64,000 bases of DNA from Clostridia bacterium (GTDB lineage Bacteria > Bacillota > Clostridia > TANB77 > CAG-508). The position numbers and the translations under genes are program-made. This document shows, piece after piece, positions 1 to 64,000 of this stretch (its first letter is position 1; every line of letters begins with the position of its first letter). The notes under the pieces are model-generated. The model was not told the origin of the DNA. It ran no database searches and saw nothing but the letters and a program-made list of their open reading frames with translations. Where the stretch lies: positions 11 through 64,010 of the forward strand of contig JAFXGW010000003.1 of NCBI GenBank assembly GCA_017536685.1, written 5' to 3'.

Positions 1-103
1 ATTATATTATTTACTACATTAAAATTTATAAATTATAATTAATAAATATTGAATTTTAATAAATTAAGGATTATTAATGATTTTATAAAAAGGAGAAATT
101 AGA

Positions 104-1345
104 ATGTTACAAAGACCAAAAGGAACAAAAGATTTACTTCCAGAAGAAAGTTATAAATGGCAAGAAGTTGAAACAAAAGTAAAAAAAGTATTAGAAAGTT
201 ATAATTTTAAAGAAATAAGAGTTCCTGTTTTTGAACATACAGAGTTATTTCAAAGAGGCGTAGGAGAAACTACTGATGTTGTTCAAAAAGAGATGTATAC
301 TTTTGACGATAAAGGTGGAAGAAGTATAACACTTCGTCCTGAAGGAACTGCTGGAGTTGTTCGTGCATATCTTGAAAATGGAATGGGCAGTTTACCAAGT
401 CCAGTGAAACTTTGGTACAACATGGGAATGTATAGATATGAGAATGTTCAAAAAGGAAGACTTAGAGAATTTCATCAAATAGGTGCGGAGTTAATAGGTT
501 CAGAAAGTTATTTAGCCGATGTTGATGTTATATTAATGGCAAATAATATTTTTAAAACATTAAATATTCCAAATATTAGTTTAAATATAAATAGTATTGG
601 ATGTCCAAAATGTAGAAGTGAATATCAAAAAATTTTAAGGGAGTTTATTGGAAAAAATTTAAACTATTATTGTGACACTTGCAAAACAAGATTTGAAAAG
701 AATCCAATGAGAATATTAGACTGTAAAGAGAAAAAATGTAAAGAATTCAATCAAGGCGCTCCAATGATGATTGATTATTTATGTGATGAATGCAAAGAAC
801 ATTTTGAAAATGTAAAATCAATGTTAGATTCTTTAGGTGTACAATATCAAATTGATAGTGGAATCGTTAGAGGATTAGATTATTATACAAAAACAGTTTT
901 TGAATTTGTTGATGAAAAATCTGGACTAACAGCTTTAGGTGGAGGAAGATATGATGGATTGGTAGAGGAATTTGGAGGACAATCTACTCCGGCTGTTGGA
1001 TTTGCTACTGGCGTCGAAAGAATAATGGAAATGTACAATGCAAACAATGATTTACAAGATACTAAAATTCCAGATTTATATATTCTTTCTTTAGGGAATA
1101 ATGAAAATATAAAAGCTTTAGAAATTTCTGAAAATTTAAGGCAAAAAGGATTAATTATAGAAAAAGATATTTTTGAAAGAAGTTTTAAAGCTCAAATGAA
1201 ATATGCAGACAAAATAAAAGCAAAAAATCTTATAGTAATTGGTGAGAATGAATTAAAACAAGGAACTGTTAAGGTGAAAAATATGACAACAGGTGATGAA
1301 AAAGAAGTAGATTTAGATGCTGAAGCTATATTTAAAATTATTTAA
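104..1345 (+). CDS. hisS: Histidine--tRNA ligase
   Basis: 413-aa ORF. The N-terminus MLQRPKGTKDLLP and the motifs RPEGTAGVVRAY, REFHQIG and GGGRYD are typical of class II HisRS. SD AGGAG lies 8 nt upstream. Confidence 0.95.
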   Translation: MLQRPKGTKDLLPEESYKWQEVETKVKKVLESYNFKEIRVPVFEHTELFQRGVGETTDVVQKEMYTFDDKGGRSITLRPEGTAGVVRAYLENGMGSLPSPVKLWYNMGMYRYENVQKGRLREFHQIGAELIGSESYLADVDVILMANNIFKTLNIPNISLNINSIGCPKCRSEYQKILREFIGKNLNYYCDTCKTRFEKNPMRILDCKEKKCKEFNQGAPMMIDYLCDECKEHFENVKSMLDSLGVQYQIDSGIVRGLDYYTKTVFEFVDEKSGLTALGGGRYDGLVEEFGGQSTPAVGFATGVERIMEMYNANNDLQDTKIPDLYILSLGNNENIKALEISENLRQKGLIIEKDIFERSFKAQMKYADKIKAKNLIVIGENELKQGTVKVKNMTTGDEKEVDLDAEAIFKII

Positions 1346-1365
1346 TAATAAAAAAGAAATGCAAT

Positions 1366-1400
1366 AAAAAACACTAATTATATTTTAATTAGTGTTTTTA
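1366..1400 (+). terminator. Rho-independent terminator after hisS
   Basis: Stem ACACTAATT (1371-1379) pairs with AATTAGTGT (1387-1395), followed by a T-run. Confidence 0.8.
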
Positions 1401-1523
1401 TTATCACATAATTGTTGTTGCGAAAATATGAGGATAATATATGTTATAACAAATAATAATGTTATTTTTGAGTCATAAGAATATTTTTTTCTAATATAAT
1501 CTACTATTGGAAAAGAGGGTATT

Positions 1524-2753
1524 ATGATTAATTTAGCAGTTATAAGTATAAAAGATATAATAAATTTAATTAAAAAAATTATTTTTGCAGTAATATTTTT
1601 TTGCATAGTATGCAAAATTTTTGGAAGTATTAAAAATGGAAACTATGTAAAAATAGAAGAACTGAAAACAAAATTTGTTTATGATTATTGTGATATTATA
1701 GACCAAAATTTGCTTATTTCTAATTATTATAACAATAATAAAATTATAAATAATAGTGGTATAAAAAAGATTTTGGTGTCTGAACTTTCAATACTTGCAA
1801 CTGAAGAAGAGCTAATGGAAAAAGAGAATCAAGAGGAAATTATAGAATTCGAAACCATAAATAATAAAAATGGTATGGAAGAGTCAAATAATATTATAGA
1901 ATCTGAAGATGATTCACTCAATAGCAAGAAAAAAGAAGAGGGTATAAGTAATACTGATATTGACACCGTACAAAACAATAATATTGCTGAAGATATTTTA
2001 CCAACTAAAATTATAAGCCAAAATAATAAAACAGACACATACACTGATGTTTATAAAAATGTGAAAATAAAAAATGAATCTAAATATACTTTAACTCAAG
2101 AAATGCTTACTCCAAACTTAGAATTTTCTAATAAAAAAGATTTAATAATTTACCATACACATACTTGTGAAAGTTATACACCTACAGATTTTAACAATTA
2201 TGAAGCAACTGGGAATTTTAGAACTACAGATTTAAATTATAATGTTACAAGAGTTGGAAAAGAATTATCAAATTTATTGATTGATAAAGGTTTTAGTGTT
2301 ACTCACGATGTAACTTATCATGATTATCCAGCATACACAGGTTCATACACAAGGTCATTAAAAACAATAAAAAATATTATTGCTAATAATTCTTCGCAAT
2401 TAGTAATAGATTTACATAGAGATGCTTTAGGTAGCAATAGTAGTTATGCACCAAGGGTACAAATAGGAGAAGAAGTTGCTGCTCAGCTTATGTTTGTAAT
2501 TGGTACAAATGGTGGAGGATTAGAACACTCAAAGTGGTTGAATAATTTTAAGTTAGCTATTAAGATTCAAGAAAAGGCAAATGAGATGTATCCAGGATTG
2601 TTTAAACCTATAATCTTAAGAAATTCTAGATATAATCAACACGTAACTACTGGAGCTTGCATAATAGAAGTGGGAGCTACAGGGAATACTTTAGAAGAAT
2701 GTAATATAAGTATGAAATATTTAGCTAAAGTTATTGAGAAAGTTATGGAATAA
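1524..2753 (+). CDS. spoIIP: Stage II sporulation protein P (SpoIIP-like amidase)
   Basis: 409 aa with an N-terminal TM segment. The C-terminal domain carries IIYHTHTCESY, VIDLHRDA and MFVIG motifs typical of SpoIIP. SD AAGAGGG lies upstream. Confidence 0.85.
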   Translation: MINLAVISIKDIINLIKKIIFAVIFFCIVCKIFGSIKNGNYVKIEELKTKFVYDYCDIIDQNLLISNYYNNNKIINNSGIKKILVSELSILATEEELMEKENQEEIIEFETINNKNGMEESNNIIESEDDSLNSKKKEEGISNTDIDTVQNNNIAEDILPTKIISQNNKTDTYTDVYKNVKIKNESKYTLTQEMLTPNLEFSNKKDLIIYHTHTCESYTPTDFNNYEATGNFRTTDLNYNVTRVGKELSNLLIDKGFSVTHDVTYHDYPAYTGSYTRSLKTIKNIIANNSSQLVIDLHRDALGSNSSYAPRVQIGEEVAAQLMFVIGTNGGGLEHSKWLNNFKLAIKIQEKANEMYPGLFKPIILRNSRYNQHVTTGACIIEVGATGNTLEECNISMKYLAKVIEKVME

Positions 2754-2759
2754 GAGTGT

Positions 2760-2788
2760 TTGAAAAAATATTTAATTTATGATATAAT
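2760..2788 (+). promoter_or_regulatory. Near-consensus sigma-A type promoter (TTGAAA-17 nt-TATAAT with upstream TG)
   Basis: TTGAAA at 2760-2765, a 17-nt spacer, and TGATATAAT ending at 2788. It lies directly upstream of the GC-rich ORF. Confidence 0.6.
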
Positions 2789-2846
2789 TTATTAGCCGCA
2801 CTTTGAAAAACAAACCAAATCAATATTGAAAGGAATGGTGCAAGTT

Positions 2847-3185
2847 ATGCGGATTAGATGTACGGAGGGATCTGTTATCGTGATTCAGCTGACCAATGGT
2901 CAAAAGTATGTTGGAAAGTTGAAGGATGTTAAGCCTGATGAGCTGGTTCTGCAGCCGGAGTACTATGTGAAAGAACATAGTTGTACGGCAACCGGATACA
3001 ATGAGATTCATGTGAGGAGAGCGCTACTCGAGAGTTGGCGTTACGCTAATCTCACCACAGATCTGAAAATATCTGCGCTGAGCCTGTTTGTCAACACTGC
3101 CGGCGAAAGTACCTTTTATGACGAGAACGGTTTCTGCATTGGGAAAGGCAAAGACTTTTCTGATGTGCCCGAGAGCAACGGCTGA
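2847..3185 (+). CDS. Hypothetical small protein encoded on a GC-rich island (Sm/LSm-like N-terminal segment suspected)
   Basis: The ORF is open from TTG 2826. ATG 2847 is the most plausible start because the SD AAAGGA at 2829-2834 lies upstream of it. GC is ~47% and the gene uses CTG, CCG, GGC and GCG codons that are atypical for the window. The product is not recognised. Confidence 0.6.
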   Translation: MRIRCTEGSVIVIQLTNGQKYVGKLKDVKPDELVLQPEYYVKEHSCTATGYNEIHVRRALLESWRYANLTTDLKISALSLFVNTAGESTFYDENGFCIGKGKDFSDVPESNG

Positions 3186-3204
3186 AAGCCATAAATCCAC
3201 GTAA

Positions 3205-3250
3205 CAAAAAAGTGATATCTGCTAGAACGTATAGCGGGTATCACTTTTTC
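3205..3250 (+). terminator. Rho-independent terminator of the GC-rich cassette
   Basis: GTGATA (3212-3217) pairs with TATCAC (3239-3244), with inner TGCTA/TAGCG pairing, followed by TTTTT. Confidence 0.7.
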
Positions 3251-3330
3251 ATTTTTACATAATATAAACTTTTATTTAACAATAATAACTTGTAATTAAA
3301 TTTTTGAATATAAGTTATTTTGACAAACGT

Positions 3331-4557
3331 TTATATTTCAATAACTTTATGAGTATAATCCAGGTTGGCAACAGAATTGTTTTTATATCCTAAAGTATAC
3401 ACATTAGTTGCAAAAATATCTTTAGAAATCATATTTTTTAAAATATTGTCATTAGAATTTTCCATAAATTTATTTACAGAAACAATGATTTTTAATTTAG
3501 GGTTAGCAGCAGCTATTGCAGAAATTATTCGTTTTCCAGGTTTGTTAAAACCTAAAACTCTAATATAAGGAGTAACTCTTTTTGATTGATTAATATCTTT
3601 TTGAGAAATATTTAAAAGAGCATATAATAAAATTCTTTGAATTCTGCTTTGAGTGTAACGTTTTGACTTAATGTTTGCAATTAATTCTTTTAAGTTATTA
3701 AAAGAATTGGCAGCAGCTTTTATTTTATTTTCTAATCCCTCTGAAACATCCGGAAGAGAAGCTATTTCAGAAAGGGACATTTTTCTTAAGGTATATATAA
3801 TTTCTTTTTCAAATATAGCTAAACTAGGAACGATTTTTCCTTCCTCTATACATTTTTCTATTAATTCATAAGATTCGTAAGGAATGACTCTATGAATATT
3901 TTTTCCGTTTTGAATCATAGTTCTAATTGCAGTAGCACTAGCGATTCCATTTTTTTCTTGAGTACTATTATAATCGGCGTAATCTCTTTTTATAGTAAGA
4001 GGTCTTATGTGGCTTCTATGTTTTTTTAAGGATTTTAAGTACTCAACTGCTAAAATATTATTTGGATTTGAAACAATTGAAGAGTATTTTTGAGAACTTC
4101 CAAAAAACTGTGAAAGGGCGATTTCACGTGCTTTAGGATATGATAATCCTGAACGAAGTTGGGTTGTAATAAGAGAAGAAAATTCTTTTGGTTCTTTATA
4201 TAAAACGTTAGCAACTTCAAGAAGTGGTGTGATTTCACCAATTTCACTACCAAAAGAAATAAAATCAACAACACCTAAACTATTTAGTATTTTAACAGCA
4301 CCATCAGCAAAATTTTCGGCACTTGATAAAGCATATACTGTAGGAAGTTCGATAACTAAATCGATTCCAGCTTTTAACGCCATTTCAGTTCTAGTCCATT
4401 TATCAACCAAAGCTGTATCTCCACGTTGAACAAAATTACCACTCATTACTGCAACTGTAAAATCTGTTTTTGTTAATTGTTTTGAAACTTCTAAATGATG
4501 AATATGTCCATTATGAAATGGGTTGTATTCTGACACAATTCCTAAAATTCCATCCAA
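3331..4557 (-). CDS. tmcAL: tRNA(Met) cytidine acetate ligase (YlbM/UPF0348 nucleotidyltransferase family)
   Basis: 408 aa. The N-terminus GIVSEYNPFHNGHIHHL (HxGH-type motif) and the overall length match the TmcAL/YlbM family. Confidence 0.85.
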   Translation of the reverse strand: MDGILGIVSEYNPFHNGHIHHLEVSKQLTKTDFTVAVMSGNFVQRGDTALVDKWTRTEMALKAGIDLVIELPTVYALSSAENFADGAVKILNSLGVVDFISFGSEIGEITPLLEVANVLYKEPKEFSSLITTQLRSGLSYPKAREIALSQFFGSSQKYSSIVSNPNNILAVEYLKSLKKHRSHIRPLTIKRDYADYNSTQEKNGIASATAIRTMIQNGKNIHRVIPYESYELIEKCIEEGKIVPSLAIFEKEIIYTLRKMSLSEIASLPDVSEGLENKIKAAANSFNNLKELIANIKSKRYTQSRIQRILLYALLNISQKDINQSKRVTPYIRVLGFNKPGKRIISAIAAANPKLKIIVSVNKFMENSNDNILKNMISKDIFATNVYTLGYKNNSVANLDYTHKVIEI

Positions 4558-4677
4558 AATAAATCACCGCCTGTATTGTAATATTTTAAATTTATTGATA
4601 TAATATCATAGATTTTATAAAAACACAAATTATATCAAAAAACAAAATAGATTATTAAAGTTCAAGAGAGGAATGTT

Positions 4678-5112
4678 ATGAAAAAAGTAACAATCTACAC
4701 AGATGGAGCTTGCTCTGGAAATCCTGGACCAGGTGGTTGGGGCGCTATCTTAATGTATGAAGATGTAAAAAAAGAAATATCAGGAGCTAGGAAAGATACA
4801 ACCAACAATATAATGGAAATTACAGCAGTATTAGAAGCTTTAAAATTACTAAAAGTAGAATGTGAAGTAAAAGTTTATAGTGATAGTGCTTATGTAGTAA
4901 ATGCTTTTAATCAAGGTTGGATTGAAAATTGGAAGAAAAACAATTGGAAAACAGCAGGAAAAGATCCTGTTAAAAATAGAGAACTTTGGGAAGAACTTTA
5001 TGAACTAACTCAAAAGCACAAAGTTGAATTTATAAAAGTAAAAGGCCATAGTGATAACGAATTTAATAATAGATGTGATGAGCTTGCAACTAGTGCAATA
5101 AAAACTTTATAG
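4678..5112 (+). CDS. rnhA: Ribonuclease HI
   Basis: 144 aa. [27 protein letters not shown] and [16 protein letters not shown] match the RNase H1 catalytic DEDD layout. Confidence 0.9.
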
Positions 5113-5145
5113 TTGAAGTTTTAGTAATTTTGTTAGGAGAAAGTT

Positions 5146-5742
5146 ATGAAAATAATTGGTATAACTGGTAGTTCAGGTTCTGGAAAAACAACTTTAAGTA
5201 AAATTTTAAATGAACGCGAAGATGTAAAAGTAATAGATGCAGATGAAGTTGTAAAAGAAATGAGCATTCCGGGAACAAAATATTTAGAAGCAATAAAAGA
5301 AACTTTTGGACAAGAAGTATTTTTAGAAGATGGAAGATTAAATAGAAAAAGACTTGCTCAAAAAATATATAATGATAATGAGTCTAGAGAAAAATTAAAT
5401 AAATTAACTTTTAATTATGTTGTAAAAGAAATTATAACAAGAACCAAAAGCATAACAGATAAAAATATAAAATTTGCAATAATAGATGCTCCGCTTCTTT
5501 TTGAATCAAAATTAGATAATTGTTGTGATTATGTTATTGCTTTAATTGCAGATTTTGATTTAAAGGTGCGAAGAATTTGTAAGAGAGATAAGATAGATGA
5601 AGAAACTGCTAAAAGCAGATTAAATATTCAAAATGAAGATTCGTATTATACTGAAAAAGCTAATTTTGTAATTAAGAATTCAGAAAATTGTGATTTGAAA
5701 TCAGAAATTGAAAAAATCTTTAAAGAAATTTTAAAAGGATAG
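5146..5742 (+). CDS. coaE: Dephospho-CoA kinase
   Basis: 198 aa. The P-loop IGITGSSGSGKTT at the N-terminus, the size, and the DAPLLFE motif are typical of CoaE. Confidence 0.85.
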   Translation: MKIIGITGSSGSGKTTLSKILNEREDVKVIDADEVVKEMSIPGTKYLEAIKETFGQEVFLEDGRLNRKRLAQKIYNDNESREKLNKLTFNYVVKEIITRTKSITDKNIKFAIIDAPLLFESKLDNCCDYVIALIADFDLKVRRICKRDKIDEETAKSRLNIQNEDSYYTEKANFVIKNSENCDLKSEIEKIFKEILKG

Positions 5743-5760
5743 AAAAAAAGGAGTATTGAT

Positions 5761-6345
5761 ATGTGGCGTGAACTAACTGATGAAGAAAATAAAAAACTTA
5801 TTAAAAAATTTAAAAAAGAAGGACTGATGTTTAAAATAATGTTTTGCTTATTCATACCATTAGTTATGTTAGTAGTGCCGATATTAGGTATTAAATATAT
5901 ATGTTTTGTTTCATTATTAGGAGTAATATTTTTTGCTTTAAAAATAAATATTATTATCTATATGATAATTTGTCTGCTTGCAGTGATACCATTTACTACT
6001 CTAAAAGCTGGAGTATTTGTTATAGGAATTATGAGTTTTTCTTTGCTTTTTGGATTGAGTGCAATATCTTATGAAATTAATTTAAGAAATATAAAAAAGA
6101 ATAAAGGCATTAAAATTTGTAAAACACGAATATTAAAAATACGTCCAGTGTCTAATAGTAGACATAACAACTATTATAAAGTTACAGTAGATTTATTTAT
6201 TAATGATGAACGTAAAGCTGTGGAATTAACTACTGGATATTGGCTAAAAGAACAAGATTATGTATATGTAGTTTCCTATGGAGAAAATATGGATTTGGAC
6301 TACATGAGAATACTAAAATTAGAAGATATTGAATCTAATGAATAA
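5761..6345 (+). CDS. Hypothetical membrane protein (3-4 TM segments plus a soluble C-terminal domain)
   Basis: 194-aa ORF with long hydrophobic stretches. It is tightly packed between coaE and queA. No motif was recognised. Confidence 0.5.
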   Translation: MWRELTDEENKKLIKKFKKEGLMFKIMFCLFIPLVMLVVPILGIKYICFVSLLGVIFFALKINIIIYMIICLLAVIPFTTLKAGVFVIGIMSFSLLFGLSAISYEINLRNIKKNKGIKICKTRILKIRPVSNSRHNNYYKVTVDLFINDERKAVELTTGYWLKEQDYVYVVSYGENMDLDYMRILKLEDIESNE

Positions 6346-6387
6346 AGTTTTTATAAAGAGGAATATAAGAAAGGAAATAAAATAAAG

Positions 6388-7413
6388 ATGAAAGTCTCAG
6401 ACTTTAATTATGAATTACCAGAACATTTAATTGCACAACATCCTTATGATAAAAGAGATGAAGCAAGATTAATGGTACTAGATAAAGAAAATAAAACAAT
6501 CGAACATAAAGTGTTTAAAGACGTAATAGATTACTTAAACCCAGGAGACTGCCTAGTAATAAACAATACAAAAGTAATACCAGCAAGACTTTATGGAAAA
6601 AAAGATACAGGAGCTAATGTAGAATTTTTGCTTTTAAAGAGAATTGAAGGAGATTTCTGGGAAGCTATGGTAAGACCAGGTAGTAAATTAAAATCTGGTG
6701 CAAAAGTAATTTTTGGAGAAGGATTATTAAAAGCTACTGTACTTGAAGTTTTGGAAAATGGCAATAGAAAAGTTGAATTTAAATATAATGGAATTTTTAA
6801 TGAGATATTAGATCAAATTGGCTTAATGCCACTTCCACCATATATAACGGAAGCAACAAGAGAAGACAATAGCAAATATCAAACTGTATATGCAAAATAT
6901 GATGGTTCAGCAGCAGCTCCAACAGCAGGACTTCACTTTACAGAAGAACTTTTAGAAAAAATAAAAGAAAAAGGTATAGAAGTTGCAAATGTAACACTTC
7001 ATGTTGGAATAGGGACATTTAGACCAGTAAAAGTTGAAAATGTCGAAGAACATGAAATGCATTCAGAACATTATTATATAAAACAAGAAGATGTAGACAA
7101 AATAAATAAAGCTAAAAGAAATGGGAAAAGAGTGATAGCAGTTGGAACAACTTCTTGTAGAGTGCTAGAATCAGTAGCGGATGAAAATGGTATGATGAAA
7201 GAAATAGAAGGAGATACAAGCATCTTTATTTATCCAGGATATAAATTTAAATGTATAGACGGCTTAATTACAAATTTTCACTTACCAGAATCAACATTAA
7301 TTATGCTTGTTTCAACATTAGCGGGTAAAGATTTTATAATGAAAGCCTATAATGAAGCGGTAAAAGTGGAATATAAATTCTTCAGTTTCGGAGATGCAAT
7401 GATTATAAAATAG
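6388..7413 (+). CDS. queA: S-adenosylmethionine:tRNA ribosyltransferase-isomerase
   Basis: 341 aa. [36 protein letters not shown] and FFSFGDAM are typical QueA motifs. Confidence 0.95.
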
Positions 7414-7422
7414 GAGAAAAAA

Positions 7423-9880
<2,458 letters not shown>

Positions 9881-9900
9881 TTATTGGGGAGGAAACAGAA

Positions 9901-11448
9901 ATGAATTTAGAACAAAGTGATTCATTTAAAAACGAACTAGAAAGGAATGCAAGAAGTAAAAGAAATGTTGTAATATCTTTAGTATTTTGCTCTTTTCTAA
10001 TAGTTTTACTAGTTATATTAATAGGATTTGTAAGATATCAAGATTCAATAACAGAAAAAATGTTTATAGATGATGTTCAAATTGGAATTCCGGCTGGATT
10101 ATACAAAGTTATTGATGGTGATAGATATGTTAATATTAGAACTTTAGCAGAATTATTTGGATATAATTATACAAAAGGTATATATGGAGAATATACAGAA
10201 GATGATGATAGTTGCTATTTACAAAATAATTTTGAAATAGTTGCAATAACTGCTGGTGCACAAAAATACACAAAATACTTAGAGATGAAAGATCCTGCTC
10301 AAGCGACAATTGGCCCAATAACTGGCATAAGATTTAAAAATGAAAATGGTTATAGTGAATCTTTTAAGTTAGAAAAACCAGTTAGATTTGAAGATGGGAA
10401 TTTATATGTTTTACAAGAATATGTTCCAACAATGTTTAACATTCAAATTGACTGGCAAGAATATAGGATTAGATTTTATACTTTAAATTACTTAGCTAGT
10501 GTAGCTCAACGTACTGCAGCTGGAAGAGGATTAACTCATATTCAAGAATATTATGAAAATATGAGAGCTTTAAATTATGGATATATAGTTGTTGGAGATG
10601 CAACTAGTGGAATAATAAGCAAAGAATATGGTGTTATTGATTTGTCAACTGGTCAAGAAATAATTAGTACAAAATATGATGATATTGTATTTGTTGAAAA
10701 TTCACAAGAGTTTAATATAACTGTTGCAAATGGTACAGTAGGTATATTAAATAATAAAGGTGAAACTGTAATAGCTCCTTCTGAATTTGAAAAAATATCA
10801 TTGCTAGATCAAGAGAATAAACTATATTTGGTTGAAAAAAATAGAGAATATGGTATTCTTGATAAAAATGGAGATATCTTGATATATGCAGAATATGACG
10901 AAATAGGAATAGATATAGCAGATTTCATAAAAGAGGAAACCGATAATGGAAAGTTACTTTTTGGAAAATGTATTCCTGTAAAAAAAGATAATAAGTATGG
11001 ATTATATGACATTGAAGGTAACAAATTATTAGAATCTGTATACGATGGATTTGGATATAAGACTCCTGTAAAAACAACATCTTCAGGAAGTGAACAAAGC
11101 GCATTATTAATTCCTTCTTATGTAGGTATTAATGGTATTGTAGTAAATTATAATGATAAATATGGTATATTTGATGTTAATGCAGGAGCATTAATTTTGC
11201 CAACAGTATTTGATAAAGTTTATTCAGTAAAAAAAGAAGGCGAAAGAACATATTATGTAAGTTATAATGAAGAAGAATTAGAACTTTCACAATACCTAAA
11301 AGAAATGAACCTAAATAATGTTAACGAAAATGGAGAAGTGTTAACAGAAAAACCGGATGTTAAAACAGAATTAAACGAAATAAATGAAAATACAGAATTA
11401 AATAAAAATGTAGAATCAAATGAAATAGATGAAAATACAGGATTTTAA
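9901..11448 (+). CDS. Membrane-anchored WG-repeat protein (copper amine oxidase N-terminal-like segment plus KWG/WG repeats)
   Basis: 515 aa with an N-terminal TM. Repeated units YGIxDxxGxxIIxxxYDxI occur several times (YGVIDLSTGQEI, YGILDKNGDILIYAEYDEI, YGLYDIEGNKLLESVYDGF, YGIFDVNAGALILPTVFDKV). Confidence 0.6.
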   Translation: MNLEQSDSFKNELERNARSKRNVVISLVFCSFLIVLLVILIGFVRYQDSITEKMFIDDVQIGIPAGLYKVIDGDRYVNIRTLAELFGYNYTKGIYGEYTEDDDSCYLQNNFEIVAITAGAQKYTKYLEMKDPAQATIGPITGIRFKNENGYSESFKLEKPVRFEDGNLYVLQEYVPTMFNIQIDWQEYRIRFYTLNYLASVAQRTAAGRGLTHIQEYYENMRALNYGYIVVGDATSGIISKEYGVIDLSTGQEIISTKYDDIVFVENSQEFNITVANGTVGILNNKGETVIAPSEFEKISLLDQENKLYLVEKNREYGILDKNGDILIYAEYDEIGIDIADFIKEETDNGKLLFGKCIPVKKDNKYGLYDIEGNKLLESVYDGFGYKTPVKTTSSGSEQSALLIPSYVGINGIVVNYNDKYGIFDVNAGALILPTVFDKVYSVKKEGERTYYVSYNEEELELSQYLKEMNLNNVNENGEVLTEKPDVKTELNEINENTELNKNVESNEIDENTGF

Positions 11449-11483
11449 ATTAAAAAATAAAATGTAAAAATTTACACATAAAA

Positions 11484-11522
11484 AATACTTCTATAAATAT
11501 AATTTTATAGAAGTATTTTTTT
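11484..11522 (+). terminator. Rho-independent terminator
   Basis: A 14-bp perfect stem, AATACTTCTATAAA (11484-11497) with TTTATAGAAGTATT (11504-11517), followed by a T-run. Confidence 0.85.
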
Positions 11523-11532
11523 AGGAGGAAGT

Positions 11533-11883
11533 ATGAAAATTTTTGCAAGAGAAACTTTTATATCTATATTAATAACGATAATATTAATATTTATATTATC
11601 ATTACTAATTAGTAATACATCAATGTCAGAGGATTTTATAAATCCTGGAATAATAATTATTAGTTCGATTTCTATAATGGTGGGAGCGATACGAGTATCT
11701 AAAAGTAAGAAAGAAAAAGGAATAATAAATGGAGCGATATTAGGCGGGATTTATATGTTAACTATGTATCTGATTTCAAGTATTGTTTTGAAGGATTTTT
11801 CAATAGGAATACAATCATTGATTATGATAATAGGTGGAATAATAGGTGGAGTAGTAGGAGGAATAATTGGAGTTAATTTGTAA
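11533..11883 (+). CDS. Small polytopic membrane protein (possibly TIGR04086-type)
   Basis: 116 aa with 3-4 hydrophobic segments and a Gly-rich C-terminal helix GGIIGGVVGGIIG. SD AGGAGG lies upstream. The family assignment comes from memory of similar clostridial neighbourhoods only. Confidence 0.5.
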   Translation: MKIFARETFISILITIILIFILSLLISNTSMSEDFINPGIIIISSISIMVGAIRVSKSKKEKGIINGAILGGIYMLTMYLISSIVLKDFSIGIQSLIMIIGGIIGGVVGGIIGVNL

Positions 11884-11933
11884 AGAATAGTAATTAAGAT
11901 ATTGGAAATAATTAGAAAAAGTCAAGAAAACAG

Positions 11934-11962
11934 TTGATATTTTTATAAATTTAATATACAAT
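11934..11962 (+). promoter_or_regulatory. Putative sigma-A promoter (TTGATA-17-TACAAT)
   Basis: The hexamers at 11934-11939 and 11957-11962 have 17-nt spacing. They lie upstream of the HD-domain gene. Confidence 0.45.
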
Positions 11963-12018
11963 TCTACAAGAATAGAATAAAAATAACTGGGTTTACATAA
12001 CAATACAAAGGAGGATAT

Positions 12019-12678
12019 ATGGTTACATTTGAAGATGTTGTTAATAACGAAGAAGTAAAAGAACTTATAAAAAATGCTCAAAAACAACTAGATGTATTAG
12101 GATATACAGAACATTCTACACGACATGTTTCTGTTGTTGCAGAAAGAGCAGCAGATGTTTTGAGAACTTTAGGATATGACGAGCATAGAATTGAACTTGC
12201 AAGAATTGCTGGATATATGCATGATATTGGAAATTCTGTAAATAGAGTAGATCATGCTCATACTGGAGCAATACTTGCTTATAATATTTTAAAAGATATG
12301 AATATGAACGTTTCTGATAGAACGGAAATTATGATGGCAATAGGGAATCATGATGAACACACAGGAACTGCAGTAAGCGATATATCAGCAGCTTTAATTT
12401 TAGCTGATAAATCTGATGCACATAGAAGTAGAGTTTCAAAAAAAGATAGAAGCTTATTCGATAAGCACGATGAAGTTAATTATGCTGTTACTCATTCAGA
12501 ATTGAAAATTGATACTGAAGAAAGAAAAGTTATACTTAATTTGACGATAGATACAAAAATTTGTCCAGTTATTGATTATTTTGAAATTTTTATGGAAAGA
12601 ACTAAAATGAGCAAAAGAGCAGCAAAATATTTAGGTTTATGGTTTGAATTAATTATCAATGATACAAACTTATTATAG
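12019..12678 (+). CDS. HD-domain phosphohydrolase
   Basis: 219 aa. H...HD signature (STRHVSVV ... YMHDIGNSVNRVDHAHTGA ... GNHDEH) is present. SD AAGGAGG lies upstream. Confidence 0.75.
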   Translation: MVTFEDVVNNEEVKELIKNAQKQLDVLGYTEHSTRHVSVVAERAADVLRTLGYDEHRIELARIAGYMHDIGNSVNRVDHAHTGAILAYNILKDMNMNVSDRTEIMMAIGNHDEHTGTAVSDISAALILADKSDAHRSRVSKKDRSLFDKHDEVNYAVTHSELKIDTEERKVILNLTIDTKICPVIDYFEIFMERTKMSKRAAKYLGLWFELIINDTNLL

Positions 12679-12690
12679 GAGGTAATAGAA

Positions 12691-14070
12691 TTGGAGAAGG
12701 TTTTAAAAATAGTTAAAGTAATAGCTATAACAATAATAATGCTTTTAATAATAGCAATAGGTTTTTTTGGAGTATATGCAAAATATAATGGAGTATGGAA
12801 TAACATATTACCTGAATATAATTTAGGAATGGAACTTGCAGGGTATAGGGAATTACATTTTGAATTAGATTCTTCAGAAGAAACAAAGGATATTTTTGTT
12901 GATGAAAATGGAAATTATAAAGGTGATGTTGCTACAGGTAAAGAAGAGGGGGACACTTCTACTGAAGAGATAGCAACAGAAAAAAATTATAAGATTGAAA
13001 ATAGAACAATAGCAGCAAATGATTCTGACAAAATAAATATAGAAAATTTTGAAAAAACACAGAAAATTATACAAAAAAGATTAGAAAAGTATGATTCATA
13101 TGAATATAATTTAAGACAAGATTCTGTTACCGGAAAAATCATATTAGAAATTCTTGATGATGAAGACGTTGACTTAAATGCTTCAATTGTTACAACAATA
13201 GGAAAACTAAGTCTTGTTGACACAGAAACAGGAGTAATATTGTTAGATGATTCTAATTTGTATAAAGCATCTCCATTTAGTAATACTAGTGAAAATGGTG
13301 AATATCAAGTTTATTTAGGATTAGAATTTGATCAAACTGGAAAACAAATTTTAAAAGAGATAACAGAAAAATATACTAAAGTTACTGACAAAGATGGAAA
13401 TGATATTTCAAAAAATATTGATGTAAGACTTGATAATCAAACAATAATATCAACACATTTTCAAGATACAATTTCATCTGGAACGATACATGTTCCAATA
13501 GGTGCTAGTACTACAGATTATAGTGAATATTTGGAATTACTAAATAATGTTAAAGAAGTTTCTGATATAATAAATGAAGAAAACATGCCTTTACAATATA
13601 AAGTTACTGAACAAGCAAAGATACAATCTATAATAACAGAGAATGTTAGAAATAATATTATTATTGTTTGTGCTATTTTAATATTAGTTATTTCTCTATA
13701 TATAATAATTAGATATAAATTAGAAGGATTAAGACAAGCTATATTAAATATAGGATATTTGGCATCATTAACAATTTTATTTAGATATACCAATGTTGCA
13801 ATTACATTTAATTCTTTGATTGCATTAGTTGGTGTAGTAGTAGTTAACTATATTTTTGCAATTAGATTCTTGAATGAATTGAAAAAGGTAAATAATAGAA
13901 AAATAGCTTTGAAAACTACTTTGAAAGGATTATATCTAGCAATTGTTCCAGTAGTTATAATTGCAGTAATATTTACATTTATGTCTGCTTTAGTAATAAA
14001 TAGTGTGGGAATGACTTTATTCTGGGGACTACTATTACAACTGCTATTTAGCTTAATTACGCTTATTTAA
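12691..14070 (+). CDS. secD: Divergent SecD-like protein-export membrane protein
   Basis: TTG start preceded by SD AGGAGG. The protein has an N-terminal TM, then a large periplasmic-type domain (LGMELAGYRELHFEL, QKRLEKYDSYEYNLRQDSVTGKIILEI, IGKLSLVD), then 5 C-terminal TMs. Its genomic position downstream of queA-tgt matches many Firmicutes. The TM4 motif reads GVVVVNYIFAIRFLNE instead of the canonical GMAVDANVLIFERIRE. Confidence 0.6.
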   Translation: MEKVLKIVKVIAITIIMLLIIAIGFFGVYAKYNGVWNNILPEYNLGMELAGYRELHFELDSSEETKDIFVDENGNYKGDVATGKEEGDTSTEEIATEKNYKIENRTIAANDSDKINIENFEKTQKIIQKRLEKYDSYEYNLRQDSVTGKIILEILDDEDVDLNASIVTTIGKLSLVDTETGVILLDDSNLYKASPFSNTSENGEYQVYLGLEFDQTGKQILKEITEKYTKVTDKDGNDISKNIDVRLDNQTIISTHFQDTISSGTIHVPIGASTTDYSEYLELLNNVKEVSDIINEENMPLQYKVTEQAKIQSIITENVRNNIIIVCAILILVISLYIIIRYKLEGLRQAILNIGYLASLTILFRYTNVAITFNSLIALVGVVVVNYIFAIRFLNELKKVNNRKIALKTTLKGLYLAIVPVVIIAVIFTFMSALVINSVGMTLFWGLLLQLLFSLITLI

Positions 14071-14107
14071 ATGTGTAATGTATAATAAAGATATAAGGAG
14101 AGAAGTA

Positions 14108-14761
14108 ATGAAATTAAGTGGAAGTAAAAAAATACTATTATTAGGAATAATACTTTTAATAATTGCAGGAATTGTTGTTGTTGCTCTTAAAGGAGTTAAA
14201 GTTTCTTTAATATTACAACAACACGAAGAAATAAATATTTATATAGGTAAACCAACAAATTTAAAAGATATGAAAGATATTTGTAAAGAGGTATTTGGAA
14301 ATAAACAAGTTATTGTAAATGATTTAGATGTTTTTAAAGACGCATATTCAATTAGTGTAGAATCTGTTACAAATGAAGAAAAGGATGAATTAATAAATAA
14401 AGTAAATGAAAAATACGGAGTAGAAATCACATTAGAAGATATTTCTGAAAAAACAATTTCTAATATAAGAGTAAGAGATATCATAAGACCATATATTAAA
14501 CCTGTTTTAATTTCTGCTATATTAATTGCTGTATATATGATTATTAGATTTAGAAAAGAAAATGCATTGAAATTGCTAGGTAAAATTGCTGGAATTATAC
14601 TTTTAACTGAAGCTGTAATATTTAGTGTTATTGCGGTGCTTAGAATACCATTATCTGCAATAATGATTAATATAATGGCTGTTATAGCTGTTGTAGAATT
14701 ATGTACTTATATATACAAATTAGAGAGTAAAACAGTTATAAAAGCAGAAAAGTATAAATAA
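14108..14761 (+). CDS. secF: Short SecF-like membrane protein
   Basis: ATG 14108 is preceded by SD AAGGAGAG, whereas the ORF-track start 14078 lacks one. The protein has an N-terminal TM, a ~100-aa extracytoplasmic domain, and only ~3 further TMs. It is adjacent to the secD-like gene. Confidence 0.45.
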   Translation: MKLSGSKKILLLGIILLIIAGIVVVALKGVKVSLILQQHEEINIYIGKPTNLKDMKDICKEVFGNKQVIVNDLDVFKDAYSISVESVTNEEKDELINKVNEKYGVEITLEDISEKTISNIRVRDIIRPYIKPVLISAILIAVYMIIRFRKENALKLLGKIAGIILLTEAVIFSVIAVLRIPLSAIMINIMAVIAVVELCTYIYKLESKTVIKAEKYK

Positions 14762-14808
14762 CTTTTAGATTAATTTTGTAAATAGAAAAATTAAATATTT
14801 AAAAAGTA

Positions 14809-14837
14809 TTGATTTTTTGAGTTAAATGTAGTAAAAT
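14809..14837 (+). promoter_or_regulatory. Putative rpsO promoter (TTGATT-17-TAAAAT)
   Basis: Hexamers at 14809-14814 and 14832-14837. Confidence 0.45.
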
Positions 14838-14928
14838 ACATTATGTAAAAAATGCCATGTACTTGGTTTCTAGGAAAAACCTACTTTTTACTCAGTTCAT
14901 GGAAAAAATATAAAAAAATAGGAGGAAA

Positions 14929-15198
14929 ATGACAATGACAAGAGAAAGAAAACAAGAATTAATTAATCTTTATAAAAGAGAAGAAAATGATACTGGTTCT
15001 CCAGAAGTTCAAATAGCTCTTTTAACAGAAAGAATTTCTGAACTAACAGAACACTTAAAAGCACACAAAAACGATAATCACTCAAGAAGAGGATTATTAA
15101 AAATGATAGGAAAAAGAAGAAACCTATTAAACTACTTAGCTGAAAAAGATATTAACAGATACAGAGAAATCGTTAAAAAATTAAATTTAAGAAAATAA
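14929..15198 (+). CDS. rpsO: 30S ribosomal protein S15
   Basis: 89 aa. [48 protein letters not shown] is unmistakably S15. SD AGGAGG lies upstream. Confidence 0.97.
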
Positions 15199-15202
15199 TT
15201 TT

Positions 15203-15236
15203 AAAAAGAGCTTGTACAAAATGCAAGCTCTTTTAT
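15203..15236 (+). terminator. rpsO terminator
   Basis: AGAGCTTG (15207-15214) pairs with CAAGCTCT (15224-15231), followed by a T-run. Confidence 0.8.
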
Positions 15237-15608
15237 ATTTTATATTAAAATAATATTCTAAATGTGAAAAAATAAAAAAAACGAAACCTCTTTTGTTTTT
15301 TGAGGTATTACTTAAAAAAATAATAAATTTATCTAATTTTTAAGCGAGAGTAATATTCGATTATTTATATAAATATTATAACATATTAATGATTAAAATC
15401 AAAAATTAATTATATTGCAATTTTTTTCTTTTTATAGTAAAATATTTATGGTTATTTATTTGAAAGAGTAGCTTGTACAATGTATTAATCTTATTCTTAA
15501 AGCTATCTAAATAAATATTGTATAATCTATGATTATTATAATGATAATATATTGTAGAGGTTACATTTCAAATAAATAGAAAAATAAATTAATAGGAGGA
15601 AATGTAAA

Positions 15609-17714
15609 ATGTTTAAAACTTACAGTATGGATTTAGCAGGAAGACTATTGACAATTGAAACAGGAAAAATGGCTGGACTTGCCAATGGTAGCGTTTTAGT
15701 AAAATATGGTGAAACAACAGTGCTTGTAAATGCTACAGCATCAAAAGAACCAAAAGAAGGAATTGATTTCTTTCCACTATCAGTAGAATATAGTGAAAGA
15801 CTATATGCAGTAGGAAAAATCCCTGGAGGATATACAAAAAGAGAAGGAAAACCATCAGATAAAGCAATATTAACTTCAAGAGCAATTGATAGACCTTTAA
15901 GACCATTATTCCCTAAAGATTTTAGAAATGACGTTGTAATTGATTGTTTAGTATTATCAGTAGAACAAGATTGTTCTCCAGAAGTATGTGCAATGATTGG
16001 TGCATCAGCAGCACTATCTATTTCAGATATTCCATTTGGTGGACCAACAGCTGCTGTATCAGTTGGATTTATAGATGGACAAGTTATAATAAACCCAACA
16101 GAAGCTCAAAGAGAGGTTTCTAGATTAAACTTAACATTAGCTGGAACAGCTGATAAAATAGCTATGATTGAAGCTGGAGCTTATGAGTTAACAAATGAAG
16201 AAATGTTAACAGCTATAAAAACAGCTCACGTAGAAATTAAAAAAGTTTGTGAATTTATTCAAACTATGAAAGACGAAATAGGAAAAACAAAATTTGAATA
16301 CAAATCTTTTGCAGTAAATGAAGAAGTTTATAATGTTATTGCTGAAGAGTTTGGTGAAAGAATGAAAATAGATGTTCAAACACCAGATAAACCAGAAAGA
16401 GATGCAAAGATAGATAAACTTTCAGAAGATGTTAAAGCTTGGTACGTAGAAAAATTCGGTGAAGAAAAAGCTGAAGAAGATAAATCTGATATTGCAGATT
16501 CTATTTATAAATTAGAAAAGAAAACTGTTAGAAAATTAATTCTTGAAGAAGGAAAAAGAGTTGATGGTAGAGGAATCTACGACATAAGAGAATTATCTTG
16601 TGAAGTTGGATTAATTCCTAGAGTTCACGGAAGTGGATTATTCAATAGAGGAAGAACACAAGTAATGTCAATTGCAACACTTGGTATGAAATCAGAAGAA
16701 CAAATGCTTGATGGGTTAGATAATGAAGAATCAAAAAGATATATGCATCAATATAATTTCCCAGGATACAGTGTTGGTGAAGCAAAAGCTTCAAGAGGAC
16801 CTGGAAGAAGGGAAATTGGACACGGTGCTTTGGCTGAAAAAGCATTAGTTCCAGTATTACCATCAGTTGAAGAATTTCCATATGCAATAAGAGTAGTATC
16901 TGAAATTTTAAGTTCAAATGGTTCTACTTCGCAAGGAAGTATTTGTGCTTCAACTCTTGCTTTAATGGATGCTGGTGTTCCAATTAAAAAACCAGTTGCT
17001 GGTATTTCAACAGGATTAATTACAGACGAAAACGATCCTTCAAGATATGTTGTTATAACAGATATTCAAGGAATTGAAGATTTCTTTGGAGATATGGACT
17101 TTAAAGTTGGTGGAACTAGAGATGGTATTACAGCTATCCAAGTTGATATCAAAGTTGACGGATTAAGCTATGAAATAATTGCAGAAGCTTTTGATAGAAC
17201 ATTAAAAGCTAGACAATATATCTTAAATGATATAATGGCTCCACAAATAGCAGAACCAAGAAGTGAAATTTCTAAATATGCTCCAAAAATTGTTAATATG
17301 AAAATAAATCCAGAAAAAATCAAAGATGTTATTGGATCTGGCGGAAAAACAATTAACAAAATTATTGATGAAACTGGAGTTAAAATTGATATTGAAGAAG
17401 ATGGTTCAGTATTTATTTATTCAGATAATTTAGAAGGTGCACAAGCAGCTCAAAGAATAGTAGAAGAAATTACTAGAGAAATTGAAGTAGAAGGAATCTA
17501 TACAGGAAAAGTTGCTAGAATAGCTACATTTGGTGCATTTATTGATTTAGGTGGAGGAAAAGAAGGATTACTTCATATATCAAAAATAGCAAAAGAAAGA
17601 ATCAATAAAGTTGAAGATGTATTAAAACTTGGAGATGAAGTAACTGTTAAAGTTTACGAAATCGATGATCAAGGAAGAATCAATTTAACTAGAAAAGATT
17701 TATATACAGAATAA
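15609..17714 (+). CDS. pnp: Polyribonucleotide nucleotidyltransferase (PNPase)
   Basis: 701 aa with two RNase PH domains, a KH domain (KIKDVIGSGGKTINKI) and an S1 domain (GKVARIATFGAFIDLGGGKEGLLHIS). Confidence 0.97.
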   Translation: MFKTYSMDLAGRLLTIETGKMAGLANGSVLVKYGETTVLVNATASKEPKEGIDFFPLSVEYSERLYAVGKIPGGYTKREGKPSDKAILTSRAIDRPLRPLFPKDFRNDVVIDCLVLSVEQDCSPEVCAMIGASAALSISDIPFGGPTAAVSVGFIDGQVIINPTEAQREVSRLNLTLAGTADKIAMIEAGAYELTNEEMLTAIKTAHVEIKKVCEFIQTMKDEIGKTKFEYKSFAVNEEVYNVIAEEFGERMKIDVQTPDKPERDAKIDKLSEDVKAWYVEKFGEEKAEEDKSDIADSIYKLEKKTVRKLILEEGKRVDGRGIYDIRELSCEVGLIPRVHGSGLFNRGRTQVMSIATLGMKSEEQMLDGLDNEESKRYMHQYNFPGYSVGEAKASRGPGRREIGHGALAEKALVPVLPSVEEFPYAIRVVSEILSSNGSTSQGSICASTLALMDAGVPIKKPVAGISTGLITDENDPSRYVVITDIQGIEDFFGDMDFKVGGTRDGITAIQVDIKVDGLSYEIIAEAFDRTLKARQYILNDIMAPQIAEPRSEISKYAPKIVNMKINPEKIKDVIGSGGKTINKIIDETGVKIDIEEDGSVFIYSDNLEGAQAAQRIVEEITREIEVEGIYTGKVARIATFGAFIDLGGGKEGLLHISKIAKERINKVEDVLKLGDEVTVKVYEIDDQGRINLTRKDLYTE

Positions 17715-17727
17715 TATATAAGTAACT

Positions 17728-17768
17728 AAAAAACGAACATAGATTTTATTATTTATGTTCGTTTTTTA
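17728..17768 (+). terminator. pnp terminator
   Basis: AAACGAACAT (17731-17740) pairs with ATGTTCGTTT (17755-17764), followed by a T-run. Confidence 0.85.
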
Positions 17769-17858
17769 TTGTATAAATATTTATTATATGAATTGCAATA
17801 GAGGTGTAAAAATCTAATAATATTTGTATGTCATATTTGATTTGTTTTTGTGAAAGAC

Positions 17859-17886
17859 TTGATTTTTAAAATTTTAATGATATAAT
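17859..17886 (+). promoter_or_regulatory. Putative promoter (TTGATT-16-TGATATAAT)
   Basis: An extended -10 element ends at 17886. It lies ~250 nt upstream of the GT2 gene. Confidence 0.4.
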
Positions 17887-18041
17887 CGCAAAGGTTGTTT
17901 AAGATTTTGGAAAAAAATAAGGAATAATATAAAATTAATTTTATAAAATAATAATAAAAACATATAATAAAATACTGATAATAGTTTATAGTTAGAGGAA
18001 ATGTAACAATGTTACAAAAATCTTAATTTTATGTAAAAAAC

Positions 18042-18070
18042 TTGAAAAAATTTCCATAAAATGTTATAAT
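18042..18070 (+). promoter_or_regulatory. Putative promoter (TTGAAA-17-TGTTATAAT)
   Basis: Hexamers at 18042-18047 and 18065-18070 with an upstream TG. It lies 65 nt upstream of ATG 18135. Confidence 0.5.
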
Positions 18071-18134
18071 AAAAACTGTGTAATAATGTAAACTATATAA
18101 AAAATGAATAAAAATGTATGAAAAGAGGTTTAAA

Positions 18135-19373
18135 ATGAAATATTTATATCTTTTACAACAAGCATTGATATGGATAATAACAATTTATTGGGCATATCAA
18201 ATTGTAGTTAGTTTTTGTTCTTTAATCAAATTAAAAGATAAAAAATTATTAATTGAAAAAGATCATAAATTTATGGCTGTAATACCAGCTCATAACGAAG
18301 AAACAGTAATAAAGAATCTTGTAGAGAGTTTATCAAATCAAAACTATCCAAAAGAATTATACGATATATATGTTATTGCAGATAATTGTACAGATGCAAC
18401 AGCAGAAATTACAAAAGAAGCTGGAGCTATTGTTTTAAAAAGATTTGATGATGTCAATAGAACAAAAGGGCATGCATTAAATTGGTTTATAAAACAAAAA
18501 ATTGATGAAAATGCAGATTATGATGCACTTTGTGTATTTGATGCTGATAATATAGTAGATAAAAACTTTTTGAAAAATATGAATAAAAAGTTATGTCAAG
18601 GTGAAGAAGTAGTTCAAGGATATAGAGATATAAAAAATCCTACAGATTCATGGATTTCTGGAGGATATGCAATATTCTATTGGATGATGCACAGATTTTA
18701 TCACTTAGCTAGATATAATTTAGGATTATCTCCATTATTAAATGGAACTGGATTTATGGTAAAATTTGATTTATTAAAACCAAATGGATGGCAAACAATT
18801 ACATTAACAGAAGATATTGAATTTTCATTAATAAATATAGCACAAGGAAGAAAATTAGGTTGGGCAGTTGATGCAATAGTATACGACGAACAACCAGTTA
18901 CATTTAAAGCAAGTTGGTCACAACGTTCTAGATGGACTGTTGGACATTTGCAATGTATGAAAGAATATACAGGAAAATTAATTAATGGAGTAAAAGAATA
19001 CAAAACATTAATGAATTTTGATGGTGCCTTATACTTATTCGGTATTCCAATGATGCTTTTAACATTCTTGTTACTAGGTGTTAATACATTATTATATTTA
19101 GGTGCTGAAATGACATTTATGGATTTGGTTGGTAATTTCTCTAGATACTTGTTCGCAACTTTCTGCATGCCAGTTGTTACAGGAGTTGCAATTATGGCTT
19201 TAGAAAAGAAACCAATAAAGCCTATGATTAAAGGAATCTTAATGTATCCTATATTTATGGGGTCTTGGATAATAATAAATATTAAATGTTTAATTAGACC
19301 AAATACAAAATGGGAAAAAATTGAACACGTTAGAGATATTAATATACAAGAAGTTAAAAGAGTTACAAATTAA
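18135..19373 (+). CDS. Family 2 glycosyltransferase, membrane-embedded processive type
   Basis: AVIPAHNEE, the DxD-type motif VFDADN, and the QxxRW motif (SQRSRWTVGH) are present. The N-terminal TM and several C-terminal TMs resemble polysaccharide synthases. Start 18135 has the SD AAGAGG. Confidence 0.75.
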   Translation: MKYLYLLQQALIWIITIYWAYQIVVSFCSLIKLKDKKLLIEKDHKFMAVIPAHNEETVIKNLVESLSNQNYPKELYDIYVIADNCTDATAEITKEAGAIVLKRFDDVNRTKGHALNWFIKQKIDENADYDALCVFDADNIVDKNFLKNMNKKLCQGEEVVQGYRDIKNPTDSWISGGYAIFYWMMHRFYHLARYNLGLSPLLNGTGFMVKFDLLKPNGWQTITLTEDIEFSLINIAQGRKLGWAVDAIVYDEQPVTFKASWSQRSRWTVGHLQCMKEYTGKLINGVKEYKTLMNFDGALYLFGIPMMLLTFLLLGVNTLLYLGAEMTFMDLVGNFSRYLFATFCMPVVTGVAIMALEKKPIKPMIKGILMYPIFMGSWIIINIKCLIRPNTKWEKIEHVRDINIQEVKRVTN

Positions 19374-19397
19374 TATTTTTAGTGAAATATATTTATA

Positions 19398-19440
19398 AAA
19401 AATAGAAGAAAGCATCAAAACGTTTTCTTCTATTTTTTAT
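19398..19440 (+). terminator. Rho-independent terminator
   Basis: AATAGAAGAAA (19401-19411) pairs with TTTCTTCTATT (19424-19434), followed by a T-run. Confidence 0.8.
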
Positions 19441-19469
19441 TTAATAGGAAAGTTCTTATTTCCTATTAA
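19441..19469. repeat. Perfect 11-bp inverted repeat (second hairpin right after the terminator)
   Basis: TTAATAGGAAA (19441-19451) pairs with TTTCCTATTAA (19459-19469). Confidence 0.6.
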
Positions 19470-19713
19470 ATAAAACGCTGCGAATAACAAATGTACACAA
19501 ATTTTATTGTATAAATTTAATATGAGAATCGAGATATGCAATAAATAATTTTATTAAAACTGAAGAAAAAAGTAGAATTGTTGCTGTTTTTTGAATTTAA
19601 AACTTTAAAATAATGGTCGATTATACTTGTAAAAAAATGAAAAAAATGATAGTATAGCATTGTGTATATTTAAGCACAAAATATCAAAAATAAGGACAGA
19701 AGGGAAATGTTTT

Positions 19714-20631
19714 ATGCTAGATTTAGAAAGGCAATTACAAGAAATTGTAAAGAGAGATAACGTTTTAAAAAATGAACCTATGTCTAAACATACTTCATTA
19801 AAAATTGGAGGAATAGCAGACTATTTCATTAAAGTCAAATCAGTAGATGAATTAAAAAATATTTTAGAACTTACAAATAGAAATAAAATAAAAACAACAA
19901 TTGTAGGAAACGGTACAAACCTTTTAGTAAAAGATGCCGGGATAAGAGGAGTTGTAATTAAATTAGAATTAAATGAATTTAAAATAAAGAAAACGGCAAA
20001 TGAAATTTTAATAACTGTTGGTTCTGGAATGACGCTTGCTGCATTAGCTGCTATTGCATTAAAAGAAGAAATATCTGGATTGGAATTTTTAGCAGGAATA
20101 CCAGGAACAATTGGTGGTGCCATAAGAATGAACGCAGGGGCCTATGGCTCTGAAATGAAAGATATTGTTGTTAAAACAAGATACATGACTTATGATGGCA
20201 AAATTAAAACTTTAGATTTAGATGAACATGAATTTATGTATAGAAATAGTATTTTTTCAAAATTGAACGTATTTATTATCGATACAACAATAAGGGTTAA
20301 AAAAGGAAATAAAGAAGAAATAGAAAGCAAAATGAATGAATATTCTATGTCTAGAAAAAAATCACAACCTTTAGAATATCCAAATGCTGGTAGCACATTT
20401 AAAAGAAAAGAAGGAATAATAACAGCCAAATTAATTGATGAATGCGGCTTAAAAGGATTTAATGTAGGCGATGCAGAGGTTTCTACAAAACATGCAGGAT
20501 TTATAGTAAATAAAGGAAAAGCTACTGCAAAAGATTTTTTAGAATTAGTTGAATATATCAAAAAAGAAATAAAAAATAAAACTGGATTAGACATAGAATT
20601 AGAAATATTGGTAATAGGAGAGGATAAATAA
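19714..20631 (+). CDS. murB: UDP-N-acetylenolpyruvoylglucosamine reductase
   Basis: The FAD-binding domain motifs HTSLKIGGIADYF and VGNGTNLLV, plus AGSTFKR, are present. ATG 19714 is preferred because of the SD GAAGGGAAA. Confidence 0.92.
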   Translation: MLDLERQLQEIVKRDNVLKNEPMSKHTSLKIGGIADYFIKVKSVDELKNILELTNRNKIKTTIVGNGTNLLVKDAGIRGVVIKLELNEFKIKKTANEILITVGSGMTLAALAAIALKEEISGLEFLAGIPGTIGGAIRMNAGAYGSEMKDIVVKTRYMTYDGKIKTLDLDEHEFMYRNSIFSKLNVFIIDTTIRVKKGNKEEIESKMNEYSMSRKKSQPLEYPNAGSTFKRKEGIITAKLIDECGLKGFNVGDAEVSTKHAGFIVNKGKATAKDFLELVEYIKKEIKNKTGLDIELEILVIGEDK

Positions 20632-20632
20632 A

Positions 20633-22255
20633 ATGAAATCTTTTTTTGAATGGTTTAAAGCAAGTACAAAAGTAAAAAGATGGATTCTTTTGATTTTAAT
20701 AGGAATAATTTTGGTATGTTATGGAATTTCAAAGATTCTAATATCAGAAGAAATGTCTTTTTTTGAACTTGCTAAAGTAATAGTAATATTTGTGGCTGGA
20801 TTTTTAGCAATAGTTACAAGTGTTGTGTTTATACAAAAAAGAAGCTTAGAAATTATAATAGAAGCTAATAATACAAATACAGAAGCAGGAAAAAAAGCAA
20901 AATTAAATATTAAATCGTTAATTTTCAACAAAAAAGTATATGAAGAAGGACCAAAAGTAGTTATTATTGGTGGTGGTCAAGGTTTAAATACTGTAATTGA
21001 AGGATTTAAAAAATATACTAATAATATTACAGCAATAGTAACTATGTCTGATTATGGAAATATTCCTACTGCATCAAGAAGAGCATTAGATTCTTTGCCA
21101 TTAAAAGACATAAAAGATTCAATTATAGCTATGTCAGATAAAGAAGATATAATGAGAAAACTTATCAATTGGAATTTCAAAAACGAAAGATTAAAAGGGT
21201 TAAATTTTGGTGATATATATTTAACTGCTATGAATGAAATGTACAGTAATATTTCAGAAGCAATATTAAAAAGTACAGAAGTTTTAAATATAACAGGTAG
21301 AGTTATGCCAGTAACATTAGACGAAATAACAATATGCGCAGAATTAACAGATGGAACAACAATTAAGCAAAAAGATAGAATTCCTGAAATTGTTACAGAA
21401 AAAGTAGAATCAATAAATAGAATTTATATATCTCCATCGAATTGTAGACCATCACCTGGAGTTATTGAAGCAATAGATGATGCTGATGTTATTATAGTAG
21501 GTCCAGGAAGTTTATATACAAATGTGTTGCCGAACTTACTTGTAAAGAATGTTTCAAAAGCTATTAAAGATAGTAAGGCATTAAAATTTTATATTTCAAA
21601 TATTATGACAGAACCTGGTCAAACAGATAACTATACATTATCAGATCATATAAAAGCAATACAAGAACATGTTGGACCTGGAGTAATAGAATACTGTTTA
21701 GCAGATACAGGAGAAGTCGTTCCAGAATATATAAGAAAATACAATAAAGAAGGTTCTGATATTGTAGAAATTGACAGCAAAAAATTAAATGGATATAGTG
21801 TTAAAGTAATCCAAAGAGATATGTCTTGTGTGAAAAATGAAAAAATTAGACATAATCCAGATATTATTGCAGCTACAATAATTGAAATGATTTGCAATGA
21901 TTTAAAATTTTATGATATGCAAAATGATACAGAATATCTATTACTACAATCCGTATTAAAAGAACAAAAGAAACTTCAACAACAACAAGAAAAACGATTA
22001 GTAAAAGTTTCAAAAAAAGGCGGACTTTTAAATAAATTGCCAAAGGAAAAAGATACCAGAAAAAGCAGTAAATTTAAAGAAAAATATAGAGAAAGAGTGG
22101 AATCAATTCAAAATACAGATGCAAAAACTGCTGAAAATAGAAAAATAGCTGAAGAAATCGAAAAAATGGAAAGAGCAAAAAGAAATTCTGAAAAGTCATC
22201 AAGAGAAAAAAATGTACATCAACAAACGAGAAGATCTCAAGGAAGAAGAAGTTAA
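20633..22255 (+). CDS. YvcK/CofD-family (gluconeogenesis factor-like) protein with added N-terminal TM region and basic C-terminal tail
   Basis: The core VVIIGGGQGLNTVIEGFKKYTNNITAIVTMSDYG ... IIVGPGSLYTNVLPNLLV matches the YvcK/UPF0052 family. About 100 aa containing 2 hydrophobic helices precede the core, and ~110 K/R/E/Q-rich residues follow it. Confidence 0.75.
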   Translation: MKSFFEWFKASTKVKRWILLILIGIILVCYGISKILISEEMSFFELAKVIVIFVAGFLAIVTSVVFIQKRSLEIIIEANNTNTEAGKKAKLNIKSLIFNKKVYEEGPKVVIIGGGQGLNTVIEGFKKYTNNITAIVTMSDYGNIPTASRRALDSLPLKDIKDSIIAMSDKEDIMRKLINWNFKNERLKGLNFGDIYLTAMNEMYSNISEAILKSTEVLNITGRVMPVTLDEITICAELTDGTTIKQKDRIPEIVTEKVESINRIYISPSNCRPSPGVIEAIDDADVIIVGPGSLYTNVLPNLLVKNVSKAIKDSKALKFYISNIMTEPGQTDNYTLSDHIKAIQEHVGPGVIEYCLADTGEVVPEYIRKYNKEGSDIVEIDSKKLNGYSVKVIQRDMSCVKNEKIRHNPDIIAATIIEMICNDLKFYDMQNDTEYLLLQSVLKEQKKLQQQQEKRLVKVSKKGGLLNKLPKEKDTRKSSKFKEKYRERVESIQNTDAKTAENRKIAEEIEKMERAKRNSEKSSREKNVHQQTRRSQGRRS

Positions 22256-22273
22256 TGAGAGGTAAGAGTACAA

Positions 22274-24310
22274 ATGAAAATAAATAAAAAACAAGTAGAA
22301 TTAAAAGAGTGTTTGGGTAGAGAATGGATTATAACGAATGGTATAGGTGGATTTGCATCAAGTAGTATATTAGGTGCAAATACAAGAAGATATCATGGGT
22401 TACTTATAGCTCCTCTCATGGTTCCTGCACAAAGGCATTTAATTATATCAAAATTAGATGAAAGCATTGTTGTAAATGAAGAAGAGCACAAATTATTTAC
22501 AAATGTTTGTGAAAATTTTATTTCTGACGGTTATAAATATTTAGAGAGTTTTGAAAAAGAATATTTACCAGTATTTACGTATAAAGTAAATGATATAAAA
22601 ATAACTAAAACTATTTCCATGGTTTATGGAGAAAACACAGTTGTTGTACAATATAAAATAAAGAATGGAAAAAATGAATCAAAATTAAAATTGGCTCCAA
22701 TAGTTAATTTTAGAGATTTTCATAGTATGAATACAAATCACCAATATTCTTTAAATCAAAAAGTGATTAGTAATAAGGTAAAATTAGAAGTCGATAATAG
22801 TAATTTTCCATTTTATATTTTTGTAAATGATGGAAAGTATATAGAACATGAAAATGATACTTTTTGGAATATGTTTTACTTAAAAGAAGAAGAAAGAGGT
22901 TTTTATCCAGAAGAGAATCTTTTAGTACCAGGAAGATTTGAAATAATGATAAAACCTAAAGAAACAAAAGAAATTACTTTTATAGCATCTTTAGATGAAA
23001 ATATAGAAAACATTGACGGTAATTCAATAATTGAAAATGAAATTAAAAGATTGAAAAAAATAGTAGAATCCACAGATTTACAAATAAATAAATCAAAACT
23101 TACAAAACAAGAAAAAGAATATAATGACTTTATAAAAGACTTAGTAATTTCTTCAGATAGTTTTGTGATTAATAGGCCAGATTTTGGTACTCATTCAATA
23201 ATTGCTGGGTATCCTTGGTTTTTAGATTGGGGAAGAGATACATTAATTGCATATGAAGGACTTTTACTGTTAACTAAAAGATTTGATTTAGCAAAAGAAA
23301 TATTATTAACATTTACGAGAGATATTAAATGTGGTTTAGTACCGAATGGATATTCAGAAGCGGATAATCAACCTTTATATAATAGCGCAGATGCTTCTCT
23401 TTTATTATTTGAACAAGTAAATAAATTTCTTCAATACACAAAAGATTATGATTTTATAAAAGAAAACATCTATGAGAGTTTAAAAGACATTATAGAAAAT
23501 TATAGTCAAGGAATCGATTTAGAAAACAATAATATCTATATTGCCGAAGACATGCTACTTTGTTCGGGAACTGAAACAACACAAAATACTTGGATGGATG
23601 CTAAAATTGGTAATTTTGCAGTAACTCCAAGAAACGGAAAAGTAGTAGAATTAAATGCACTTTGGTATAATGCATTAAGAACTTTAGAAAATTTAGCAAA
23701 TAAATTTGAAGAAAAAGATGTAGAAAATAGATGCAGAAAAGCTGCTAACAAACATCAAAAAGTTTTTGAAGAACAATTTTTTAATAAAAAGAAAAAATCA
23801 TTAGATGATGTTATAGGAGATTCAAAAATAAGACCAAATCAATTATTTAGCATTTCTTGTACTTATCCTGTAATAAAACCATCTTCTGAAATTGGAAAAA
23901 CAATATTTAAAACAGTAACATCAAAGCTTTTAACAAAATATGGTTTACGCACACTTGCAAAAGGAGAAGAAGGATATATTCCATATTATGAAGGTGATCC
24001 AGTAAAAAGAGATATGAGTTACCATCAAGGTATTGTTTGGGTATGGTTGATAGGCTTATATCATGATTCACTTAAAAATATAATTGATGATGAAAAAGAT
24101 AGATTAGAAAAAGAAAAATTAAAAATAGAATATGAAAAATTTATTAAGAGTGTCTATTCTACCTTTAAAACAGAAATAATATCTGAAGAAGGAATTGGAA
24201 GCATTTCGGAAGTATATAGCAGTCAAGCTCCATTCAAACCAGGAGGAACTTTTGCACAAGCTTGGAGTGTTTCAGAAGTATTAAAAATAGTTACAAAATA
24301 TGATAAATAA
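22274..24310 (+). CDS. Glycogen debranching enzyme (amylo-alpha-1,6-glucosidase, archaeal-type GDE family)
   Basis: 678 aa. EWIITNGIGGFASSSILGANTRRYHGLL at the N-terminus, AGYPWFLDWGRDT, and the C-terminal QAWS motif are typical of this family. Confidence 0.85.
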   Translation: MKINKKQVELKECLGREWIITNGIGGFASSSILGANTRRYHGLLIAPLMVPAQRHLIISKLDESIVVNEEEHKLFTNVCENFISDGYKYLESFEKEYLPVFTYKVNDIKITKTISMVYGENTVVVQYKIKNGKNESKLKLAPIVNFRDFHSMNTNHQYSLNQKVISNKVKLEVDNSNFPFYIFVNDGKYIEHENDTFWNMFYLKEEERGFYPEENLLVPGRFEIMIKPKETKEITFIASLDENIENIDGNSIIENEIKRLKKIVESTDLQINKSKLTKQEKEYNDFIKDLVISSDSFVINRPDFGTHSIIAGYPWFLDWGRDTLIAYEGLLLLTKRFDLAKEILLTFTRDIKCGLVPNGYSEADNQPLYNSADASLLLFEQVNKFLQYTKDYDFIKENIYESLKDIIENYSQGIDLENNNIYIAEDMLLCSGTETTQNTWMDAKIGNFAVTPRNGKVVELNALWYNALRTLENLANKFEEKDVENRCRKAANKHQKVFEEQFFNKKKKSLDDVIGDSKIRPNQLFSISCTYPVIKPSSEIGKTIFKTVTSKLLTKYGLRTLAKGEEGYIPYYEGDPVKRDMSYHQGIVWVWLIGLYHDSLKNIIDDEKDRLEKEKLKIEYEKFIKSVYSTFKTEIISEEGIGSISEVYSSQAPFKPGGTFAQAWSVSEVLKIVTKYDK

Positions 24311-24352
24311 AATTAATAGATTAATTTTAGAATGTAGAGATAATCAAAAAAT

Positions 24353-24387
24353 AAAATTGCCAAAATTGTTAAAATTTTGGCAATTTT
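24353..24387 (+). terminator. Rho-independent terminator
   Basis: A 15-bp perfect stem, AAAATTGCCAAAATT (24353-24367) with AATTTTGGCAATTTT (24373-24387). Confidence 0.8.
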
Positions 24388-24406
24388 AGTAAAGGAAGGT
24401 TTAAAT

Positions 24407-25126
24407 ATGATTGAAATCAAAAATGTTAGTAAATCTTATGTGAAAAATCAAAAATGTATTGACAATCTGAACTTAACAATTAAAAATGGAGAAATATTTG
24501 GTTTTTTAGGACCGAATGGTGCAGGAAAAACAACTACAATTAAAATGATAACAGGGATTTTAAAAATGGATGATGGAGAAATTTTAATTGATGGAACTAA
24601 TATTAGTGAAAATCCAATAGAAGCAAAAATGAAATTTGGATTTGTTCCAGATAATCCAGATTTATTTTTGAAATTAAAAGGAATTGAGTATTTAAACTTT
24701 TTAGCTGATATTTATAAAGTATCAAAAGAGAACAGAAAAGAAATAATAGAAAATCTAGCAAAAAAATTTGATATTTTTGACAATCTGAATGATAAAATTC
24801 AAGAATATTCTCATGGAATGAGACAAAAAATTGTTGTAATAGGGGCTCTTTTGCATAGTCCACATAATTGGATTTTAGATGAACCTATGACTGGATTAGA
24901 TCCTAAATCTGCACATGATTTAAAAGAATTAATGAAAGAACATACAAAAAAAGGTAATACGGTTTTTTTCTCAACTCATGTATTAGAAGTAGCAGAAAAG
25001 TTATGTGACAGGATTGGGATTATAAATAATGGAAAATTAGTTTTTGTTGGGACTTATGAAGAAATGAAAAAACAATTTAAAGAAAATGCTTCTTTGGAAG
25101 AACTATTTTTAGAAATTACAGAATAA
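24407..25126 (+). CDS. ABC transporter ATP-binding protein
   Basis: Walker A GPNGAGKTT, signature YSHGMRQK and Walker B ILDEP are present. ATG 24407 has the SD AAGGAAGG. The ORF-track extension back to 24377 overlaps the upstream terminator. Confidence 0.92.
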   Translation: MIEIKNVSKSYVKNQKCIDNLNLTIKNGEIFGFLGPNGAGKTTTIKMITGILKMDDGEILIDGTNISENPIEAKMKFGFVPDNPDLFLKLKGIEYLNFLADIYKVSKENRKEIIENLAKKFDIFDNLNDKIQEYSHGMRQKIVVIGALLHSPHNWILDEPMTGLDPKSAHDLKELMKEHTKKGNTVFFSTHVLEVAEKLCDRIGIINNGKLVFVGTYEEMKKQFKENASLEELFLEITE

Positions 25127-25148
25127 AATTTAAATTCTAATTAAAAGA

Positions 25149-26807
25149 ATGGAAAAAATTATGAAAGAAATATTTATATTAACTAAAACATTATTAAAAA
25201 GTTCAACGAATGATAGTAAAAAGCAAGAATTAAAAAAGAAAAATTTTTTTAGTAAGATTTTGCTATATATTATTGTATATGGATATATAATTGGGTTTAT
25301 GACGTATATAAGTTATGAAACAATTTCAGGACTTATACTTATAAATAACCCTAGTGTATTTTTAAATATATCATTCGTAGGAATGTTGGGATTTTCTGTA
25401 ATACAAACAATGATAACAAGTTTGAATTTATTATATTTTTCTAAAGATTTAGAAAACTTATTGCCATTACCAATAACTCCAATGAAAATTGTAATTGCAA
25501 AAATTAATTGCTTAATTATATCTCAATATGTAATTTTAAGTTTAATAATTTTACCAGGAATTATTGTGTATGGAAAATTATTAAATTTAGAAGCAATTTA
25601 TTATGTTGTTTCTATAGGATGCCTTTTAATATTTCCTATAATACCAGTAGTGATTGTTTCAGGTTTAATAACAATCATAATGAAATTTACGAAAATAATA
25701 AAAAATAAAGAAATGGTTCAATATTTAAGTATATTACTTTCGATATTTTTAATTGTAATAATACAAGTTTTTTTTACTAATTCAGAAAATCCTACTAAAC
25801 AAGAAATGGCAAATGGATTTCTGAAAGCAAATACAATGATTGAAAGTTTATATTCAAAATTACCAAATATAAAATTAATTTTAAATGCCATTTCAAATTA
25901 TAATAATTTTACAGGATTGGTATGCTTAATTAAACTTTTAAGTCTCTCTGTTATTATTTATTATGCAATAGTATTATTTATATCCACAATATATGTAAAA
26001 ACAGTAACAAGTCTTACTACTGTTAAAGGTAAAAAAGTAAAAGTAAGTACGATTAGAAAAATAAAATCAAATAGTGTTTTTTTGACTTATTTAAAAAAAG
26101 AAATAAAATTATTAATTAGAACACCGATATTTTTTATGCAATGTGTATTGCCATCGATAATATTTCCAATTATAATAGGTGTGCCAGCAATATTGAGTGT
26201 TAAAGAGTCGGGGTGGGATTTTACTGTTTTACAGCAAGATTTTGGCAATATTATAAATAGTAGTTTGGGAATAATTGGAATATTGGTTTCGATTTTATTT
26301 ATGTTTATTTTCAATTATGCTTCAGTTACGGCAATATCAAGGGATGGAGAAAATGCTGTTTTTATGAAGTATATACCATTAGATTATAAAAAACAAATCT
26401 TTTATAAAGCATTTCCAGGAATAGTATTAAATATAATTCCAACAATATACATAATGATATTTGTAGTTATTGTAATTCCACAAATAAGAGTAAAGACAAT
26501 TATATATGTTTTATTAATTTCGCAAATGCTAAATGTTATAAATAATGAAGTATCGATTTTAATAGATTTAAAAAACCCAAAACTAAAGTGGATTACTGAA
26601 TATAGTGTTGTAAAACAAAACATTAATATGATATTTGTATTATTTTTAACAATATTTGAAATATTATTTGTTTTATGGATAGGAAATAAAATAAAAGAGA
26701 CAGATAATTTGTTTGCTTTTCTAATTTCAATTTTTTTATTAATATATTTTTTTATTAGAAAATATATTAATAAACATAAAGAAGAGATTTTTGAAAAAAT
26801 AAATTAA
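25149..26807 (+). CDS. Large polytopic membrane protein, putative ABC exporter permease partner
   Basis: 552 aa with more than 10 hydrophobic segments. It follows the ABC ATPase by 22 nt. Confidence 0.6.
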   Translation: MEKIMKEIFILTKTLLKSSTNDSKKQELKKKNFFSKILLYIIVYGYIIGFMTYISYETISGLILINNPSVFLNISFVGMLGFSVIQTMITSLNLLYFSKDLENLLPLPITPMKIVIAKINCLIISQYVILSLIILPGIIVYGKLLNLEAIYYVVSIGCLLIFPIIPVVIVSGLITIIMKFTKIIKNKEMVQYLSILLSIFLIVIIQVFFTNSENPTKQEMANGFLKANTMIESLYSKLPNIKLILNAISNYNNFTGLVCLIKLLSLSVIIYYAIVLFISTIYVKTVTSLTTVKGKKVKVSTIRKIKSNSVFLTYLKKEIKLLIRTPIFFMQCVLPSIIFPIIIGVPAILSVKESGWDFTVLQQDFGNIINSSLGIIGILVSILFMFIFNYASVTAISRDGENAVFMKYIPLDYKKQIFYKAFPGIVLNIIPTIYIMIFVVIVIPQIRVKTIIYVLLISQMLNVINNEVSILIDLKNPKLKWITEYSVVKQNINMIFVLFLTIFEILFVLWIGNKIKETDNLFAFLISIFLLIYFFIRKYINKHKEEIFEKIN

Positions 26808-26895
26808 GAAATATATTTTCTAAAATATAACCATAATCAAGTTAAAATATATTTAATATTCAATATCAACTAAAATAAATCAGAAAGGAAAAAAT

Positions 26896-27834
26896 ATGTA
26901 TTCAGTAAAACCTTTTTTTCAAATAATGGATGAACTTTGTAAAGAGAAAAATATTATACAAAATGAAATATCTTATGGATGGATAACTCAGCTTAAAAAA
27001 AATAATGTATCAAAATATATAATAGGTTATCAATTTGATTTAAATAGCGCAATAGCTTACAATATTGCAGGAGATAAATTTGCTACATATGAAGTGTTAA
27101 AATCAAATAATATTCCAACAATAGAGCATAGAATGATTTTTAATCCTCAAACTAGAAGTAGATATTATAAAAATAAATTTTTAAACGAAGCAAAAGATTT
27201 GTTTAGACGAAATAAAAACAAATTAGTAATAAAAGCGAATGACTCTTGCAAAGGGAAAGATGTACATTTTTGCTCAGAGGAAAAAGAAATTGAAAATATC
27301 GTGCAAAAATTATTTGAAGAAAATAATGATACATTAAGTGCTTGTCCATATGTTGATATAAGTTATGAATATAGAGCAATATATTTATGTGGAGAAATAT
27401 TGTACATATATAAAAAGAAAAAACCTTATATAATTGGAAATGGAAGAAATACAGTAAAAGAATTAATTGATTTTAAATTCAATAAAAACATGAACGTAGA
27501 CATATGTAGAGATTTAGATCTGGATAAAGTTCCATTTAATGGACAGGAAGTTACAATATCTTGGAAACATAATTTGAGCAGTGGTGCAGAACCAATTGTC
27601 ATAGATGAAACTGATGAATTTATTAGCCAAGTTAGAGAGGTTGCTATAAAAGCGGGAGATGCATTAAATATTAAATTTGCAAGTGTAGACGTGGTTGTAA
27701 CTGAAAATAAAGAAATATTAGTTATGGAAGTAAATGGAAGTGTATGTATGAATAAATTTTCAGAAATAATTCCAAATGGATATGAAATTGCAAAGGCAAT
27801 ATATTCAAAAGCAATCGATAAAATGTTTGAGTAA
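26896..27834 (+). CDS. ATP-grasp fold ligase-like protein
   Basis: 312 aa. The segment AGDKFATYEVLKSNNIPTIEH ... LVIKANDSCKGKDV ... ASVDVVVTENKEILVMEVNG follows the ATP-grasp (RimK/YheC-D-like) layout. The substrate is unknown. Confidence 0.55.
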   Translation: MYSVKPFFQIMDELCKEKNIIQNEISYGWITQLKKNNVSKYIIGYQFDLNSAIAYNIAGDKFATYEVLKSNNIPTIEHRMIFNPQTRSRYYKNKFLNEAKDLFRRNKNKLVIKANDSCKGKDVHFCSEEKEIENIVQKLFEENNDTLSACPYVDISYEYRAIYLCGEILYIYKKKKPYIIGNGRNTVKELIDFKFNKNMNVDICRDLDLDKVPFNGQEVTISWKHNLSSGAEPIVIDETDEFISQVREVAIKAGDALNIKFASVDVVVTENKEILVMEVNGSVCMNKFSEIIPNGYEIAKAIYSKAIDKMFE

Positions 27835-27891
27835 AAAATATATTATAAAAATATGAAACATTTTAATAATAATAGATTATTTTTAAATGAT

Positions 27892-27939
27892 AAAACTCTT
27901 AAAAATATAAGATAAATAATATTTTTAAGAGTTTTTTTG
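27892..27939 (+). terminator. Rho-independent terminator
   Basis: A 15-bp stem, AAAACTCTTAAAAAT (27892-27906) with ATTTTTAAGAGTTTT (27921-27935), followed by a T-run. Confidence 0.8.
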
Positions 27940-27951
27940 TTTTAAAAAGCC

Positions 27952-27980
27952 TTGACAGGTTACAATAATACATATAAAAT
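27952..27980 (+). promoter_or_regulatory. Putative rny promoter (TTGACA-17-TAAAAT)
   Basis: Hexamers at 27952-27957 and 27975-27980. Confidence 0.55.
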
Positions 27981-28086
27981 AATAGCGTAGGTAAAAATAC
28001 AATATAAATTATATAAATAATTAACGAATTTATGAAATAATTTTGTTGTACATTGAAAATTTAATAGAAAAGAGGTAAATGTAATT

Positions 28087-29631
28087 ATGCAAACAATTTT
28101 AATTATCGTTGCCACTGTTCTAATCTCAGCTGCAATTTTTATTCCTGTGGGAGTTCAAATTAGAAAAAAAATTGCAGAATCTAAAATTCAAAGTGCAGAA
28201 AGCGAAGCTAAAAGATTACTTGAAAACGTTAAGATAGAAGCTGAAAACATTAAAAAAGAAGAATTAATTAAAGCTAAAGAGGAAGTACTACAAATAAGAA
28301 ATGATTTAGATAAAGAGATTAAAGAAAGAAGAGGCGACATTCAAGCACAAGAAAGAAGATTAATTCAAAAAGAAGAAAATTTAGAAAAACGTGTAACTCT
28401 TTATGATGGTAAAGAAAAAGAACTTGAAAGAAAATTTGCAGACAATGAACAAAAAAGAGTTGAACTTGAAAAACTTTACGAAAAAGAATTAGAGGAATTA
28501 CAAAGAATTTCTGGATTAACTCAAGAACAAGCAAAACAACAATTATTATCTGATTTAGATAAAGAAATTTCTCAAGAAAAAGCAGCAATTATCAGAGATT
28601 TAGAGGCTAAAGCTAAAGAAGAAGCTGTAAAAAATGCTAGAGAAATTGTTAGCTTTGCAATACAAAAATGTGCAGCTGACCACACTTCAGAAACTACTGT
28701 ATCTGTTGTATCACTTCCAAATGATGAAATGAAAGGAAGAATTATAGGTAGAGAAGGTAGAAATATCAAAGCATTAGAAACATTAACAGGAATTGATTTA
28801 ATAATAGACGATACTCCAGAAGCTGTTATCATTTCTGGCTTTGACCCTTTGAGAAGAGAAGTAGCAAGAATTGCTATTGAAAAATTAATAGAAGATGGAA
28901 GAATTCATCCAGCTAAAATAGAAGAAATGGTAGAAAAAGCCAAAGAAGAAGTAGCAACAATTATTAAAGAAGAAGGTGAAAGAGCTGTTCTAGAAACAGG
29001 AGTTAATAATCTTCATCCAGACTTAGTAAAATTAATTGGTAAATTAAAATACAGAACAAGTTATGGACAAAATGTATTAAATCATGCTATTGAAGTTTCT
29101 AATTTAGCTAGAATAATGGCTGAAGAATTAGGAATAAATTCAAAAATAGCAAGACGTGCAGGATTATTACATGATATTGGAAAGGCATTAGATCATGACA
29201 TGGAAGGAACTCACGTAGAACTTGGTGTTGAAGTTTTAAGAAAATATAAAGAAAATGAAAACATCATAAATGCGGTAGAAGCTCACCATGGAGATGTAGA
29301 ACCACTAACATTAGAAGCTGTACTTGTACAAGCTGCTGATGCTATATCTGCTTCAAGACCGGGTGCAAGAAGAGAAACTTTAGAAACATATATCAAGAGA
29401 TTAGAAAAACTTGAAGAAATTGCTGATTCATTTGATGGTGTAGAAAAATCATTTGCAATTCAAGCTGGACGTGAAGTTAGACTAATTGTAAAACCAGAAA
29501 AAGTTTCAGATGCAGACATGGTAATTATGGCTAGAGATGTAGCAAAGAAAGTAGAAAGTGAAATGGAATATCCAGGACAAATCAAAGTAAATGTTATAAG
29601 GGAATCTAGAGTAATTGATTATGCAAAATAA
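28087..29631 (+). CDS. rny: Ribonuclease Y
   Basis: 514 aa with an N-terminal TM, a coiled coil, a KH domain ([17 protein letters not shown]) and an HD domain (LLHDIGKA). Confidence 0.97.
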
Positions 29632-29696
29632 AATTTAATATATAAATTATCGATGAAAAGTTTTATTTTATGTCGATTAGTATATATCTAAAATAC

Positions 29697-29732
29697 AAAA
29701 AAGACAGATTTTAAAAAATCTGTCTTTTTTTG
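29697..29732 (+). terminator. rny terminator
   Basis: AGACAGATT (29702-29710) pairs with AATCTGTCT (29717-29725), with a flanking A-run and T-run. Confidence 0.85.
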
Positions 29733-29743
29733 CTTTGGAAGGC

Positions 29744-29772
29744 TTGACATATCAAGGTTTTGAACATATAAT
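29744..29772 (+). promoter_or_regulatory. Perfect consensus sigma-A promoter (TTGACA-17-TATAAT)
   Basis: Hexamers at 29744-29749 and 29767-29772. It lies 36 nt upstream of the sigH ATG. Confidence 0.7.
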
Positions 29773-29808
29773 GACGATATAAATCGGCTTGGAGGTACTA
29801 AAATTAAA

Positions 29809-30456
29809 ATGTCTAATAATAAAATGCATTTTTTTATTGAAGATAGTAAATATATGAATAAACCAGATGAAGAATTAATTAGGCAAATAAGAAGTGGTGA
29901 CATAAAAGCTCAAAATTATTTGTTAGAAAAATACAAAAATTTAGTGAGCATGAAAGCTAATAAATTTTTCTTGATTGGTGCTGAAGATGATGATATTATT
30001 CAAGAAGGGATGATTGGGCTGTTTAAGGCAATTCAATCATTTGACTTAGAAAAGAATAATTCATTTAAAACTTTTGCAAATCTTTGTGTAGAAAGACAGC
30101 TAATAACTGCTATAAAAACCTCTAATCGACAAAAACACATTCCTCTTAATTCATCTTTTTCATTAAATAATACAGCATATGATGAAAATGATGATACAAG
30201 TATTATGGAAATACTAGATACTAATTTTGTTGAAGATCCACTAGATACAATAACAAAAAGAGAATATATGGAATTTGTGGAAAATAGAATTGATAAAAAT
30301 TTAAGTGGTTTTGAAAAACAAGTTTTAAATAGATATATACAAGGTGAAAGCTATGTAGATATAGCTAGCAAACTTAATTCACCTGTAAAGTCAATAGATA
30401 ATGCAATACAAAGAATTAGAAAAAAAGCAATAAAATGTTTAGAAAATGAAGAATAG
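29809..30456 (+). CDS. sigH: RNA polymerase sporulation sigma factor SigH
   Basis: FLIGAEDDDIIQEGMIGLFKAIQSFD, SFKTFANLCVERQLITAIKTSNRQKHIPLNS is near-identical in pattern to Bacillus SigH regions 2. Confidence 0.9.
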   Translation: MSNNKMHFFIEDSKYMNKPDEELIRQIRSGDIKAQNYLLEKYKNLVSMKANKFFLIGAEDDDIIQEGMIGLFKAIQSFDLEKNNSFKTFANLCVERQLITAIKTSNRQKHIPLNSSFSLNNTAYDENDDTSIMEILDTNFVEDPLDTITKREYMEFVENRIDKNLSGFEKQVLNRYIQGESYVDIASKLNSPVKSIDNAIQRIRKKAIKCLENEE

Positions 30457-30630
30457 AATTATAATATAATTAATAAAATGAACTAATCTCGAATTGTTAA
30501 GAAAAAAATACAAGTCGAAATTAGTTTTTTATTTAAAATTGAATTTATCCAAATAATAAATAACTTTAAATTTGTTTCTTTTGTTCTATTAAAAATATTC
30601 AATGTTTTTCTTTAAATTATGTAAATTTTG

Positions 30631-30659
30631 TTGAAAAAAAATATAATTAATGTTATACT
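30631..30659 (+). promoter_or_regulatory. Putative tRNA promoter (TTGAAA-17-TATACT)
   Basis: Hexamers at 30631-30636 and 30654-30659. It lies 20 nt upstream of the tRNA 5' end. Confidence 0.5.
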
Positions 30660-30678
30660 AGTTATATTGTAATGATAA

Positions 30679-30754
<76 letters not shown>

Positions 30755-30799
30755 TATAATTTTATAAGAAAAATATAATAATAAAAGGAATGATAATTT

Positions 30800-31894
30800 A
30801 TGAAAATAGGAATAGTTGGACTTCCAAATGTTGGAAAAAGCACCTTATTTAACAGTATAACTAAAGCTGGAGCTGAATGTGCAAATTATCCTTTTTGTAC
30901 AATAGAACCAAACGTGGGAGTTGTTGCTGTACCGGATGAAAGAGTAGAAAAACTTGCGGAAATTTATAATCCTCAAAAAGTTACAAATGCAGTAGTTGAG
31001 TTTGTTGATATTGCAGGATTAGTTAGAGGAGCAAGCAAAGGCGAAGGTTTAGGAAATAAATTCTTATCTCATATTAGAGAAGTAGATAGTATTCTTCAGG
31101 TTGTTAGATGCTTTGAAAATTCAAATATAGTTCATGTAGATGGAAATATAGATCCACTTCGTGATATTGAAACAATAAATCTTGAATTAATTTTTGCAGA
31201 TTTGGAAACAATAGAGAAAAGACTAGAAAGAGCAAGAAAATTACTAAAAGCAGATAAAAAATATCAATTTGAGATTGATACTTTAGAAAAAGTAAAAACA
31301 GTTTTAAACAATGGAAAATGTGCGAGAACTTTAGAGTATACTGATGAAGAAAAAGATGTTTTAAAAGAAAGCTTTTTATTAACAATTAAACCAGTATTAT
31401 ATGTAGCAAATGTTTCTGAAAATGAATTAGAGAATGCAGATTTAAATTCTAATGTTATTAGAGTGAAGGAATTTGCAAAAACAGAAAACGCAGAAGTTAT
31501 ACCACTATGTGTCAAAATTGAAGAAGAATTAAGCGTTTTAGAAAAAGATGAAAAACAAGAAATGCTTGAAGCATTAGGCTTAGAAGAATCTGGGCTTGAT
31601 AAATTGATAAAAGCAAGCTATAGATTATTAGGTTTAATGTCATTTTTAACAGCTGGAGAACCAGAAGTTAGAGCTTGGACGATAAAAATAGGAACAAAAG
31701 CTCCACAAGCAGCAGGAAAAATCCACTCAGATATTGAAAGAGGCTTTATAAAAGCTGAAGTTATCTCTTTTAATGATTTAATGAAATGTGATGGTTCTAT
31801 GGTTCAAGCAAGAGAAAAAGGTTTAATTCGCCAAGAAGGAAAAGAATATATAATGCAAGATGGAGATATTGTTTTATTTAGATTTAATGTCTAA
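30800..31894 (+). CDS. ychF: Ribosome-binding ATPase YchF
   Basis: 364 aa. MKIGIVGLPNVGKSTLFN, DIAGLVRGASKGEGLGNKFL and the C-terminal TGS-like domain are typical of YchF. Confidence 0.96.
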   Translation: MKIGIVGLPNVGKSTLFNSITKAGAECANYPFCTIEPNVGVVAVPDERVEKLAEIYNPQKVTNAVVEFVDIAGLVRGASKGEGLGNKFLSHIREVDSILQVVRCFENSNIVHVDGNIDPLRDIETINLELIFADLETIEKRLERARKLLKADKKYQFEIDTLEKVKTVLNNGKCARTLEYTDEEKDVLKESFLLTIKPVLYVANVSENELENADLNSNVIRVKEFAKTENAEVIPLCVKIEEELSVLEKDEKQEMLEALGLEESGLDKLIKASYRLLGLMSFLTAGEPEVRAWTIKIGTKAPQAAGKIHSDIERGFIKAEVISFNDLMKCDGSMVQAREKGLIRQEGKEYIMQDGDIVLFRFNV

Positions 31895-31935
31895 TATTAC
31901 AATTTTGTTAAAAAAGTAAAAAATACAAAAAAAAC

Positions 31936-31964
31936 TTGCAATAAAAAATAGCATTTGTTATAAT
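31936..31964 (+). promoter_or_regulatory. Putative promoter (TTGCAA-17-TGTTATAAT)
   Basis: Hexamers at 31936-31941 and 31959-31964 with an upstream TG. Confidence 0.55.
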
Positions 31965-31997
31965 ATGAGCAGATGTTAAGAATAGGGAGATGGGAAA

Positions 31998-32387
31998 ATG
32001 TTAAAATTAATCAAAGAAAAAATGTTAGTTAGTTTAGTAGTTGTTATGTTAGTTGTTATGGTATTTGGTAGCGTAAATTCACTTGCTACTGTAATAAAAC
32101 CATCATCAACGTCAAATTCAAATACAACAAATACAAGCGTAGAAAATACAGTTGGAGCTGCTACTAGCAATAAAAATACAAATAATACAAATAAAGCAAA
32201 TGCGATTTCATCATCTGTAAATTCATCTAACAAAACAAACACTTCAAAATACAATAATACAAACACAAACAAATCAGCATCAAAACTACCTTATGCTGGA
32301 ACAAATTCTTCAATGGTATTTGTAGTAATTGCCCTTGTAGCATCAGCAGTATATGCGTACAAAAAAGTATCTGATTATAATATTTAA
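31998..32387 (+). CDS. Small N/T/S-rich secreted protein with LPxxG-type (LPYAG) cell-wall sorting signal
   Basis: 129 aa. It has an N-terminal signal peptide and a low-complexity N/T/S-rich middle. The C-terminus LPYAG-TNSS-MVFVVIALVASAVYAY-KK shows the tripartite sortase-signal layout. Confidence 0.65.
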   Translation: MLKLIKEKMLVSLVVVMLVVMVFGSVNSLATVIKPSSTSNSNTTNTSVENTVGAATSNKNTNNTNKANAISSSVNSSNKTNTSKYNNTNTNKSASKLPYAGTNSSMVFVVIALVASAVYAYKKVSDYNI

Positions 32388-32404
32388 TGAACTAACAATA
32401 AATA

Positions 32405-32436
32405 TAAGCACACTATTAGAGTGTGCTTTTTGTATT
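32405..32436 (+). terminator. Rho-independent terminator
   Basis: AAGCACACT (32406-32414) pairs with AGTGTGCTT (32420-32428), followed by a T-run. Confidence 0.85.
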
Positions 32437-32499
32437 TTATAGAATAAAGTTTAAATCAAATAAATGTTTACAAAAAATACAAATAATTTTTTAAAAGTG

Positions 32500-32528
32500 T
32501 TGATATTTTAAATAAATCTTGTTATAAT
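32500..32528 (+). promoter_or_regulatory. Putative promoter (TTGATA-17-TGTTATAAT)
   Basis: Hexamers at 32500-32505 and 32523-32528 with an upstream TG. Confidence 0.5.
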
Positions 32529-32550
32529 GATAAAAAATTATTTTACAAAA

Positions 32551-32590
32551 GATACAGATAATTTGCGTTATTTGTGTCTTTTTTTATTTT
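32551..32590 (+). terminator. Terminator-like hairpin in the leader of the BY-kinase-like gene
   Basis: GAUACAGAUAA (32551-32561) pairs with UUAUUUGUGUC (32568-32578) over 11 bp, including two G-U pairs. It is followed by TTTTTTTATTTTT and lies between the promoter at 32500-32528 and ATG 32621. Confidence 0.5.
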
Positions 32591-32620
32591 TGATTTTAAT
32601 ATGAAATAGAGGGGAAAGAA

Positions 32621-35251
32621 ATGTTGTTTTTTAAAAGAATAAAGCAAATAGTATTTAATGAAAAAATAAAATCAAATGAACAGATAAAAACAGAATTATC
32701 TTTAAAAACAATTGCAGAAATACCTTTAAAAGATGATAAAAATGTAGTAGAACTAATAGTTTTTGAAAAAGAAAAATCATTAAGAGTAAAAGCTTTTAAG
32801 AATTTAATAACTAATGTTCAATTTTTATGTGTAAATAATATGACAGATAAAAAGGTTATGTTAGTAACTAGTCCAGAAACTAAAACAGGAAAAAGTTATG
32901 TTGTAGCCAATATGGCAATAAGCTTTGCTGAAATTGGAAAAAAAGTTTTAATAATAGATGCAGATATGTCAAATGGAAGACAAGATAAAATTTTCAATGT
33001 TCCAAATAATCTAGGGTTATCAAATTATTTATCAAATTTAGATTCAAATGGTATAGAGATTAATGAATTTTTAAGCAAATTTATAAATGAAACTACAATA
33101 AAAAATGTAAATTTAATAACCTCTGGAACTGTACCGCCTAATCCAGAAGAATTATTATCTTCAAAAAGACTTGCTGAAATGATAAAAGATGCAAAAGTAT
33201 TTTTTGATATTATAATCATAGATTCAAGTGAGCTTTTTAATAAAACGGAAAACTTGCTATTAGCTAAAAATGTTAATTCTACTATCATTGTAGCTAGTTA
33301 TAATGAAACAACAATGCAAGACTTAGAAAATTGTAAAAAAGATATTGAAAATATTGGTGGAAAAGTACTAGGAGTAGTATTAAATAAAGTAAAAAGCAAG
33401 AAAGAGAAAAAAACAAAAGAACAAAAGAAAGAAGAATTTTTAAAATTAAGATTAAAATTAAAAGAAAAAATACATGATACTATAGAGAAAATTAAGCAAA
33501 AAATTAATCAATCTTCTCCAAAATTATTGGAGGAAGCAAAAAAAGGTGATTTACAAAAAGAATCTAAAAACAACGAAGATATAAAAGCAAATGAAAAAAT
33601 AATAAGTAATTCTACTTCTGAAAATGAAAAGGGAATTAATGAAAAGTTAGAGTTGAAAAAAGAAAATACAGAAAAAGAAAATGTAGAAAAATGTGAGGAA
33701 AGCAAAAAAATATTTTTAATAGAAAAGTTAAAAAATATTAAATTTCCTAATAAAGATGTTTTAAAAGAGAAAATTCAAAAAACAGAAGATAATATAGATG
33801 TAGGAGAAAAATTAGAAAGTAACAGTGATAAAATAGAAAATGAAAATGTAAAAATAGTTATTGATCAAACAGTAAATGGAGAAACTGAAGAAAAAAATCA
33901 TATAAAAGAAAAAATGTTTTTTTCAGAAGCATTGATTAATACAAAAAATAAAATATTACAAAAAGTAAATATATTAAAAGAAAAAATTTTTAAGACTGAC
34001 AAATTAAAAGAAAATAATAAGTTGGAAAATAATGAAAAAACAGGAAATATACTTGAAGAAAATATAAAACAAAAATTCTCAAATATATATTCAAAGTGTA
34101 AAATAAACTGTATTGAAAAGTATAACTATTTAATAGCAAAAATAAAGAAAAGAAATGAAAAAGAGGAAAATATTGAAGAAAATTTGAAAGTAGAACCATT
34201 TATAGAAGAGAAAAAGAGCTTAGAGAAAAAAGAAATTCTAGACGATTCGATAAAAAATGAAAAAATGGTTTTAATTGTTATTGATGCTGAAAATGGATAT
34301 TGTAGAGTGTTCAGTAAAGAACATTTTACAGAAAGATTAGTTAGAGGTGTTGATAAAAAGACTGGATATTCTAAAGCTCATTATTCATTACGAAATTTAA
34401 GAAGAAAAAAAGATTATTTTTTAGATAGATATCAATTAACAGAATCTCAAGTAGAGAGGATAGATGTACTAGTATACGAAACATTAAAAGACTATGATGA
34501 ATATTTATGGATTGAAAGAAAAATGCTTTCAGATAAAGCGGAAAATTATGTTTTGGCTATGAGCAGAGAGTTTGAAAAAGAATTAGGTGAAACAGATAAG
34601 CAATATAAAGTAAGATGCCAAAGATTAAGACAAATCGAATTAGAAAATGCAGAATTAGATATAGAATATAAATTAGATAATCTATGGAAAACAACGAAAA
34701 TAAATTTATTTGATAAGTTAAATTTGAGTAAATTTGCTAGATTATATGAAATTGAGAAAAGAATGAAGAATGAATCAGAAATCATGAAAAGCAAAAAAAC
34801 AAAGAAATTTTATTCTGATATAATACTAGGAGCTGAAAAAAAATTAGAGAAAGCTAATAATGAAGAAAGAAAAAAAGAAGAGAATGAAAAACAAGTTATT
34901 GAAGAGGATAGAAAAATAAAGCAAGAAGAATTAAAATTAGAACAACAACAATTAGAAATAGAGAAAAGAGCTGCTCAAGAAAGAATTAAGATAGAACAGG
35001 AAAATGTAAGGGCTGAAAAAAGGGCAGAACAAGAAAGAATCAAAGAAGAAAAAAGAAAAGAACGTGAAATTGAAAAAATAGAGAGAAAAGAAGAAAATTT
35101 TAGAAGAAAAAAAGAAAAACAAAAACAAAAAGAAGAGGTTAAGTTTCAAAAAGAACGTGAGAAACTAAAACAAAGAGAAGAGGCAAAATTAGAAGAAGAG
35201 TTATTGGTTGATAATTTATATCCCAAAACTAAAAATAATAAAAATTTATAA
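32621..35251 (+). CDS. CpsD/CapB-type (BY-kinase/ParA-MinD superfamily) P-loop domain fused to a long K/E-rich C-terminal extension
   Basis: Residues ~50-260 carry FKNLITNVQF, Walker A VTSPETKTGKSYV, Walker A' VLIIDADM, SGTVPPNPEELLSS and Walker B IIIIDSS. The remaining ~600 aa are K/E/N-rich coiled-coil-like sequence, with one globular-looking block (~aa 545-710). There is no C-terminal Tyr cluster. Confidence 0.7.
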   Translation: MLFFKRIKQIVFNEKIKSNEQIKTELSLKTIAEIPLKDDKNVVELIVFEKEKSLRVKAFKNLITNVQFLCVNNMTDKKVMLVTSPETKTGKSYVVANMAISFAEIGKKVLIIDADMSNGRQDKIFNVPNNLGLSNYLSNLDSNGIEINEFLSKFINETTIKNVNLITSGTVPPNPEELLSSKRLAEMIKDAKVFFDIIIIDSSELFNKTENLLLAKNVNSTIIVASYNETTMQDLENCKKDIENIGGKVLGVVLNKVKSKKEKKTKEQKKEEFLKLRLKLKEKIHDTIEKIKQKINQSSPKLLEEAKKGDLQKESKNNEDIKANEKIISNSTSENEKGINEKLELKKENTEKENVEKCEESKKIFLIEKLKNIKFPNKDVLKEKIQKTEDNIDVGEKLESNSDKIENENVKIVIDQTVNGETEEKNHIKEKMFFSEALINTKNKILQKVNILKEKIFKTDKLKENNKLENNEKTGNILEENIKQKFSNIYSKCKINCIEKYNYLIAKIKKRNEKEENIEENLKVEPFIEEKKSLEKKEILDDSIKNEKMVLIVIDAENGYCRVFSKEHFTERLVRGVDKKTGYSKAHYSLRNLRRKKDYFLDRYQLTESQVERIDVLVYETLKDYDEYLWIERKMLSDKAENYVLAMSREFEKELGETDKQYKVRCQRLRQIELENAELDIEYKLDNLWKTTKINLFDKLNLSKFARLYEIEKRMKNESEIMKSKKTKKFYSDIILGAEKKLEKANNEERKKEENEKQVIEEDRKIKQEELKLEQQQLEIEKRAAQERIKIEQENVRAEKRAEQERIKEEKRKEREIEKIERKEENFRRKKEKQKQKEEVKFQKEREKLKQREEAKLEEELLVDNLYPKTKNNKNL

Positions 35252-35330
35252 TAAATAAAAGATTTACAAAATCACTTATAAATTAACACAAAAATATCAA
35301 TGTTTTTGAATTATCTTAAATTTTATCAAT

Positions 35331-35361
35331 AAAACGTAGCATATTTTGCTACGTTTTTTGT
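35331..35361 (+). terminator. Rho-independent terminator
   Basis: AAAACGTAGCA (35331-35341) pairs with TGCTACGTTTT (35348-35358). Confidence 0.85.
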
Positions 35362-35466
35362 AATAAATAAGAATGTTGTTGTTTTACAATCTTTTATAAA
35401 TAATTTTAAGACTATATTTGGATTATTATTATATTTTTATTTTTATTTAAAAAACTAATAAAAATC

Positions 35467-35495
35467 TTGAAAATATAATAATATATCTATATAAT
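35467..35495 (+). promoter_or_regulatory. Putative promoter (TTGAAA-17-TATAAT)
   Basis: Hexamers at 35467-35472 and 35490-35495. Confidence 0.5.
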
Positions 35496-35530
35496 ATTAT
35501 AGAATACAATAGATAAAAATGGAGGATTTT

Positions 35531-35755
35531 ATGGAAGAAAAAGGAAAATTCAGTGATGCATTTAATTCTTTAAATGGTAATCTAGATTTAAGAATTGCTG
35601 TATTAGAAAATTCAAACAAATTAAAAGAAATGGGAATAGATAGTCCAAAACAAATTGAAAGACTATATAGAAGCGGAGACTTTCTAGCATTTCATGATCC
35701 ATTAAAAATATCTAATCTAGAAATGTTTGGAATAGATAATGATGTAACAGATTAA
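35531..35755 (+). CDS. Hypothetical protein, N-terminal piece of a gene interrupted by an in-frame TAA
   Basis: A perfect SD GGAGG (35522-35526) lies 4 nt before ATG 35531. The ORF ends at TAA 35753-35755. The downstream ORF is in the same frame. Confidence 0.5.
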   Translation: MEEKGKFSDAFNSLNGNLDLRIAVLENSNKLKEMGIDSPKQIERLYRSGDFLAFHDPLKISNLEMFGIDNDVTD

Positions 35756-35773
35756 ATTCTTGTTGCAGAAGTA

Positions 35774-36991
35774 ATGGATAAAACAAGAGGTCATAAAGCG
35801 TATCAATTTGTAAATGTAAGCGATACAGACAAAATGAAAAAAGGTGATATATTAACGTTAGATCCAGAAAAAGAAGGAAAAGAAGAAGGAACTGAATTTC
35901 AAGAAGCTTTTGAAGAATATTGTATAAATATACTTAAAGAAAAAATCCCTAATATAGATCAAGTAGCATCAAAAGATGAAATTATGAATGCTTTAGGAAT
36001 AAAAACTTACGAAGATGTAATATATATGGCTGCAAAAGATGGTGGATTAAGAGAACAAATTCTAAGTAGAGTAAAAACTCCTGAAGATAGAGCAAAATTT
36101 GTAAAAGAACTTAATGTCGATAAGAGTGAATTAAATAAAGATGGAAATACTGAAGATTTAACAAATGAAGAAGAGTCAAAAGAAGGAATGACAATTGAAG
36201 AGGCTTCTGAAATTTTAGGTATTGAGGAAGACAAGCTTAGAGATGTTGCTGGTGATGATGGTAAGATATTAGGAATCAAAAGAACAGGAAATATTGAGGC
36301 ATTATCAAGACAATTAGGAACAGAACTTGAAGACACGAGCTCTGATGTAATATTATTAAAAGTTGCTGGTCCGGCGGTGAAAAGTGAAGGTTTAATTTTA
36401 AATAGTGATGGTTCTAAATTATATACACCAGAAAATGGAGATACAACCTTAATTACAGAACTTGTAGAAGATGGAGCTAATGGAGATTATATTGAAGATA
36501 TAGATAAAGCAATACAAGAACGAGGTGTGGAGAGTAAAAAAATCGAAACAATAGATCCGGTAACAGGAAAGCCTGTTATTGAATTCGCAGAAAAAGGAAA
36601 CGAAAGAGCAGTTTCAGGATACGAAAGTGATAGCAAACAATTGTTAGAAGAATTGTCAGAAAAAATACAAATTATTGAAGATGGTCCTGGAGAAAGATCA
36701 GATAAATTAACTATGATTGCAGATGTACTATATAGCACTAAAAGCAGATTAAATGATTTACAGTCAGCATATAACATACAAGAAAACAATAGTTTAGATT
36801 CTTTAGAAAGTAAAGCAGAAGAATATGCAGCAGAAGCTGAGGTTGCCCATGCAAAAGAAACTGCAGAAGATGTTGTTGCAGGTGTTGTTACAGGCTTAGG
36901 CGTTGCTATGTTTGGGAAAGAAAAAGATGAAGATGATCCTTATGAAAAATATTCGCAAGGAAGATTACCGAAGCATTTAATGGATGATTAA
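35774..36991 (+). CDS. Hypothetical highly acidic protein, C-terminal piece of the same reading frame
   Basis: 405-aa D/E-rich ORF in the same frame as 35531-35755. There is no convincing SD before ATG 35774. metG starts 30 nt after its stop. Confidence 0.5.
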   Translation: MDKTRGHKAYQFVNVSDTDKMKKGDILTLDPEKEGKEEGTEFQEAFEEYCINILKEKIPNIDQVASKDEIMNALGIKTYEDVIYMAAKDGGLREQILSRVKTPEDRAKFVKELNVDKSELNKDGNTEDLTNEEESKEGMTIEEASEILGIEEDKLRDVAGDDGKILGIKRTGNIEALSRQLGTELEDTSSDVILLKVAGPAVKSEGLILNSDGSKLYTPENGDTTLITELVEDGANGDYIEDIDKAIQERGVESKKIETIDPVTGKPVIEFAEKGNERAVSGYESDSKQLLEELSEKIQIIEDGPGERSDKLTMIADVLYSTKSRLNDLQSAYNIQENNSLDSLESKAEEYAAEAEVAHAKETAEDVVAGVVTGLGVAMFGKEKDEDDPYEKYSQGRLPKHLMDD

Positions 36992-37020
36992 TAAAATTTT
37001 AAACTAAGAAAGGAAATATT

Positions 37021-38619
37021 ATGAAAAGAAACATACTTATTGGAGGAGCTTGGCCATATGCTAATAGCTCATTACACTTAGGACATATAGCAGGGCTAAT
37101 ATCAGGAGACTTGCTTGCAAGATACTATAGATTAAAAGGAGATAATGTTCTTTATGTATCAGGTTCAGACTGTCATGGAACACCAATTACAGAAAGAGCT
37201 AAAAAAGAAAAAACAACTCCTAAAGAAATAGCTAGCAAATATGATGAAGAATTCAATAGAATGTTTAATGGATATCAATTTTCTTATGATTTATATTCAA
37301 GAACTTTTGATGATTATCACAAAGAAAAAGTTCAAGAATTATTCAAAAAATTATATGACAACGGATATATTTATGAAAAAACAGAACCACAAGCATATTG
37401 CAAGCATTGTGATAAATTCTTGTCTGATAGAGAAATTACTTTAACTTGTCCAGAATGTGGACAAGAAACAAAAGGAGATCAATGTGACGCTTGTCTTCAT
37501 GTTCCAACAGGAGCTGAATTAATGACAGGAAATTGCATTGACTGTGGAGCGAGTGTTGTTGAAAGAGAAAATAAAGTTTTATATTTAGCACTTTCTAAAT
37601 TCCAAAAAGAAATTGAAGAACATACAGATAAAGTTAAACATGAATGGAGAATAAATGCTCAAAATGAAACTTTAAAATATTTAAAACAAGGTTTACTAGA
37701 TAGAGCAGTAACAAGAGATTTAACTTGGGGCGTAGATATTCCACTTCCAGGATATGATGACAAAAAAATGTATGTATGGATTGAAGCTGTTATGGGATAT
37801 ATAACAGATACAATGAAAGTTTGTGAATCAAGAACAGATTGCACATGGGAAGATTTCTGGAAAGAAGGACACAACAATAAAATATATATGTGCCATGGAA
37901 AAGATAATATAATGTTCCATAGTATAATTTTAAATGCTTTACTTTTGGGGCAAAAAGAAAATTATCATTTAGTAGATACAATAGTTTCAGCGGAATATTT
38001 AAATTTTAATGATCAAAAATTCTCTAAGAGCAAAGGCATTGGCATGACAGCTTTAGAAGCTTTAGATTTATATAATTCTGATTCATTAAGATATCATTTA
38101 TTATCAAATGGACCAGAAAAGAAAGACACAAACTTTACAATCGAAGATTTTGAAAACACTCATAATGGAGAAATTTTAAATAAATTTGGTAACTTAGTAA
38201 ATAGAACTTTAAGATTTAAAGGATTAGAAGAAATACCAGCAGGAAATTTAGATGAAGGAATTAAAACCGAAATCGAAAGAACATATAATGAGGCTGGAGA
38301 TTTAATTGAAAAATTAGAATTTAGAGAAGCAATTAAAAAGGTTATGGAACTTGTTGAAATAGGAAATAAATTCTATGATGAAAAACAGCCTTGGATAGCA
38401 AAAAAGGAAAATATTGATGAGTTTAATAATATCATATATACATGTTCAGTAGTAATAGCAAACCTTGCAAATTTATTTGCGCCAGTAATGCCTACTGCAT
38501 GCAGAAAAATAAGAGAGTATTTAAAATTAGAAAATGCTTCTTGGAATTTTGTTTCAGTAGAACCTGGATTAAAACTAGAAAATATTGAACCATTATTTAC
38601 AAGAATTGATAAAAAATAA
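37021..38619 (+). CDS. metG: Methionine--tRNA ligase
   Basis: 532 aa. It has the HIGH-type motif (PYANSSLHLGHIAG), zinc knuckles (CKHCDKF...CPECG, CDAC...CIDCG) and the KMSKS-type motif (KFSKSKG). Confidence 0.95.
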   Translation: MKRNILIGGAWPYANSSLHLGHIAGLISGDLLARYYRLKGDNVLYVSGSDCHGTPITERAKKEKTTPKEIASKYDEEFNRMFNGYQFSYDLYSRTFDDYHKEKVQELFKKLYDNGYIYEKTEPQAYCKHCDKFLSDREITLTCPECGQETKGDQCDACLHVPTGAELMTGNCIDCGASVVERENKVLYLALSKFQKEIEEHTDKVKHEWRINAQNETLKYLKQGLLDRAVTRDLTWGVDIPLPGYDDKKMYVWIEAVMGYITDTMKVCESRTDCTWEDFWKEGHNNKIYMCHGKDNIMFHSIILNALLLGQKENYHLVDTIVSAEYLNFNDQKFSKSKGIGMTALEALDLYNSDSLRYHLLSNGPEKKDTNFTIEDFENTHNGEILNKFGNLVNRTLRFKGLEEIPAGNLDEGIKTEIERTYNEAGDLIEKLEFREAIKKVMELVEIGNKFYDEKQPWIAKKENIDEFNNIIYTCSVVIANLANLFAPVMPTACRKIREYLKLENASWNFVSVEPGLKLENIEPLFTRIDKK

Positions 38620-38666
38620 CATAAATTATTATAGAAATGTTTAATTTTATGTATAAATTATAAACA

Positions 38667-38710
38667 TCTAGATAATCTAATAAGTTTTGTTAGATTATCT
38701 AGAATTTGAA
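38667..38710 (+). terminator. Hairpin terminator after metG
   Basis: A 14-bp perfect stem, TCTAGATAATCTAA (38667-38680) with TTAGATTATCTAGA (38690-38703). The T-run is weak. Confidence 0.6.
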
Positions 38711-38756
38711 TTAAACCTTTTGAAAACATAAAATATAAAATTAAGAGGATAAAATT

Positions 38757-39437
38757 ATGGGAAAATTATTTGTAATAGATGGAACAGATGGAAGTGGAAA
38801 ACAAACACAATTTGATTTATTAAAAAGACATTTAACGGAAGATGGAATTGAATATAGAACTGTAAGTTTTCCAAATTATGATAGTCCATCATCTTCACTT
38901 GTAAAAATGTATTTGTCAGGTGAGTTTGGTGAAAATGCAAAAGATGTTAGTCCATATATAGCATCAACATTTTATGCTGCAGATAGATACGCTACTTTTA
39001 AAAAAGATTTAAAAGAATATTATGATAATGGTGGAATAATTTTAGCAGACAGATATACAACAGCTAATATGGTACATCAAGCTGGAAAAATAATGGATGA
39101 AAAAGAAAGAGAAAAATATTTGAATTGGCTTTTTGATTTAGAGTTTAATATTTATGGATTACCAGTTCCTACTGAAGTATTTTTCTTAAATATGCCACCA
39201 AAAAAAGTTGAAGAATTAATTAAAAATAGAGAAAATAAGTTTACTCATAATGATAAGAAAGATATACATGAAAGAGATGCAAAACACTTAGAAGATTCGT
39301 ATAATGCAGCCTGTAGTTTGGTTGAAAAATATAATTGGAATGAAGTTAAATGCGTTAAGAATGATGAAATAAGAACAAGAGAAGATATACATAATGAAAT
39401 TTACAATATAGTATATAAAGAAATACAAAAGAAATAA
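38757..39437 (+). CDS. tmk: Thymidylate kinase-family (dTMP/deoxynucleoside kinase-like) protein
   Basis: 226 aa. The P-loop FVIDGTDGSGKQTQ, the DRY motif (ILADRYTTAN) and the size match the clostridial-type Tmk family. Confidence 0.7.
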   Translation: MGKLFVIDGTDGSGKQTQFDLLKRHLTEDGIEYRTVSFPNYDSPSSSLVKMYLSGEFGENAKDVSPYIASTFYAADRYATFKKDLKEYYDNGGIILADRYTTANMVHQAGKIMDEKEREKYLNWLFDLEFNIYGLPVPTEVFFLNMPPKKVEELIKNRENKFTHNDKKDIHERDAKHLEDSYNAACSLVEKYNWNEVKCVKNDEIRTREDIHNEIYNIVYKEIQKK

Positions 39438-39457
39438 TAAACTCATGAGGGTATAAT

Positions 39458-41101
39458 ATGAGAGGAAAAATCGTAAATTTATGTATTGGCCTAATGAATA
39501 TTTTATTTGGAATATTGATTATAGCATATACAATGGTAATTCCACAGGATAAAACAATAATGACTGTACAAGAAAATAATATAGTTACATATGTTATTTG
39601 GGGAATTTATATTCTAATGTTTATAACAGCGATAATTAATATTATTCAAAGTTACCATCATAGATCAGATACAGTATTCAACACTGCATATTTATTAGGT
39701 GCATTTATCATAAGTTTTTTATTTATAAAAGAGCCGATAATAGCCATATTTAGTATAACATCAGGGATTATAATCTTTTTTAAAAGCTTAAAAGAAAATT
39801 TAGTAGAATTAAATAGCATGACGGCGATTTCTATAGCTATAGTTATAATGGTAATTACTGTAATTCTTTCTATTTTTACTTTAAATTATGATTCAATAGG
39901 AAAATATATAAAAAATAAAGAAAATGAAAATGAACTGAAATATAAATCTGATTATTTTAAGTATATAACAGAATTAGAAGGAGAATTATATGAAACACCA
40001 TATCTAAATGTAAAAAAAGATGGTAAGTTCGGATATATAAATACAAAAGGCGAATGTATGATTGACTTTTTATATGACTATGCTAGTCCATTTGTTGAGA
40101 TAACAGCTTATGATAAAAAATTTCATATAGCCTTTGTTTGTAAAGATGGAAGTACAACAGTAATTCTAAAAAATGGAAGAGCTGTATTATCTTATAGAAC
40201 AGAAATAGTCAATGAAAATTATCAAGCAAAAATTCAAGAGCTAGAAAATATATATAAAAATTTATTAGGTCAAACTGGAAATATGGTTTATGAAATTCCA
40301 TTAATAAATAGCAATATATCTTCTGCGCCAGTGTATTTAGAAGTTTCGCCAGAATATTCATTTAGATATGATTACAATGAAGAATATGATTTAATTGTAA
40401 CACAATCTAACATGGGACTTGGAGATACTTATGAATTGGCAAAAAAAGATGACTTAGATATAAGAATAAAGTTAGATACTACGAACTTGGATTATGATTC
40501 TAGTAATTTATATTTGTTTTCAAATGGAAATATACCATTTTATGAATTATCTAGAAGAACTCAAGGTTGGTATACTCCATATGGAAAGAAAAATTCAATG
40601 ACTGGTCGAGCTCAAATTTTAGAATTTTATGGTAATGAAAGAATACTTTTAAAAAATTATAATGATAAAACTGTGTATTTTACCGATTTAGAGGGAAATA
40701 AATTATCAGAAACTTATAAAGATATTTTTGTTTGTAATGATGGACGATATATAGTTCAAGACGAAGAAAATGCATTTAAAATCATTGATGATTCCTATAA
40801 TTTAATATTTGAACAAAAATATGCTGCAATTAATCCAAGATTTGTTTCACAGGGGCTGTATTTAGTGATGGATTCAAGTCAAGGTATTAAAGCGAACGAA
40901 TATAAGTTCGCAATGCCAAATTGGAAATTAATGAATTATGATGGAGAAATTATTTTTGAAGGAATAGAACAGATTTATGATTTAATATACGAAATTCCTA
41001 ATGAAAACGAGGATAAAGAAGTTAATTATGAAATTTTTGAAAAGAGATTAAAAGCATTGAATTATAAATTTGTTGGGGATAGATTTTATTCAGAATACTA
41101 A
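39458..41101 (+). CDS. Polytopic membrane protein with C-terminal WG-repeat-like domain
   Basis: 547 aa. About 4 N-terminal TMs are followed by units such as DGKFGYINTKGECMIDFLYDYASPF. It is similar in organisation to 9901-11448. Confidence 0.55.
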   Translation: MRGKIVNLCIGLMNILFGILIIAYTMVIPQDKTIMTVQENNIVTYVIWGIYILMFITAIINIIQSYHHRSDTVFNTAYLLGAFIISFLFIKEPIIAIFSITSGIIIFFKSLKENLVELNSMTAISIAIVIMVITVILSIFTLNYDSIGKYIKNKENENELKYKSDYFKYITELEGELYETPYLNVKKDGKFGYINTKGECMIDFLYDYASPFVEITAYDKKFHIAFVCKDGSTTVILKNGRAVLSYRTEIVNENYQAKIQELENIYKNLLGQTGNMVYEIPLINSNISSAPVYLEVSPEYSFRYDYNEEYDLIVTQSNMGLGDTYELAKKDDLDIRIKLDTTNLDYDSSNLYLFSNGNIPFYELSRRTQGWYTPYGKKNSMTGRAQILEFYGNERILLKNYNDKTVYFTDLEGNKLSETYKDIFVCNDGRYIVQDEENAFKIIDDSYNLIFEQKYAAINPRFVSQGLYLVMDSSQGIKANEYKFAMPNWKLMNYDGEIIFEGIEQIYDLIYEIPNENEDKEVNYEIFEKRLKALNYKFVGDRFYSEY

Positions 41102-41137
41102 AATTGGAAATTAAAATAAAATATATTAGTTAATAAT

Positions 41138-41173
41138 AAAATAGAACTATTTTGTTGATAGTTCTATTTTTGT
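41138..41173 (+). terminator. Rho-independent terminator
   Basis: AAATAGAACTAT (41139-41150) pairs with ATAGTTCTATTT (41158-41169), followed by a T-run. Confidence 0.85.
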
Positions 41174-41249
41174 TTACACTTATATAAAAAATTAATAATA
41201 TTTTATTTATAATTGTGTAGATAAAATTGAATTATGGAGGTATGAAAAT

Positions 41250-41432
41250 ATGGATAAAATTAGTAATAATCAAAAAATTAAATGCACAGTTGAAAGTTGC
41301 AGCTTTAATAACTGTGATAACAACATTTGTGAATTAAAACAAATTGAAGTAAAAGCTTGTCCTGGATGTTCAACAGGAACACCGCAAGATGAATCTATGT
41401 GTGGAAGTTATCAATGCAAATGTAATCACTAA
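41250..41432 (+). CDS. DUF1540-like small cysteine-rich protein
   Basis: 60 aa. The duplicated pattern KCTVESCSFN...CELKQIEVKAC resembles DUF1540. SD GGAGG lies upstream. Confidence 0.6.
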   Translation: MDKISNNQKIKCTVESCSFNNCDNNICELKQIEVKACPGCSTGTPQDESMCGSYQCKCNH

Positions 41433-41436
41433 TATT

Positions 41437-41696
41437 CAAATAATAATTTGTCGGGAATATTATATAAGTTGCTCTCGGTTAATTTATATATTTTGTGTAA
41501 TTCGTTTTCTTACTGGTCGGGTGATAATTTGAAAATTGATCGCTCGTAGAAAGCTTTAAAAAGCTTTACTTCGCTAATTTTCAAATCATCAAAGCTTTCG
41601 GCGCACCCTCCCATTGCTGCGCGAAAACTTTTACAAAAATATATAAATTAACCTGTGGCAACATTTAGATTAAACAGCTCGACAAATTATTATTTG
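41437..41696. repeat. ~260-nt long imperfect inverted repeat / extended hairpin with GC-enriched asymmetric interior
   Basis: Three paired blocks were found by hand. 41437-41453 pairs perfectly with 41680-41696 (17 bp). 41477-41494 pairs perfectly with 41636-41653 (18 bp). 41522-41537 pairs with 41576-41591 (16 bp, 1 mismatch). The apex is AAAGC-loop-GCTTT at 41550-41567. A side hairpin GCGCA/TGCGC lies at 41601-41621. Confidence 0.8.
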
Positions 41697-41712
41697 TACA
41701 TATAAAATTCAC

Positions 41713-41741
41713 TTGACAGAGAAGCTACAAGATTATAAAAT
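41713..41741 (+). promoter_or_regulatory. Putative fba promoter (TTGACA-17-TAAAAT)
   Basis: Hexamers at 41713-41718 and 41736-41741. Confidence 0.55.
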
Positions 41742-41776
41742 AGTTAAGGAAATACAAATTTAAAGGAGGGTATATT

Positions 41777-42706
41777 ATGCCATTAGTAACAACAAAAGAA
41801 ATGTTTGAAAAATCAATGAAAGAACATTTCTCAATAGGAGCTTTTAATATAAACAATATGGAGTTTATACAAGCGATTACAGACGCAGCAGAAGAAGCAA
41901 AATCACCAGTTATTTTACAAGTTTCTTCAAGTGCTATAAAATATGCAAGAATGAATTATTTAATCAAAATGGTGGAGGCAGCAGTTGAATCAACAACTAT
42001 TCCAATAGCTCTTCACTTAGATCATGGTCCAGATTTTGAAACATGTAAAATGTGTATAGATGCTGGATTTACATCAGTTATGATTGATGGTTCAAAATAT
42101 GATTTTGAAGAAAATGTTGCATTAACAAAAAAAGTTGTTGAATATGCACATTCAAAAGGAGTTGTAGTAGAAGCAGAACTTGGAAAACTAGCAGGAGTTG
42201 AAGATGAAGTTAATGTTGCTGCTGATGATGCAAGATATACAGATCCAGATCAAGCATATGAATTTGTTCAAAGAACAGGTTGCGATTCACTAGCAATTGC
42301 AATTGGAACAAGTCATGGAGCTTATAAATTTAAAGGTGAAGCAAAATTAAGATTTGATATCTTACAAAAAATAAAAGAAAAATTACCAAATACACCAATA
42401 GTATTACATGGAGCTTCTTCTGTTATTCCAGCTCTTGTAGAAATGTGTAATAATAATGGTGGAAATATTCCAGGAGCAAAAGGATGCCCTGATGAAATGT
42501 TAAGAGAAGCTGGAGTAAATGGAGTTTCAAAAATAAATGTTGATACAGATTTAAGATTAGCGATGACAGCTCAAATAAGAAGAGCGTTTAATGAAGATCC
42601 ATCTGTATTTGATCCTAGAAAATATTTAGGACCAGCTAGAGATGAAATAAAAGCAACAGTTGCACAAAAAATCAATGATGTATTCTGTTCAGCAGGAAAA
42701 GCATAA
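41777..42706 (+). CDS. fba: Class II fructose-1,6-bisphosphate aldolase
   Basis: 309 aa. AFNINNMEF, LHLDHG, SVMIDGS, AIGTSHGAYK and VLHGASS motifs are present. Confidence 0.95.
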   Translation: MPLVTTKEMFEKSMKEHFSIGAFNINNMEFIQAITDAAEEAKSPVILQVSSSAIKYARMNYLIKMVEAAVESTTIPIALHLDHGPDFETCKMCIDAGFTSVMIDGSKYDFEENVALTKKVVEYAHSKGVVVEAELGKLAGVEDEVNVAADDARYTDPDQAYEFVQRTGCDSLAIAIGTSHGAYKFKGEAKLRFDILQKIKEKLPNTPIVLHGASSVIPALVEMCNNNGGNIPGAKGCPDEMLREAGVNGVSKINVDTDLRLAMTAQIRRAFNEDPSVFDPRKYLGPARDEIKATVAQKINDVFCSAGKA

Positions 42707-42738
42707 TATATAATATAAAAAATAACTTAAAAATAATT

Positions 42739-42778
42739 AAAAGAGATTTTAAGCATAAAACTTAAAATCTCTTTTTTG
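42739..42778 (+). terminator. fba terminator
   Basis: AAGAGATTTTAAG (42741-42753) pairs with CTTAAAATCTCTT (42761-42773), followed by a T-run. Confidence 0.85.
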
Positions 42779-42890
42779 TTAAATTATTAAGTGATAAAAT
42801 ATTGCAAAAAAGTTGATTAGATAAAAAATATGACTTAAATATACAAAAAACTAATGTTGTTAATTGTAAAAAACACATATAAAGTGATTG

Positions 42891-42920
42891 AAAAGTAATC
42901 AAAAAGTAACCGAAAAGTAA
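42891..42920 (+). promoter_or_regulatory. Three direct AAAAGTAA(T/C) repeats spaced exactly 11 nt apart
   Basis: The copies start at 42891, 42902 and 42913. They end ~23 nt upstream of the -35 element of the putative promoter at 42943. Confidence 0.4.
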
Positions 42921-42942
42921 TATGAGATTTTAGGGGGAATTA

Positions 42943-42971
42943 TTGAATTTTTGAGTGAAAAATAGTATGAT
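42943..42971 (+). promoter_or_regulatory. Putative promoter of the giant-protein gene (TTGAAT-17-TATGAT)
   Basis: Hexamers at 42943-42948 and 42966-42971. Confidence 0.4.
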
Positions 42972-43044
42972 AAATACGTATAAATATATGACTGATAGTA
43001 GTATAGAATAAGAAAATATAAGTAGAAAGGGGTTATTAGAGTAA

Positions 43045-46000
43045 ATGAAAAAAAGAAATAAAAATGTATTTTTATCTATAATTATTTTAATTTGCTTTGC
43101 CTTTTTACCTTATAATGTGATTCTTTCTAAAGCCGATGTAACTGTAGAAGAAAATTATAAATCAAATCAAATTTTTGAAAATACAATTAATAACAGTATA
43201 AATACTTTTGAAAATGAAAATATAATTAATAATAATACAAATATTTTGGGAATTGAAAATAAAATTAATGATGATACCAATACTTTTGAAATTGAAAATA
43301 CAATTAATACAGATGTGAATTCTGTTTCAAATAATCAAGAAAATATTAACGAGAATATTGTAACAAATACATTTAATATAACAGATAGCACATTAAAAAC
43401 AAATTCAACTGAAAAAAAAGAAAGTATTACTTTTAATAATATAGCGGCAATAAACGAAGAATCAGAAGCAACACCTATAGCAGAAACAAGTTTAGTATCA
43501 ACTTTATGGGATACTAACCAATACTCAGCAGGAACAGGGACGCCACTTACAGCAGAGGGAACAGAAATATTAGGGTGGCAAGCTGAAACTAATAAATATT
43601 TACAAATAGATCCAGTGGTTCCAGCTGATGGAAATACATATTTTATTTCTGTTATTATGCCACAGGAATTTTATATAGTAGGTTCAGAACTTGCCCTACA
43701 AGCGGGATACCAAAGCGTAGAATTTACAAAAAATGAAGATATACTGATAAATGAAAATACTACTTTAAAACTTTATGGCTATAGTGGAATTACTAAATAT
43801 ACTTTAAATAATATGGGAATAACTGGTACAATTCAATTAGAAGTTTCTTATGATGTTCGTTTATGGGACAAACAAGCAAACTCATCTATTACAGCAGACG
43901 GAGTAAAACCAATTATAATTACTTTGTCAAGGAAAGATTCAGCTGGAAACATTACAGAGCTTAATAGAGTATTTGTTTCTAAAGTTACAGCTGGAACAGG
44001 AATAGTAGACTCAATGTCGTTACAAGGAATGATTCAAGGTGAGACGTCTTATTCGAATTCCCTAACTGTTCCAAAAGATAAATACATAACAGTTTTTTAT
44101 GAAATTAGCGATAACGAGTTAAAATCTAGAAGAAAGTTCTATCCAAATGCAACAATGACAATTAAACTTCCTTATTATACACATACAGACGGAACTAAAT
44201 ATTATATACCATTTGACCAGGATTCTTTAAAATTTCCAGGAATGAGTTTTTCTTCAAAAGCAGTAGATACAACAAAACTAGAATCGGATGGAATCATAAC
44301 TATTACTTTTACAAATGCATATTGGAATACATCAAAAGTAGTACAGTTTATAGTTGGACCACCAACTGATGAAATATTAGCGTTAGATGTAAATTCTTAT
44401 AGATTTGCAAATGGTAATATTACTATAATGGTAGATGGAAAAAATGGCTCAAAAGGTATACGATATTCTTCAACAAATATGATAATAGCTAATTATCAAA
44501 AAGAAGTCTTGGAAAAAGTATCACTTTCTTCCAGTAGCAGAGCTGTTACAATAGTTGAACGACCAAATGAAGCAGTTTCATTGCTTGGGGGATTCTATTT
44601 GAAAAATACTGGTATTGGAGATAGCTGTGCTAAAACAATAGATATGACATTTGATATCAAAAATACAAATAAAATAAGAGTTACAACAGTAAACACTTTT
44701 GCAGATACCTTACAAGAATATATACTAATAAATTACACATTAGTAGATGAAAATGGAGAAATTGTTTACTTAGACTCAGAGGGAAATAGAGTAACAGCTC
44801 AAACAGACGGAGCAATTAGTCAATGGACATATAATATGAAAAATAGTTATTATGGTTCAACTGAAAAAAGCAATTTGAGAAATAAGTTTGTTCGTTCAAT
44901 GCTTCCTAGCTCTCAAAAAAAATATTATTTTAAAACAATAAATTATACAATAAAAACAATAGAAGCACATGCTTCATTACAACAAAATTCAGCTAGCGCA
45001 ACATTAGTAGCAGCCGGAAACTTTTTAGGATATGTAGATGATAAAAATGGAATATCAGGAGATATAAGCCAAAGTTCAATGGTTGTATCTTCCGAAAATA
45101 TTAGTATTGCAGATTTAAAAGCTACATCAACAACAACATTAAGAGATACAAGTAATCCAACATATACAATTGATAATTTAAATATGAATAAAACAAGTAT
45201 TCGAGCTGGAGAAAGCCTTACTGTTAGTGGAAGATTAAATGCAGTTACATATCCTTATGGAAATTCAACTTGGATTAAAAATATTACATTAGCAGCTGTT
45301 TTACCAAAAGAAATTTCAATAAATGAGCAATCTGTTGTTATAAAAAATGTTAATGGAACTAAAATAAATGGTTTTTCAATAACAAGTGAAAATATATCTG
45401 ATGGTAATAAGCTATGGAAAATAAGGTTTCCTTCAGATATATATATTGGAGCAGCAACTGAAAATTTAAATAATTTTTCATCTGGTTTGAGAATAACTTT
45501 TAGTATGCAATTAGACACTGCTTATACTATGAATAGTACAACATTATATGCAAAAGATATATTTTTTGCAGCAGCATATAAACAAACTAATTCAGCAGAT
45601 GGTTCATATGCGTGGGCTAAAACTACAGATATTTATGATTTGAATGAAAACGGTTCAAAAACGGACGCAATTGCAAGAGCAAGTACAACTGTAACAAAAA
45701 GCTGTCAAATTTCTTCTGAAACTTCAACATTAGATATAAATGACTCAATATCAATAGAAAGACAAGGAATAGTAATTTCAGATTCTAATGATGGCTATTT
45801 ATTATCAGATAAAGATATAGTTCATTATAATTTAGATATTGGCTGTTTTTCAGGCGGTAGAGCTGAAAATGTTTCGTATTATATACCGATACCAAAAAAA
45901 TCTTCAAAAGTAGATAATTTTTTAATAAAACAAAGTTCAACAAGAAATTTTGATTTTATTCTTAAAGAACCGGTTAGTATATCAGGAAATGATTTGTTTA

Positions 46001-48045
46001 ATATAGAATATTCTTTTGAAGAAGGATTAAATTATATAGAAGCACAAGAAGCAACTGATTGGTATACACAAGATGATATTGAAAATGATTCGAGTTTAAA
46101 TATACAAGATGTTACAATTATAAAATTAACAGTAAAAGACGTAGGTATTCAAAATGGTAATCAAACTAGAATAACAGCAAAGTTATTATATGAAGGAGAA
46201 AAATATTTAGAGGAAACTGGTTTTGAAAATATATGGCATAGTGGTGGTTTTTATAAATATATAAGCGGAGACAGAGAAACTGCTGGAAATTATATTACTC
46301 CAGGAATTAAGATGAGTATAAAAAATATAGTTGAATGTGATGATATTACTTTAACTGCTGCTAAAAATATGACCCCCAATATTACAGGAAATGTTAATGA
46401 ATTTGTTGTAGAAAAATCATCATTTGTAAATTTTGAAAATTCACATGATTTATCTTTAATTTCAGTAGAAACTTATAATGTTACATTACAAACTAAAGAT
46501 TATATTTTGGCAAATACTGGTATGTCAGGGATTGAGGCAAATAAAACTTTTGCGATTTCAGTAAAAACAGAAAATGAAGAAGAATTAGATATATTATCTT
46601 CAATAACTGCTGAAAATCCTATAAAAGTAGGAAAATGTGAACAAAAGGATTCTCCTGAATTTACATATAAAATATATAATGCTGATTCTCTTACAGATAA
46701 TTCACAAACAAGATATATAGTGCTTACTTATCAAAGTGATAATGGATTAACAATAAAGCAAAAAATAAATATTAATAGAGAGATAGCAGGTGCTTCTGAT
46801 CCTAAATCAGCAATAGTTGCTGGTAAAAGATATTTAAATTATGATGATACAACAACAGAAGTTACAATTAGTGAAAATTCTGCTTTTACAGCTCAATTTA
46901 TAGTAGAATATATACCAGATAATTATTCAGGACAAAGTTTTGAATTTTCAGACAAACTTCCGAATGGAACAACTTTAGTTCTCGGAAATTTATCTACAAA
47001 TGAAACGCCAACTTATTGGTACTACGAAGTTGGAACTGACGAAAAATCAACTTTTAATTTTACGGATTTTAATTTAATGGGAAAAACAAGTTCAGACAAA
47101 TATAAATTACCAACTGGAATAGATGTTATAGAAGAAAGATTACTGTTAATTGTAGATTTTTCAGAAGTAAAAAATTATTTAGAAGAAAAATCATACGCAG
47201 TCAAAATGAAACTTGGTGGTAACACAAGTATTGAAGATTTTTTAACGGATGATATGCTTTTTACAACAAAGAAGGTAAGTGAGTTTACACTAGATGATAT
47301 ACAAAATGTAAATTTAGGGACCAAATTTAATGTGGGATATTCAGCAAATTTAAGTTTAGGAGCAGAATCTACATATGAAGGAAGAAGATTATCTTTGATT
47401 TTGAAAGCTCCAAATAACATAATGCAAGATACAAGTTTGACGGTAAATGGTTCAACAACATATTATTTAAATTCAGAAAACGAATTTATAATTCCTTTAA
47501 CAGATATAAAAAACATTAAATCAACTATAGAATTAGAATTATTATCAAATACACCAATATATAATAGTGAAAGTTATGAATTTGAAGCTAGTTTATGGGT
47601 TTCAGCAACAGCAAATTTTGAAGCTCCTAAATTTGGAGAAAAAGTTTCAAGTAAAACTTTTACGCTGAATGTAGAAAATTTTAAAAATCCATCTTTGAAA
47701 GTAACGAATATGAATACAAGAATAATACACAGGAAAGACTTATCAGAGACTTTTTCTACCACTTATGAATATATTGCGGCAAAAAATTGTTCTATAACTG
47801 TAGAATTGCAAAAAAAGAATGGAGCTGCATATCAAAAAATGACTGATAAATTGAATAAAGTGAATAATACAACAGTTCATGATATGGGAATATTTAATTT
47901 AACTGCCAAAGAAGGCATAAATACCATAAACTTTAATCTTTCATCTACTACAGAGAATAATACATATAGATTAGTATTTAAAGTATTAGATGAAAATAGT
48001 ACTAAAATATTAGAAATACCATATAACTTTATTGTTATAGACTAA
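43045..48045 (+). CDS. Giant (1666 aa) secreted protein, probable surface/adhesin-like beta-rich protein
   Basis: It has a Sec signal peptide (MKKRNKNVFLSIIILICFAFLPYNVILSKA/DV) and an N-rich degenerate repeat region, followed by ~1500 aa rich in T/S/N/G/Y. I found no LPxTG, no TM anchor and no recognised catalytic motif. Confidence 0.7.
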   Translation: MKKRNKNVFLSIIILICFAFLPYNVILSKADVTVEENYKSNQIFENTINNSINTFENENIINNNTNILGIENKINDDTNTFEIENTINTDVNSVSNNQENINENIVTNTFNITDSTLKTNSTEKKESITFNNIAAINEESEATPIAETSLVSTLWDTNQYSAGTGTPLTAEGTEILGWQAETNKYLQIDPVVPADGNTYFISVIMPQEFYIVGSELALQAGYQSVEFTKNEDILINENTTLKLYGYSGITKYTLNNMGITGTIQLEVSYDVRLWDKQANSSITADGVKPIIITLSRKDSAGNITELNRVFVSKVTAGTGIVDSMSLQGMIQGETSYSNSLTVPKDKYITVFYEISDNELKSRRKFYPNATMTIKLPYYTHTDGTKYYIPFDQDSLKFPGMSFSSKAVDTTKLESDGIITITFTNAYWNTSKVVQFIVGPPTDEILALDVNSYRFANGNITIMVDGKNGSKGIRYSSTNMIIANYQKEVLEKVSLSSSSRAVTIVERPNEAVSLLGGFYLKNTGIGDSCAKTIDMTFDIKNTNKIRVTTVNTFADTLQEYILINYTLVDENGEIVYLDSEGNRVTAQTDGAISQWTYNMKNSYYGSTEKSNLRNKFVRSMLPSSQKKYYFKTINYTIKTIEAHASLQQNSASATLVAAGNFLGYVDDKNGISGDISQSSMVVSSENISIADLKATSTTTLRDTSNPTYTIDNLNMNKTSIRAGESLTVSGRLNAVTYPYGNSTWIKNITLAAVLPKEISINEQSVVIKNVNGTKINGFSITSENISDGNKLWKIRFPSDIYIGAATENLNNFSSGLRITFSMQLDTAYTMNSTTLYAKDIFFAAAYKQTNSADGSYAWAKTTDIYDLNENGSKTDAIARASTTVTKSCQISSETSTLDINDSISIERQGIVISDSNDGYLLSDKDIVHYNLDIGCFSGGRAENVSYYIPIPKKSSKVDNFLIKQSSTRNFDFILKEPVSISGNDLFNIEYSFEEGLNYIEAQEATDWYTQDDIENDSSLNIQDVTIIKLTVKDVGIQNGNQTRITAKLLYEGEKYLEETGFENIWHSGGFYKYISGDRETAGNYITPGIKMSIKNIVECDDITLTAAKNMTPNITGNVNEFVVEKSSFVNFENSHDLSLISVETYNVTLQTKDYILANTGMSGIEANKTFAISVKTENEEELDILSSITAENPIKVGKCEQKDSPEFTYKIYNADSLTDNSQTRYIVLTYQSDNGLTIKQKININREIAGASDPKSAIVAGKRYLNYDDTTTEVTISENSAFTAQFIVEYIPDNYSGQSFEFSDKLPNGTTLVLGNLSTNETPTYWYYEVGTDEKSTFNFTDFNLMGKTSSDKYKLPTGIDVIEERLLLIVDFSEVKNYLEEKSYAVKMKLGGNTSIEDFLTDDMLFTTKKVSEFTLDDIQNVNLGTKFNVGYSANLSLGAESTYEGRRLSLILKAPNNIMQDTSLTVNGSTTYYLNSENEFIIPLTDIKNIKSTIELELLSNTPIYNSESYEFEASLWVSATANFEAPKFGEKVSSKTFTLNVENFKNPSLKVTNMNTRIIHRKDLSETFSTTYEYIAAKNCSITVELQKKNGAAYQKMTDKLNKVNNTTVHDMGIFNLTAKEGINTINFNLSSTTENNTYRLVFKVLDENSTKILEIPYNFIVID
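43174..43310 (+). repeat. Degenerate in-frame repeats (FENxIN / IENxIN units) at the N-terminus of the giant protein
   Basis: GAAAATACAATTAATA occurs at 43177-43192 and 43294-43309. AATACTTTTGAAA occurs at 43201-43213 and 43279-43291. Confidence 0.7.
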
Positions 48046-48105
48046 CTAAATTATAAAAATAATCAATATTGTATATGTGTTTAAAAGAACATTGGAAAGG
48101 ATACT

Positions 48106-48915
48106 ATGTCATATAAAAATGATTTTAAACGAAAAAAAATAATTAAAAAAAATAAACTTAAAACAATTAGGAACTTGAACTTTAATACAATATGTCTAAT
48201 ATTAATACCAATATTTTTTATAGGTGGAACTCTAGCTAAATATATAAATAACAAAACGACAGATTTAATTTATGAGGCTAAAAAATTTTATTTTGAAAGT
48301 GATTTATTAACTGATAATACTAATTTGGCAGCATATACATACAGTGTTGGGAGCGATACAATTAAGATCGAAATAAAAAACAATATAGATGAATTAAGAT
48401 ATTCTGAAGTTGAAACAAAATATGAAATAAAAATAACAGATATACATGGAAATTCTATTAAAGATAAAGATGGAAATGTGGTTAGTACCATAAATGGTAC
48501 TTTATCCAAAAATCAAATGGATAAAGATATTGTGGAATTTACTAACCTCCCAACAGGAAACTATGTAGTTATTGCACAAGCTTTATCTCCTTATACCAAA
48601 ACAATTCAAGCTTCTTTTGTATTAACAGAAAAACAGGAAGAATTAAGCTATACGGTTAATGATTCACAAGAAAGTCCAATTTTACAAATTACAGTTCTAT
48701 CTGAAGATTATTCAGGAAATGTAAAGATAACTTGGCCATCTGGAATCGCACCAGATAGTACCAATTCGGAATTTAAAGATATAGATACAGGATATAATGC
48801 TGGATCAACAGTGATTTCTTTTGAAGCAAATTCAGAAAACAATTTTAAATTTTTTAAGAAAAATCCATCACTAGTATATGATAATAATGATTTTGGTGTA
48901 GAAAGAAGTGAATAG
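48106..48915 (+). CDS. Hypothetical exported protein with basic N-terminus and SipW/TasA-like signal segment
   Basis: 269 aa. The N-terminus KRKKIIKKNKLK...ICLILIPIFFIGGTLAKYINNKTTD resembles the ...GGT(F/Y)A(Y/F)F..D pattern of SipW-cognate (TasA/camelysin-type) signals. The remainder is beta-rich. SD GGAAAGGA lies upstream. Confidence 0.5.
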   Translation: MSYKNDFKRKKIIKKNKLKTIRNLNFNTICLILIPIFFIGGTLAKYINNKTTDLIYEAKKFYFESDLLTDNTNLAAYTYSVGSDTIKIEIKNNIDELRYSEVETKYEIKITDIHGNSIKDKDGNVVSTINGTLSKNQMDKDIVEFTNLPTGNYVVIAQALSPYTKTIQASFVLTEKQEELSYTVNDSQESPILQITVLSEDYSGNVKITWPSGIAPDSTNSEFKDIDTGYNAGSTVISFEANSENNFKFFKKNPSLVYDNNDFGVERSE

Positions 48916-49080
48916 CAAATAGAAACTTTTATGAAAAGATATTAATAAAATTAAATTAATAATATAACACCAAGATATATTTCAAATAGAATAAAAGAAA
49001 TAGTTTTAATAAAAATTAATTTTAAATTTTTGTAGTATTTTTTTAAACTTTAATATATAATATTTGCATGAGGTGAGAAA

Positions 49081-50898
49081 ATGATTTTTTTAACAAAAGA
49101 TGGATTAGAAGATAACAAAAGTTTTAAAGAAATAATAAAAAAAGAAGAACAAATGATTGTAATGATGATAGAATCACAAAATATAAAAAGTAATATATTA
49201 TCAGATTCAATGCAAAGATTTGCTGATTATGCAGATACAGACTTAGAAAAAGTGGACGACAAAATGGACAGTATTATATTTTTCTTAAATAATTTTAAAA
49301 ATACTTTAGCATTGTCAAAAACAAATATATACTTATTAAATAATGTATTGGATTCTATAAAGAAAATTGAAGAAATTTTTACTAAAGACGACGAGAAAAA
49401 AACTGAGAAAATTGAAGAATATAATAATAATTTTATAGAAACAAACGAAATTGTTTTGGCTAATACAATTCAAATTGAGCAAACTTTAAAATACATATTA
49501 TCATTTTCAGAATTTGCTTTTGATTCAAAAAATAAATTAAATAAATTGATTACAGATATAGGGAATAAAACTTTAGATATAGAGTGGAGTATGAATAATC
49601 AAAAAAGAAATTGTAAACAGTTGAATTCAATTCCAATTGACGAATGTTTGATAGAAGAAATTGATTTAAAAGAGCACCCAGAAAATACTTTAATAGTTTC
49701 TGAAAAAGAAGATGTTGTAATATTACCATTTACAATAGATGAGCTAAACAAAATTTATGTAGGAAACAAAGGAAAATACGAAGACTTTAATGAGATAATC
49801 GACAATAAATACACAGTACCATTATCTAGATTTAGAAATACAGCTATAGCTCGTTTTAGAGAAGCATTTATGCTTATGAGAAGAAAAGAAAAAGAAACAC
49901 TAAAAAAATCCTTTGAATTAGGAATGGAACTTTTCTTTAACTACAATCTTCATCCAGCTATAATAACAGCATGTAAATCAATAGATCAATTAGATATATA
50001 TTTAGATTATTTAGATGCGAATGAAACAGAAAGGTTTGATTGTTTTAAAATAATATTCGATATAGCACCAGTAGAAGTTAAATCTAGTAAATTCAATGTA
50101 CTTATAAGCAAAATCAAAAAAATGGTAGAAAAAGATGCTAAAGTGAAAGAAAAATTTGAAGAGACACTAGAAAATAATAGTGAAATAAATTCTGATATTG
50201 AAAAAATAATAACTTCAATAGAAAAAGAAGAACCTATTAATGAAATAAATGAGATTAATCAAGAAGAAAAATTTACTGAAGTAGAAAACATAGAAAATAT
50301 CGAAAGTACTGAAATTGTTTTAGAAGGGAAATCAGAATTAGAAGAAAACGAAGTTGCTGAAATATTAGGGATAAACGAAAATAAAATAGAAGAAAAATTT
50401 GAAACTACAGAAAACAATTTAGTTGAAAATGTTCAAATTGAAGAGAGCAATTTGCCTGATAAATTAGTAGCTGTTGAAGGAAATGAAACTAAAGAGATTT
50501 CAGAAATAATTGTAAATAAAGTAAATGAAATAGAAAATAATGAAAAAGAAAAAACAGTGACAGAACAAGAAAGTGAAGTTCCAAAATCATCTAGAAGAAA
50601 AACTACATCTAAAAAAACTCCTAATAAAGAAGGGGATACCCAAAAGTCTTCAACTAAAGAAAATGATAAAACAGAAAATGAAAACAGATCTGAAGAAACA
50701 GAGAAAAAAGCAAAGAACTCTTCAGCTAAAGGAAATGATAAAACAGAAAATGAAAACAAATCTGAAGAAACAGAGAAAAAATCAAAGAAGTCTTCAACTA
50801 AAAAAAATGATAAAACAAAAAATGAAGATAAATCTAAAGAAACAAATAAGTCTGCAAGTAAAAGAAATAGCATAAAAACAACTAAAAAGAAGATCTAA
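49081..50898 (+). CDS. Hypothetical protein with K/E/N-rich repetitive C-terminal tail
   Basis: 605 aa with no signal peptide or TM. SD GAGGTGA lies upstream. There is a globular-looking central block (PLSRFRNTAIARFREAFMLMRR...HPAIITACKS). The tail contains three 24-aa repeats. Confidence 0.6.
   Translation: MIFLTKDGLEDNKSFKEIIKKEEQMIVMMIESQNIKSNILSDSMQRFADYADTDLEKVDDKMDSIIFFLNNFKNTLALSKTNIYLLNNVLDSIKKIEEIFTKDDEKKTEKIEEYNNNFIETNEIVLANTIQIEQTLKYILSFSEFAFDSKNKLNKLITDIGNKTLDIEWSMNNQKRNCKQLNSIPIDECLIEEIDLKEHPENTLIVSEKEDVVILPFTIDELNKIYVGNKGKYEDFNEIIDNKYTVPLSRFRNTAIARFREAFMLMRRKEKETLKKSFELGMELFFNYNLHPAIITACKSIDQLDIYLDYLDANETERFDCFKIIFDIAPVEVKSSKFNVLISKIKKMVEKDAKVKEKFEETLENNSEINSDIEKIITSIEKEEPINEINEINQEEKFTEVENIENIESTEIVLEGKSELEENEVAEILGINENKIEEKFETTENNLVENVQIEESNLPDKLVAVEGNETKEISEIIVNKVNEIENNEKEKTVTEQESEVPKSSRRKTTSKKTPNKEGDTQKSSTKENDKTENENRSEETEKKAKNSSAKGNDKTENENKSEETEKKSKKSSTKKNDKTKNEDKSKETNKSASKRNSIKTTKKKI
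50647..50862 (+). repeat. 72-bp (24-aa) tandem repeat x3 inside the CDS
   Basis: The units start at 50647, 50719 and 50791. They read SSTKENDKTENENRSEETEKKAKN, SSAKGNDKTENENKSEETEKKSKK and SSTKKNDKTKNEDKSKETNKSASK. Confidence 0.9.
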
Positions 50899-50912
50899 AC
50901 AGATCTTCTTTT
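50887..50912. terminator. Hairpin terminator between convergent genes
   Basis: AAGAAGATCT (50887-50896) pairs with AGATCTTCTT (50901-50910). The hairpin overlaps the TAA stop of the 605-aa ORF. Confidence 0.65.
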
Positions 50913-50961
50913 ATTATGTCTACAAATATATAATTGTCAGTTTAAATTAAATTACCATAAT

Positions 50962-51411
50962 TTAAAAATTATTTTTCAAAGCTCTATCAATTCGTCTTTC
51001 AGCATCTTTCTTTGCCATATCTTCACGTTTGTCATACATTTTTTTACCTTTACCAATTCCAATTTCTAATTTAATTTTATTGCCTTTCATATACATTTTT
51101 GTGGGAACAAGAGAAATTCCTTTTTGTTTAATCATTCCATTCAATTTATCGATTTCGTTCCTGTTTAACAAAAGTTTTCGTGTACGTAAAGGATCTTTAT
51201 TGAAAATATTTCCGAATTCATAAGGGCTTATGTGCATTCCATAAACAAAAATTTCGCCATCTTTTATATTAACGTAGGTATCTTTTATATTACATTTTCC
51301 GTTTCTTATTGATTTTATTTCTGTTCCGGTTAAAACGATACCTGCTTCTATAGTGTTTTCAATTGAATAATTGTGATATGCTGTTGGATTTTTAATAAGT
51401 ATTTTTTCCAT
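50962..51411 (-). CDS. smpB: SsrA-binding protein SmpB
   Basis: 149 aa. NYSIENTIEAGIVLTGTEIKSIR, HISPYE and RTRKLLLNRNEI are typical of SmpB. Confidence 0.95.
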   Translation of the reverse strand: MEKILIKNPTAYHNYSIENTIEAGIVLTGTEIKSIRNGKCNIKDTYVNIKDGEIFVYGMHISPYEFGNIFNKDPLRTRKLLLNRNEIDKLNGMIKQKGISLVPTKMYMKGNKIKLEIGIGKGKKMYDKREDMAKKDAERRIDRALKNNF

Positions 51412-51471
51412 AAGAAATCCTTTCTAAAATTAATCTATTTTTAATATAACATAAGTATTTAATTTTAGCAA

Positions 51472-51497
51472 ATTTTACTAAACAAAATTAGTAAAAT
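51472..51497. promoter_or_regulatory. Perfect 10-6-10 palindrome in the divergent smpB / ABC intergenic region
   Basis: ATTTTACTAA (51472-51481) and TTAGTAAAAT (51488-51497). Confidence 0.3.
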
Positions 51498-51672
51498 GAA
51501 TATAAATGCTGGGAGAGATTAAAAATATAATTATGATAAGTGTTCAAATTATCATTTAAATAATTATTATAAATAAAAAATATGATTTATAATGAAAAAT
51601 TTTATTGTAAATAGTATTTGTTAATAATATAATTGAATAAAAGTTAATTTATTATAAAAAAGGAGAAAACAT

Positions 51673-52404
51673 ATGCTAGAAGTTAGAAATCTTACAAAGA
51701 AATTTGGTGAAAACATAGCAGTTAATGATGTTTCTTTTAAGGTAGAAAAAGGAAAAATTTTTGGAATTGTTGGAAGAAATGGAGCTGGAAAATCAACCAT
51801 TTTTAGAACTATACTTAATATTATAAAACCTACAAAAGGTCAGATATTATATGAAAATAGAAAAATCGATTCTCATATTTTAGATAGAATTGGATATTTG
51901 CCTGAAGAAGGAAGCTTGATTCCTACTTATACAGTTGTAGAACTGTGTGAATATTATGGTTCGTTAAAATTAATGAATGAGGACGAAATAAAAGAGAACT
52001 TACTAATGTGGTTAGAAGAATTTGATATTTTAGAATATGCAAATAAAAAAATAAAAGACTTATCAAAAGGAAATAGACAAAAAATTCAATTTATTGTATC
52101 AGTATTACACAATCCAGATTTACTAATATTAGACGAACCATTTTCAGGTTTAGATCCAGTGAGTTCGGCTGAATTAAAAAATGCAATTTTAAAATTTAAA
52201 GATCAAAATAAAACAATAATATTTTCATCACATATAATGGAACAGGTAGAAAATTTATGTGAAGAATTTTTAATGATAAATAAAGGAAATATAGTATTAT
52301 CAGGAAATCTAAAAGAAATTGTTGAAAATTATGAACTTAATGGTACAAGAGGACATTCATTAAATGAAATTTTTATAGACAAGGTTGGAAAAGAAGATGA
52401 ATAA
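51673..52404 (+). CDS. ABC transporter ATP-binding protein
   Basis: Walker A GRNGAGKST, signature LSKGNRQK and Walker B ILDEP are present. SD AGGAG lies upstream. Confidence 0.92.
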   Translation: MLEVRNLTKKFGENIAVNDVSFKVEKGKIFGIVGRNGAGKSTIFRTILNIIKPTKGQILYENRKIDSHILDRIGYLPEEGSLIPTYTVVELCEYYGSLKLMNEDEIKENLLMWLEEFDILEYANKKIKDLSKGNRQKIQFIVSVLHNPDLLILDEPFSGLDPVSSAELKNAILKFKDQNKTIIFSSHIMEQVENLCEEFLMINKGNIVLSGNLKEIVENYELNGTRGHSLNEIFIDKVGKEDE

Positions 52405-54622
52405 TCAAAAGATTAAAGGAATGATAAAATTCAATGTTAATAAAAGCATTCAAAACAAATGGTTTATAATATTAAATGTTTTATTAATTTTAGCGACATT
52501 AATCAGTACGAATTTGACTAACATAAAAAATTTTTTAGAAAACAATAATATAAATTTATTTGAAACAGAAATACTAATAGAAGTAGTAGATAATGAAAAT
52601 ATAGGTTTTCAAAAAATAACAGAAGCTTTTTCAGATGATGAATATGTAGAAGTAAAAAAAATTACCCAAAATAACTATACAAAAGAGACAATAGAAGACA
52701 ATACAATTGTTATAGAAATTGAAAGTGATGAAGAAAAGATTATAAATGTATCTTTAGTATCTAAAGAAGGAATTGATCCATATTTGTATGATGATATCTA
52801 TATTCCTTTATCTGAAATAAGGGCAGAACAATTTGCAAAAAATAATAAAATAAAACTTGAAACTTTAGAAGTTATGAATGAAGAACTTGATATTGAAATA
52901 CTAATGTTAGGTGTAGATAATGAAAATGCAGAAACAAAACAACTAATAAATATAATTAGTACTTTTGCTATTTATATGATTTCTATTTTAGTATTTTCAT
53001 CAATATCAAATGAAATTGCTCAAGAAAAAGTTTCAAAATCTATCGAATATGTTTTAACAAGTGTTACTGCAAAAGAATATTTATTTGCAAAAGTAGCAAG
53101 TACAATATTGGTTATTTTTCTACAAGCAGTTTATATGGTACTATATTATATTGTAGGCACGTTTATAAGCTCTTTAATTAATATTGTTCAAACAGATTTT
53201 ACAGCTGCAGAAAGTATGGTTGAATTATTTAGAAATATAGATGTTGAAATTATATTATATTTGATTACTGTGTTTAGTTATGCATTAATAACATTAGTAT
53301 TGATGTCAATAATTCAGGCTGCAATTTCTTCTAAAACAACAAGTATGTCTGAGTCACAAAATGCGGTAATGTTATTATCGATGATTACAATATTTGCTTA
53401 CTTTATTACACTTGGAGTCATTACACCCGAAACTAATATGTCAATAATTATATATGTTCTTGCATGTATGCCGTTATTGTCAAATTATATGGTACCAGCG
53501 ATTTTAATGATAGGTCAAGCAACTCCTGCCTTAATAATAATTTCTTTTGCACTATTATTACTATCAATACCAATATCATTTAATATTTGTGCAAAAGTGT
53601 TTAAAAATGGTGTTTTGAATTTTAATACAAAACAAAAGACAACCAAAAGAAAAGAAGAAATAACATTAAAGGAAGAACAAGAAATAAAATTTAAAAAAGC
53701 AAAATATAAAAAATTTTCATTTGCAATAGGACTTGCAATTATTGTATATATTGTACTTCAAAATATAGGTACTGTATTAGCTGGTGTTATAATAACTCCT
53801 TTCATAAAAGATATTTTTAATGATACACAAATTGAATTAATACTTTCATTAATTGTTTCTGTAATTAGTTTATTAAGTGCGGCATCAATTATAAATGCGT
53901 ATAAAAACCCTAAAGATAAAGTCAAAAAAATTAAATTAAAAAATAAACAAAAAATAGAAATTATATTAATAGGAATATTTGCTTTACTAGTATTGCAATT
54001 TGTAACTTCTTTTATAATAACGCAATTAGGAATTGATTATTCAGTAAATACTGTTATTTTTGACAATGGAGAAAAAAATCTTTTAACAAATATACTAACA
54101 ATTTTACTGGTTGTTGTGCAAGCTGGAGTATTTGAAGAGTTATTATTTAGAAAAGCATTTATAGATTATTCAAAAAAATTTGGAACAATTTTTTCAATTT
54201 TTATATCAGCATTGTTTTTTGGATTGATACATATGAATATTAGTCAAATGATATTTGCATTTTCAATTGGAATTGTATTTGGAACAATATATGCGTTAAC
54301 AGGAAATATAAGTTTAACAATTATTTTGCATTTACTAAATAATGGATATGCTACAATAGCAACTTTATTAGCTGGAAATAATGTTGCAATACAAATAATT
54401 GATATGTCAGTTTTAATTTTTGCTTTTTTTGGTTTATTATGTTTGATAAAAATTATAATAAAAAATAAAGAATATATTAAATTAACTTTGAAAAAGATAA
54501 AAGAAAACAAAATGGATGTTTCTGAGTTTAAATACATGTTTTTTGACTTTTCATTTGTTGTTTCAATTGCTGTAATAGTAGTGATGTCAATTGCCACGGA
54601 AAAAATGTTGTCATTAATGTAA
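52385..54622 (+). CDS. Fusion protein: ABC-2-type permease domain plus C-terminal CPBP (CAAX/Abi) intramembrane protease domain
   Basis: 745 aa. The N-terminal half has a TM, an extracytoplasmic loop and ~6 TMs, as in NatB/ABC-2 permeases. The C-terminal half carries the CPBP motifs EELLFRKAF, FGLIHMN and HLLNN. It overlaps the ATPase gene by 20 nt. Confidence 0.7.
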   Translation: MEKKMNNQKIKGMIKFNVNKSIQNKWFIILNVLLILATLISTNLTNIKNFLENNNINLFETEILIEVVDNENIGFQKITEAFSDDEYVEVKKITQNNYTKETIEDNTIVIEIESDEEKIINVSLVSKEGIDPYLYDDIYIPLSEIRAEQFAKNNKIKLETLEVMNEELDIEILMLGVDNENAETKQLINIISTFAIYMISILVFSSISNEIAQEKVSKSIEYVLTSVTAKEYLFAKVASTILVIFLQAVYMVLYYIVGTFISSLINIVQTDFTAAESMVELFRNIDVEIILYLITVFSYALITLVLMSIIQAAISSKTTSMSESQNAVMLLSMITIFAYFITLGVITPETNMSIIIYVLACMPLLSNYMVPAILMIGQATPALIIISFALLLLSIPISFNICAKVFKNGVLNFNTKQKTTKRKEEITLKEEQEIKFKKAKYKKFSFAIGLAIIVYIVLQNIGTVLAGVIITPFIKDIFNDTQIELILSLIVSVISLLSAASIINAYKNPKDKVKKIKLKNKQKIEIILIGIFALLVLQFVTSFIITQLGIDYSVNTVIFDNGEKNLLTNILTILLVVVQAGVFEELLFRKAFIDYSKKFGTIFSIFISALFFGLIHMNISQMIFAFSIGIVFGTIYALTGNISLTIILHLLNNGYATIATLLAGNNVAIQIIDMSVLIFAFFGLLCLIKIIIKNKEYIKLTLKKIKENKMDVSEFKYMFFDFSFVVSIAVIVVMSIATEKMLSLM

Positions 54623-54658
54623 ATTAATATTTTTTAATTATTTGATAATAATAAATAT

Positions 54659-55261
54659 ATGAATCAGATATTGTTTGATAAAAATGTAAGTAAACAAAAA
54701 AGTTATATATTTAAAATTCAATTTATTTTATCTATAATTTTAGCGATAGTTTTTGCATTTTATATTTACATGAATTATAGTGAAAATGAAAATTTAGAAA
54801 GTATTTCAAAAATAATTGATAAAAATTTCGAACTGTCTAAAATATATGAAGTTCAGAAAACATCAAATAATTCTCAAATGTTTTTTGGAAAAATAATTAT
54901 AGATAAAATAAATTTAGAATATAGTGTTTTTAATATGTATAATGAAGATTTATTAAAGATATCGCCATGTAAATTTTATGGAAGTCAACTAGGAGAAAAA
55001 GGAAATATATGCATAGCTGCACATAATTATAATGACAATCGTTTTTTTAGTAGAATTGATGAATTAAAAATAAAAGACACTATAAAACTTATTAATTTGG
55101 AAAATTTAGAATATGAATATATTATATATGATATTTTTGAAACAGAAGAAAATGACTTTTCTATATTGAAAAAAAATAAAAATTTTGAGTTAACACTTTT
55201 GACTTGTAACAATTCAAATAAAAAAAGAATAATAGTAAAAGCATATATGAAAGAGTATTGA
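54659..55261 (+). CDS. Sortase-family transpeptidase
   Basis: 200 aa. It has an N-terminal TM, catalytic His in ICIAAHNY, the TLxTC motif (LTLLTCN), and a downstream Arg (KKRIIVKA). No clear SD lies upstream. Confidence 0.8.
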   Translation: MNQILFDKNVSKQKSYIFKIQFILSIILAIVFAFYIYMNYSENENLESISKIIDKNFELSKIYEVQKTSNNSQMFFGKIIIDKINLEYSVFNMYNEDLLKISPCKFYGSQLGEKGNICIAAHNYNDNRFFSRIDELKIKDTIKLINLENLEYEYIIYDIFETEENDFSILKKNKNFELTLLTCNNSNKKRIIVKAYMKEY

Positions 55262-55424
55262 AAAAAATAATAATTAGTAGTAAAATAAAACAGTTATAAA
55301 GTTAAAATTAGATAATTATAATGTTTCTGAAAATTTAACTTATAAATATATTCTAATAAATATTATATAGTAATAATTTAGGATATTTACAAAAATAATA
55401 AATTGTAAGAAAGGACTTTTTAAA

Positions 55425-55985
55425 GTGGAAGGAAATTTTGTAAAAAAACCGATAGTAACTATTGAAATGGAAGATGGAGGAATTATAACAATAGAACTTT
55501 ATCCAAGTAAAGCACCAGAAACAGTAAATAACTTCATTAGTTTAGTAAGTAAAGGGTTTTATGATGGATTAATTTTCCATAGAACAATACCTGGATTTAT
55601 GGCGCAAGGTGGAGATCCAGAAGGAACCGGAATGGGGGGACCTGGATATGGAATTAAAGGAGAATTTAAAGATAACGGAGTTGAAAATACAATATCTCAT
55701 TTAAGAGGAGTTGTATCAATGGCAAGAAGTAGTATGCCAAATAGTGCAGGTTCACAGTTTTTTATAGTAACAGATGATTCAACATTTTTAGATGGACAAT
55801 ATGCAGCGTTTGGAAGTGTACTAGAAGGAATGGAGGTTGTAGACAAAATTGTAAAATCGAGAGTTATTACAAGAAGCCCATTTGGTGGAGGTAAAGATAG
55901 ACCAGTAGAACCACCTGTAATGAAAAAAGTTACAGTAGAAACATTTGGAGTAGAATATCCGGAACCACAAAAATTTAATAAATAG
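55425..55985 (+). CDS. ppiB: Cyclophilin-type peptidyl-prolyl cis-trans isomerase
   Basis: GTG start. FHRTIPGFMAQGGDP, SMARS..PNSAGSQFFI and FGSVLEGMEVVDKI are typical cyclophilin motifs. Confidence 0.92.
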   Translation: MEGNFVKKPIVTIEMEDGGIITIELYPSKAPETVNNFISLVSKGFYDGLIFHRTIPGFMAQGGDPEGTGMGGPGYGIKGEFKDNGVENTISHLRGVVSMARSSMPNSAGSQFFIVTDDSTFLDGQYAAFGSVLEGMEVVDKIVKSRVITRSPFGGGKDRPVEPPVMKKVTVETFGVEYPEPQKFNK

Positions 55986-55996
55986 GAGAATAATAT

Positions 55997-56800
55997 TTGA
56001 ATATTTATAAAAATTTAAATGAGATAATTGAATACATTGAGAGAAATTTAGAAAATAAAATTGATTATAAAATAATTTCACAAATACTTGGAACAAATGA
56101 AAATACTGTAAAAAGAGTATTTCCATTACTTACCAATATTTCAATTTCTGAATACATACGAAACAGAAGATTATCAAATGCAGGATTTGATTTATATAAA
56201 AAAGATGAAAAAATAATTGATTTGGCTGTTAAATATCAATATGAAAGTGCAACGGCATTTTCGAGAGCATTTGAAAAGTTTCATAATATGAAACCTAGTA
56301 TGGTAAAAACTAATCCTGAAAAATTAAAAGTTTTTCCTAAGTTACAATTTGAAGAAAATATTATTGAAAACTTTACTATGGAATATAGCATTATAGAAAT
56401 GGAAGAAAAAATACTTTATGGAAAAGGGATAAAAACTAATTATATTTCTATAAAAAATGATGCTCCAGAATTTTTCAAAAAAATGAGTGAAATTTATGAA
56501 AAAAAATATGGTGAAATTAATTATGGGATGATTGTTTATGAATCTAGATTTGATAGTAACAAATGTGAATATTGGATTGCCTATGACAAAGAAATTTCTG
56601 AATTTGAAAGAACTGTATTACCTAAATCTAAATGGCTAAAATTAAAAATCAATTCTCAAAATGCAAAAGATATTCAAAAAACTTCTGAGGATTTTTATTG
56701 TAAATTTGTACCAAGTTCAAAATATAAATTAAAATCCATACCAGAACTTGAATATTATCATGATAATATTACAGAGTTTTTAATAGCAATAGAAGATTAA
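55997..56800 (+). CDS. AraC-family transcriptional regulator with GyrI-like effector-binding domain
   Basis: TTG start with SD AGGAG 8 nt upstream. The N-terminal HTH (ISEYIRNRRL, YESATAFSRAFEKFHNMKPS) is followed by a ~150-aa C-terminal domain typical of the GyrI-like fold. Confidence 0.8.
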   Translation: MNIYKNLNEIIEYIERNLENKIDYKIISQILGTNENTVKRVFPLLTNISISEYIRNRRLSNAGFDLYKKDEKIIDLAVKYQYESATAFSRAFEKFHNMKPSMVKTNPEKLKVFPKLQFEENIIENFTMEYSIIEMEEKILYGKGIKTNYISIKNDAPEFFKKMSEIYEKKYGEINYGMIVYESRFDSNKCEYWIAYDKEISEFERTVLPKSKWLKLKINSQNAKDIQKTSEDFYCKFVPSSKYKLKSIPELEYYHDNITEFLIAIED

Positions 56801-56819
56801 TAAAAATATTATAAGATTG

Positions 56820-56857
56820 AGCTGACTTTTTTTGATTATAAAAAGTCAGTTTTTTTA
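56820..56857 (+). terminator. Rho-independent terminator
   Basis: CTGACTTTT (56822-56830) pairs with AAAAGTCAG (56841-56849), followed by a T-run. Confidence 0.85.
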
Positions 56858-56891
56858 TGTTTAAATAAAGTAAAATTAAATTGGTGATTGT

Positions 56892-58772
56892 ATGAAAAAG
56901 AAAAAGTATTATGAAGTATTTTTAACAACAGATAACGTATCAGAAGAGAGTTGGGGAAAATTTTTATTATATATTTCTAAATTAAATGGACTTTTTAAAA
57001 CTTGGAAAATATATATAAAATTTGAAAAAAATAATGTTAGATATTTTATAAAAACTAAAAATGAAATACCAACTACTTTAAGTGATTTAAATGATTTTTT
57101 AATAAAAAAGACTGAAGAAATCAAAATACCAAAAACAATATTCAAAACTATATATATAATTACAAACAAAGAAAAAAATATAATAGATGTTTATGATAGA
57201 AATGAAAGCAAAAAGAATAGAAAATTATTTTTTTCAGAAGTTAAGATATATCCTTTTTGCAGAAAAAATTATTTTACTTTTACCACTTTAATATTCAAGA
57301 ATAAAAAAGGACGTTTTATTTCAAAATTGGTTTTACTAAATATTGTTCATCAGTTCTTAAGCATTGACTTCTCTAAACATACAAGATTCTTATTTAGAAA
57401 AGACATAAGAAAATATTTAAATATAGAAAAAAACTTAAAATTATTTGAATGTGATAATAAAAATGGAATTTTGAAAATAAAAGCATTTCCATATTTGCAA
57501 GAGGATTATTACCTTAATTTAAATAATTATGATTTTGATAAACATTCTTTAGTTATAGGAGGATCTGGTACTGGAAAATCAAAATTTTTAAGTCTTTTGG
57601 TAGATAAAATTTATAAAAATCCAGTTTATAGGATGAAATACAAAATAGTTATAATAGATCCTCATAGTTCTTTAGAAAAAGATATAGGTGGATTAGAAAA
57701 TACTGCTATAATAGATTTTAAAAATTTCGAGAACTCAATAGATTTGTTTTCAAGTTCAAAAGATAATGTGGTAGTAGAAACAGAAATCTTTTTGAATTTA
57801 TTTAAATCACTTATGAATCAAGATTTTAATTCGAAATTAGAAAGAGTATTAAGACACAGCATTTTTCTATTAATTCAGCTTGAAAAAAATAATCTTAAAA
57901 ATTTACGAGAATTAATAACTGATAATGAATTTAGAAATAATTTAATACGAAAAAATAAAGAATTTATATCAGAACAAATTATAGATTTTTTCTTAAAAGA
58001 TTTTAACGAACTAAAAAATAAATATCATAATGAAGCAATATCTCCAATAATATCTTTTATAGATGAACTAAGTATATTACCAGTTTTTAGTGAATTCTCA
58101 AATAAAACAAATTTAGAAGAATTAATTTCTAAAAATTTTTTATCAATATTCTCTCTTGATGAGACTGTAATAGGAGAGAAGACCACAAAGACAATTTCAG
58201 GACTTGTGATGGGACAAATGTTTACTTTAATGCAAAAAAGAAAATTTGAAGAACACATAATTTTTATTATAGATGAAGTGTCTGTTGTGCAAAATCCAAT
58301 TTTAAAAAGATTTTTGGCAGAAAGTAGAAAATATAATTTAAGTATAATATTGTCAGGACAGTATTTGAATCAAGTAAATGACGATATACAAAAAGCAATA
58401 TTTTCAAATATGGTTAATTACTATACTTTTAGAATTTCAAGAGAAGATGCAGTTATTTTAAGTAGAAATTTGCAAATGGAAATAGCAATTCATGATTCCC
58501 ATTTTGCGAAAGTGAAAATCTTGACAGAATTGGCTAATAGAGAATGCATTGTGAGAGTGAGTAGCCAAGGAAGTGTTTTTCCAGCATTTAAAGCTTCAAC
58601 TCTTGAGGTAGTTCCTAAACCTAAAAACGAAGTCTTTATAAAATCTGAAATAATAAAAAATAAAGAAAGTGTAAAATCATATAAAAAATTTATTATCGGT
58701 GAAGCAGCTAATTTATTAGAAATAATGAAATCACAGTCTACGGGAAGGAGAAAAATAGTAGATGAAAAATAA
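56892..58772 (+). CDS. HerA/DUF87-like (FtsK-HerA superfamily) P-loop ATPase with unassigned N-terminal domain
   Basis: 626 aa with no TM. Walker A LVIGGSGTGKSKF (~57550-57590), VIIDPHSS, Walker B IIFIIDEVS (~58255-58285) and ESRKYNLSIILSGQYLNQ are present. Confidence 0.65.
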   Translation: MKKKKYYEVFLTTDNVSEESWGKFLLYISKLNGLFKTWKIYIKFEKNNVRYFIKTKNEIPTTLSDLNDFLIKKTEEIKIPKTIFKTIYIITNKEKNIIDVYDRNESKKNRKLFFSEVKIYPFCRKNYFTFTTLIFKNKKGRFISKLVLLNIVHQFLSIDFSKHTRFLFRKDIRKYLNIEKNLKLFECDNKNGILKIKAFPYLQEDYYLNLNNYDFDKHSLVIGGSGTGKSKFLSLLVDKIYKNPVYRMKYKIVIIDPHSSLEKDIGGLENTAIIDFKNFENSIDLFSSSKDNVVVETEIFLNLFKSLMNQDFNSKLERVLRHSIFLLIQLEKNNLKNLRELITDNEFRNNLIRKNKEFISEQIIDFFLKDFNELKNKYHNEAISPIISFIDELSILPVFSEFSNKTNLEELISKNFLSIFSLDETVIGEKTTKTISGLVMGQMFTLMQKRKFEEHIIFIIDEVSVVQNPILKRFLAESRKYNLSIILSGQYLNQVNDDIQKAIFSNMVNYYTFRISREDAVILSRNLQMEIAIHDSHFAKVKILTELANRECIVRVSSQGSVFPAFKASTLEVVPKPKNEVFIKSEIIKNKESVKSYKKFIIGEAANLLEIMKSQSTGRRKIVDEK

Positions 58773-59460
58773 GCAAGCTTTAGAAGTCTCAAACAAAGTG
58801 TTTTTAAATGTTTTTGGAAAAAATAACCATTATAAACTTGAACAAATATTATCGAAATTTGCATTTGATATAAAATTACCTCAAAAGGTTTATGATAGTA
58901 TGACAGGAAAAGAAACTTGGGCAGAATCAGTAAATCCTAATAAATTTATTACTCAAGGAAATATGGAATTATATGAAAAACAACATGGTTGGATGATAAA
59001 AAAAAGAGAAGTAAATAATTTAGATGATATTTTAAAATTATGGAAAAAGGTGAACTTTACAACAACAGAAAGAATATATGATTCAGAAAATGTATCAAAA
59101 AGCGATACAATTTATAAGTCGGAGAATGTTTATAGAAGTTTAGATTGTAGAGAATGTAAAAATATATTATTTTCAGATGGATGTGCTAATTCAGAATTTA
59201 TAATTGCTTGCCAAAGAACAAGTACATCAAATTTCTGTATTAGAGTAGATGATTCAGGAAACTGCATTAACAGTTATAATGTTATATGTTCGTCACAAAT
59301 AAGTAATTCTTTTTTCATACAGGATTGTAAAAATCTTGATGAATGTATGTTTTGTTCTCATATTTCTGATAAAAAATATTGTATATCAAATATGCAATTT
59401 GAAAAAGAAGAATATTATCAAATAAAAAAAGAAATAATAAACTGGATTCTTTCAAGTTAA
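58762..59460 (+). CDS. Hypothetical Cys-rich protein with ~12-residue repeat (beta-solenoid-like)
   Basis: 232 aa. It overlaps the upstream ATPase gene by 11 nt, and SD GGGAAGGAG lies upstream. There are 11 Cys in the last ~100 aa, arranged periodically (ENVYRSLDCREC/KNILFSDGCANS/EFIIACQRTSTS/NFCIRVDDSGNC...). Confidence 0.6.
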   Translation: MKNKQALEVSNKVFLNVFGKNNHYKLEQILSKFAFDIKLPQKVYDSMTGKETWAESVNPNKFITQGNMELYEKQHGWMIKKREVNNLDDILKLWKKVNFTTTERIYDSENVSKSDTIYKSENVYRSLDCRECKNILFSDGCANSEFIIACQRTSTSNFCIRVDDSGNCINSYNVICSSQISNSFFIQDCKNLDECMFCSHISDKKYCISNMQFEKEEYYQIKKEIINWILSS

Positions 59461-59556
59461 AATTTAATTTTATTATTTTATCAATAATTGCTATTTTGTT
59501 ACATTTAGCATTTTATTTAATAAGAAATAAGAAAGGCGAAAAGCCTATTAAATAAA

Positions 59557-59584
59557 CAAAAGCCTCTTAAGCAAGAGGCTTTTG
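59557..59584. terminator. Bidirectional hairpin terminator between convergent genes
   Basis: AGCCTCTT (59561-59568) pairs with AAGAGGCT (59573-59580), flanked by an A-run and a T-run. Confidence 0.8.
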
Positions 59585-59587
59585 GAG

Positions 59588-61801
59588 TTACTGTTCGAAT
59601 GCATTATCAATATTAGTATTTAAAGAATTAGAATTCATAATTGCTTCTGGTTCATTAACGATATTTTCTTTAACATTTGAATGATCAAGGCAAAGTTCTG
59701 TAGAAACAGTTCCTTCTAAATAATATTCCATGTATGCATCTTTACAAATATCTGTTGCAATTAGATCTGTTAATGGACAAACATCAGCAGTTTCAATTTT
59801 AGCAGGTACTGCAAATTGCTTTCCTGGGTGTTCTGAGTGTATAGTTTTCATGACAGAGCTCCAAACTTGTCCAGCTGGATTTTTATTATTAAAATTAATT
59901 GTTTCATTATAATCAAATCCGAACCAAGTTGTGGCAGTATAGTAAGGTGTAAAACCGCAAAGCCATCTATCATAATCAGCATTAGTAGTGCCAGTTTTGG
60001 CTGCAACATCTATATTGTTGATTTTACAATATTTCGCAGTACCATGAGTGCCGTCAACTGGTTCTTTTAATAATGATTTAACAATAAAAGCAACTTCTTT
60101 GGAAAATACTTTTTTTCTAGTTTGTTTTGTTTTTTGAATTATTTTTCCATTGGCATTTTCAATTCTCGTATAAAATGTAGGCTCAATATAAACTCCATCA
60201 TTTGCAATAGTGCTATATGAAACAGCCATTTCAAGAGGGCTAATTCCTTTATCTAAACCACCGAGTGCTAGATTTAAATTATTATCAATATCTGTAAGAG
60301 ATGTAATTCCCATATTTATCATATAATTGATAGATACTTGTGGTGTAAGTTGTTCCATTATTTTTACAAATGGAATATTTTGAGATGATTCTACAGCTTT
60401 TCGAACAGTAATATTTCCTTGATAGTTATTATAGTCAGTAGGAGAGTAACCTTCTTCAGTACCATCATCAAATTTAGTTGGTGCATCATTATAAATACTA
60501 GATGCTGTTATTATTTTTTTATCAATTGCTGGTACCAGTACAGCTATTGGTTTCCCAGCAGAGCCTGTTTGACGTGTACTTTGAGTTGCTCTATTTAAAC
60601 CACGTGAAATTTCTTTTTTTCCAATTCCTCCAACACAACCTAAAACTTGTCCATTTGTATGGTCTATCACTACCATAGCTGCTTGAGCTATTACTGAAGG
60701 ATTTTCTTGAGATTTTATAATATATTTAGGATTTGATAATTCATTTTCAATTGCTTTTTGTATACTAGAATTTTGAGTACTATAAATTTTCAAACCAGCC
60801 ATTTCAATATAGTTTGTAGCGAATTCAATTGATATATGTTTTTTTTCTGAAATATCAGTAATGATTTCATTAAGAAGACTATCGGTGTGGTATGAATAGA
60901 TATTATTTTTTGAAGTATTTTCAATTTTTCTTTGCTTAAAATTTAGCCCCTTTTCAACGTTTTCGATAGCTAATTTATAATCATTTTCATTTATATAGTC
61001 AAGCTCAAACATTTTGGATAAAACTGTTTTTGTTCTATTTTTTATTTTCTCAGAATTATCTTTTTCACCAAAAGGGTTATAAGAATTTGGAGAATTGTTT
61101 ATACCCGCTAAAAATGCGCATTCTTCTAAATTTAATTCATTAACATCTTTATCAAAATAATAATTTGCTCCAAGGCTAACTCCATAAATATTTGGACCAA
61201 CATAAATTATATTTAAATAAGCTTGCAAAATTTCATTTTTTTCTAAAATGCTTTCTAACGCAATAGCTCTTATCCATTCTTTTACTTTTCTTAATACACT
61301 AGAAGAATTATCACCAGTTAAATTTTTAACTAATTGTTGAGTTATACTACTCCCCCCAAAAGAAGAAGAACCCAAGTTTTTTATATAAGAAAATATTGCT
61401 GCAGTAGTTCTTGGAAAATCAACGCCAGAATGCTTATAAAATCTTTGGTCTTCAATTGAAATATATGCGTTTTTTAAATTTTCAGGCATCTCAGACAAGG
61501 GAATATTTTTTGTTTTTTTACTATTTCCAATTTCTGCGATTAAATTTCCATTAGTATCAAAAATAGAAGATGGTGAATTGTAAATCATATTTCTTGCTAG
61601 ATTTTGCCAATTAGAAATATAAAGTCCAGTATAAAATGCTAACATTATAATTATTATAAAAGTTATAGCGAAGATCTTTTTTATTTTTTCTAAATTTATT
61701 TTTGGTTTTAATTTATGAAATTTTTTGTCTTTATTTTCGATTTCAACATTTTCATTTATTGCTTTTTCTGAATTATTAGATTTATTTTTTTCTTTTTTCA
61801 A
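59588..61801 (-). CDS. Class A penicillin-binding protein (PBP1A-type transglycosylase/transpeptidase)
   Basis: 737 aa with an N-terminal TM. GT51 motifs are EDQRFYKHSGVD and GGSSITQQLVKN. Transpeptidase motifs are SAGK (SxxK), SQN (SxN) and KTGT. Confidence 0.93.
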   Translation of the reverse strand: MKKEKNKSNNSEKAINENVEIENKDKKFHKLKPKINLEKIKKIFAITFIIIIMLAFYTGLYISNWQNLARNMIYNSPSSIFDTNGNLIAEIGNSKKTKNIPLSEMPENLKNAYISIEDQRFYKHSGVDFPRTTAAIFSYIKNLGSSSFGGSSITQQLVKNLTGDNSSSVLRKVKEWIRAIALESILEKNEILQAYLNIIYVGPNIYGVSLGANYYFDKDVNELNLEECAFLAGINNSPNSYNPFGEKDNSEKIKNRTKTVLSKMFELDYINENDYKLAIENVEKGLNFKQRKIENTSKNNIYSYHTDSLLNEIITDISEKKHISIEFATNYIEMAGLKIYSTQNSSIQKAIENELSNPKYIIKSQENPSVIAQAAMVVIDHTNGQVLGCVGGIGKKEISRGLNRATQSTRQTGSAGKPIAVLVPAIDKKIITASSIYNDAPTKFDDGTEEGYSPTDYNNYQGNITVRKAVESSQNIPFVKIMEQLTPQVSINYMINMGITSLTDIDNNLNLALGGLDKGISPLEMAVSYSTIANDGVYIEPTFYTRIENANGKIIQKTKQTRKKVFSKEVAFIVKSLLKEPVDGTHGTAKYCKINNIDVAAKTGTTNADYDRWLCGFTPYYTATTWFGFDYNETINFNNKNPAGQVWSSVMKTIHSEHPGKQFAVPAKIETADVCPLTDLIATDICKDAYMEYYLEGTVSTELCLDHSNVKENIVNEPEAIMNSNSLNTNIDNAFEQ

Positions 61802-61963
61802 ATTATCACTCTTTTCATATTGGATTTATAAAAGAATATCAAATATATAGAAAAAAGTAAAGCTCAAGTGGAGTTTAAATAATATATAGAATATTGCAAA
61901 ATTTGTTGAAAAAAGATAAAAAAACAGATATAATTAATTTATATTTTAATTCGGAGGGATAAA

Positions 61964-63937
61964 ATGAGAAAAAAAAGTGGTGTAAAAGTAGTAATTATAA
62001 TATTTATGCTTATTTTGTTGATAATAGGCTTAATTTGTGGAGGTGCATATGTATATATAACAACAGATTTATTTAAAACACCTGAACAATTATTTAAAAA
62101 ATATTTATTAAGTAATGTTATTGAAGTTTCTCAACTAAACTTTGAACCATTTAATGAAATTAATGAAAGATCAAAAGAAGAGGTAACGGCACATACTTTA
62201 GATATAGATATCGATCCAAGTTCTATACTTGGTGGGCTTGGAGAAACAGAAAAAGTTAATGCCAAATTAGATTTTATAACAGATTTCCCAAATAAAAATA
62301 AAGAATTCCAAGTTCTTATAAATAATAATGATAAAGAACTTTTTAGAGGAAATATAGTTTTAGTAAACGAGACCTTAGGAATAAGTATTCCTGATTTATA
62401 TGATAAATTTGTTTCTGTGGAGAATAGAGATTTTAAGAAGATGGCAAAAACTTTTAACTTGCCTGAAGAATATATAGAAATAATTCCAGATAAACTTACA
62501 AGTATTTTTTCTATAGAAGACGAAGAAAGAATAAGTCAACTACTAAGTAAATATGGACTAAAGATAATGGAGAAATTGGATGAAAACAATTACATAATTG
62601 AAAAAGATATAAATATTAATGTAAATTCAAAAGAAATGATTGGTAACAAATATACGTTAGCAATAAGTACTCAAAAAATATACGGTGCTATAACAAATAC
62701 AATTAAAGAATTATTAGAGGACCCAGAATTTTTAGAACTATGCAAAGGTAAAATACCAGCCAAAGAATTAGAAGAAATGAAAACATCATATAATAATGCT
62801 TTAGAAGAGACACCTACTGATGACATTGAAGATAAAATATTAAATATCTCATTATATGCTGTAGATGGAAGAACTGTTAAAACAGAATTAACTGTTGATA
62901 AAAATGAAGCATACTTTATTATAGAAAATAACGAAAACGAAAGTATTATAACATTTGCAACAATTGAACCTAAAAGTGATACAAACGAAATTGGAACAAC
63001 ATCTTTAGTAACTATAAAAAATAAATATGCTAATAACTCAGGTGAGTTAACTTATGAAATTGCAACTACTTATAATAAAGATGATATTAATGAATTACAA
63101 GCAGAATATGATGCCAAAAATAGCGATTATAGAGAATATTTTAATGCAGATTATAGTGAAGTATATTCTGACCAAAAAATAAAATATATTATAAAAACTA
63201 AAAAAACAAACAACGATACTATAACAGCTAAAATTACATTTGAGGGAGACAATTTAGAAGCATTTAATGACTTTGTAAATATAAATTTTAAATGTCAATT
63301 TGGAAAAAATGAAATAACAATGTTAAATGAAGAAAATTCAGTTGCAATTAATGATTATACAATGGAAGATTATAGTAAATTATTACAAGACATAACAACA
63401 AACGCAACGAACCTTGTTTTAGAAAAACCATATTCATTAATGGGAATGATTATGGCTAATTTCAATACTACCAAAAAAGATGAAGAACCATCTTTTTCAG
63501 AAGATATTTATTCTGAGGATTACACTGCAGAAAAGCCTTATGCTGAAGATTATAGCGGATATGAAGAAATTACTTTTCCGGATGATGGAGATAATAATAA
63601 TTATCTATATCCTACAACACCTGTAAATATAGAGAATCTTAGAAATGATATTGATGTGGCTATAACAAATGGATTAAATGAAGCTTTAAATAGTTATAAA
63701 GTTGAACTAATGTATAATCCAGAAGCAAATTTAGGTGATTTTCTTACAGTAGAAAATGTACAAAAATCTTGTGGAGATAGATATAATCTAGAACTACCTG
63801 AAGGAAGTACAATTAAATGCACTATATCAGAAAATGGAACAGAATACATATATTATGCATTAATGAATATAGATGGAGATCAGCTTGTGGTAACTGAAGT
63901 AGAGGTTTTAACAGAAGAAGAATATTTAAATAGATAA
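61964..63937 (+). CDS. Hypothetical membrane-anchored acidic protein
   Basis: 657 aa. It has an N-terminal TM (VVIIIFMLILLIIGLICGGAYVYI) and a large extracytoplasmic D/E/N-rich domain. No motif was recognised. Confidence 0.55.
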   Translation: MRKKSGVKVVIIIFMLILLIIGLICGGAYVYITTDLFKTPEQLFKKYLLSNVIEVSQLNFEPFNEINERSKEEVTAHTLDIDIDPSSILGGLGETEKVNAKLDFITDFPNKNKEFQVLINNNDKELFRGNIVLVNETLGISIPDLYDKFVSVENRDFKKMAKTFNLPEEYIEIIPDKLTSIFSIEDEERISQLLSKYGLKIMEKLDENNYIIEKDININVNSKEMIGNKYTLAISTQKIYGAITNTIKELLEDPEFLELCKGKIPAKELEEMKTSYNNALEETPTDDIEDKILNISLYAVDGRTVKTELTVDKNEAYFIIENNENESIITFATIEPKSDTNEIGTTSLVTIKNKYANNSGELTYEIATTYNKDDINELQAEYDAKNSDYREYFNADYSEVYSDQKIKYIIKTKKTNNDTITAKITFEGDNLEAFNDFVNINFKCQFGKNEITMLNEENSVAINDYTMEDYSKLLQDITTNATNLVLEKPYSLMGMIMANFNTTKKDEEPSFSEDIYSEDYTAEKPYAEDYSGYEEITFPDDGDNNNYLYPTTPVNIENLRNDIDVAITNGLNEALNSYKVELMYNPEANLGDFLTVENVQKSCGDRYNLELPEGSTIKCTISENGTEYIYYALMNIDGDQLVVTEVEVLTEEEYLNR

Positions 63938-64000
63938 TATTTTGGGGGAGTAGATAAGATTATTAAAACAATTTTATTGACTCTCCTTTTGTTTTAATAG

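What the first reader, a model, noticed from the sequence alone, without database searches (positions are those of the whole stretch)
2789..3250. Sharp ~47% GC single-gene island with its own terminator inside a very AT-rich genome
I counted 140 G+C in 2881-3180 (about 47%). A neighbouring line, 3301-3360, has 11/60 (18%). The shift begins near 2795 (GCCGCAC). It ends immediately after a stem-loop terminator (GTGATA 3212-3217 / TATCAC 3239-3244 plus a T-run). The enclosed ORF is 112 aa from ATG 2847 and is open from 2826. It uses CTG, CCG, GGC, GCG and CGG codons that the flanking genes almost never use. The cassette sits at a convergent junction (spoIIP -> <- tmcAL). It lies directly behind an AT-rich near-consensus promoter (TTGAAA-17-TGATATAAT, 2760-2788). 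The segment SVIVIQLTNGQKYVGKLKDVKPDELVLQ has the alternating strand pattern of small Sm/LSm-like (or DUF2642-like) barrels. That is pattern-level inference only. I cannot place the C-terminal ~60 aa. Possible explanations are a very recent horizontal acquisition from a 45-50% GC donor, an assembly chimera, or an artificially inserted cassette. In each case it is the strongest compositional discontinuity in the window.
Basis: partly seen in the sequence, partly recalled or inferred. Interest (0 to 1): 0.8.

Follow-up and report, generated by a model that had tools for sequence, protein, structure and literature searches.

The report
Acquired GC-rich Sm-like gene cassette
A real 460-base stretch of foreign-looking, GC-rich DNA in a very AT-rich gut Clostridium is a self-contained promoter-gene-terminator unit, acquired only in this species, that encodes a small Sm/Hfq-like barrel protein from a rare, unnamed and fast-evolving family.

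Summary
The window is 26.3% GC, 2881-3180 is 46.7% GC, and 2761-3290 is the only stretch of the 64 kb that reaches 40% GC. ORF 2847-3185 has GC3 0.52, against 0.133±0.023 for 45 host ORFs (z=17).

It is neither a chimera nor artificial. Three independent metagenome assemblies carry the island with both junctions at 99.4-99.9% identity, and the only two SNPs inside the ORF are synonymous.

About 24 sister species (Ca. Scatovivens-like Clostridia) have spoIIP and tmcAL convergent at this junction. Eighteen of them have only a 24-185 bp spacer there, and none has this gene. It is therefore a lineage-specific insertion.

The ORF codes for a protein. It belongs to a rare family of about 35 metagenome-only proteins of 110-185 aa with no Pfam or NCBIfam model. 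AlphaFold with the family alignment gives pLDDT 89, and the top 50 Foldseek matches in the PDB are almost all Sm/LSm/Hfq. The C-terminal motif YDxxGxCxGxG is conserved.

Other members sit at two syntenic loci in related 26-28% GC genomes. They are only 36-45% identical between species whose flanking genes are 84-98% identical, yet 100% identical within a species. Their GC3 (0.19-0.40) is milder.

Best reading: a recent horizontal arrival of one family member from an unsampled, GC-richer source. Function is unknown; nucleic-acid binding is a fold-level guess.

The parts
2760..2788 (+). Sigma-A-type promoter: -35 TTGAAA (2760-2765), 17-nt spacer, extended -10 TGaTATAAT (2780-2788)
   Evidence: The consensus scan matches 11 of 12 positions, with TG before the -10. 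Eight or nine of ten family genes elsewhere show the same layout: TTGACA-like -35, 16-17 nt spacer, TGnTATAAT (sequences). Activity is inferred, not measured.
2795..2846 (+). Predicted 5' leader. The GC step (GCCGCAC) starts at the position expected for the transcription start, 7 nt after the -10. A weak SD-like GGTG lies at 2837-2840.
   Evidence: Read from the sequence and the GC bins. The start site is inferred from promoter geometry. Two of the five island SNPs (2796, 2798) fall here.
2847..3185 (+). Protein-coding gene of 112 aa (stop TGA 3183-3185). It encodes a member of an unnamed family with an Sm-like N-terminal barrel (residues about 10-66) and the conserved C-terminal motif F-Y-D-E-N-G-F-C-I-G-K-G (residues 91-102).
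   Evidence: ORF list. HMMER finds 12 genuine homologues of 80-184 aa at E<1e-3 among 1.84e9 representatives. Family alignments A1 and A2 start at this ATG. The two SNPs inside the ORF are both synonymous. AF2 gives pLDDT 89 and pTM 0.82. Foldseek top hits are almost all Sm/LSm/Hfq.
3207..3249 (.). Intrinsic terminator hairpin flanked by an A-run and a T-run. It ends the cassette transcript and any read-through from spoIIP. The perfectly complementary outer stem and the T-run on the other strand could also stop tmcAL.
   Evidence: It is the only terminator-like site in 2400-3700 (18 pairs, loop 7, T-run). It also appears as inverted repeat I1. Two-way use is inferred from symmetry. The inner stem uses three G-T pairs that pair only on the + strand.
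2795..3236 (.). Extent of the GC-rich composition (about 45-47% GC). It corresponds to the predicted transcribed region rather than to the ORF alone.
   Evidence: Composition profile and counts.
1524..2753 (+). Upstream host gene spoIIP. There is no terminator between its stop codon and the cassette.
   Evidence: Pfam SpoIIP, E 9e-62. Terminator scan.
3331..4557 (-). Downstream convergent host gene (TmcAL-type HIGH nucleotidyltransferase)
   Evidence: Pfam HIGH_NTase1, E 7e-137. Orthologues of 70-91% identity occur in 30 related genomes.

Best explanation
The island is a self-contained, single-gene transcription unit: a near-consensus sigma-A promoter with extended -10, a leader of about 52 nt, a 112-codon gene and an intrinsic terminator. 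In the lineage of this one species it was inserted into the short AT-rich spacer between the convergent genes spoIIP and tmcAL.

Its 47% GC (GC3 0.52) is the un-ameliorated composition of a GC-richer source, so this is recent horizontal acquisition. No mobility gene is present, so the insertion most likely happened by recombination.

The product is a small cytoplasmic protein with an Sm/Hfq-like beta-barrel and a conserved Gly/Cys-rich C-terminal motif. It belongs to a rare, unnamed family that also lives in related very-low-GC gut Clostridia. There, older copies at conserved loci show intermediate, partly ameliorated GC and diverge very fast between species.

Shown: the compositional step, the reality of both junctions, absence from sister species, protein-coding status, family membership and the fold class.

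Inferred: promoter and terminator activity, the direction and recency of the transfer, and nucleic-acid binding or ring assembly as the biochemical role.
For: Composition: this is the only stretch at or above 40% GC in 64 kb. GC3 is 0.52 against 0.133±0.023 for host ORFs, z=17. The GC excess also covers the untranslated leader, the 3' UTR and the terminator loop. That fits foreign DNA better than codon selection.

Real junctions: L001, L002 and L003, from three different samples and assemblers, span 2528-3580 at 99.4-99.9% identity with their own SNPs.

Insertion: about 24 related species have spoIIP and tmcAL convergent. In 18 the spacer is 24-185 bp and mostly AT-rich. None encodes a homologue there, by tblastn or by a family HMM on six-frame translations.

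Coding: HMMER finds homologues of 80-184 aa aligned over the full length. Invariant or near-invariant residues are G8, G23, K24, D31, E32, H55, R58, W64, Y66, G95, C97 and G99. Both ORF SNPs are synonymous.

Fold: pLDDT 89 with the 27-sequence alignment. Foldseek matches Hfq at 1.3-1.4 Å rmsd over 58 residues, and the top 50 are almost all Sm/LSm/Hfq.

Amelioration series: copies at loci shared by 3-4 species have GC3 0.20-0.40. The two copies seen at one locus only so far (the window, and L089 next to spoIVB) have GC3 0.52 and 0.55.

Landing site: five sister species carry unrelated GC-rich cassettes at this same junction.
Against: - No donor was found. The nearest relative is only 34-44% identical, and all 12 family genes whose DNA was read lie in 24-28% GC contigs.
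- There is no integrase, transposase, repeat or target duplication at the borders.
- There are no phage or plasmid matches.
- Similarity between the borders and sister-species spacers is not significant (p 0.1-0.96), so the insertion mechanism is unknown.
- Every family member is GC-elevated, including copies inherited vertically across species whose flanks have dS of 0.5-1.0. A rare CGG codon near the start is conserved in 9 of 11 genes. Some of the GC could therefore be maintained by selection rather than being a transfer scar.
- The island already carries five polymorphic sites within the species, so 'recent' is only relative.
Confidence: 0.6

Rival explanations
1. The gene is not foreign. 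A resident family member was copied or moved within the genome to this junction, and its high GC is kept by selection at the nucleotide or mRNA level (for example on transcript structure, stability or translation control) rather than inherited from a donor.
For: All 12 family genes examined lie in 24-28% GC genomes and all are GC-elevated (35-49% GC for the first eight, 31-35% for the last four). This includes copies at two loci that are syntenic across 3-4 species. In most members the GC step coincides with the start and stop of the coding region. Codon 4 is the host-avoided Arg codon CGG in 9 of 11 genes, although synonymous sites are saturated. Four of 12 genes have the complement CCGTAA on or beside the stop codon. 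Coding-region folding z-scores are mostly negative, from -6.8 to 0.
Against: The older syntenic copies have GC3 of only 0.20-0.40. Two of them are within 1.5 sd of their neighbours, as expected for decay rather than maintenance. No RNA structure common to the family was seen. The window gene's own coding-region z-score is only -1.5. In the window the GC excess extends into untranslated parts. No paralogue is present in the 64 kb to serve as a source.
Confidence: 0.2
2. The locus is a recombination hot spot. GC-biased gene conversion or repeated allele replacement raises GC and drives the extreme between-species divergence.
For: The same junction carries different accessory cassettes in 6 of about 24 species, and five of those inserts are GC-rich. 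At the two syntenic family loci the cassette and its intergenic DNA drop to 40-60% nucleotide identity between flanks that are about 90% identical. Protein identity between species is flat at 36-45% whatever the flank divergence.
Against: A shift of GC3 from 0.13 to 0.52 is far larger than anything attributed to biased conversion in bacteria (my own knowledge, not tested here). The family's dN (0.42-0.57) does not exceed the flanks' dS (0.47-0.97). Fast in-situ evolution can therefore explain the divergence without replacement. Within a species the gene is invariant.
Confidence: 0.1
3. The GC-rich segment is a structured non-coding RNA, as GC-rich islands in AT-rich genomes often are, and the ORF is incidental.
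For: The GC-rich span matches the predicted transcript. The transcript 2795-3250 folds with z = -3.8.
Against: There is no Rfam match at gathering or permissive thresholds apart from noise on the terminator. Most of the z-score comes from the terminator; the coding part alone gives z = -1.5. Homologues are conserved at the protein level with different codons. The family alignment supports a confident protein fold. GC by codon position shows the coding pattern, with position 2 lowest.
Confidence: 0.03
4. The island is an assembly chimera or an artificially inserted cassette.
For: The composition step is very sharp and there are no mobility genes.
Against: Three independent assemblies (Logan SRR28204465, ENA ERZ28633636, ENA ERZ27297495) contain the island joined to both host flanks. 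They carry 1-5 natural SNPs each. The protein has natural distant homologues.
Confidence: 0.01

Closest known systems
Sm / LSm / Hfq-fold proteins (small RNA-binding beta-barrels that form rings)
   Same: The predicted N-terminal barrel (strands at 10-15, 20-28, 32-41, 46-49, 54-57, 61-66) superposes on Hfq at 1.3-1.4 Å over 58 residues. The top 50 PDB matches are almost all Sm/LSm/Hfq. The variable-length insert lies where Sm proteins vary, between strands 3 and 4.
   Different: There is no sequence-level match to the Pfam LSM or Hfq models. Foldseek E-values are weak (0.02-0.05), and TM normalised to the query is only about 0.4, because half of the protein is not covered. The model has no N-terminal helix. 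There is an extra, conserved 45-residue C-terminal region with the YDxxGxCxGxG motif. Ring formation and RNA binding are untested.
Pfam DUF2642 (PF10842) and the Veg-like protein 3FB9 (small SH3/Sm-like barrel proteins of Bacillota)
   Same: DUF2642 is the best sequence-level match to residues 6-37 (E 1.3e-3). The family profile's best PDB match is 3fb9_A over the same N-terminal strands. Identifying 3FB9 as Veg-like rests on my memory only.
   Different: Both matches are below threshold (19.0 bits against 22.7; E 0.19). Only 2 of 27 family members touch DUF2642 at E<0.1. Those families lack the C-terminal motif.
Phage 'morons' and other autonomous promoter-gene-terminator cassettes inserted between genes; small horizontally acquired genomic islets
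   Same: A single gene with its own promoter and terminator sits between two unrelated host genes. It has atypical base composition and is absent from relatives.
   Different: There is no prophage or phage gene nearby and no match in phage, viral-contig or plasmid collections. The family also has stable chromosomal loci that are inherited vertically.

Membership tests
Horizontally acquired genomic islet | Base composition and codon usage atypical for the host | tested here: met
   47% against 26% GC. GC3 0.52 against 0.133±0.023, z=17.
Horizontally acquired genomic islet | Absent from the same locus in related genomes | tested here: met
   No homologue at the junction in about 24 related species. 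Spacers are 24-185 bp in 18 of them.
Horizontally acquired genomic islet | Identifiable donor or closely related copy elsewhere | tested here: not met
   The best relatives are 34-44% identical. Nothing was found in phage, plasmid, viral or JGI metagenome collections.
Horizontally acquired genomic islet | Mobility genes, tRNA target or flanking direct repeats | tested here: not met
   Neighbours are hisS, spoIIP, tmcAL and rnhA. There is no integrase, tRNA or border repeats.
Sm/LSm/Hfq superfamily | Five-stranded, strongly bent beta-barrel fold | tested here: met
   AF2 pLDDT 89. Foldseek top 50 almost all Sm/LSm/Hfq, with rmsd 1.3-1.4 Å over 58 residues against Hfq.
Sm/LSm/Hfq superfamily | Sequence match to the Sm1/Sm2 motifs (Pfam LSM PF01423 or Hfq PF17209) | tested here: not met
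   A Pfam scan at E up to 10 lists only DUF2642 and DUF1231. None of the 27 members hits LSM or Hfq at E<0.1.
Sm/LSm/Hfq superfamily | N-terminal alpha-helix preceding the barrel | tested here: not met
   The model has no helix before strand 1. The only helix is at 69-73.
Sm/LSm/Hfq superfamily | Hexameric or heptameric ring and RNA binding | not testable with these tools
   This needs multimer modelling or biochemistry.
Pfam DUF2642 (PF10842) | Score at or above the gathering threshold of 22.7 bits | tested here: not met
   19.0 bits, E 1.3e-3, residues 6-37 only.
Unnamed family defined here (alignment A2) | Full-length similarity with the conserved blocks M-x-L-R..G-A, G-K-V..V..D-E-V, H-x-N/R-R-x-L-I..W-x-Y and Y-D..G-x-C-x-G-x-G | tested here: met
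   phmmer gives E 1e-8 to 9e-4 for 12 proteins. The profile scores ORF112 at E 6e-30 and 1.5e-35.
Structured non-coding RNA (Rfam families) | Match to a covariance model | tested here: not met
Phage moron | Located within a prophage or phage genome | tested here: not met
   Housekeeping neighbours. No phage or viral matches.

The most novel reading that the evidence does not exclude
The family may be a previously unrecognised class of species-specific Sm-like proteins. On this reading its GC-rich composition and nucleotide-level features are selected rather than inherited, making each gene a dual protein/RNA-level module. Examples would be a product that regulates its own structured mRNA, or a specificity determinant in a conflict or recognition system. 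The features in question are the host-avoided CGG codon at position 4 in 9 of 11 genes, the start-stop complementarity TTACGG/CCGTAA in 4 of 12 genes, and unusually stable coding-region folds. The window's island would then be a new paralogue of such a system, not a transfer scar.
Probability: 0.15. Interest if true: 0.65.

Novelty: new variant of a known kind. Interest (0 to 1): 0.4.

Why it matters
As a compositional anomaly it is an ordinary phenomenon, a small horizontally acquired gene, though an unusually clean one: a single 460-bp transcription unit with no mobility machinery, verified in independent assemblies.

The added value is the gene itself. It defines a small Sm-fold protein family that has no curated model. 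So far the family is seen only in very AT-rich, uncultured, spore-forming gut Clostridia. It is invariant within species yet only about 40% identical between species whose neighbouring genes are about 90% identical. That pattern is typical of specificity or conflict genes and marks the family as a candidate for experimental study.

The analysis also shows that the spoIIP/tmcAL convergent junction is a repeated landing site for accessory cassettes in this genus.

Tried and rejected
- Non-coding RNA: Rfam at gathering and permissive thresholds gave nothing beyond noise on the terminator hairpin.
- Single-sequence AlphaFold was uninformative (pLDDT 39.6). The family alignment was needed.
- A word-indexed protein search with the single sequence found only the protein itself. 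Full HMMER was required.
- The 1979-aa hit P0003 (E 9e-9) was rejected as spurious. It is a 31% match of 45 residues, summed over tandem Ig-like repeats, and it falls in the family's variable linker.
- Diversity-generating retroelement: no template-like repeat of any island segment exists in the window.
- Defence and phage libraries (PADLOC, PHROGs) gave nothing credible.
- Phage, plasmid and viral-contig searches found no match. Two JGI metagenome scans found nothing: the protein, and a junction 24-mer meant to detect empty sites.
- I tested whether the promoter and terminator derive from the ancestral bidirectional terminator of sister species (GGTGATA...TATCACC in L005 and L007). The local alignments are not significant (p 0.1-0.96), so I make no claim.
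- Similarity between the window island and the GC-rich inserts of sister species: none by blastn or tblastx.
- A conserved RNA structure across family coding regions: none was evident.
- Allele replacement as a necessary explanation for the divergence: dropped after dN/dS showed the family's dN is no larger than the flanks' dS.

Full report
**1.

The window is 26.3% GC. The stretch 2881-3180 contains 140 G+C (46.7%), and 3301-3360 is 18.3% GC. With 300-nt windows (mean 26.3%, sd 4.6%), 2761-3290 is the only part of the 64 kb that reaches 40% GC. The window has no rRNA, and its single tRNA is far away.

The ORF 2826-3185 is open on the + strand, and ATG 2847 gives 112 aa. Its GC by codon position is 0.50/0.38/0.52. 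For hisS, spoIIP and tmcAL the values are about 0.35-0.43/0.28-0.34/0.13-0.15. Across 45 other ORFs of the window GC3 is 0.133±0.023 with a maximum of 0.20. The ORF therefore lies 17 sd out.

The promoter-like site TTGAAA-17-TATAAT, preceded by TG, occupies 2760-2788 and matches 11 of 12 consensus positions. The only terminator-like hairpin of 2400-3700 is at 3207-3249. The flanks are SpoIIP and a TmcAL-type HIGH nucleotidyltransferase, in convergent orientation.

**2. It is real DNA of this organism**

The exact 112-aa protein is encoded on three short contigs from three unrelated public assemblies: Logan SRR28204465, ENA ERZ28633636 and ENA ERZ27297495. Together these contigs cover 2528-3580. 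They include both junctions with spoIIP and tmcAL, and they are 99.4-99.9% identical to the window.

They differ at six positions. Two lie in the ORF, and both are synonymous (ACC>ACA, TTG>CTG). Three lie in the untranslated parts of the island, and one lies in tmcAL. An assembly chimera or an engineered insert is thereby excluded.

**3. It is an insertion specific to this lineage**

TmcAL retrieves 30 related genomes at 70-91% identity, several of them labelled Candidatus Scatovivens. All are uncultured gut Clostridia of about 25-30% GC. In about 24 of them spoIIP and tmcAL are convergent neighbours. In 18 of those the spacer is only 24-185 bp, mostly AT-rich, and usually holds a bidirectional terminator. 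None has a homologue of the ORF, by tblastn or by a family HMM run on six-frame translations.

Five sister species (L008, L009, L028, L029, L033) carry 1-2.4 kb inserts at exactly this junction. These encode an unrelated family of helical proteins of about 165-190 aa. The gene next to spoIIP is 39-51% GC (45-51% in four of the five). A sixth species (L030) has an AT-rich gene for a 607-aa membrane protein there. The junction is evidently a recurrent landing site. The window island shows no similarity to those inserts.

**4. It encodes a protein of an unnamed family**

Curated libraries give only a sub-threshold DUF2642 match (19.0 bits against 22.7; residues 6-37). A full HMMER scan of 1.84 billion representatives finds 13 proteins at E<1e-3 besides the query itself. 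One of them (P0003) is a repeat-driven artefact. The other 12 are small proteins of 80-184 aa that align over the full length.

Two profile searches bring the family to about 35 members. All come from metagenomes, none has a name, and none has a Pfam domain. The conserved blocks are:
- M-x-L-R-F-x-x-G-A
- G-K-V-x-x-V-x-x-D-E-V
- H-x-N/R-R-x-L-I-x-x-W-x-Y
- N-x-Y-D-x-x-G-x-C-x-G-x-G

G8, G23, G95 and G99 are invariant. W64, H55, R58 and C97 are nearly so. Family N-termini align with ATG 2847, which fixes the start codon.

With the 27-sequence alignment AlphaFold2 gives pLDDT 89 and pTM 0.82. The model is a six-strand barrel (residues 10-66), a short helix (69-73), and a confidently placed C-terminal motif in which residues 91-110 have pLDDT 93-96. 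Foldseek against the PDB returns almost only Sm/LSm/Hfq chains in the top 50. Rmsd to Hfq is 1.3-1.4 Å over 58 residues, but E-values are modest at 0.02-0.05. Against viral models it returns uncharacterised small phage proteins, a few of them annotated as Hfq-like or RNA-binding. The best profile match in the PDB is 3fb9 over the N-terminal strands, at E 0.19.

Membership in Hfq/LSm or DUF2642 is not supported. PADLOC and PHROGs add nothing.

**5. What the rest of the family shows**

I read the DNA of 12 family genes. All lie in 24-28% GC contigs of spore-formers, whose neighbours include spoIIIA, gerA and spoIVB. All are GC-elevated (31-49% GC; GC3 0.19-0.55).

Each is monocistronic. Most have a near-consensus promoter with extended -10 (eight or nine of ten), and most have a 60-70 nt leader, a GGAGG ribosome-binding site and their own terminator.

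Two loci are syntenic across species:
- **SpoU-methylase > X > RecD2**, in four species. Flank proteins are 86-98% identical, and X is 36-45% identical.
- **X > < ABC/FtsX**, in three species. Flanks are 84-89% identical, and X is 40-45% identical.

Nucleotide identity falls from about 90% to 40-60% across the cassette and its intergenic DNA. Within a species X is invariant: L098 matches L100, L102 matches L105, P0037 occurs on 16 contigs, and the window protein occurs in three further samples.

The flanks have dS of 0.47-0.97 and dN of 0.007-0.083. X has dN of 0.42-0.57 with saturated dS. Non-synonymous divergence of X is therefore about as large as neutral divergence of its neighbours. This can be reached in place by near-neutral or positively selected change in the two variable loops and the tail. 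Allele replacement is possible but not required.

Copies at the shared loci have GC3 of 0.20-0.40, and some lie within 1.5 sd of their neighbours. The two copies known so far from one locus only, the window and L089, have GC3 of 0.52 and 0.55.

**6. Interpretation**

The simplest account is a series. Family members enter these extremely AT-rich genomes from a GC-richer, still unsampled pool, and then decay toward host composition. The window's copy is a recent arrival at a new site.

Three points support a foreign origin for this copy:
- It is absent from all sister species.
- Its GC excess extends into the untranslated leader, the 3' UTR and the terminator loop.
- GC3 is 0.46-0.61 in every third of the gene.

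Four points weigh against it:
- No donor is known.
- There are no mobility genes or border repeats.
- There is no link to phages or plasmids.
- There are hints of selection at the nucleotide level across the family. Codon 4 is CGG in 9 of 11 genes, whereas five host genes use CGG for none of their 62 Arg codons. Four of 12 genes carry CCGTAA, the complement of the TTACGG at codons 3-4, on or next to the stop codon. Coding-region folding z-scores are mostly negative.

I therefore give recent acquisition 0.6, selection-maintained GC in a resident or translocated paralogue 0.2, a recombination or biased-conversion hot spot 0.1, non-coding RNA 0.03 and artefact 0.01.

**7. How it probably works**

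All of this paragraph is inference. Transcription starts about 7 nt after the -10, near 2795, which is exactly where the GC step begins. It ends at the 3207-3249 hairpin. No terminator lies between the spoIIP stop and the cassette, so read-through from spoIIP during sporulation probably adds to expression. The symmetric outer stem, with T-runs on both strands, could also terminate tmcAL.

The product has no hydrophobic segment and is presumably cytoplasmic. By fold analogy it may form rings and bind nucleic acid. The pattern of strict conservation within species and about 40% identity between species is what one sees for specificity or conflict determinants. No partner gene is evident.

**8. 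Verdict**

This is a genuine and cleanly delimited horizontally acquired single-gene cassette, which is a known kind of event. It carries a member of an undescribed, fast-evolving Sm-fold family, and that is the modestly novel part. Interest is moderate (0.4).

Noticed in passing
L009:7228-8244, L029:7229-8242, L028:7223-9448, L033:7226-9466, L008:7228-9648 (the same spoIIP/tmcAL junction in sister species): Five related species carry 1-2.4 kb inserts at exactly this junction. These hold one to three tandem paralogues of an unrelated helical protein of about 165-190 aa, most of them ending ..KRGI(R/K)NWL(K/R)(E/D)D. L009, L029, L028 and L033 also have an 89-aa CxxC protein there. The gene next to spoIIP is 39-51% GC in 27-30% GC genomes. 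There is no Pfam match and no copy in the window.
   Followed up: partly
L030:7228-9437: Another sister species has a host-like (21% GC) gene for a 607-aa multi-pass membrane protein inserted at the same junction. This is further evidence that the site tolerates insertions.
   Followed up: no
Codons 3-4 of family genes, e.g. L088:1311-1316, L089:248-253, L098:8007-8012; window 2850-2852 and 2861-2865: The host-avoided Arg codon CGG is conserved at codon 4 in 9 of 11 family genes, in the motif TTACGGTTTAA, even though synonymous sites are saturated. Five host genes use CGG for none of their 62 Arg codons. The window gene has CGG at codon 2 and TACGG 6-7 nt further downstream.
   Followed up: partly
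L084:4979-4984, L088:1740-1745, L089:734-739, L098:8445-8450: In 4 of 12 family genes the sequence CCGTAA lies on or just after the stop codon. It is complementary to the TTACGG at codons 3-4. This suggests pairing between the start and stop regions of the mRNA. The window gene lacks it.
   Followed up: partly
L088:1305-1745: This family gene's coding region folds far more stably than dinucleotide shuffles (z = -6.8). It includes a hairpin with 23-nt arms at 1411-1457. Five of ten family coding regions have z below -2.5.
   Followed up: partly
L084:7369-8292 versus L088:4168-5100: The gene just downstream of RecD2 (about 307-310 aa, no Pfam) is also only 34% identical between two species whose RecD2 is 92% identical. 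It is a second hypervariable gene in that neighbourhood.
   Followed up: no
window 2789-3250 versus its flanks, in L001-L003: Five of the six polymorphic sites among four haplotypes fall inside the 462-bp island, against one in about 590 bp of flank. The numbers are too small to be significant, but the island may be more diverse than its surroundings.
   Followed up: no
L084:791-1201, L098:3623-4015, L102:8116-8637: Other small unannotated genes in these AT-rich genomes also show raised GC3 (0.24-0.29 against about 0.14-0.17). Mildly GC-elevated accessory genes may be common in this clade.
   Followed up: no
window 3066-3094 (- strand): A promoter-like site inside the island on the antisense strand (TTGACA-17-TATTTT, 10 of 12 matches). 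It was not examined further.
   Followed up: no

What the first reader, a model, noticed from the sequence alone, without database searches (positions are those of the whole stretch)
41437..41696. ~260-nt extended imperfect hairpin with GC-enriched asymmetric central region between a DUF1540 gene and fba (6S-like RNA, other structured RNA, or MITE)
Hand pairing shows a nested inverted repeat. There is a 17-bp perfect closing stem (41437-41453 / 41680-41696). An 18-bp perfect stem follows (41477-41494 / 41636-41653) and continues after a 1-nt bulge. Next comes GTAA..GTTTTC / GAAAAC..TTAC. An asymmetric interior region follows, with about 18 nt on the 5' side and about 32 nt on the 3' side. The 3' side contains its own small hairpin GCGCA-CCCTCCCATTGC-TGCGC (41601-41621). 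Then comes a 16-bp stem with one mismatch (41522-41537 / 41576-41591), and an apex AAAGC-loop-GCTTT. The interior is clearly more GC-rich than the surrounding intergenic DNA. A long irregular hairpin with a large central bubble whose 3' strand can form a small hairpin is the general architecture of 6S RNA. The element is longer than typical 6S RNA (180-200 nt), and I cannot verify conserved 6S nucleotides by eye. Two alternatives remain: a MITE-like element with 17-bp terminal inverted repeats (I saw no target-site duplication), or a cis-regulatory or processing structure in a DUF1540-fba transcript.
Basis: partly seen in the sequence, partly recalled or inferred. Interest (0 to 1): 0.65.

Follow-up and report, generated by a model that had tools for sequence, protein, structure and literature searches.

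The report
Multi-copy palindromic mobile repeat, not 6S
The 260-base hairpin is real, but it is one copy of a short, non-coding, mobile-type repeat (MITE-like) scattered through the genome of an uncultured gut Clostridia bacterium, not a 6S RNA gene, so it is an ordinary kind of feature.

Summary
The hairpin at 41437-41696 is as described: 17-bp and 18-bp perfect stems, a 16-bp stem with one mismatch, and a GC-enriched asymmetric interior. It folds far better than shuffles on both strands (z -8.8 and -10.4).

It is not a 6S RNA. No Rfam family matches even at E<=10, and both strands fold equally well with almost no G-U pairs.

It is multi-copy. In four independent DNA metagenomes, assembler word depth inside the element is about 4-16 times that of the flanking single-copy DNA. 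Contigs leave the element exactly at 41437/8 and 41695-7 into at least four other left and three other right flanks. Short forms (~80 nt) and subfamilies with a diverged interior also occur.

Every related lineage examined keeps the order tmk, 545-aa gene, DUF1540, fba and the fba promoter, but lacks this element. One relative, 87% identical in the DUF1540 gene, has a plain empty site.

Best reading: a new MITE-like (foldback) non-autonomous repeat, inserted 4 nt after the DUF1540 stop codon and upstream of fba's own promoter.

Unresolved: no target-site duplication, no parent transposase, and no full sequence of another copy. Metatranscriptome contigs suggest passive co-transcription with neighbouring genes.

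Interest is low.

The parts
41437..41696 (.). Whole 260-bp palindromic repeat element (MITE-like, foldback type)
   Evidence: Its boundaries are where contigs from other copies diverge from the window: 41437/41438 on the left and 41695-41697 on the right.
41437..41453 (+). Left terminal inverted repeat CAAATAATAATTTGTCG
   Evidence: Perfect complement of 41680-41696.
41680..41696 (-). Right terminal inverted repeat (CGACAAATTATTATTTG on the + strand)
   Evidence: Depth reaches about 155 (against a flank depth of 9.5) at 41653-41667, in the right arm just inside this repeat, and is about 88 over the repeat itself.
41477..41494 (+). Inner perfect 18-nt arm GGTTAATTTATATATTTT
   Evidence: Exact inverted match to 41636-41653.
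41636..41653 (-). Partner of the inner 18-nt arm
41522..41537 (+). Apical 16-nt arm with one mismatch (A41526 against C41587)
   Evidence: pair I4. Most other copies carry T at 41587, which restores the pair.
41576..41591 (-). Partner of the apical arm
41550..41567 (.). Apex: two copies of the self-complementary octamer AAAGCTTT; a third copy lies at 41591-41598
   Evidence: Sequence read directly. Apex hairpin in the MFE structures.
41601..41622 (.). Small GC-rich hairpin GCGCA-CCCTCCCATTGC-TGCGC. It belongs to roughly 14-19 extra nucleotides found only in the right arm, which cause the asymmetry.
   Evidence: Self-alignment of the element against its reverse complement. The segment 41592-41625 is 62% GC.
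41250..41432 (+). Flanking gene: 60-aa DUF1540 protein. Its stop codon ends 4 nt before the element.
   Evidence: Pfam PF07561 on record.
41713..41741 (+). fba promoter-like site TTGACA-17-TAAAAT, 16 nt downstream of the element and conserved in relatives that lack the element
   Evidence: Alignments of the relatives' intergenic regions.
41777..42706 (+). Flanking gene: class II fructose-bisphosphate aldolase (fba)

Best explanation
The feature is one copy of a family of short, non-coding, nearly fully palindromic dispersed repeats. It is a MITE-like, foldback-type non-autonomous mobile element in the genome of an uncultured low-GC gut Clostridia bacterium.

Shown:
- The 260-bp unit has 17-bp perfect terminal inverted repeats and no credible ORF.
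- It occurs at several other loci with unrelated flanks.
- It has short (~80 nt) and interior-diverged variants.
- It is absent from the orthologous DUF1540-fba spacer of all related lineages examined.

Inferred:
- Copies are moved in trans by a transposase that binds the terminal repeats. That transposase would be encoded elsewhere in the genome or now lost.
- The long hairpin is a by-product of the two ends being inverted copies of each other, not a structure selected in an RNA.
- At this locus the element landed 4 nt after the DUF1540 stop codon. Most relatives have a short terminator hairpin there. The site is upstream of the fba promoter, so the fba core promoter is left intact.
- The element is probably carried passively in the 3' end of the DUF1540 transcript.
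For: Structure. The palindrome has only 5 of 97 and 2 of 89 G-U pairs on the two strands, and the two strands fold with equal energy.

Multi-copy status: in DNA metagenomes X1, X2, X5 and X6, word depth is 35-155 inside 41437-41696 against 7-11 in the flanks.
- Contigs run out of the element at 41437/8 and 41695-7 into other sequences, and the same ones recur in independent runs. Examples are ...TTTTGTTTTTTTA| on the left, and |ATAATGAAAGGAGTTTTTATGGG and |ACAGTGTTGGAGGAGAATGCATG on the right.
- In X1 alone there are at least 4 other left flanks and at least 3 other right flanks.
- The depths of those other-flank contigs track the depth of the window's own flank across runs, at ratios of roughly 0.6-1.6.
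- Logan contigs of this locus break inside the element at 41569, as expected at a repeat.

Family variants: joints 41481>41663 (five runs) and 41484>41663 give ~80-nt short forms. A ~96% identical strain has an 81-nt form at this very locus (41460>41640). Other copies have diverged interiors that keep CTTGCTGG.

Presence or absence: 23 loci from at least 8 related lineages keep the order tmk, 545-aa gene, DUF1540, fba. Their spacers are 126-287 nt and contain no such element. Run X25 holds an 87%-identical relative with an empty site.

Not an RNA family.

Not coding: no predicted protein anywhere matches any frame of the element.

Definition of a bacterial MITE (TIRs, no transposase, long stem-loop, usually <200 bp but up to ~400 bp): PMC3184786.
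Against: - No target-site duplication flanks this copy (...TAATATT | element | TACATAT...).
- No insertion sequence with matching ends was found in the window, in 20 kb of extra scaffold, or in any collection searched.
- No other copy could be retrieved as a full sequence. Copy number and flanks rest on assembler contigs and word depth, not on a closed genome.
- That the other copies sit in the same genome is inferred from co-varying depth only.
- The two perfect stems (17 and 18 bp) separated by poorly matching segments could also reflect selection on a hairpin.
- The apical mismatch is repaired differently in different copies: A-T in most, and possibly G-C in an X25 copy. That hints at pressure to keep pairing.
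Confidence: 0.8

Rival explanations
1. It is a 6S RNA gene or another dedicated single-copy structured non-coding RNA gene. Its rod-with-bubble shape would mimic open promoter DNA and sequester RNA polymerase.
For: The overall shape is a long irregular hairpin with an asymmetric central region and a small 3'-side hairpin. No Rfam 6S hit appears elsewhere in the 107 kb of this genome that I could scan, so a competing 6S was not found.
Against: - No 6S or other Rfam match on either strand at E<=10.
- At 260 nt it is longer than the usual 6S RNA (about 180-200 nt; my own knowledge).
- The fold is strand-symmetric with almost no G-U pairs.
- It is multi-copy with many flanks.
- It is absent at the same locus in all relatives.
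- No promoter or terminator defines a transcript.
Confidence: 0.02
2. It is a mobile repeat by origin that has been put to use at the RNA level. On this view the long hairpin now serves as the 3' end, stabiliser or processing site (RNase III type) of the DUF1540 mRNA. In other copies it would act in the 5' leaders of downstream genes, as proposed for Correia, ERIC and BOX elements.
For: - The element sits exactly where most relatives have a short terminator hairpin, and the window has no other terminator there.
- In metatranscriptome X10, a contig joins the DUF1540 coding sequence to the element (41253-41515). Two other copies are joined to their own flanks. Neighbouring non-transcribed DNA (40994-41228, 41699-41745) has zero depth, which argues against plain DNA carry-over.
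- Two other copies end 7-8 nt before a ribosome-binding site, about 17-21 nt before the ATG.
- There are hints of repaired pairing at 41526/41587.
Against: - There is no U-tract after any stem.
- The RNA evidence is contigs only, with no strand and no ends.
- Co-transcription of an intergenic insert is expected without any function.
- One relative has no hairpin at all at this site.
- Without sequences of other copies, covariation could not be tested.
Confidence: 0.13
3. It is a dispersed palindromic repeat that does not spread by a TIR-binding transposase. Candidates are REP/BIME-like units moved by a RAYT (REP-associated tyrosine transposase), an IS200/IS605-type single-strand hairpin element (PATE, palindrome-associated transposable element), or spread by recombination.
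For: No target-site duplication and no matching insertion sequence were found. The unit is palindromic over almost its whole length rather than only at the ends.
Against: - At 260 bp it is far larger than REP units.
- It has true terminal inverted repeats, which IS200/IS605 derivatives lack.
- The left flanks of different copies share no common tetranucleotide (TTTA, TAGA, AGTT, TATT), unlike IS200/IS605 targets.
- No HUH (His-hydrophobic-His nuclease) or RAYT gene was looked for beyond the window, so this is not excluded.
Confidence: 0.05

Closest known systems
Bacterial MITEs that fold into long hairpins, e.g. Correia elements of Neisseria and ERIC/IRU of enterobacteria
   Same: Short and non-coding, with terminal inverted repeats and many intergenic copies next to gene starts and ends. 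Presence or absence is polymorphic between relatives, long and internally deleted short forms coexist, and the whole unit folds into a very stable stem-loop (this work; PMC3184786).
   Different: No sequence similarity to any of them. It is longer (260 bp against about 100-160 bp). No TA or other target duplication was seen. No promoter boxes, IHF site or RNase III processing have been shown. The host is an uncultured low-GC Clostridia lineage.
Firmicute small repeats: RUP of Streptococcus pneumoniae (IS630-Spn1 derived) and bcr1 of the Bacillus cereus group
   Same: Small mobile repeats in the same phylum, intergenic and co-transcribed with neighbours (my own knowledge and PMC3184786).
   Different: RUP is 107 bp with a TA duplication and a known parent insertion sequence. 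bcr1 is ~155 bp and folds into two separate stem-loops. Here there is a single 260-nt hairpin, no TA rule in the flanks and no parent found.
6S RNA (Rfam RF00013)
   Same: A long imperfect hairpin with an enlarged central region.
   Different: No covariance-model match. The element is multi-copy, strand-symmetric, absent from relatives at this locus, and longer.
Rho-independent terminator of the DUF1540 gene in relatives
   Same: It occupies the same few nucleotides after the DUF1540 stop codon, and it is a hairpin.
   Different: It is roughly 10 times longer, has no T-tract, and its sequence is unrelated to the relatives' hairpins.

Membership tests
6S RNA | Match to the Rfam 6S covariance model (conserved closing stem, central bubble, terminal loop nucleotides) | tested here: not met
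   No hit at gathering score in the window. No 6S hit on either strand of 41100-41900 at E<=10.
6S RNA | Single-copy gene conserved among related species | tested here: not met
   About 4-16 times depth and at least 4 other flanks on the left and at least 3 on the right. Absent from the DUF1540-fba spacer of all relatives.
6S RNA | Structure selected in the RNA of one strand (G-U pairs, strand asymmetry) | tested here: not met
   -81.2 against -84.3 kcal/mol on the two strands. G-U pairs are 5 of 97 and 2 of 89.
6S RNA | Abundant stable ~180-200 nt transcript that binds RNA polymerase holoenzyme and templates pRNA | not testable with these tools
   Only unstranded metatranscriptome contigs are available.
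MITE (miniature inverted-repeat transposable element) | Small (usually <200 bp, up to ~400 bp) and without a transposase gene | tested here: met
   260 bp. The longest internal ORFs are 33-34 aa. No predicted protein matches any frame. Size range from PMC3184786.
MITE (miniature inverted-repeat transposable element) | Terminal inverted repeats | tested here: met
   17 bp perfect, 22 bp at 91%.
MITE (miniature inverted-repeat transposable element) | Multiple dispersed copies with unrelated flanks | tested here: met
   The same alternative flanks recur in four independent runs. This rests on contigs, not on a closed genome.
MITE (miniature inverted-repeat transposable element) | Target-site duplication (direct repeats) flanking the element | tested here: not met
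   Flanks are ...CACTAATATT and TACATATAAA...: no direct repeat. Comparison with the 87%-identical empty site is too diverged to reveal one. Left and right flanks of other copies could not be paired.
MITE (miniature inverted-repeat transposable element) | Parent insertion sequence with matching ends that supplies transposase | tested here: inconclusive
   None in the window or the 20 kb beside it. Exact-pattern scans of GTDB genomes, JGI metagenomes and IMG/VR gave only chance hits.
MITE (miniature inverted-repeat transposable element) | Insertion polymorphism: filled and empty orthologous sites | tested here: met
   Filled in all 7 contigs of this species. Empty in an 87%-identical relative and in other lineages.
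MITE (miniature inverted-repeat transposable element) | Folds into a long stable stem-loop | tested here: met
IS200/IS605-derived palindromic elements (PATE) | No terminal inverted repeats; insertion 3' of a fixed tetra- or pentanucleotide | tested here: not met
   A perfect TIR is present. Left flanks end in TTTA, TAGA, AGTT and TATT.
Intrinsic terminator | GC-rich stem followed by a T-run | tested here: not met
   0 terminator-like sites in 41050-41850.

The most novel reading that the evidence does not exclude
The few nucleotides after the DUF1540 stop codon may be a preferred landing site for unrelated palindromic elements. Four different ones sit there in four lineages: 260 nt in the window, 211 nt in L046, ~85 nt in L038, and a related ~100-120 nt one in L042. 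This would point to hairpin- or terminator-targeted insertion. Alternatively it would point to selection for these long hairpins as replacement transcript ends, making the family an RNA-level module that sets the 3' ends or 5' leaders of neighbouring genes rather than junk.
Probability: 0.12. Interest if true: 0.5.

Novelty: new member of a known kind. Interest (0 to 1): 0.2.

Why it matters
The main value is a correction. A striking 260-nt hairpin next to a core glycolysis gene should not be annotated as 6S RNA or as an fba regulator.

It adds a previously uncatalogued small mobile repeat family from an uncultured ruminant-gut Clostridia lineage. Such repeats break metagenome assemblies: Logan contigs end inside it. 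They can also be mistaken for RNA genes.

If the hairpin has been adopted as a transcript end or processing site, it would be a modest example of exaptation of a mobile element.

Tried and rejected
- **Rfam.** Searched at gathering score over the window and over 43 kb of adjoining scaffold, and at E<=10 over 41100-41900. Only a tRNA at 30679-30751 and chance microRNA/snoRNA hits turned up.
- **Second copy in the window.** Looked with TIR and inner-stem patterns allowing 3 mismatches, and with blastn at word size 7. None found.
- **Exact-pattern scans.** The GC core 22-mer in GTDB genomes gave 0 hits. The right-arm 22-mer gave 2 hits in ~50% GC contigs; these lie in the 3' end of a phage portal gene and share only 22-28 nt, so they are chance. 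The TIR 19-mer in JGI metagenomes gave 20 single hits, none of them the element. IMG/VR gave 0 hits.
- **blastn against plasmids and phages.** Nothing.
- **Fetching other copies through mis-called ORFs.** I searched the protein collection with all open frames of the element. No hit at E<=10.
- **Walking 10 kb beyond each window end on the same scaffold.** No further copy.
- **Relationship to the 211-nt palindrome at the same site in L046.** Local alignment is no better than shuffles (z about 0), so they are unrelated.
- **The 20-nt perfect inverted repeat at 54720/54895.** It lies inside a 200-aa ORF and is not an element.
- **IS630-type TA target rule.** The flanks do not fit it.

Full report
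**Observation**

- The inverted-repeat finder reports the 17-nt terminal arms. They are perfect, and extend to 22 nt at 91%.
- It also reports the arms around 41477-41494 / 41636-41653 and the 16-nt apical arms with one mismatch.
- Pattern searches confirm that the 17-mer and the 18-mer each occur exactly twice in the window, once on each strand.
- As RNA the + strand folds at -81.2 kcal/mol and the - strand at -84.3, against about -43 for dinucleotide shuffles. That gives z -8.8 and -10.4. As DNA, z is -9.2.
- The interior is 39% GC in a 26% GC window, in the top 1.6% of windows.
This is the most prominent long-range inverted repeat in the 64 kb.

**Setting**

The element starts 4 nt after the stop codon of a 60-aa DUF1540 gene (41250-41432). 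It ends 16 nt before a near-consensus promoter, TTGACA-17-TAAAAT at 41713-41741, in front of fba at 41777-42706.

The window matches metagenome scaffolds from gut samples. The nearest named relatives are annotated only as 'MAG: Clostridia bacterium'.

**It is not a known RNA family**

Rfam at gathering thresholds finds only a tRNA in the window. With permissive filters and E<=10 on 41100-41900, only chance microRNA/snoRNA hits appear and 6S does not.

The fold is made almost entirely of Watson-Crick pairs. G-U pairs are 5 of 97 on one strand and 2 of 89 on the other. Both strands fold equally well. That is the signature of a DNA palindrome rather than of a structure selected in one RNA strand.

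**It is multi-copy**

I laid the assembled contigs of public runs on the region.
- In four DNA gut metagenomes (X1, X2, X5, X6) the flanks have word depth 7-11. Inside 41437-41696 the depth is 35-155.
- Contigs leave the element precisely at 41437/41438 and at 41695-41697 into unrelated sequence, and the same alternative flanks recur in independent runs.
- In X1 alone there are at least four other left flanks and three other right flanks.
- Two right flanks carry a ribosome-binding site 7-8 nt after the element and an ATG within about 20 nt. One left flank ends in a T-rich tail.
- The depths of these other-flank contigs follow that of the window's own flank from run to run. This suggests that they lie in the same genome.
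- The Logan contigs of this locus stop inside the element at 41569, as assemblers do at repeats.

The family has variants.
- A joint 41481>41663 in five runs and a joint 41484>41663 define ~80-nt short forms.
- A ~96% identical strain carries an 81-nt form at this same locus (41460>41640).
- Some copies share the arms but have a diverged interior that keeps the motif CTTGCTGG.

**It is absent from relatives**

I used Fba and the neighbouring 547-aa protein to find relatives, then fetched 23 loci from at least eight lineages.
- All keep the gene order tmk, 545-aa gene, DUF1540, fba, and all keep the fba promoter block AAAATTCACTTGACA...AGATTATAAAATAG.
- None contains this element (blastn).
- Most have a short terminator-like hairpin after DUF1540.
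- Run X25 contains an 87%-identical relative whose spacer is simply TTAATATAAAAATTCACTTGACATACCCTTTG between positions 41433 and 41728. That is an empty site.
- Within the window's own species the element is present in all seven contigs. Only one substitution lies inside it, 41545 C>T.

**Interpretation**

The element has these properties:
- It is small and non-coding. No ORF exceeds 34 aa inside it, and no predicted protein matches any frame.
- It has perfect terminal inverted repeats.
- It has several dispersed copies.
- It has internally deleted short forms.
- Filled and empty orthologous sites both exist.
- It forms a very stable whole-length stem-loop.

These are the defining properties of a bacterial MITE as reviewed in PMC3184786. 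I therefore read it as a new MITE-like, foldback-type repeat.

The step that a transposase acting in trans moves it is inferred, not shown. Two defining features are missing:
- No target-site duplication flanks this copy.
- I found no insertion sequence with the same ends.

The accessible collections did not contain the family. Exact-pattern scans of GTDB genomes, JGI metagenomes and IMG/VR, and blastn against plasmids and phages, gave nothing or chance hits. So I could not obtain full sequences of other copies, pair their flanks, or test covariation.

**Possible secondary role**

The element occupies the place of the DUF1540 terminator, and the window has no terminator-like site there.

In the one metatranscriptome that holds it (X10), a contig joins the DUF1540 coding sequence to the element (41253-41515). 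Two other copies are joined to their own flanks. Adjacent non-transcribed stretches have zero depth.

This fits passive co-transcription, and it leaves open an adopted role as a transcript-end or processing hairpin. The contigs carry no strand or end information, so it remains a minority rival.

**Verdict**

The hairpin is real and the 6S idea fails. It is a new member of a known kind and of low general interest.

Noticed in passing
L046:11946-12156 (also L047); L038:5989-6062 (also L039-L041); L042, about 380-483: In related lineages the same spot after the DUF1540 stop codon holds other, unrelated palindromic inserts. One is a 211-nt element with ~24-nt inverted ends (GGATTTTTTAGTTAAAAATTATTT...). 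Another is an ~85-nt GC-rich palindrome (ATGATTTTGGGGACGGAGCCAAAAATCAT...), with a related ~100-120-nt one in L042. The site may be a hotspot for palindromic elements.
   Followed up: partly
window 41460/41640, in run X7; 41481/41663, in runs X1, X2, X5, X6, X7: A ~96% identical strain carries an 81-nt internally deleted form of the element at the same locus. Elsewhere, ~80-nt short forms made of just the outer arms exist. Long palindromes here seem prone to internal deletion.
   Followed up: partly
window 41550-41557, 41560-41567, 41591-41598: The self-complementary octamer AAAGCTTT, which contains AAGCTT, occurs three times in the interior of the element.
   Followed up: no
window 41679-41708: The right terminal repeat supplies a -35-like TCGACA. 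With TAAAAT in the flank 18 nt later, it forms a promoter-like hybrid site (10 of 12 matches) pointing at fba, upstream of the native fba promoter.
   Followed up: no
L008:232-253 and L009:3417-3438: The only GTDB hits to the right-arm 22-mer are in ~50% GC MAG contigs. In L008 the match lies in the 3' end of a phage portal gene next to a large terminase gene. Immediately beyond it in both contigs is a GC-rich palindromic element (GCCTTCCCC...GGGGAAGGC). The 22-mer match itself is chance.
   Followed up: partly
window 43045-48045; L002:4285-5672: The 1666-aa repeat-rich secreted protein downstream of fba is replaced in another sample of the same species by a 273-aa ORF plus a 1368-aa ORF. In relatives this position holds 417-945-aa genes or smpB directly. 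It is a variable surface-protein locus.
   Followed up: no
window 54720-54739 / 54895-54914: A perfect 20-nt inverted repeat 155 nt apart lies inside a 200-aa ORF (54659-55261). This is probably a chance feature of AT-rich coding sequence.
   Followed up: partly
window 41932, 41965, 42055, 42088: The window differs from scaffold L001 of the same species at four positions in fba, although it is identical across the element. The window is therefore a slightly different strain or assembly.
   Followed up: no

What the first reader, a model, noticed from the sequence alone, without database searches (positions are those of the whole stretch)
56892..59460. Insulated two-gene module: HerA/DUF87-like ATPase translationally coupled to a Cys-laddered ~12-residue-repeat protein (candidate novel defence or translocation system)
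Strong terminators bracket the pair (56820-56857 and 59557-59584). The two ORFs overlap by 11 nt (58762-58772), which implies co-translation. Gene 1 has no TM segment and an unassignable ~220-aa N-terminal region. It then carries Walker A LVIGGSGTGKSKF, VIIDPHSS, Walker B IIFIIDEVS and ESRKYNLSIILSGQ. This constellation is characteristic of HerA/DUF87 and VirB4/FtsK-type hexameric ATPases. Gene 2 has a soluble N-terminal ~100 aa. It then has ~110 aa in which 11 Cys and conserved S/N positions recur about every 12 residues (ENVSKSDTIYKS / ENVYRSLDCREC / KNILFSDGCANS / EFIIACQRTSTS / NFCIRVDDSGNC / INSYNVICSSQIS / NSFFIQDCKNLDEC / MFCSHISDKKYC). That periodicity suggests a disulfide- or metal-stapled beta-solenoid. 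HerA-family ATPases paired with a variable effector are a recurrent anti-phage architecture (HerA with Sir2 or with nuclease partners), and NurA-HerA acts in DNA repair. This partner is neither NurA-, Sir2-, nor nuclease-like as far as I can tell. No conjugation, phage or integrase genes lie nearby.
Basis: partly seen in the sequence, partly recalled or inferred. Interest (0 to 1): 0.75.

Follow-up and report, generated by a model that had tools for sequence, protein, structure and literature searches.

The report
Conserved ring-ATPase plus solenoid-protein operon
A soluble HerA/VirD4-like ATPase and a previously undescribed repeat protein form a tightly linked, regulated gene pair conserved in hundreds of gut Clostridia and also found in ultra-small bacteria (Patescibacteria) and archaea (Micrarchaeota); it is a real, unnamed system of unknown function and does not look like a mobile anti-phage island.

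Summary
Gene 1 (56892-58772, 626 aa) is a soluble DUF87/HerA- and VirD4-like P-loop ATPase. Gene 2 (58762-59460, 232 aa) overlaps it by 11 nt.

The partner protein has no Pfam, NCBIfam, PADLOC, PDB or Foldseek relative. Its repeat is a 6-residue Ser/Cys/Asn ladder (AlphaFold strands every 12 residues), not a Cys ladder. Family-wide, only C198, C207 and N210 are invariant or nearly so.

The pair is adjacent in 79 of 80 species-level Clostridia genomes. An AraC/GyrI-like regulator usually lies upstream. The same ATPase-partner link recurs in Patescibacteria (one to seven tandem partner copies) and Micrarchaeota (five to twelve copies, some fused doublets).

The upstream "terminator" is conserved in sequence: CTGAC-N18-GTCAG lies 21 nt before the -10 box, so it also looks like an operator.

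The partner evolves more slowly than the ATPase and the PBP. Flanks are housekeeping genes. No phage, plasmid or viral-contig copies were found. A defence-island reading is therefore weak.

Best reading: an inducible cytoplasmic ATPase-adaptor complex of unknown substrate. It is a new variant of the "HerA/FtsK ATPase plus partner" theme.

The parts
55997..56800 (+). AraC-type HTH plus GyrI-like ligand-binding regulator (267 aa), the usual third member of the module in Clostridia
   Evidence: Pfam HTH_18 2e-13 and GyrI-like 7e-6. An orthologue (49-70% identity) lies upstream of gene 1 in most Clostridia loci and clusters in 73 of 108 loci. Archaeal loci carry an HTH_10 regulator instead.
56820..56851 (.). 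Sequence-conserved palindrome: half-sites CTGAC (56822-56826) and GTCAG (56845-56849), 18-nt spacer, followed by a T-run. Candidate operator overlapping the -35 region that also serves as the terminator hairpin of the regulator gene
   Evidence: The scan calls it a terminator. It is the only CTGAC-N12-22-GTCAG in the 64-kb window (0.05 expected). An exact 20-base version occurs once per locus in 47 loci, always just upstream of gene 1. The spacer is 18 nt in 52 of 53 loci, although extra inner pairing varies from 0 to 8 bp. The -10 box starts exactly 21 nt after GTCAG in 35 of 53 loci. The element stays with gene 1 where the AraC gene is not adjacent (L038, L043, L052, L104).
56871..56876 (+). 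Inferred -10 box TAAAAT of the gene 1-gene 2 promoter
   Evidence: It lies 21 nt after the right half-site, the modal distance in related loci. In 25 of 53 loci the box is an extended -10, TGnTAnAWT. This is an inference; no transcript data exist.
56892..58772 (+). Gene 1: soluble FtsK-HerA superfamily ATPase (626 aa). It has a basic N-terminal domain (aa 1-200, net charge +24), Walker A at 57558-57584, Walker B at 58257-58283, an ESRKYN box at 58320-58361, and a conserved C-terminal SQSTGRRK at 58731-58754
   Evidence: More than 1600 homologues were found. Patescibacteria ATPases match full length (E 1e-90 to 1e-102 over residues 4-572). Micrarchaeota ATPases match the ATPase core (E about 1e-44).
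58746..58750 (+). Shine-Dalgarno AGGAG for gene 2, inside the 3' end of gene 1
   Evidence: The tight junction is conserved elsewhere: an 8-nt overlap in L004 and L104, a 4-nt overlap in L097, and 2- to 4-nt gaps in L095 and L098.
58762..59460 (+). Gene 2: founding-type member of an unnamed family (232 aa). It has an N-terminal alpha/beta domain (aa 1-100, motif FAFDIKLPQKV at 58858-58890), a hexad Ser/Cys/Asn-ladder repeat region (aa about 105-196, starting 59074), the central motif CIRVDDS (59236-59256), and a C-terminal cap and helix, ECMFCSHISDKKYCISNMQFEKEEY (59341-59415)
59557..59584 (-). Palindromic GC-core hairpin between the convergent gene 2 and PBP1 genes. It is the terminator of the PBP gene and possibly bidirectional

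Best explanation
This is a chromosomally fixed, transcriptionally switched, cytoplasmic two-protein machine.

Gene 1 makes a soluble ring ATPase of the FtsK-HerA/VirD4 clade. Its N-terminal 200 residues are strongly basic. Gene 2 is translated from the same mRNA through an overlapping start. Its product is the ATPase's dedicated partner: an N-terminal alpha/beta domain, a narrow Ser/Cys-ladder beta-solenoid, and a conserved cap and helix.

The conserved ends of the partner are read as docking or assembly surfaces. The central solenoid surface is read as the specificity-bearing part. That central part diversifies where the gene is multiplied into arrays in Patescibacteria and Micrarchaeota.

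Expression is controlled at a palindromic operator (CTGAC-N18-GTCAG) overlapping the -35 region. The neighbouring ligand-sensing AraC/GyrI-like protein is the most likely regulator.

The ATPase most plausibly spends ATP moving along or remodelling a nucleic acid, with the solenoid protein acting as adaptor or regulatory subunit.

Shown: gene structure, ATPase family, cross-domain linkage, conservation pattern, and the operator-promoter geometry. Inferred: physical complex, hexamer, nucleic-acid substrate, identity of the regulator, and the beta-solenoid fold of residues 140-210.
For: Linkage. Gene 1 lies directly upstream of gene 2 in 79 of 80 species genomes. Only three protein families recur across 108 loci: the partner (108), the ATPase (97) and the AraC regulator (73). 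The same ATPase orthologue sits next to partner genes in Patescibacteria (L095, L097, L098) and Micrarchaeota (L088, L100, L102). Gene junctions are overlapping or nearly abutting everywhere.

ATPase nature. Pfam DUF87 and TrwB_AAD_bind both score above their cut-offs. The best solved relatives are bacterial HerA proteins (8xau, E 9e-7). Plasmid proteins annotated as T4SS DNA-binding-domain proteins share 24-26% identity. The N-terminal domain carries +24 net charge and there is no TM segment.

Partner. Hexad ladder with p about 2e-4. The AlphaFold model has pTM 0.80, is confident for residues 1-140, and places strands every 12 residues. Paralogues in one array (L097, 40-53% identical) keep the N-terminal helix and the last 75 or so residues but vary in the middle. 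Fused two-unit proteins exist.

Not mobile. Flanks are housekeeping. Gene 2 is 59-82% identical across loci where the ATPase is 42-73% (PBP1, present only in the closest loci, 66-73%). No phage, plasmid or viral copies were found.

Regulation..
Against: There is no direct evidence of a complex, of oligomeric state, or of any substrate. The partner is near neutral (net +1; solenoid region -4), so it is neither an obvious DNA binder nor a DNA mimic. Residues 145-210 of the model are low confidence, so the solenoid is inferred from periodicity. Some archaeal loci have partner genes but no ATPase within 8-10 kb (L089, L091, L108). In one Clostridia species the ATPase carries a +1 frameshift in three independent assemblies while gene 2 is intact, so the partner may not strictly need the ATPase. 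AraC-family proteins more often bind direct or asymmetric repeats than palindromes, so the operator may belong to another factor.
Confidence: 0.42

Rival explanations
1. It is an anti-phage or anti-plasmid defence system of the HerA-plus-effector type. The solenoid protein would be a new sensor or effector. Arrays of diverged paralogues in Patescibacteria and Micrarchaeota would broaden recognition.
For: The closest solved and profiled ATPase relatives are defence HerA proteins and MADS mad8. The paralogue arrays have a variable central region. A regulator is attached. The system is compact and self-contained.
Against: No PADLOC system matches, and the NCBIfam antiphage HerA model scores far below its cut-off. 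MADS is an eight-gene operon and none of its other genes is here. The partner has no enzyme-like signature. Gene 2 is the second most conserved gene in its neighbourhood, and the module persists across at least 403 species genomes; this does not fit an arms-race component. Neighbours are housekeeping, with no integrase or other defence genes.
Confidence: 0.2
2. The solenoid proteins are self-associating building blocks of an intracellular scaffold or filament, comparable to bactofilin or other beta-helix polymers. The ATPase would load, remodel or disassemble the scaffold.
For: The partner evolves more slowly than its ATPase, as expected when most of the surface is an interface. One to twelve paralogues follow a single ATPase gene, the pattern typical of structural subunits. 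Natural tandem fusions of two complete units suggest unit-unit contact. The termini are conserved. The repeat architecture is solenoid-like.
Against: There is no evidence of polymerisation. FtsK/HerA-type ATPases are not known as filament chaperones. The basic N-terminal domain of the ATPase points to nucleic acid instead. Inducible control by a ligand-sensing regulator is unusual for a cytoskeletal element.
Confidence: 0.2
3. It is a substrate-delivery or export module. The ATPase would act like a coupling protein (VirD4) or EssC/EccC, and the solenoid proteins would be its substrates, recognised through their conserved C-terminal helix.
For: TrwB_AAD_bind scores above its cut-off, and the nearest plasmid relatives are T4SS coupling-type proteins. 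An ATPase followed by arrays of small paralogues with a conserved C-terminus resembles T7SS loci. One Micrarchaeota locus has a T2SSF gene nearby.
Against: The ATPase has no TM anchor. No membrane channel, relaxase or secretion gene recurs in the 108 loci. The partners have no signal peptide. T2SSF was seen in only one locus.
Confidence: 0.06

Closest known systems
HerA-partner pairs (archaeal HerA-NurA; bacterial Sir2-HerA and DUF4297-HerA defence complexes)
   Same: The ATPase core is DUF87/HerA-type. Profile matches to the solved bacterial HerA proteins 8xau, 8wiv, 8ziq and 8j4u cover the Walker A region and the EGRKYG-like box. The partner gene is co-transcribed and tightly coupled.
   Different: No HAS-barrel domain was detected. 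The N-terminal domain is a distinct basic domain. The partner is unrelated to NurA, Sir2 or nucleases and has no enzyme signature. The module is vertically inherited among housekeeping genes. The NCBIfam antiphage HerA model is far below its cut-off.
Type IV secretion coupling proteins (VirD4/TrwB/TraG)
   Same: Pfam TrwB_AAD_bind matches over residues 216-498. The protein is 24-26% identical to plasmid proteins annotated as T4SS DNA-binding-domain proteins. A long helical insert lies between Walker A and Walker B.
   Different: It is soluble, with no N-terminal membrane anchor. No T4SS, relaxase or oriT context is present. It is chromosomal and not on plasmids.
Type VII secretion EssC/EccC with downstream substrate arrays
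   Same: An FtsK-like ATPase gene is followed by one to many small paralogous genes with a conserved C-terminal segment.
   Different: There are no TM segments, no EssA/EssB/EsaA-type genes, and no WXG100 fold. This is a resemblance of gene layout only.
Narrow beta-helices with a small-residue ladder (Tenebrio antifreeze protein with 12-residue coils and Cys every 6 residues; bactofilin)
   Same: A small residue (Ser or Cys) recurs every sixth position, with predicted strands every 12 residues. The comparison with TmAFP rests on my own knowledge of its TCTxSxxCxxAx repeat.
   Different: There is no sequence or Foldseek match. The protein is cytoplasmic, the ladder is mostly Ser so disulfides are not expected, and it has an extra N-terminal domain and C-terminal helix.
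MADS defence system gene mad8 (PADLOC PDLC04140)
   Same: This is the best PADLOC hit, E 1.3e-13 over the ATPase core, residues 205-509.
   Different: MADS is an eight-gene operon in Pseudomonas aeruginosa (bioRxiv 10.1101/2023.03.30.534895). None of the other seven genes is present.

Membership tests
FtsK-HerA superfamily / Pfam DUF87 (HerA central domain) | P-loop core with Walker A and Walker B, and a profile match above the curated cut-off | tested here: met
   DUF87 scores 35.4 bits against a cut-off of 23.2. Walker A is at aa 223-231 and Walker B at aa 456-464. The family profile hits solved HerA 8xau at E 9e-7.
HerA proper (HerA-NurA, anti-phage HerA) | N-terminal HAS-barrel domain | tested here: not met
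   No HAS-barrel or other Pfam hit falls in residues 1-200 at E<=1. The profile search of PDB finds no match in that region.
HerA proper (HerA-NurA, anti-phage HerA) | Equivalog-level match to the anti-phage HerA model, and a NurA, Sir2 or nuclease partner | tested here: not met
   NF042943 scores 20.7 bits against a cut-off of 800. The partner has no Pfam, NCBIfam or PADLOC family.
HerA proper / ring translocases | Hexameric ring assembly and nucleic-acid-stimulated ATPase activity | not testable with these tools
   This needs biochemistry or multimer structure prediction.
T4SS coupling protein (VirD4/TrwB) | All-alpha-domain region homologous to TrwB | tested here: met
   TrwB_AAD_bind scores 24.5 bits against a cut-off of 20.5, over residues 216-498.
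T4SS coupling protein (VirD4/TrwB) | N-terminal transmembrane anchor, and a T4SS or relaxase gene context | tested here: not met
   The maximum 19-residue hydropathy is 1.49. No secretion or relaxase family recurs in 108 loci. The window neighbours are housekeeping genes.
Known anti-phage defence systems (PADLOC-DB v2) | A complete set of system genes matching the PADLOC models | tested here: not met
   Only partial ATPase-core hits (mad8 and HerA models) were found. Gene 2 has no hit.
Defence islands / mobile elements | Patchy distribution; neighbours that are defence, integrase or phage genes; copies on phages or plasmids | tested here: not met
   The module is kept in 79 of 80 related species genomes with changing housekeeping flanks. 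No hits were found in the phage, plasmid (gene 2) or IMG/VR collections. Strain-level presence or absence was not testable.
Beta-solenoid repeat proteins | Regular short repeat with inward-facing small and hydrophobic ladder positions, and stacked strands in the structure | tested here: inconclusive
   The hexad S/C/N ladder is significant and conserved family-wide. AlphaFold gives strands every 12 residues for aa 100-136 (pLDDT 82-93 over aa 101-140), but aa 145-210 have pLDDT 39-59. No Foldseek match to any solenoid was found.
Left-handed beta-helix hexapeptide transferases (Pfam Hexapep) | [LIV]-[GAED]-x2-[STAV]-x hexapeptide and a Pfam match | tested here: not met
   There is no Hexapep hit. 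Here the hydrophobic residue follows the small residue by 3-4 positions, not by 2.
   Across 47 diverse members only C198 and C207 are invariant or nearly so. Other Cys alternate with Ser or Asn. C195-x2-C198-x-H200-x6-C207 is complete only in the Clostridia clade.

The most novel reading that the evidence does not exclude
The pair defines a previously unrecognised, cross-domain cellular machine. It consists of a soluble FtsK/HerA-type motor with a new-fold Ser-ladder solenoid partner. It is inherited as a fixed chromosomal module in a large clade of uncultured gut Clostridia. It is expanded into arrays of 5-12 diversified partners in Patescibacteria and Micrarchaeota, two radiations of ultra-small, host-dependent cells. 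Its function (for example a nucleic-acid handling or scaffold system specific to these lineages) would match no described system.
Probability: 0.45. Interest if true: 0.82.

Novelty: new variant of a known kind. Interest (0 to 1): 0.66.

Why it matters
FtsK/HerA-type motors act in chromosome segregation, DNA repair, conjugation, secretion and phage defence. In each case the partner protein defines the job. Here the partner belongs to a large family with no name, no domain model and no structural relative: 624 clusters at 50% identity, and at least 403 species genomes carrying a relative.

The pairing is kept from gut Clostridia to Patescibacteria and DPANN archaea. Much of the gene content of those lineages is still unexplained.

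The module is small: a regulator, an operator, an ATPase and a partner. That makes it directly testable by expression, pull-down, cryo-EM and EMSA. The conserved operator also gives a handle for finding the inducing signal. Working it out would either add a new function to a well-studied motor family or reveal a new kind of defence or sensor architecture.

Tried and rejected
- **Family and structure searches for gene 2 gave nothing usable.**
  - Pfam, NCBIfam, PADLOC and PHROGs gave only a weak TBCC hit (E 0.037) and phrog_15341 (E 1e-4).
  - Scanning 33 distant members against Pfam gave no recurrent family.
  - PDB sequence and profile searches gave only chance-level Src and Sir2 hits, E > 0.5.
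- **Structure prediction.**
  - AlphaFold on a shallow alignment failed (pLDDT 57).
  - A more diverse alignment gave pTM 0.80.
  - Foldseek against PDB and BFVD found nothing with E < 3.
- **Phage link suggested by the PHROG hits was not borne out.**
  - tblastn of gene 1, gene 2 and two distant family members against 50,697 phage records found nothing.
  - An IMG/VR scan found nothing.
- **Plasmids.** There is no gene 2 relative. Gene 1 matches only distant T4CP/DUF87 proteins.
- **DNA-mimic idea** (by analogy with pentapeptide-repeat proteins plus an NTPase): rejected as the lead reading, because the solenoid region has net charge of only -4.
- **Viral capsid plus packaging-ATPase idea** (single and double units resembling single and double jelly-roll capsid proteins): rejected, because the repeat chemistry, the ATPase size and the absence from viral collections do not fit.
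- **Zinc-knuckle reading of C195-C198-H200-C207:** rejected as a family feature, because C195 and H200 are not conserved outside the Clostridia clade.
- **Rfam:** no family reaches its gathering score in 55900-59700.
- **Literature:** searches on DUF87, HerA, Patescibacteria, Micrarchaeota and solenoid found no description of this pair.
Full report
**What is in the window**

The window is low-GC DNA (21-31% GC in 2-kb bins). Its closest relatives are uncultured gut Clostridia MAGs such as Candidatus Scatovivens.

At the stated coordinates there are two same-strand ORFs. Gene 1 spans 56892-58772 (626 aa) and gene 2 spans 58762-59460 (232 aa). They overlap by 11 nt. An AGGAG Shine-Dalgarno lies 11 nt before the gene 2 ATG, inside gene 1.

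Gene 1 passes the Pfam cut-offs for DUF87 (HerA central domain) and TrwB_AAD_bind. A profile of the family finds bacterial HerA structures as the best solved relatives (8xau, E 9e-7). The closest plasmid-borne proteins are T4SS coupling-type or DUF87 proteins at 20-26% identity.

Gene 1 has no TM-like segment. Its first 200 residues carry a net charge of +24. No known domain is detected there.

**The partner protein**

Gene 2 has no match in Pfam, NCBIfam or PADLOC. Its only PHROG hit is weak. PDB sequence and profile searches give only chance-level hits.

An AlphaFold model built on a diverse alignment has pTM 0.80. It is confident for residues 1-140: an alpha/beta domain, then strands at 109-112, 121-124 and 133-136. 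It is poor for residues 145-210. Foldseek finds nothing similar in the PDB or BFVD.

- S or C occupies every sixth residue from 108 to 156.
- After a 3-residue register shift, S or C again occupies every sixth residue from 165 to 195.
- A run of nine at period 6 has p about 2e-4 against shuffles.
- Across 47 family members down to 25% identity, these ladder columns are 81-100% S/C/N, with a hydrophobic residue 3-4 positions later.
- In the window protein 11 of the 15 ladder residues are Ser.
- The 11 Cys are mostly off the ladder, and several are spaced 9 apart.
- Family-wide, the only invariant or nearly invariant positions among these residues are C198, C207 and N210, in the motif MFC-x8-YCIxNxQ[FY]xKEEY; F197, I208, Q212, Y218 and R161 are also nearly invariant.

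A disulfide- or metal-stapled Cys ladder is therefore not supported. A narrow Ser/Cys-ladder solenoid with 12-residue coils is a reasonable but unproven reading.

**The pair is a conserved module**

Each protein has more than 1100 homologues at the 90% clustering level. A scan of one genome per species found relatives of gene 2 in 403 genomes.

In the best 80 of those, the ATPase gene lies immediately upstream in 79. The exception is cut by a contig end. An orthologous AraC/GyrI-like regulator lies upstream in most.

The wider flanks (sortase, cyclophilin, PBP1, DUF6583) are shared only by the closest relatives. Elsewhere the flanks are different housekeeping genes.

Clustering all ORFs of 108 loci shows that only three families recur: the partner (108 loci), the ATPase (97) and the regulator (73). 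The next most frequent family is in 15 loci.

Gene 2 is 59-82% identical across these loci. The ATPase is 42-73%, and in the closest loci, where they are present, PBP1 is 66-73% and cyclophilin 77-94%. The partner is thus under stronger constraint than its motor.

**The link crosses domains of life**

An exhaustive representative search found 624 clusters at 50% identity. They include many proteins of about 525 aa that hold two complete copies of the unit.

Named distant members come from Patescibacteria and Candidatus Micrarchaeota.
- **Patescibacteria.** A full-length orthologue of gene 1 (E 1e-90 to 1e-102) is directly followed by one partner gene (L095, L098) or by seven tandem paralogues (L097).
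- **Micrarchaeota.** Arrays of five to twelve single and double units lie next to an HTH_10 regulator and a convergent ATPase. That ATPase's core matches gene 1 at about 1e-44.

Within the L097 array the paralogues are 40-53% identical. They keep the N-terminal helix and the last 75 or so residues but vary in the middle.

There are exceptions. Three archaeal loci have partner genes without an ATPase within 8-10 kb. One Clostridia species carries a +1 frameshift in the ATPase in three independent assemblies.

**Regulation**

- The half-sites CTGAC and GTCAG are separated by exactly 18 nt in 52 of 53 loci, whether or not the inner bases can pair (0 to 8 extra pairs).
- A -10 box, often an extended TGnTATAAT, begins exactly 21 nt downstream in 35 of 53 loci.
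- An exact 20-base version occurs once per locus in 47 loci, always at this place.
- It is the only such site in the 64-kb window.
- It stays with gene 1 when the regulator gene is not adjacent.

The fixed spacing to the -10 box puts the right half-site over the -35 region. I read the element as an operator that also terminates the upstream gene. The AraC/GyrI-like protein is the obvious candidate binder, but that is an inference. No Rfam family explains the region.

**Defence or not**

Points in favour of defence:
- The nearest characterised ATPases are defence HerA proteins and MADS mad8.
- The partner arrays look diversifying.

Points against defence:
- No PADLOC system matches.
- The antiphage HerA equivalog scores far below its cut-off.
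- MADS needs seven other genes.
- The neighbourhood is housekeeping.
- No phage, plasmid or viral-contig copies exist.
- The partner evolves slowly.

I put defence at about 0.2.

**Most likely mechanism**

I commit to a regulated, cytoplasmic ATPase-partner complex. Translational coupling and invariant adjacency argue for a fixed-ratio assembly. The basic N-terminal domain and the HerA/VirD4-type core argue for a nucleic-acid substrate. The partner's conserved termini, variable centre and natural tandem fusions argue for a docking adaptor that may also self-associate.

A self-assembling scaffold serviced by the ATPase is a serious rival (0.2). An export role is unlikely, because no membrane component recurs (0.06).

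**Novelty**

The ATPase is a new branch of a known superfamily. The partner is a large, unnamed family with no detectable relatives. The pairing, its operator and its distribution across Clostridia, Patescibacteria and Micrarchaeota are not described in the databases or the literature I could search.

I class it as a new variant of the "HerA/FtsK ATPase plus dedicated partner" kind, with a substantial chance that its function is of a new kind.

Noticed in passing
window 56820-56876, and upstream of gene 1 in L001-L086 and L104-L105: The 'terminator' is a sequence-conserved palindrome (CTGAC-N18-GTCAG plus a T-run). Its spacer is fixed, and it lies a fixed 21 nt from the -10 box. It is unique in the window and occurs once per related locus. 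It looks like an operator that doubles as a terminator.
   Followed up: yes
L001, L002, L003 at 7425-7440 (species of P0077): The ATPase gene carries a +1 frameshift (an extra C in ACAATTTCTCGGATT) between Walker A and Walker B, in three independent assemblies. Gene 2 downstream is intact (67% identical to the window protein). The ATPase may be a pseudogene or split in that species.
   Followed up: partly
L100 3749-20714; L088 4147-14270; L097 5799-10990: Large tandem arrays of the gene 2 family occur: twelve members around one ATPase in a Micrarchaeota genome, eight in another, and seven in a Patescibacteria genome. They include proteins of about 525 aa that are fusions of two complete units.
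   Followed up: partly
proteins P0341, P0342, P0376: These proteins of 490-560 aa carry the same Cys/Ser-rich repeat region twice. They are flanked by treble-clef zinc fingers and have a C-terminal PLPxxHPDxR segment. This is a different architecture using the same repeat module. Their genomic context was not examined.
   Followed up: no
window 59155-59265 (gene 2 residues 132-168): In the window protein five Cys are spaced exactly 9 residues apart (132, 141, 150, 159, 168). This is superimposed on the 6-residue Ser ladder, which could hint at an 18-residue super-period. The pattern is only partly conserved within the Clostridia clade and remains unexplained.
   Followed up: partly
window 43045-48045, 48106-48915, 49081-50898, 35774-36991: Four sizeable ORFs (1666, 269, 605 and 405 aa) have no Pfam family at E<=1e-5. 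They sit among housekeeping genes.
   Followed up: no
window 51673-54622: An ABC ATPase gene is followed by a 745-aa membrane protein that fuses an ABC-2 permease domain to a C-terminal Rce1/CAAX-protease-like domain.
   Followed up: no
window 61964-63937: A DUF6583 protein (657 aa) is syntenic downstream of PBP1 in the closest relatives, but it is only 28-37% identical there. It is by far the fastest-evolving gene of the neighbourhood.
   Followed up: no
L104/L105 5155-6096; L031 2093-3052 and 14 other loci: In some Clostridia lineages a protein of about 315 aa lies beside the regulator gene. In L104 it has a weak transglutaminase-core hit and sits between the regulator and the ATPase. It may be a lineage-specific fourth component.
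   Followed up: no
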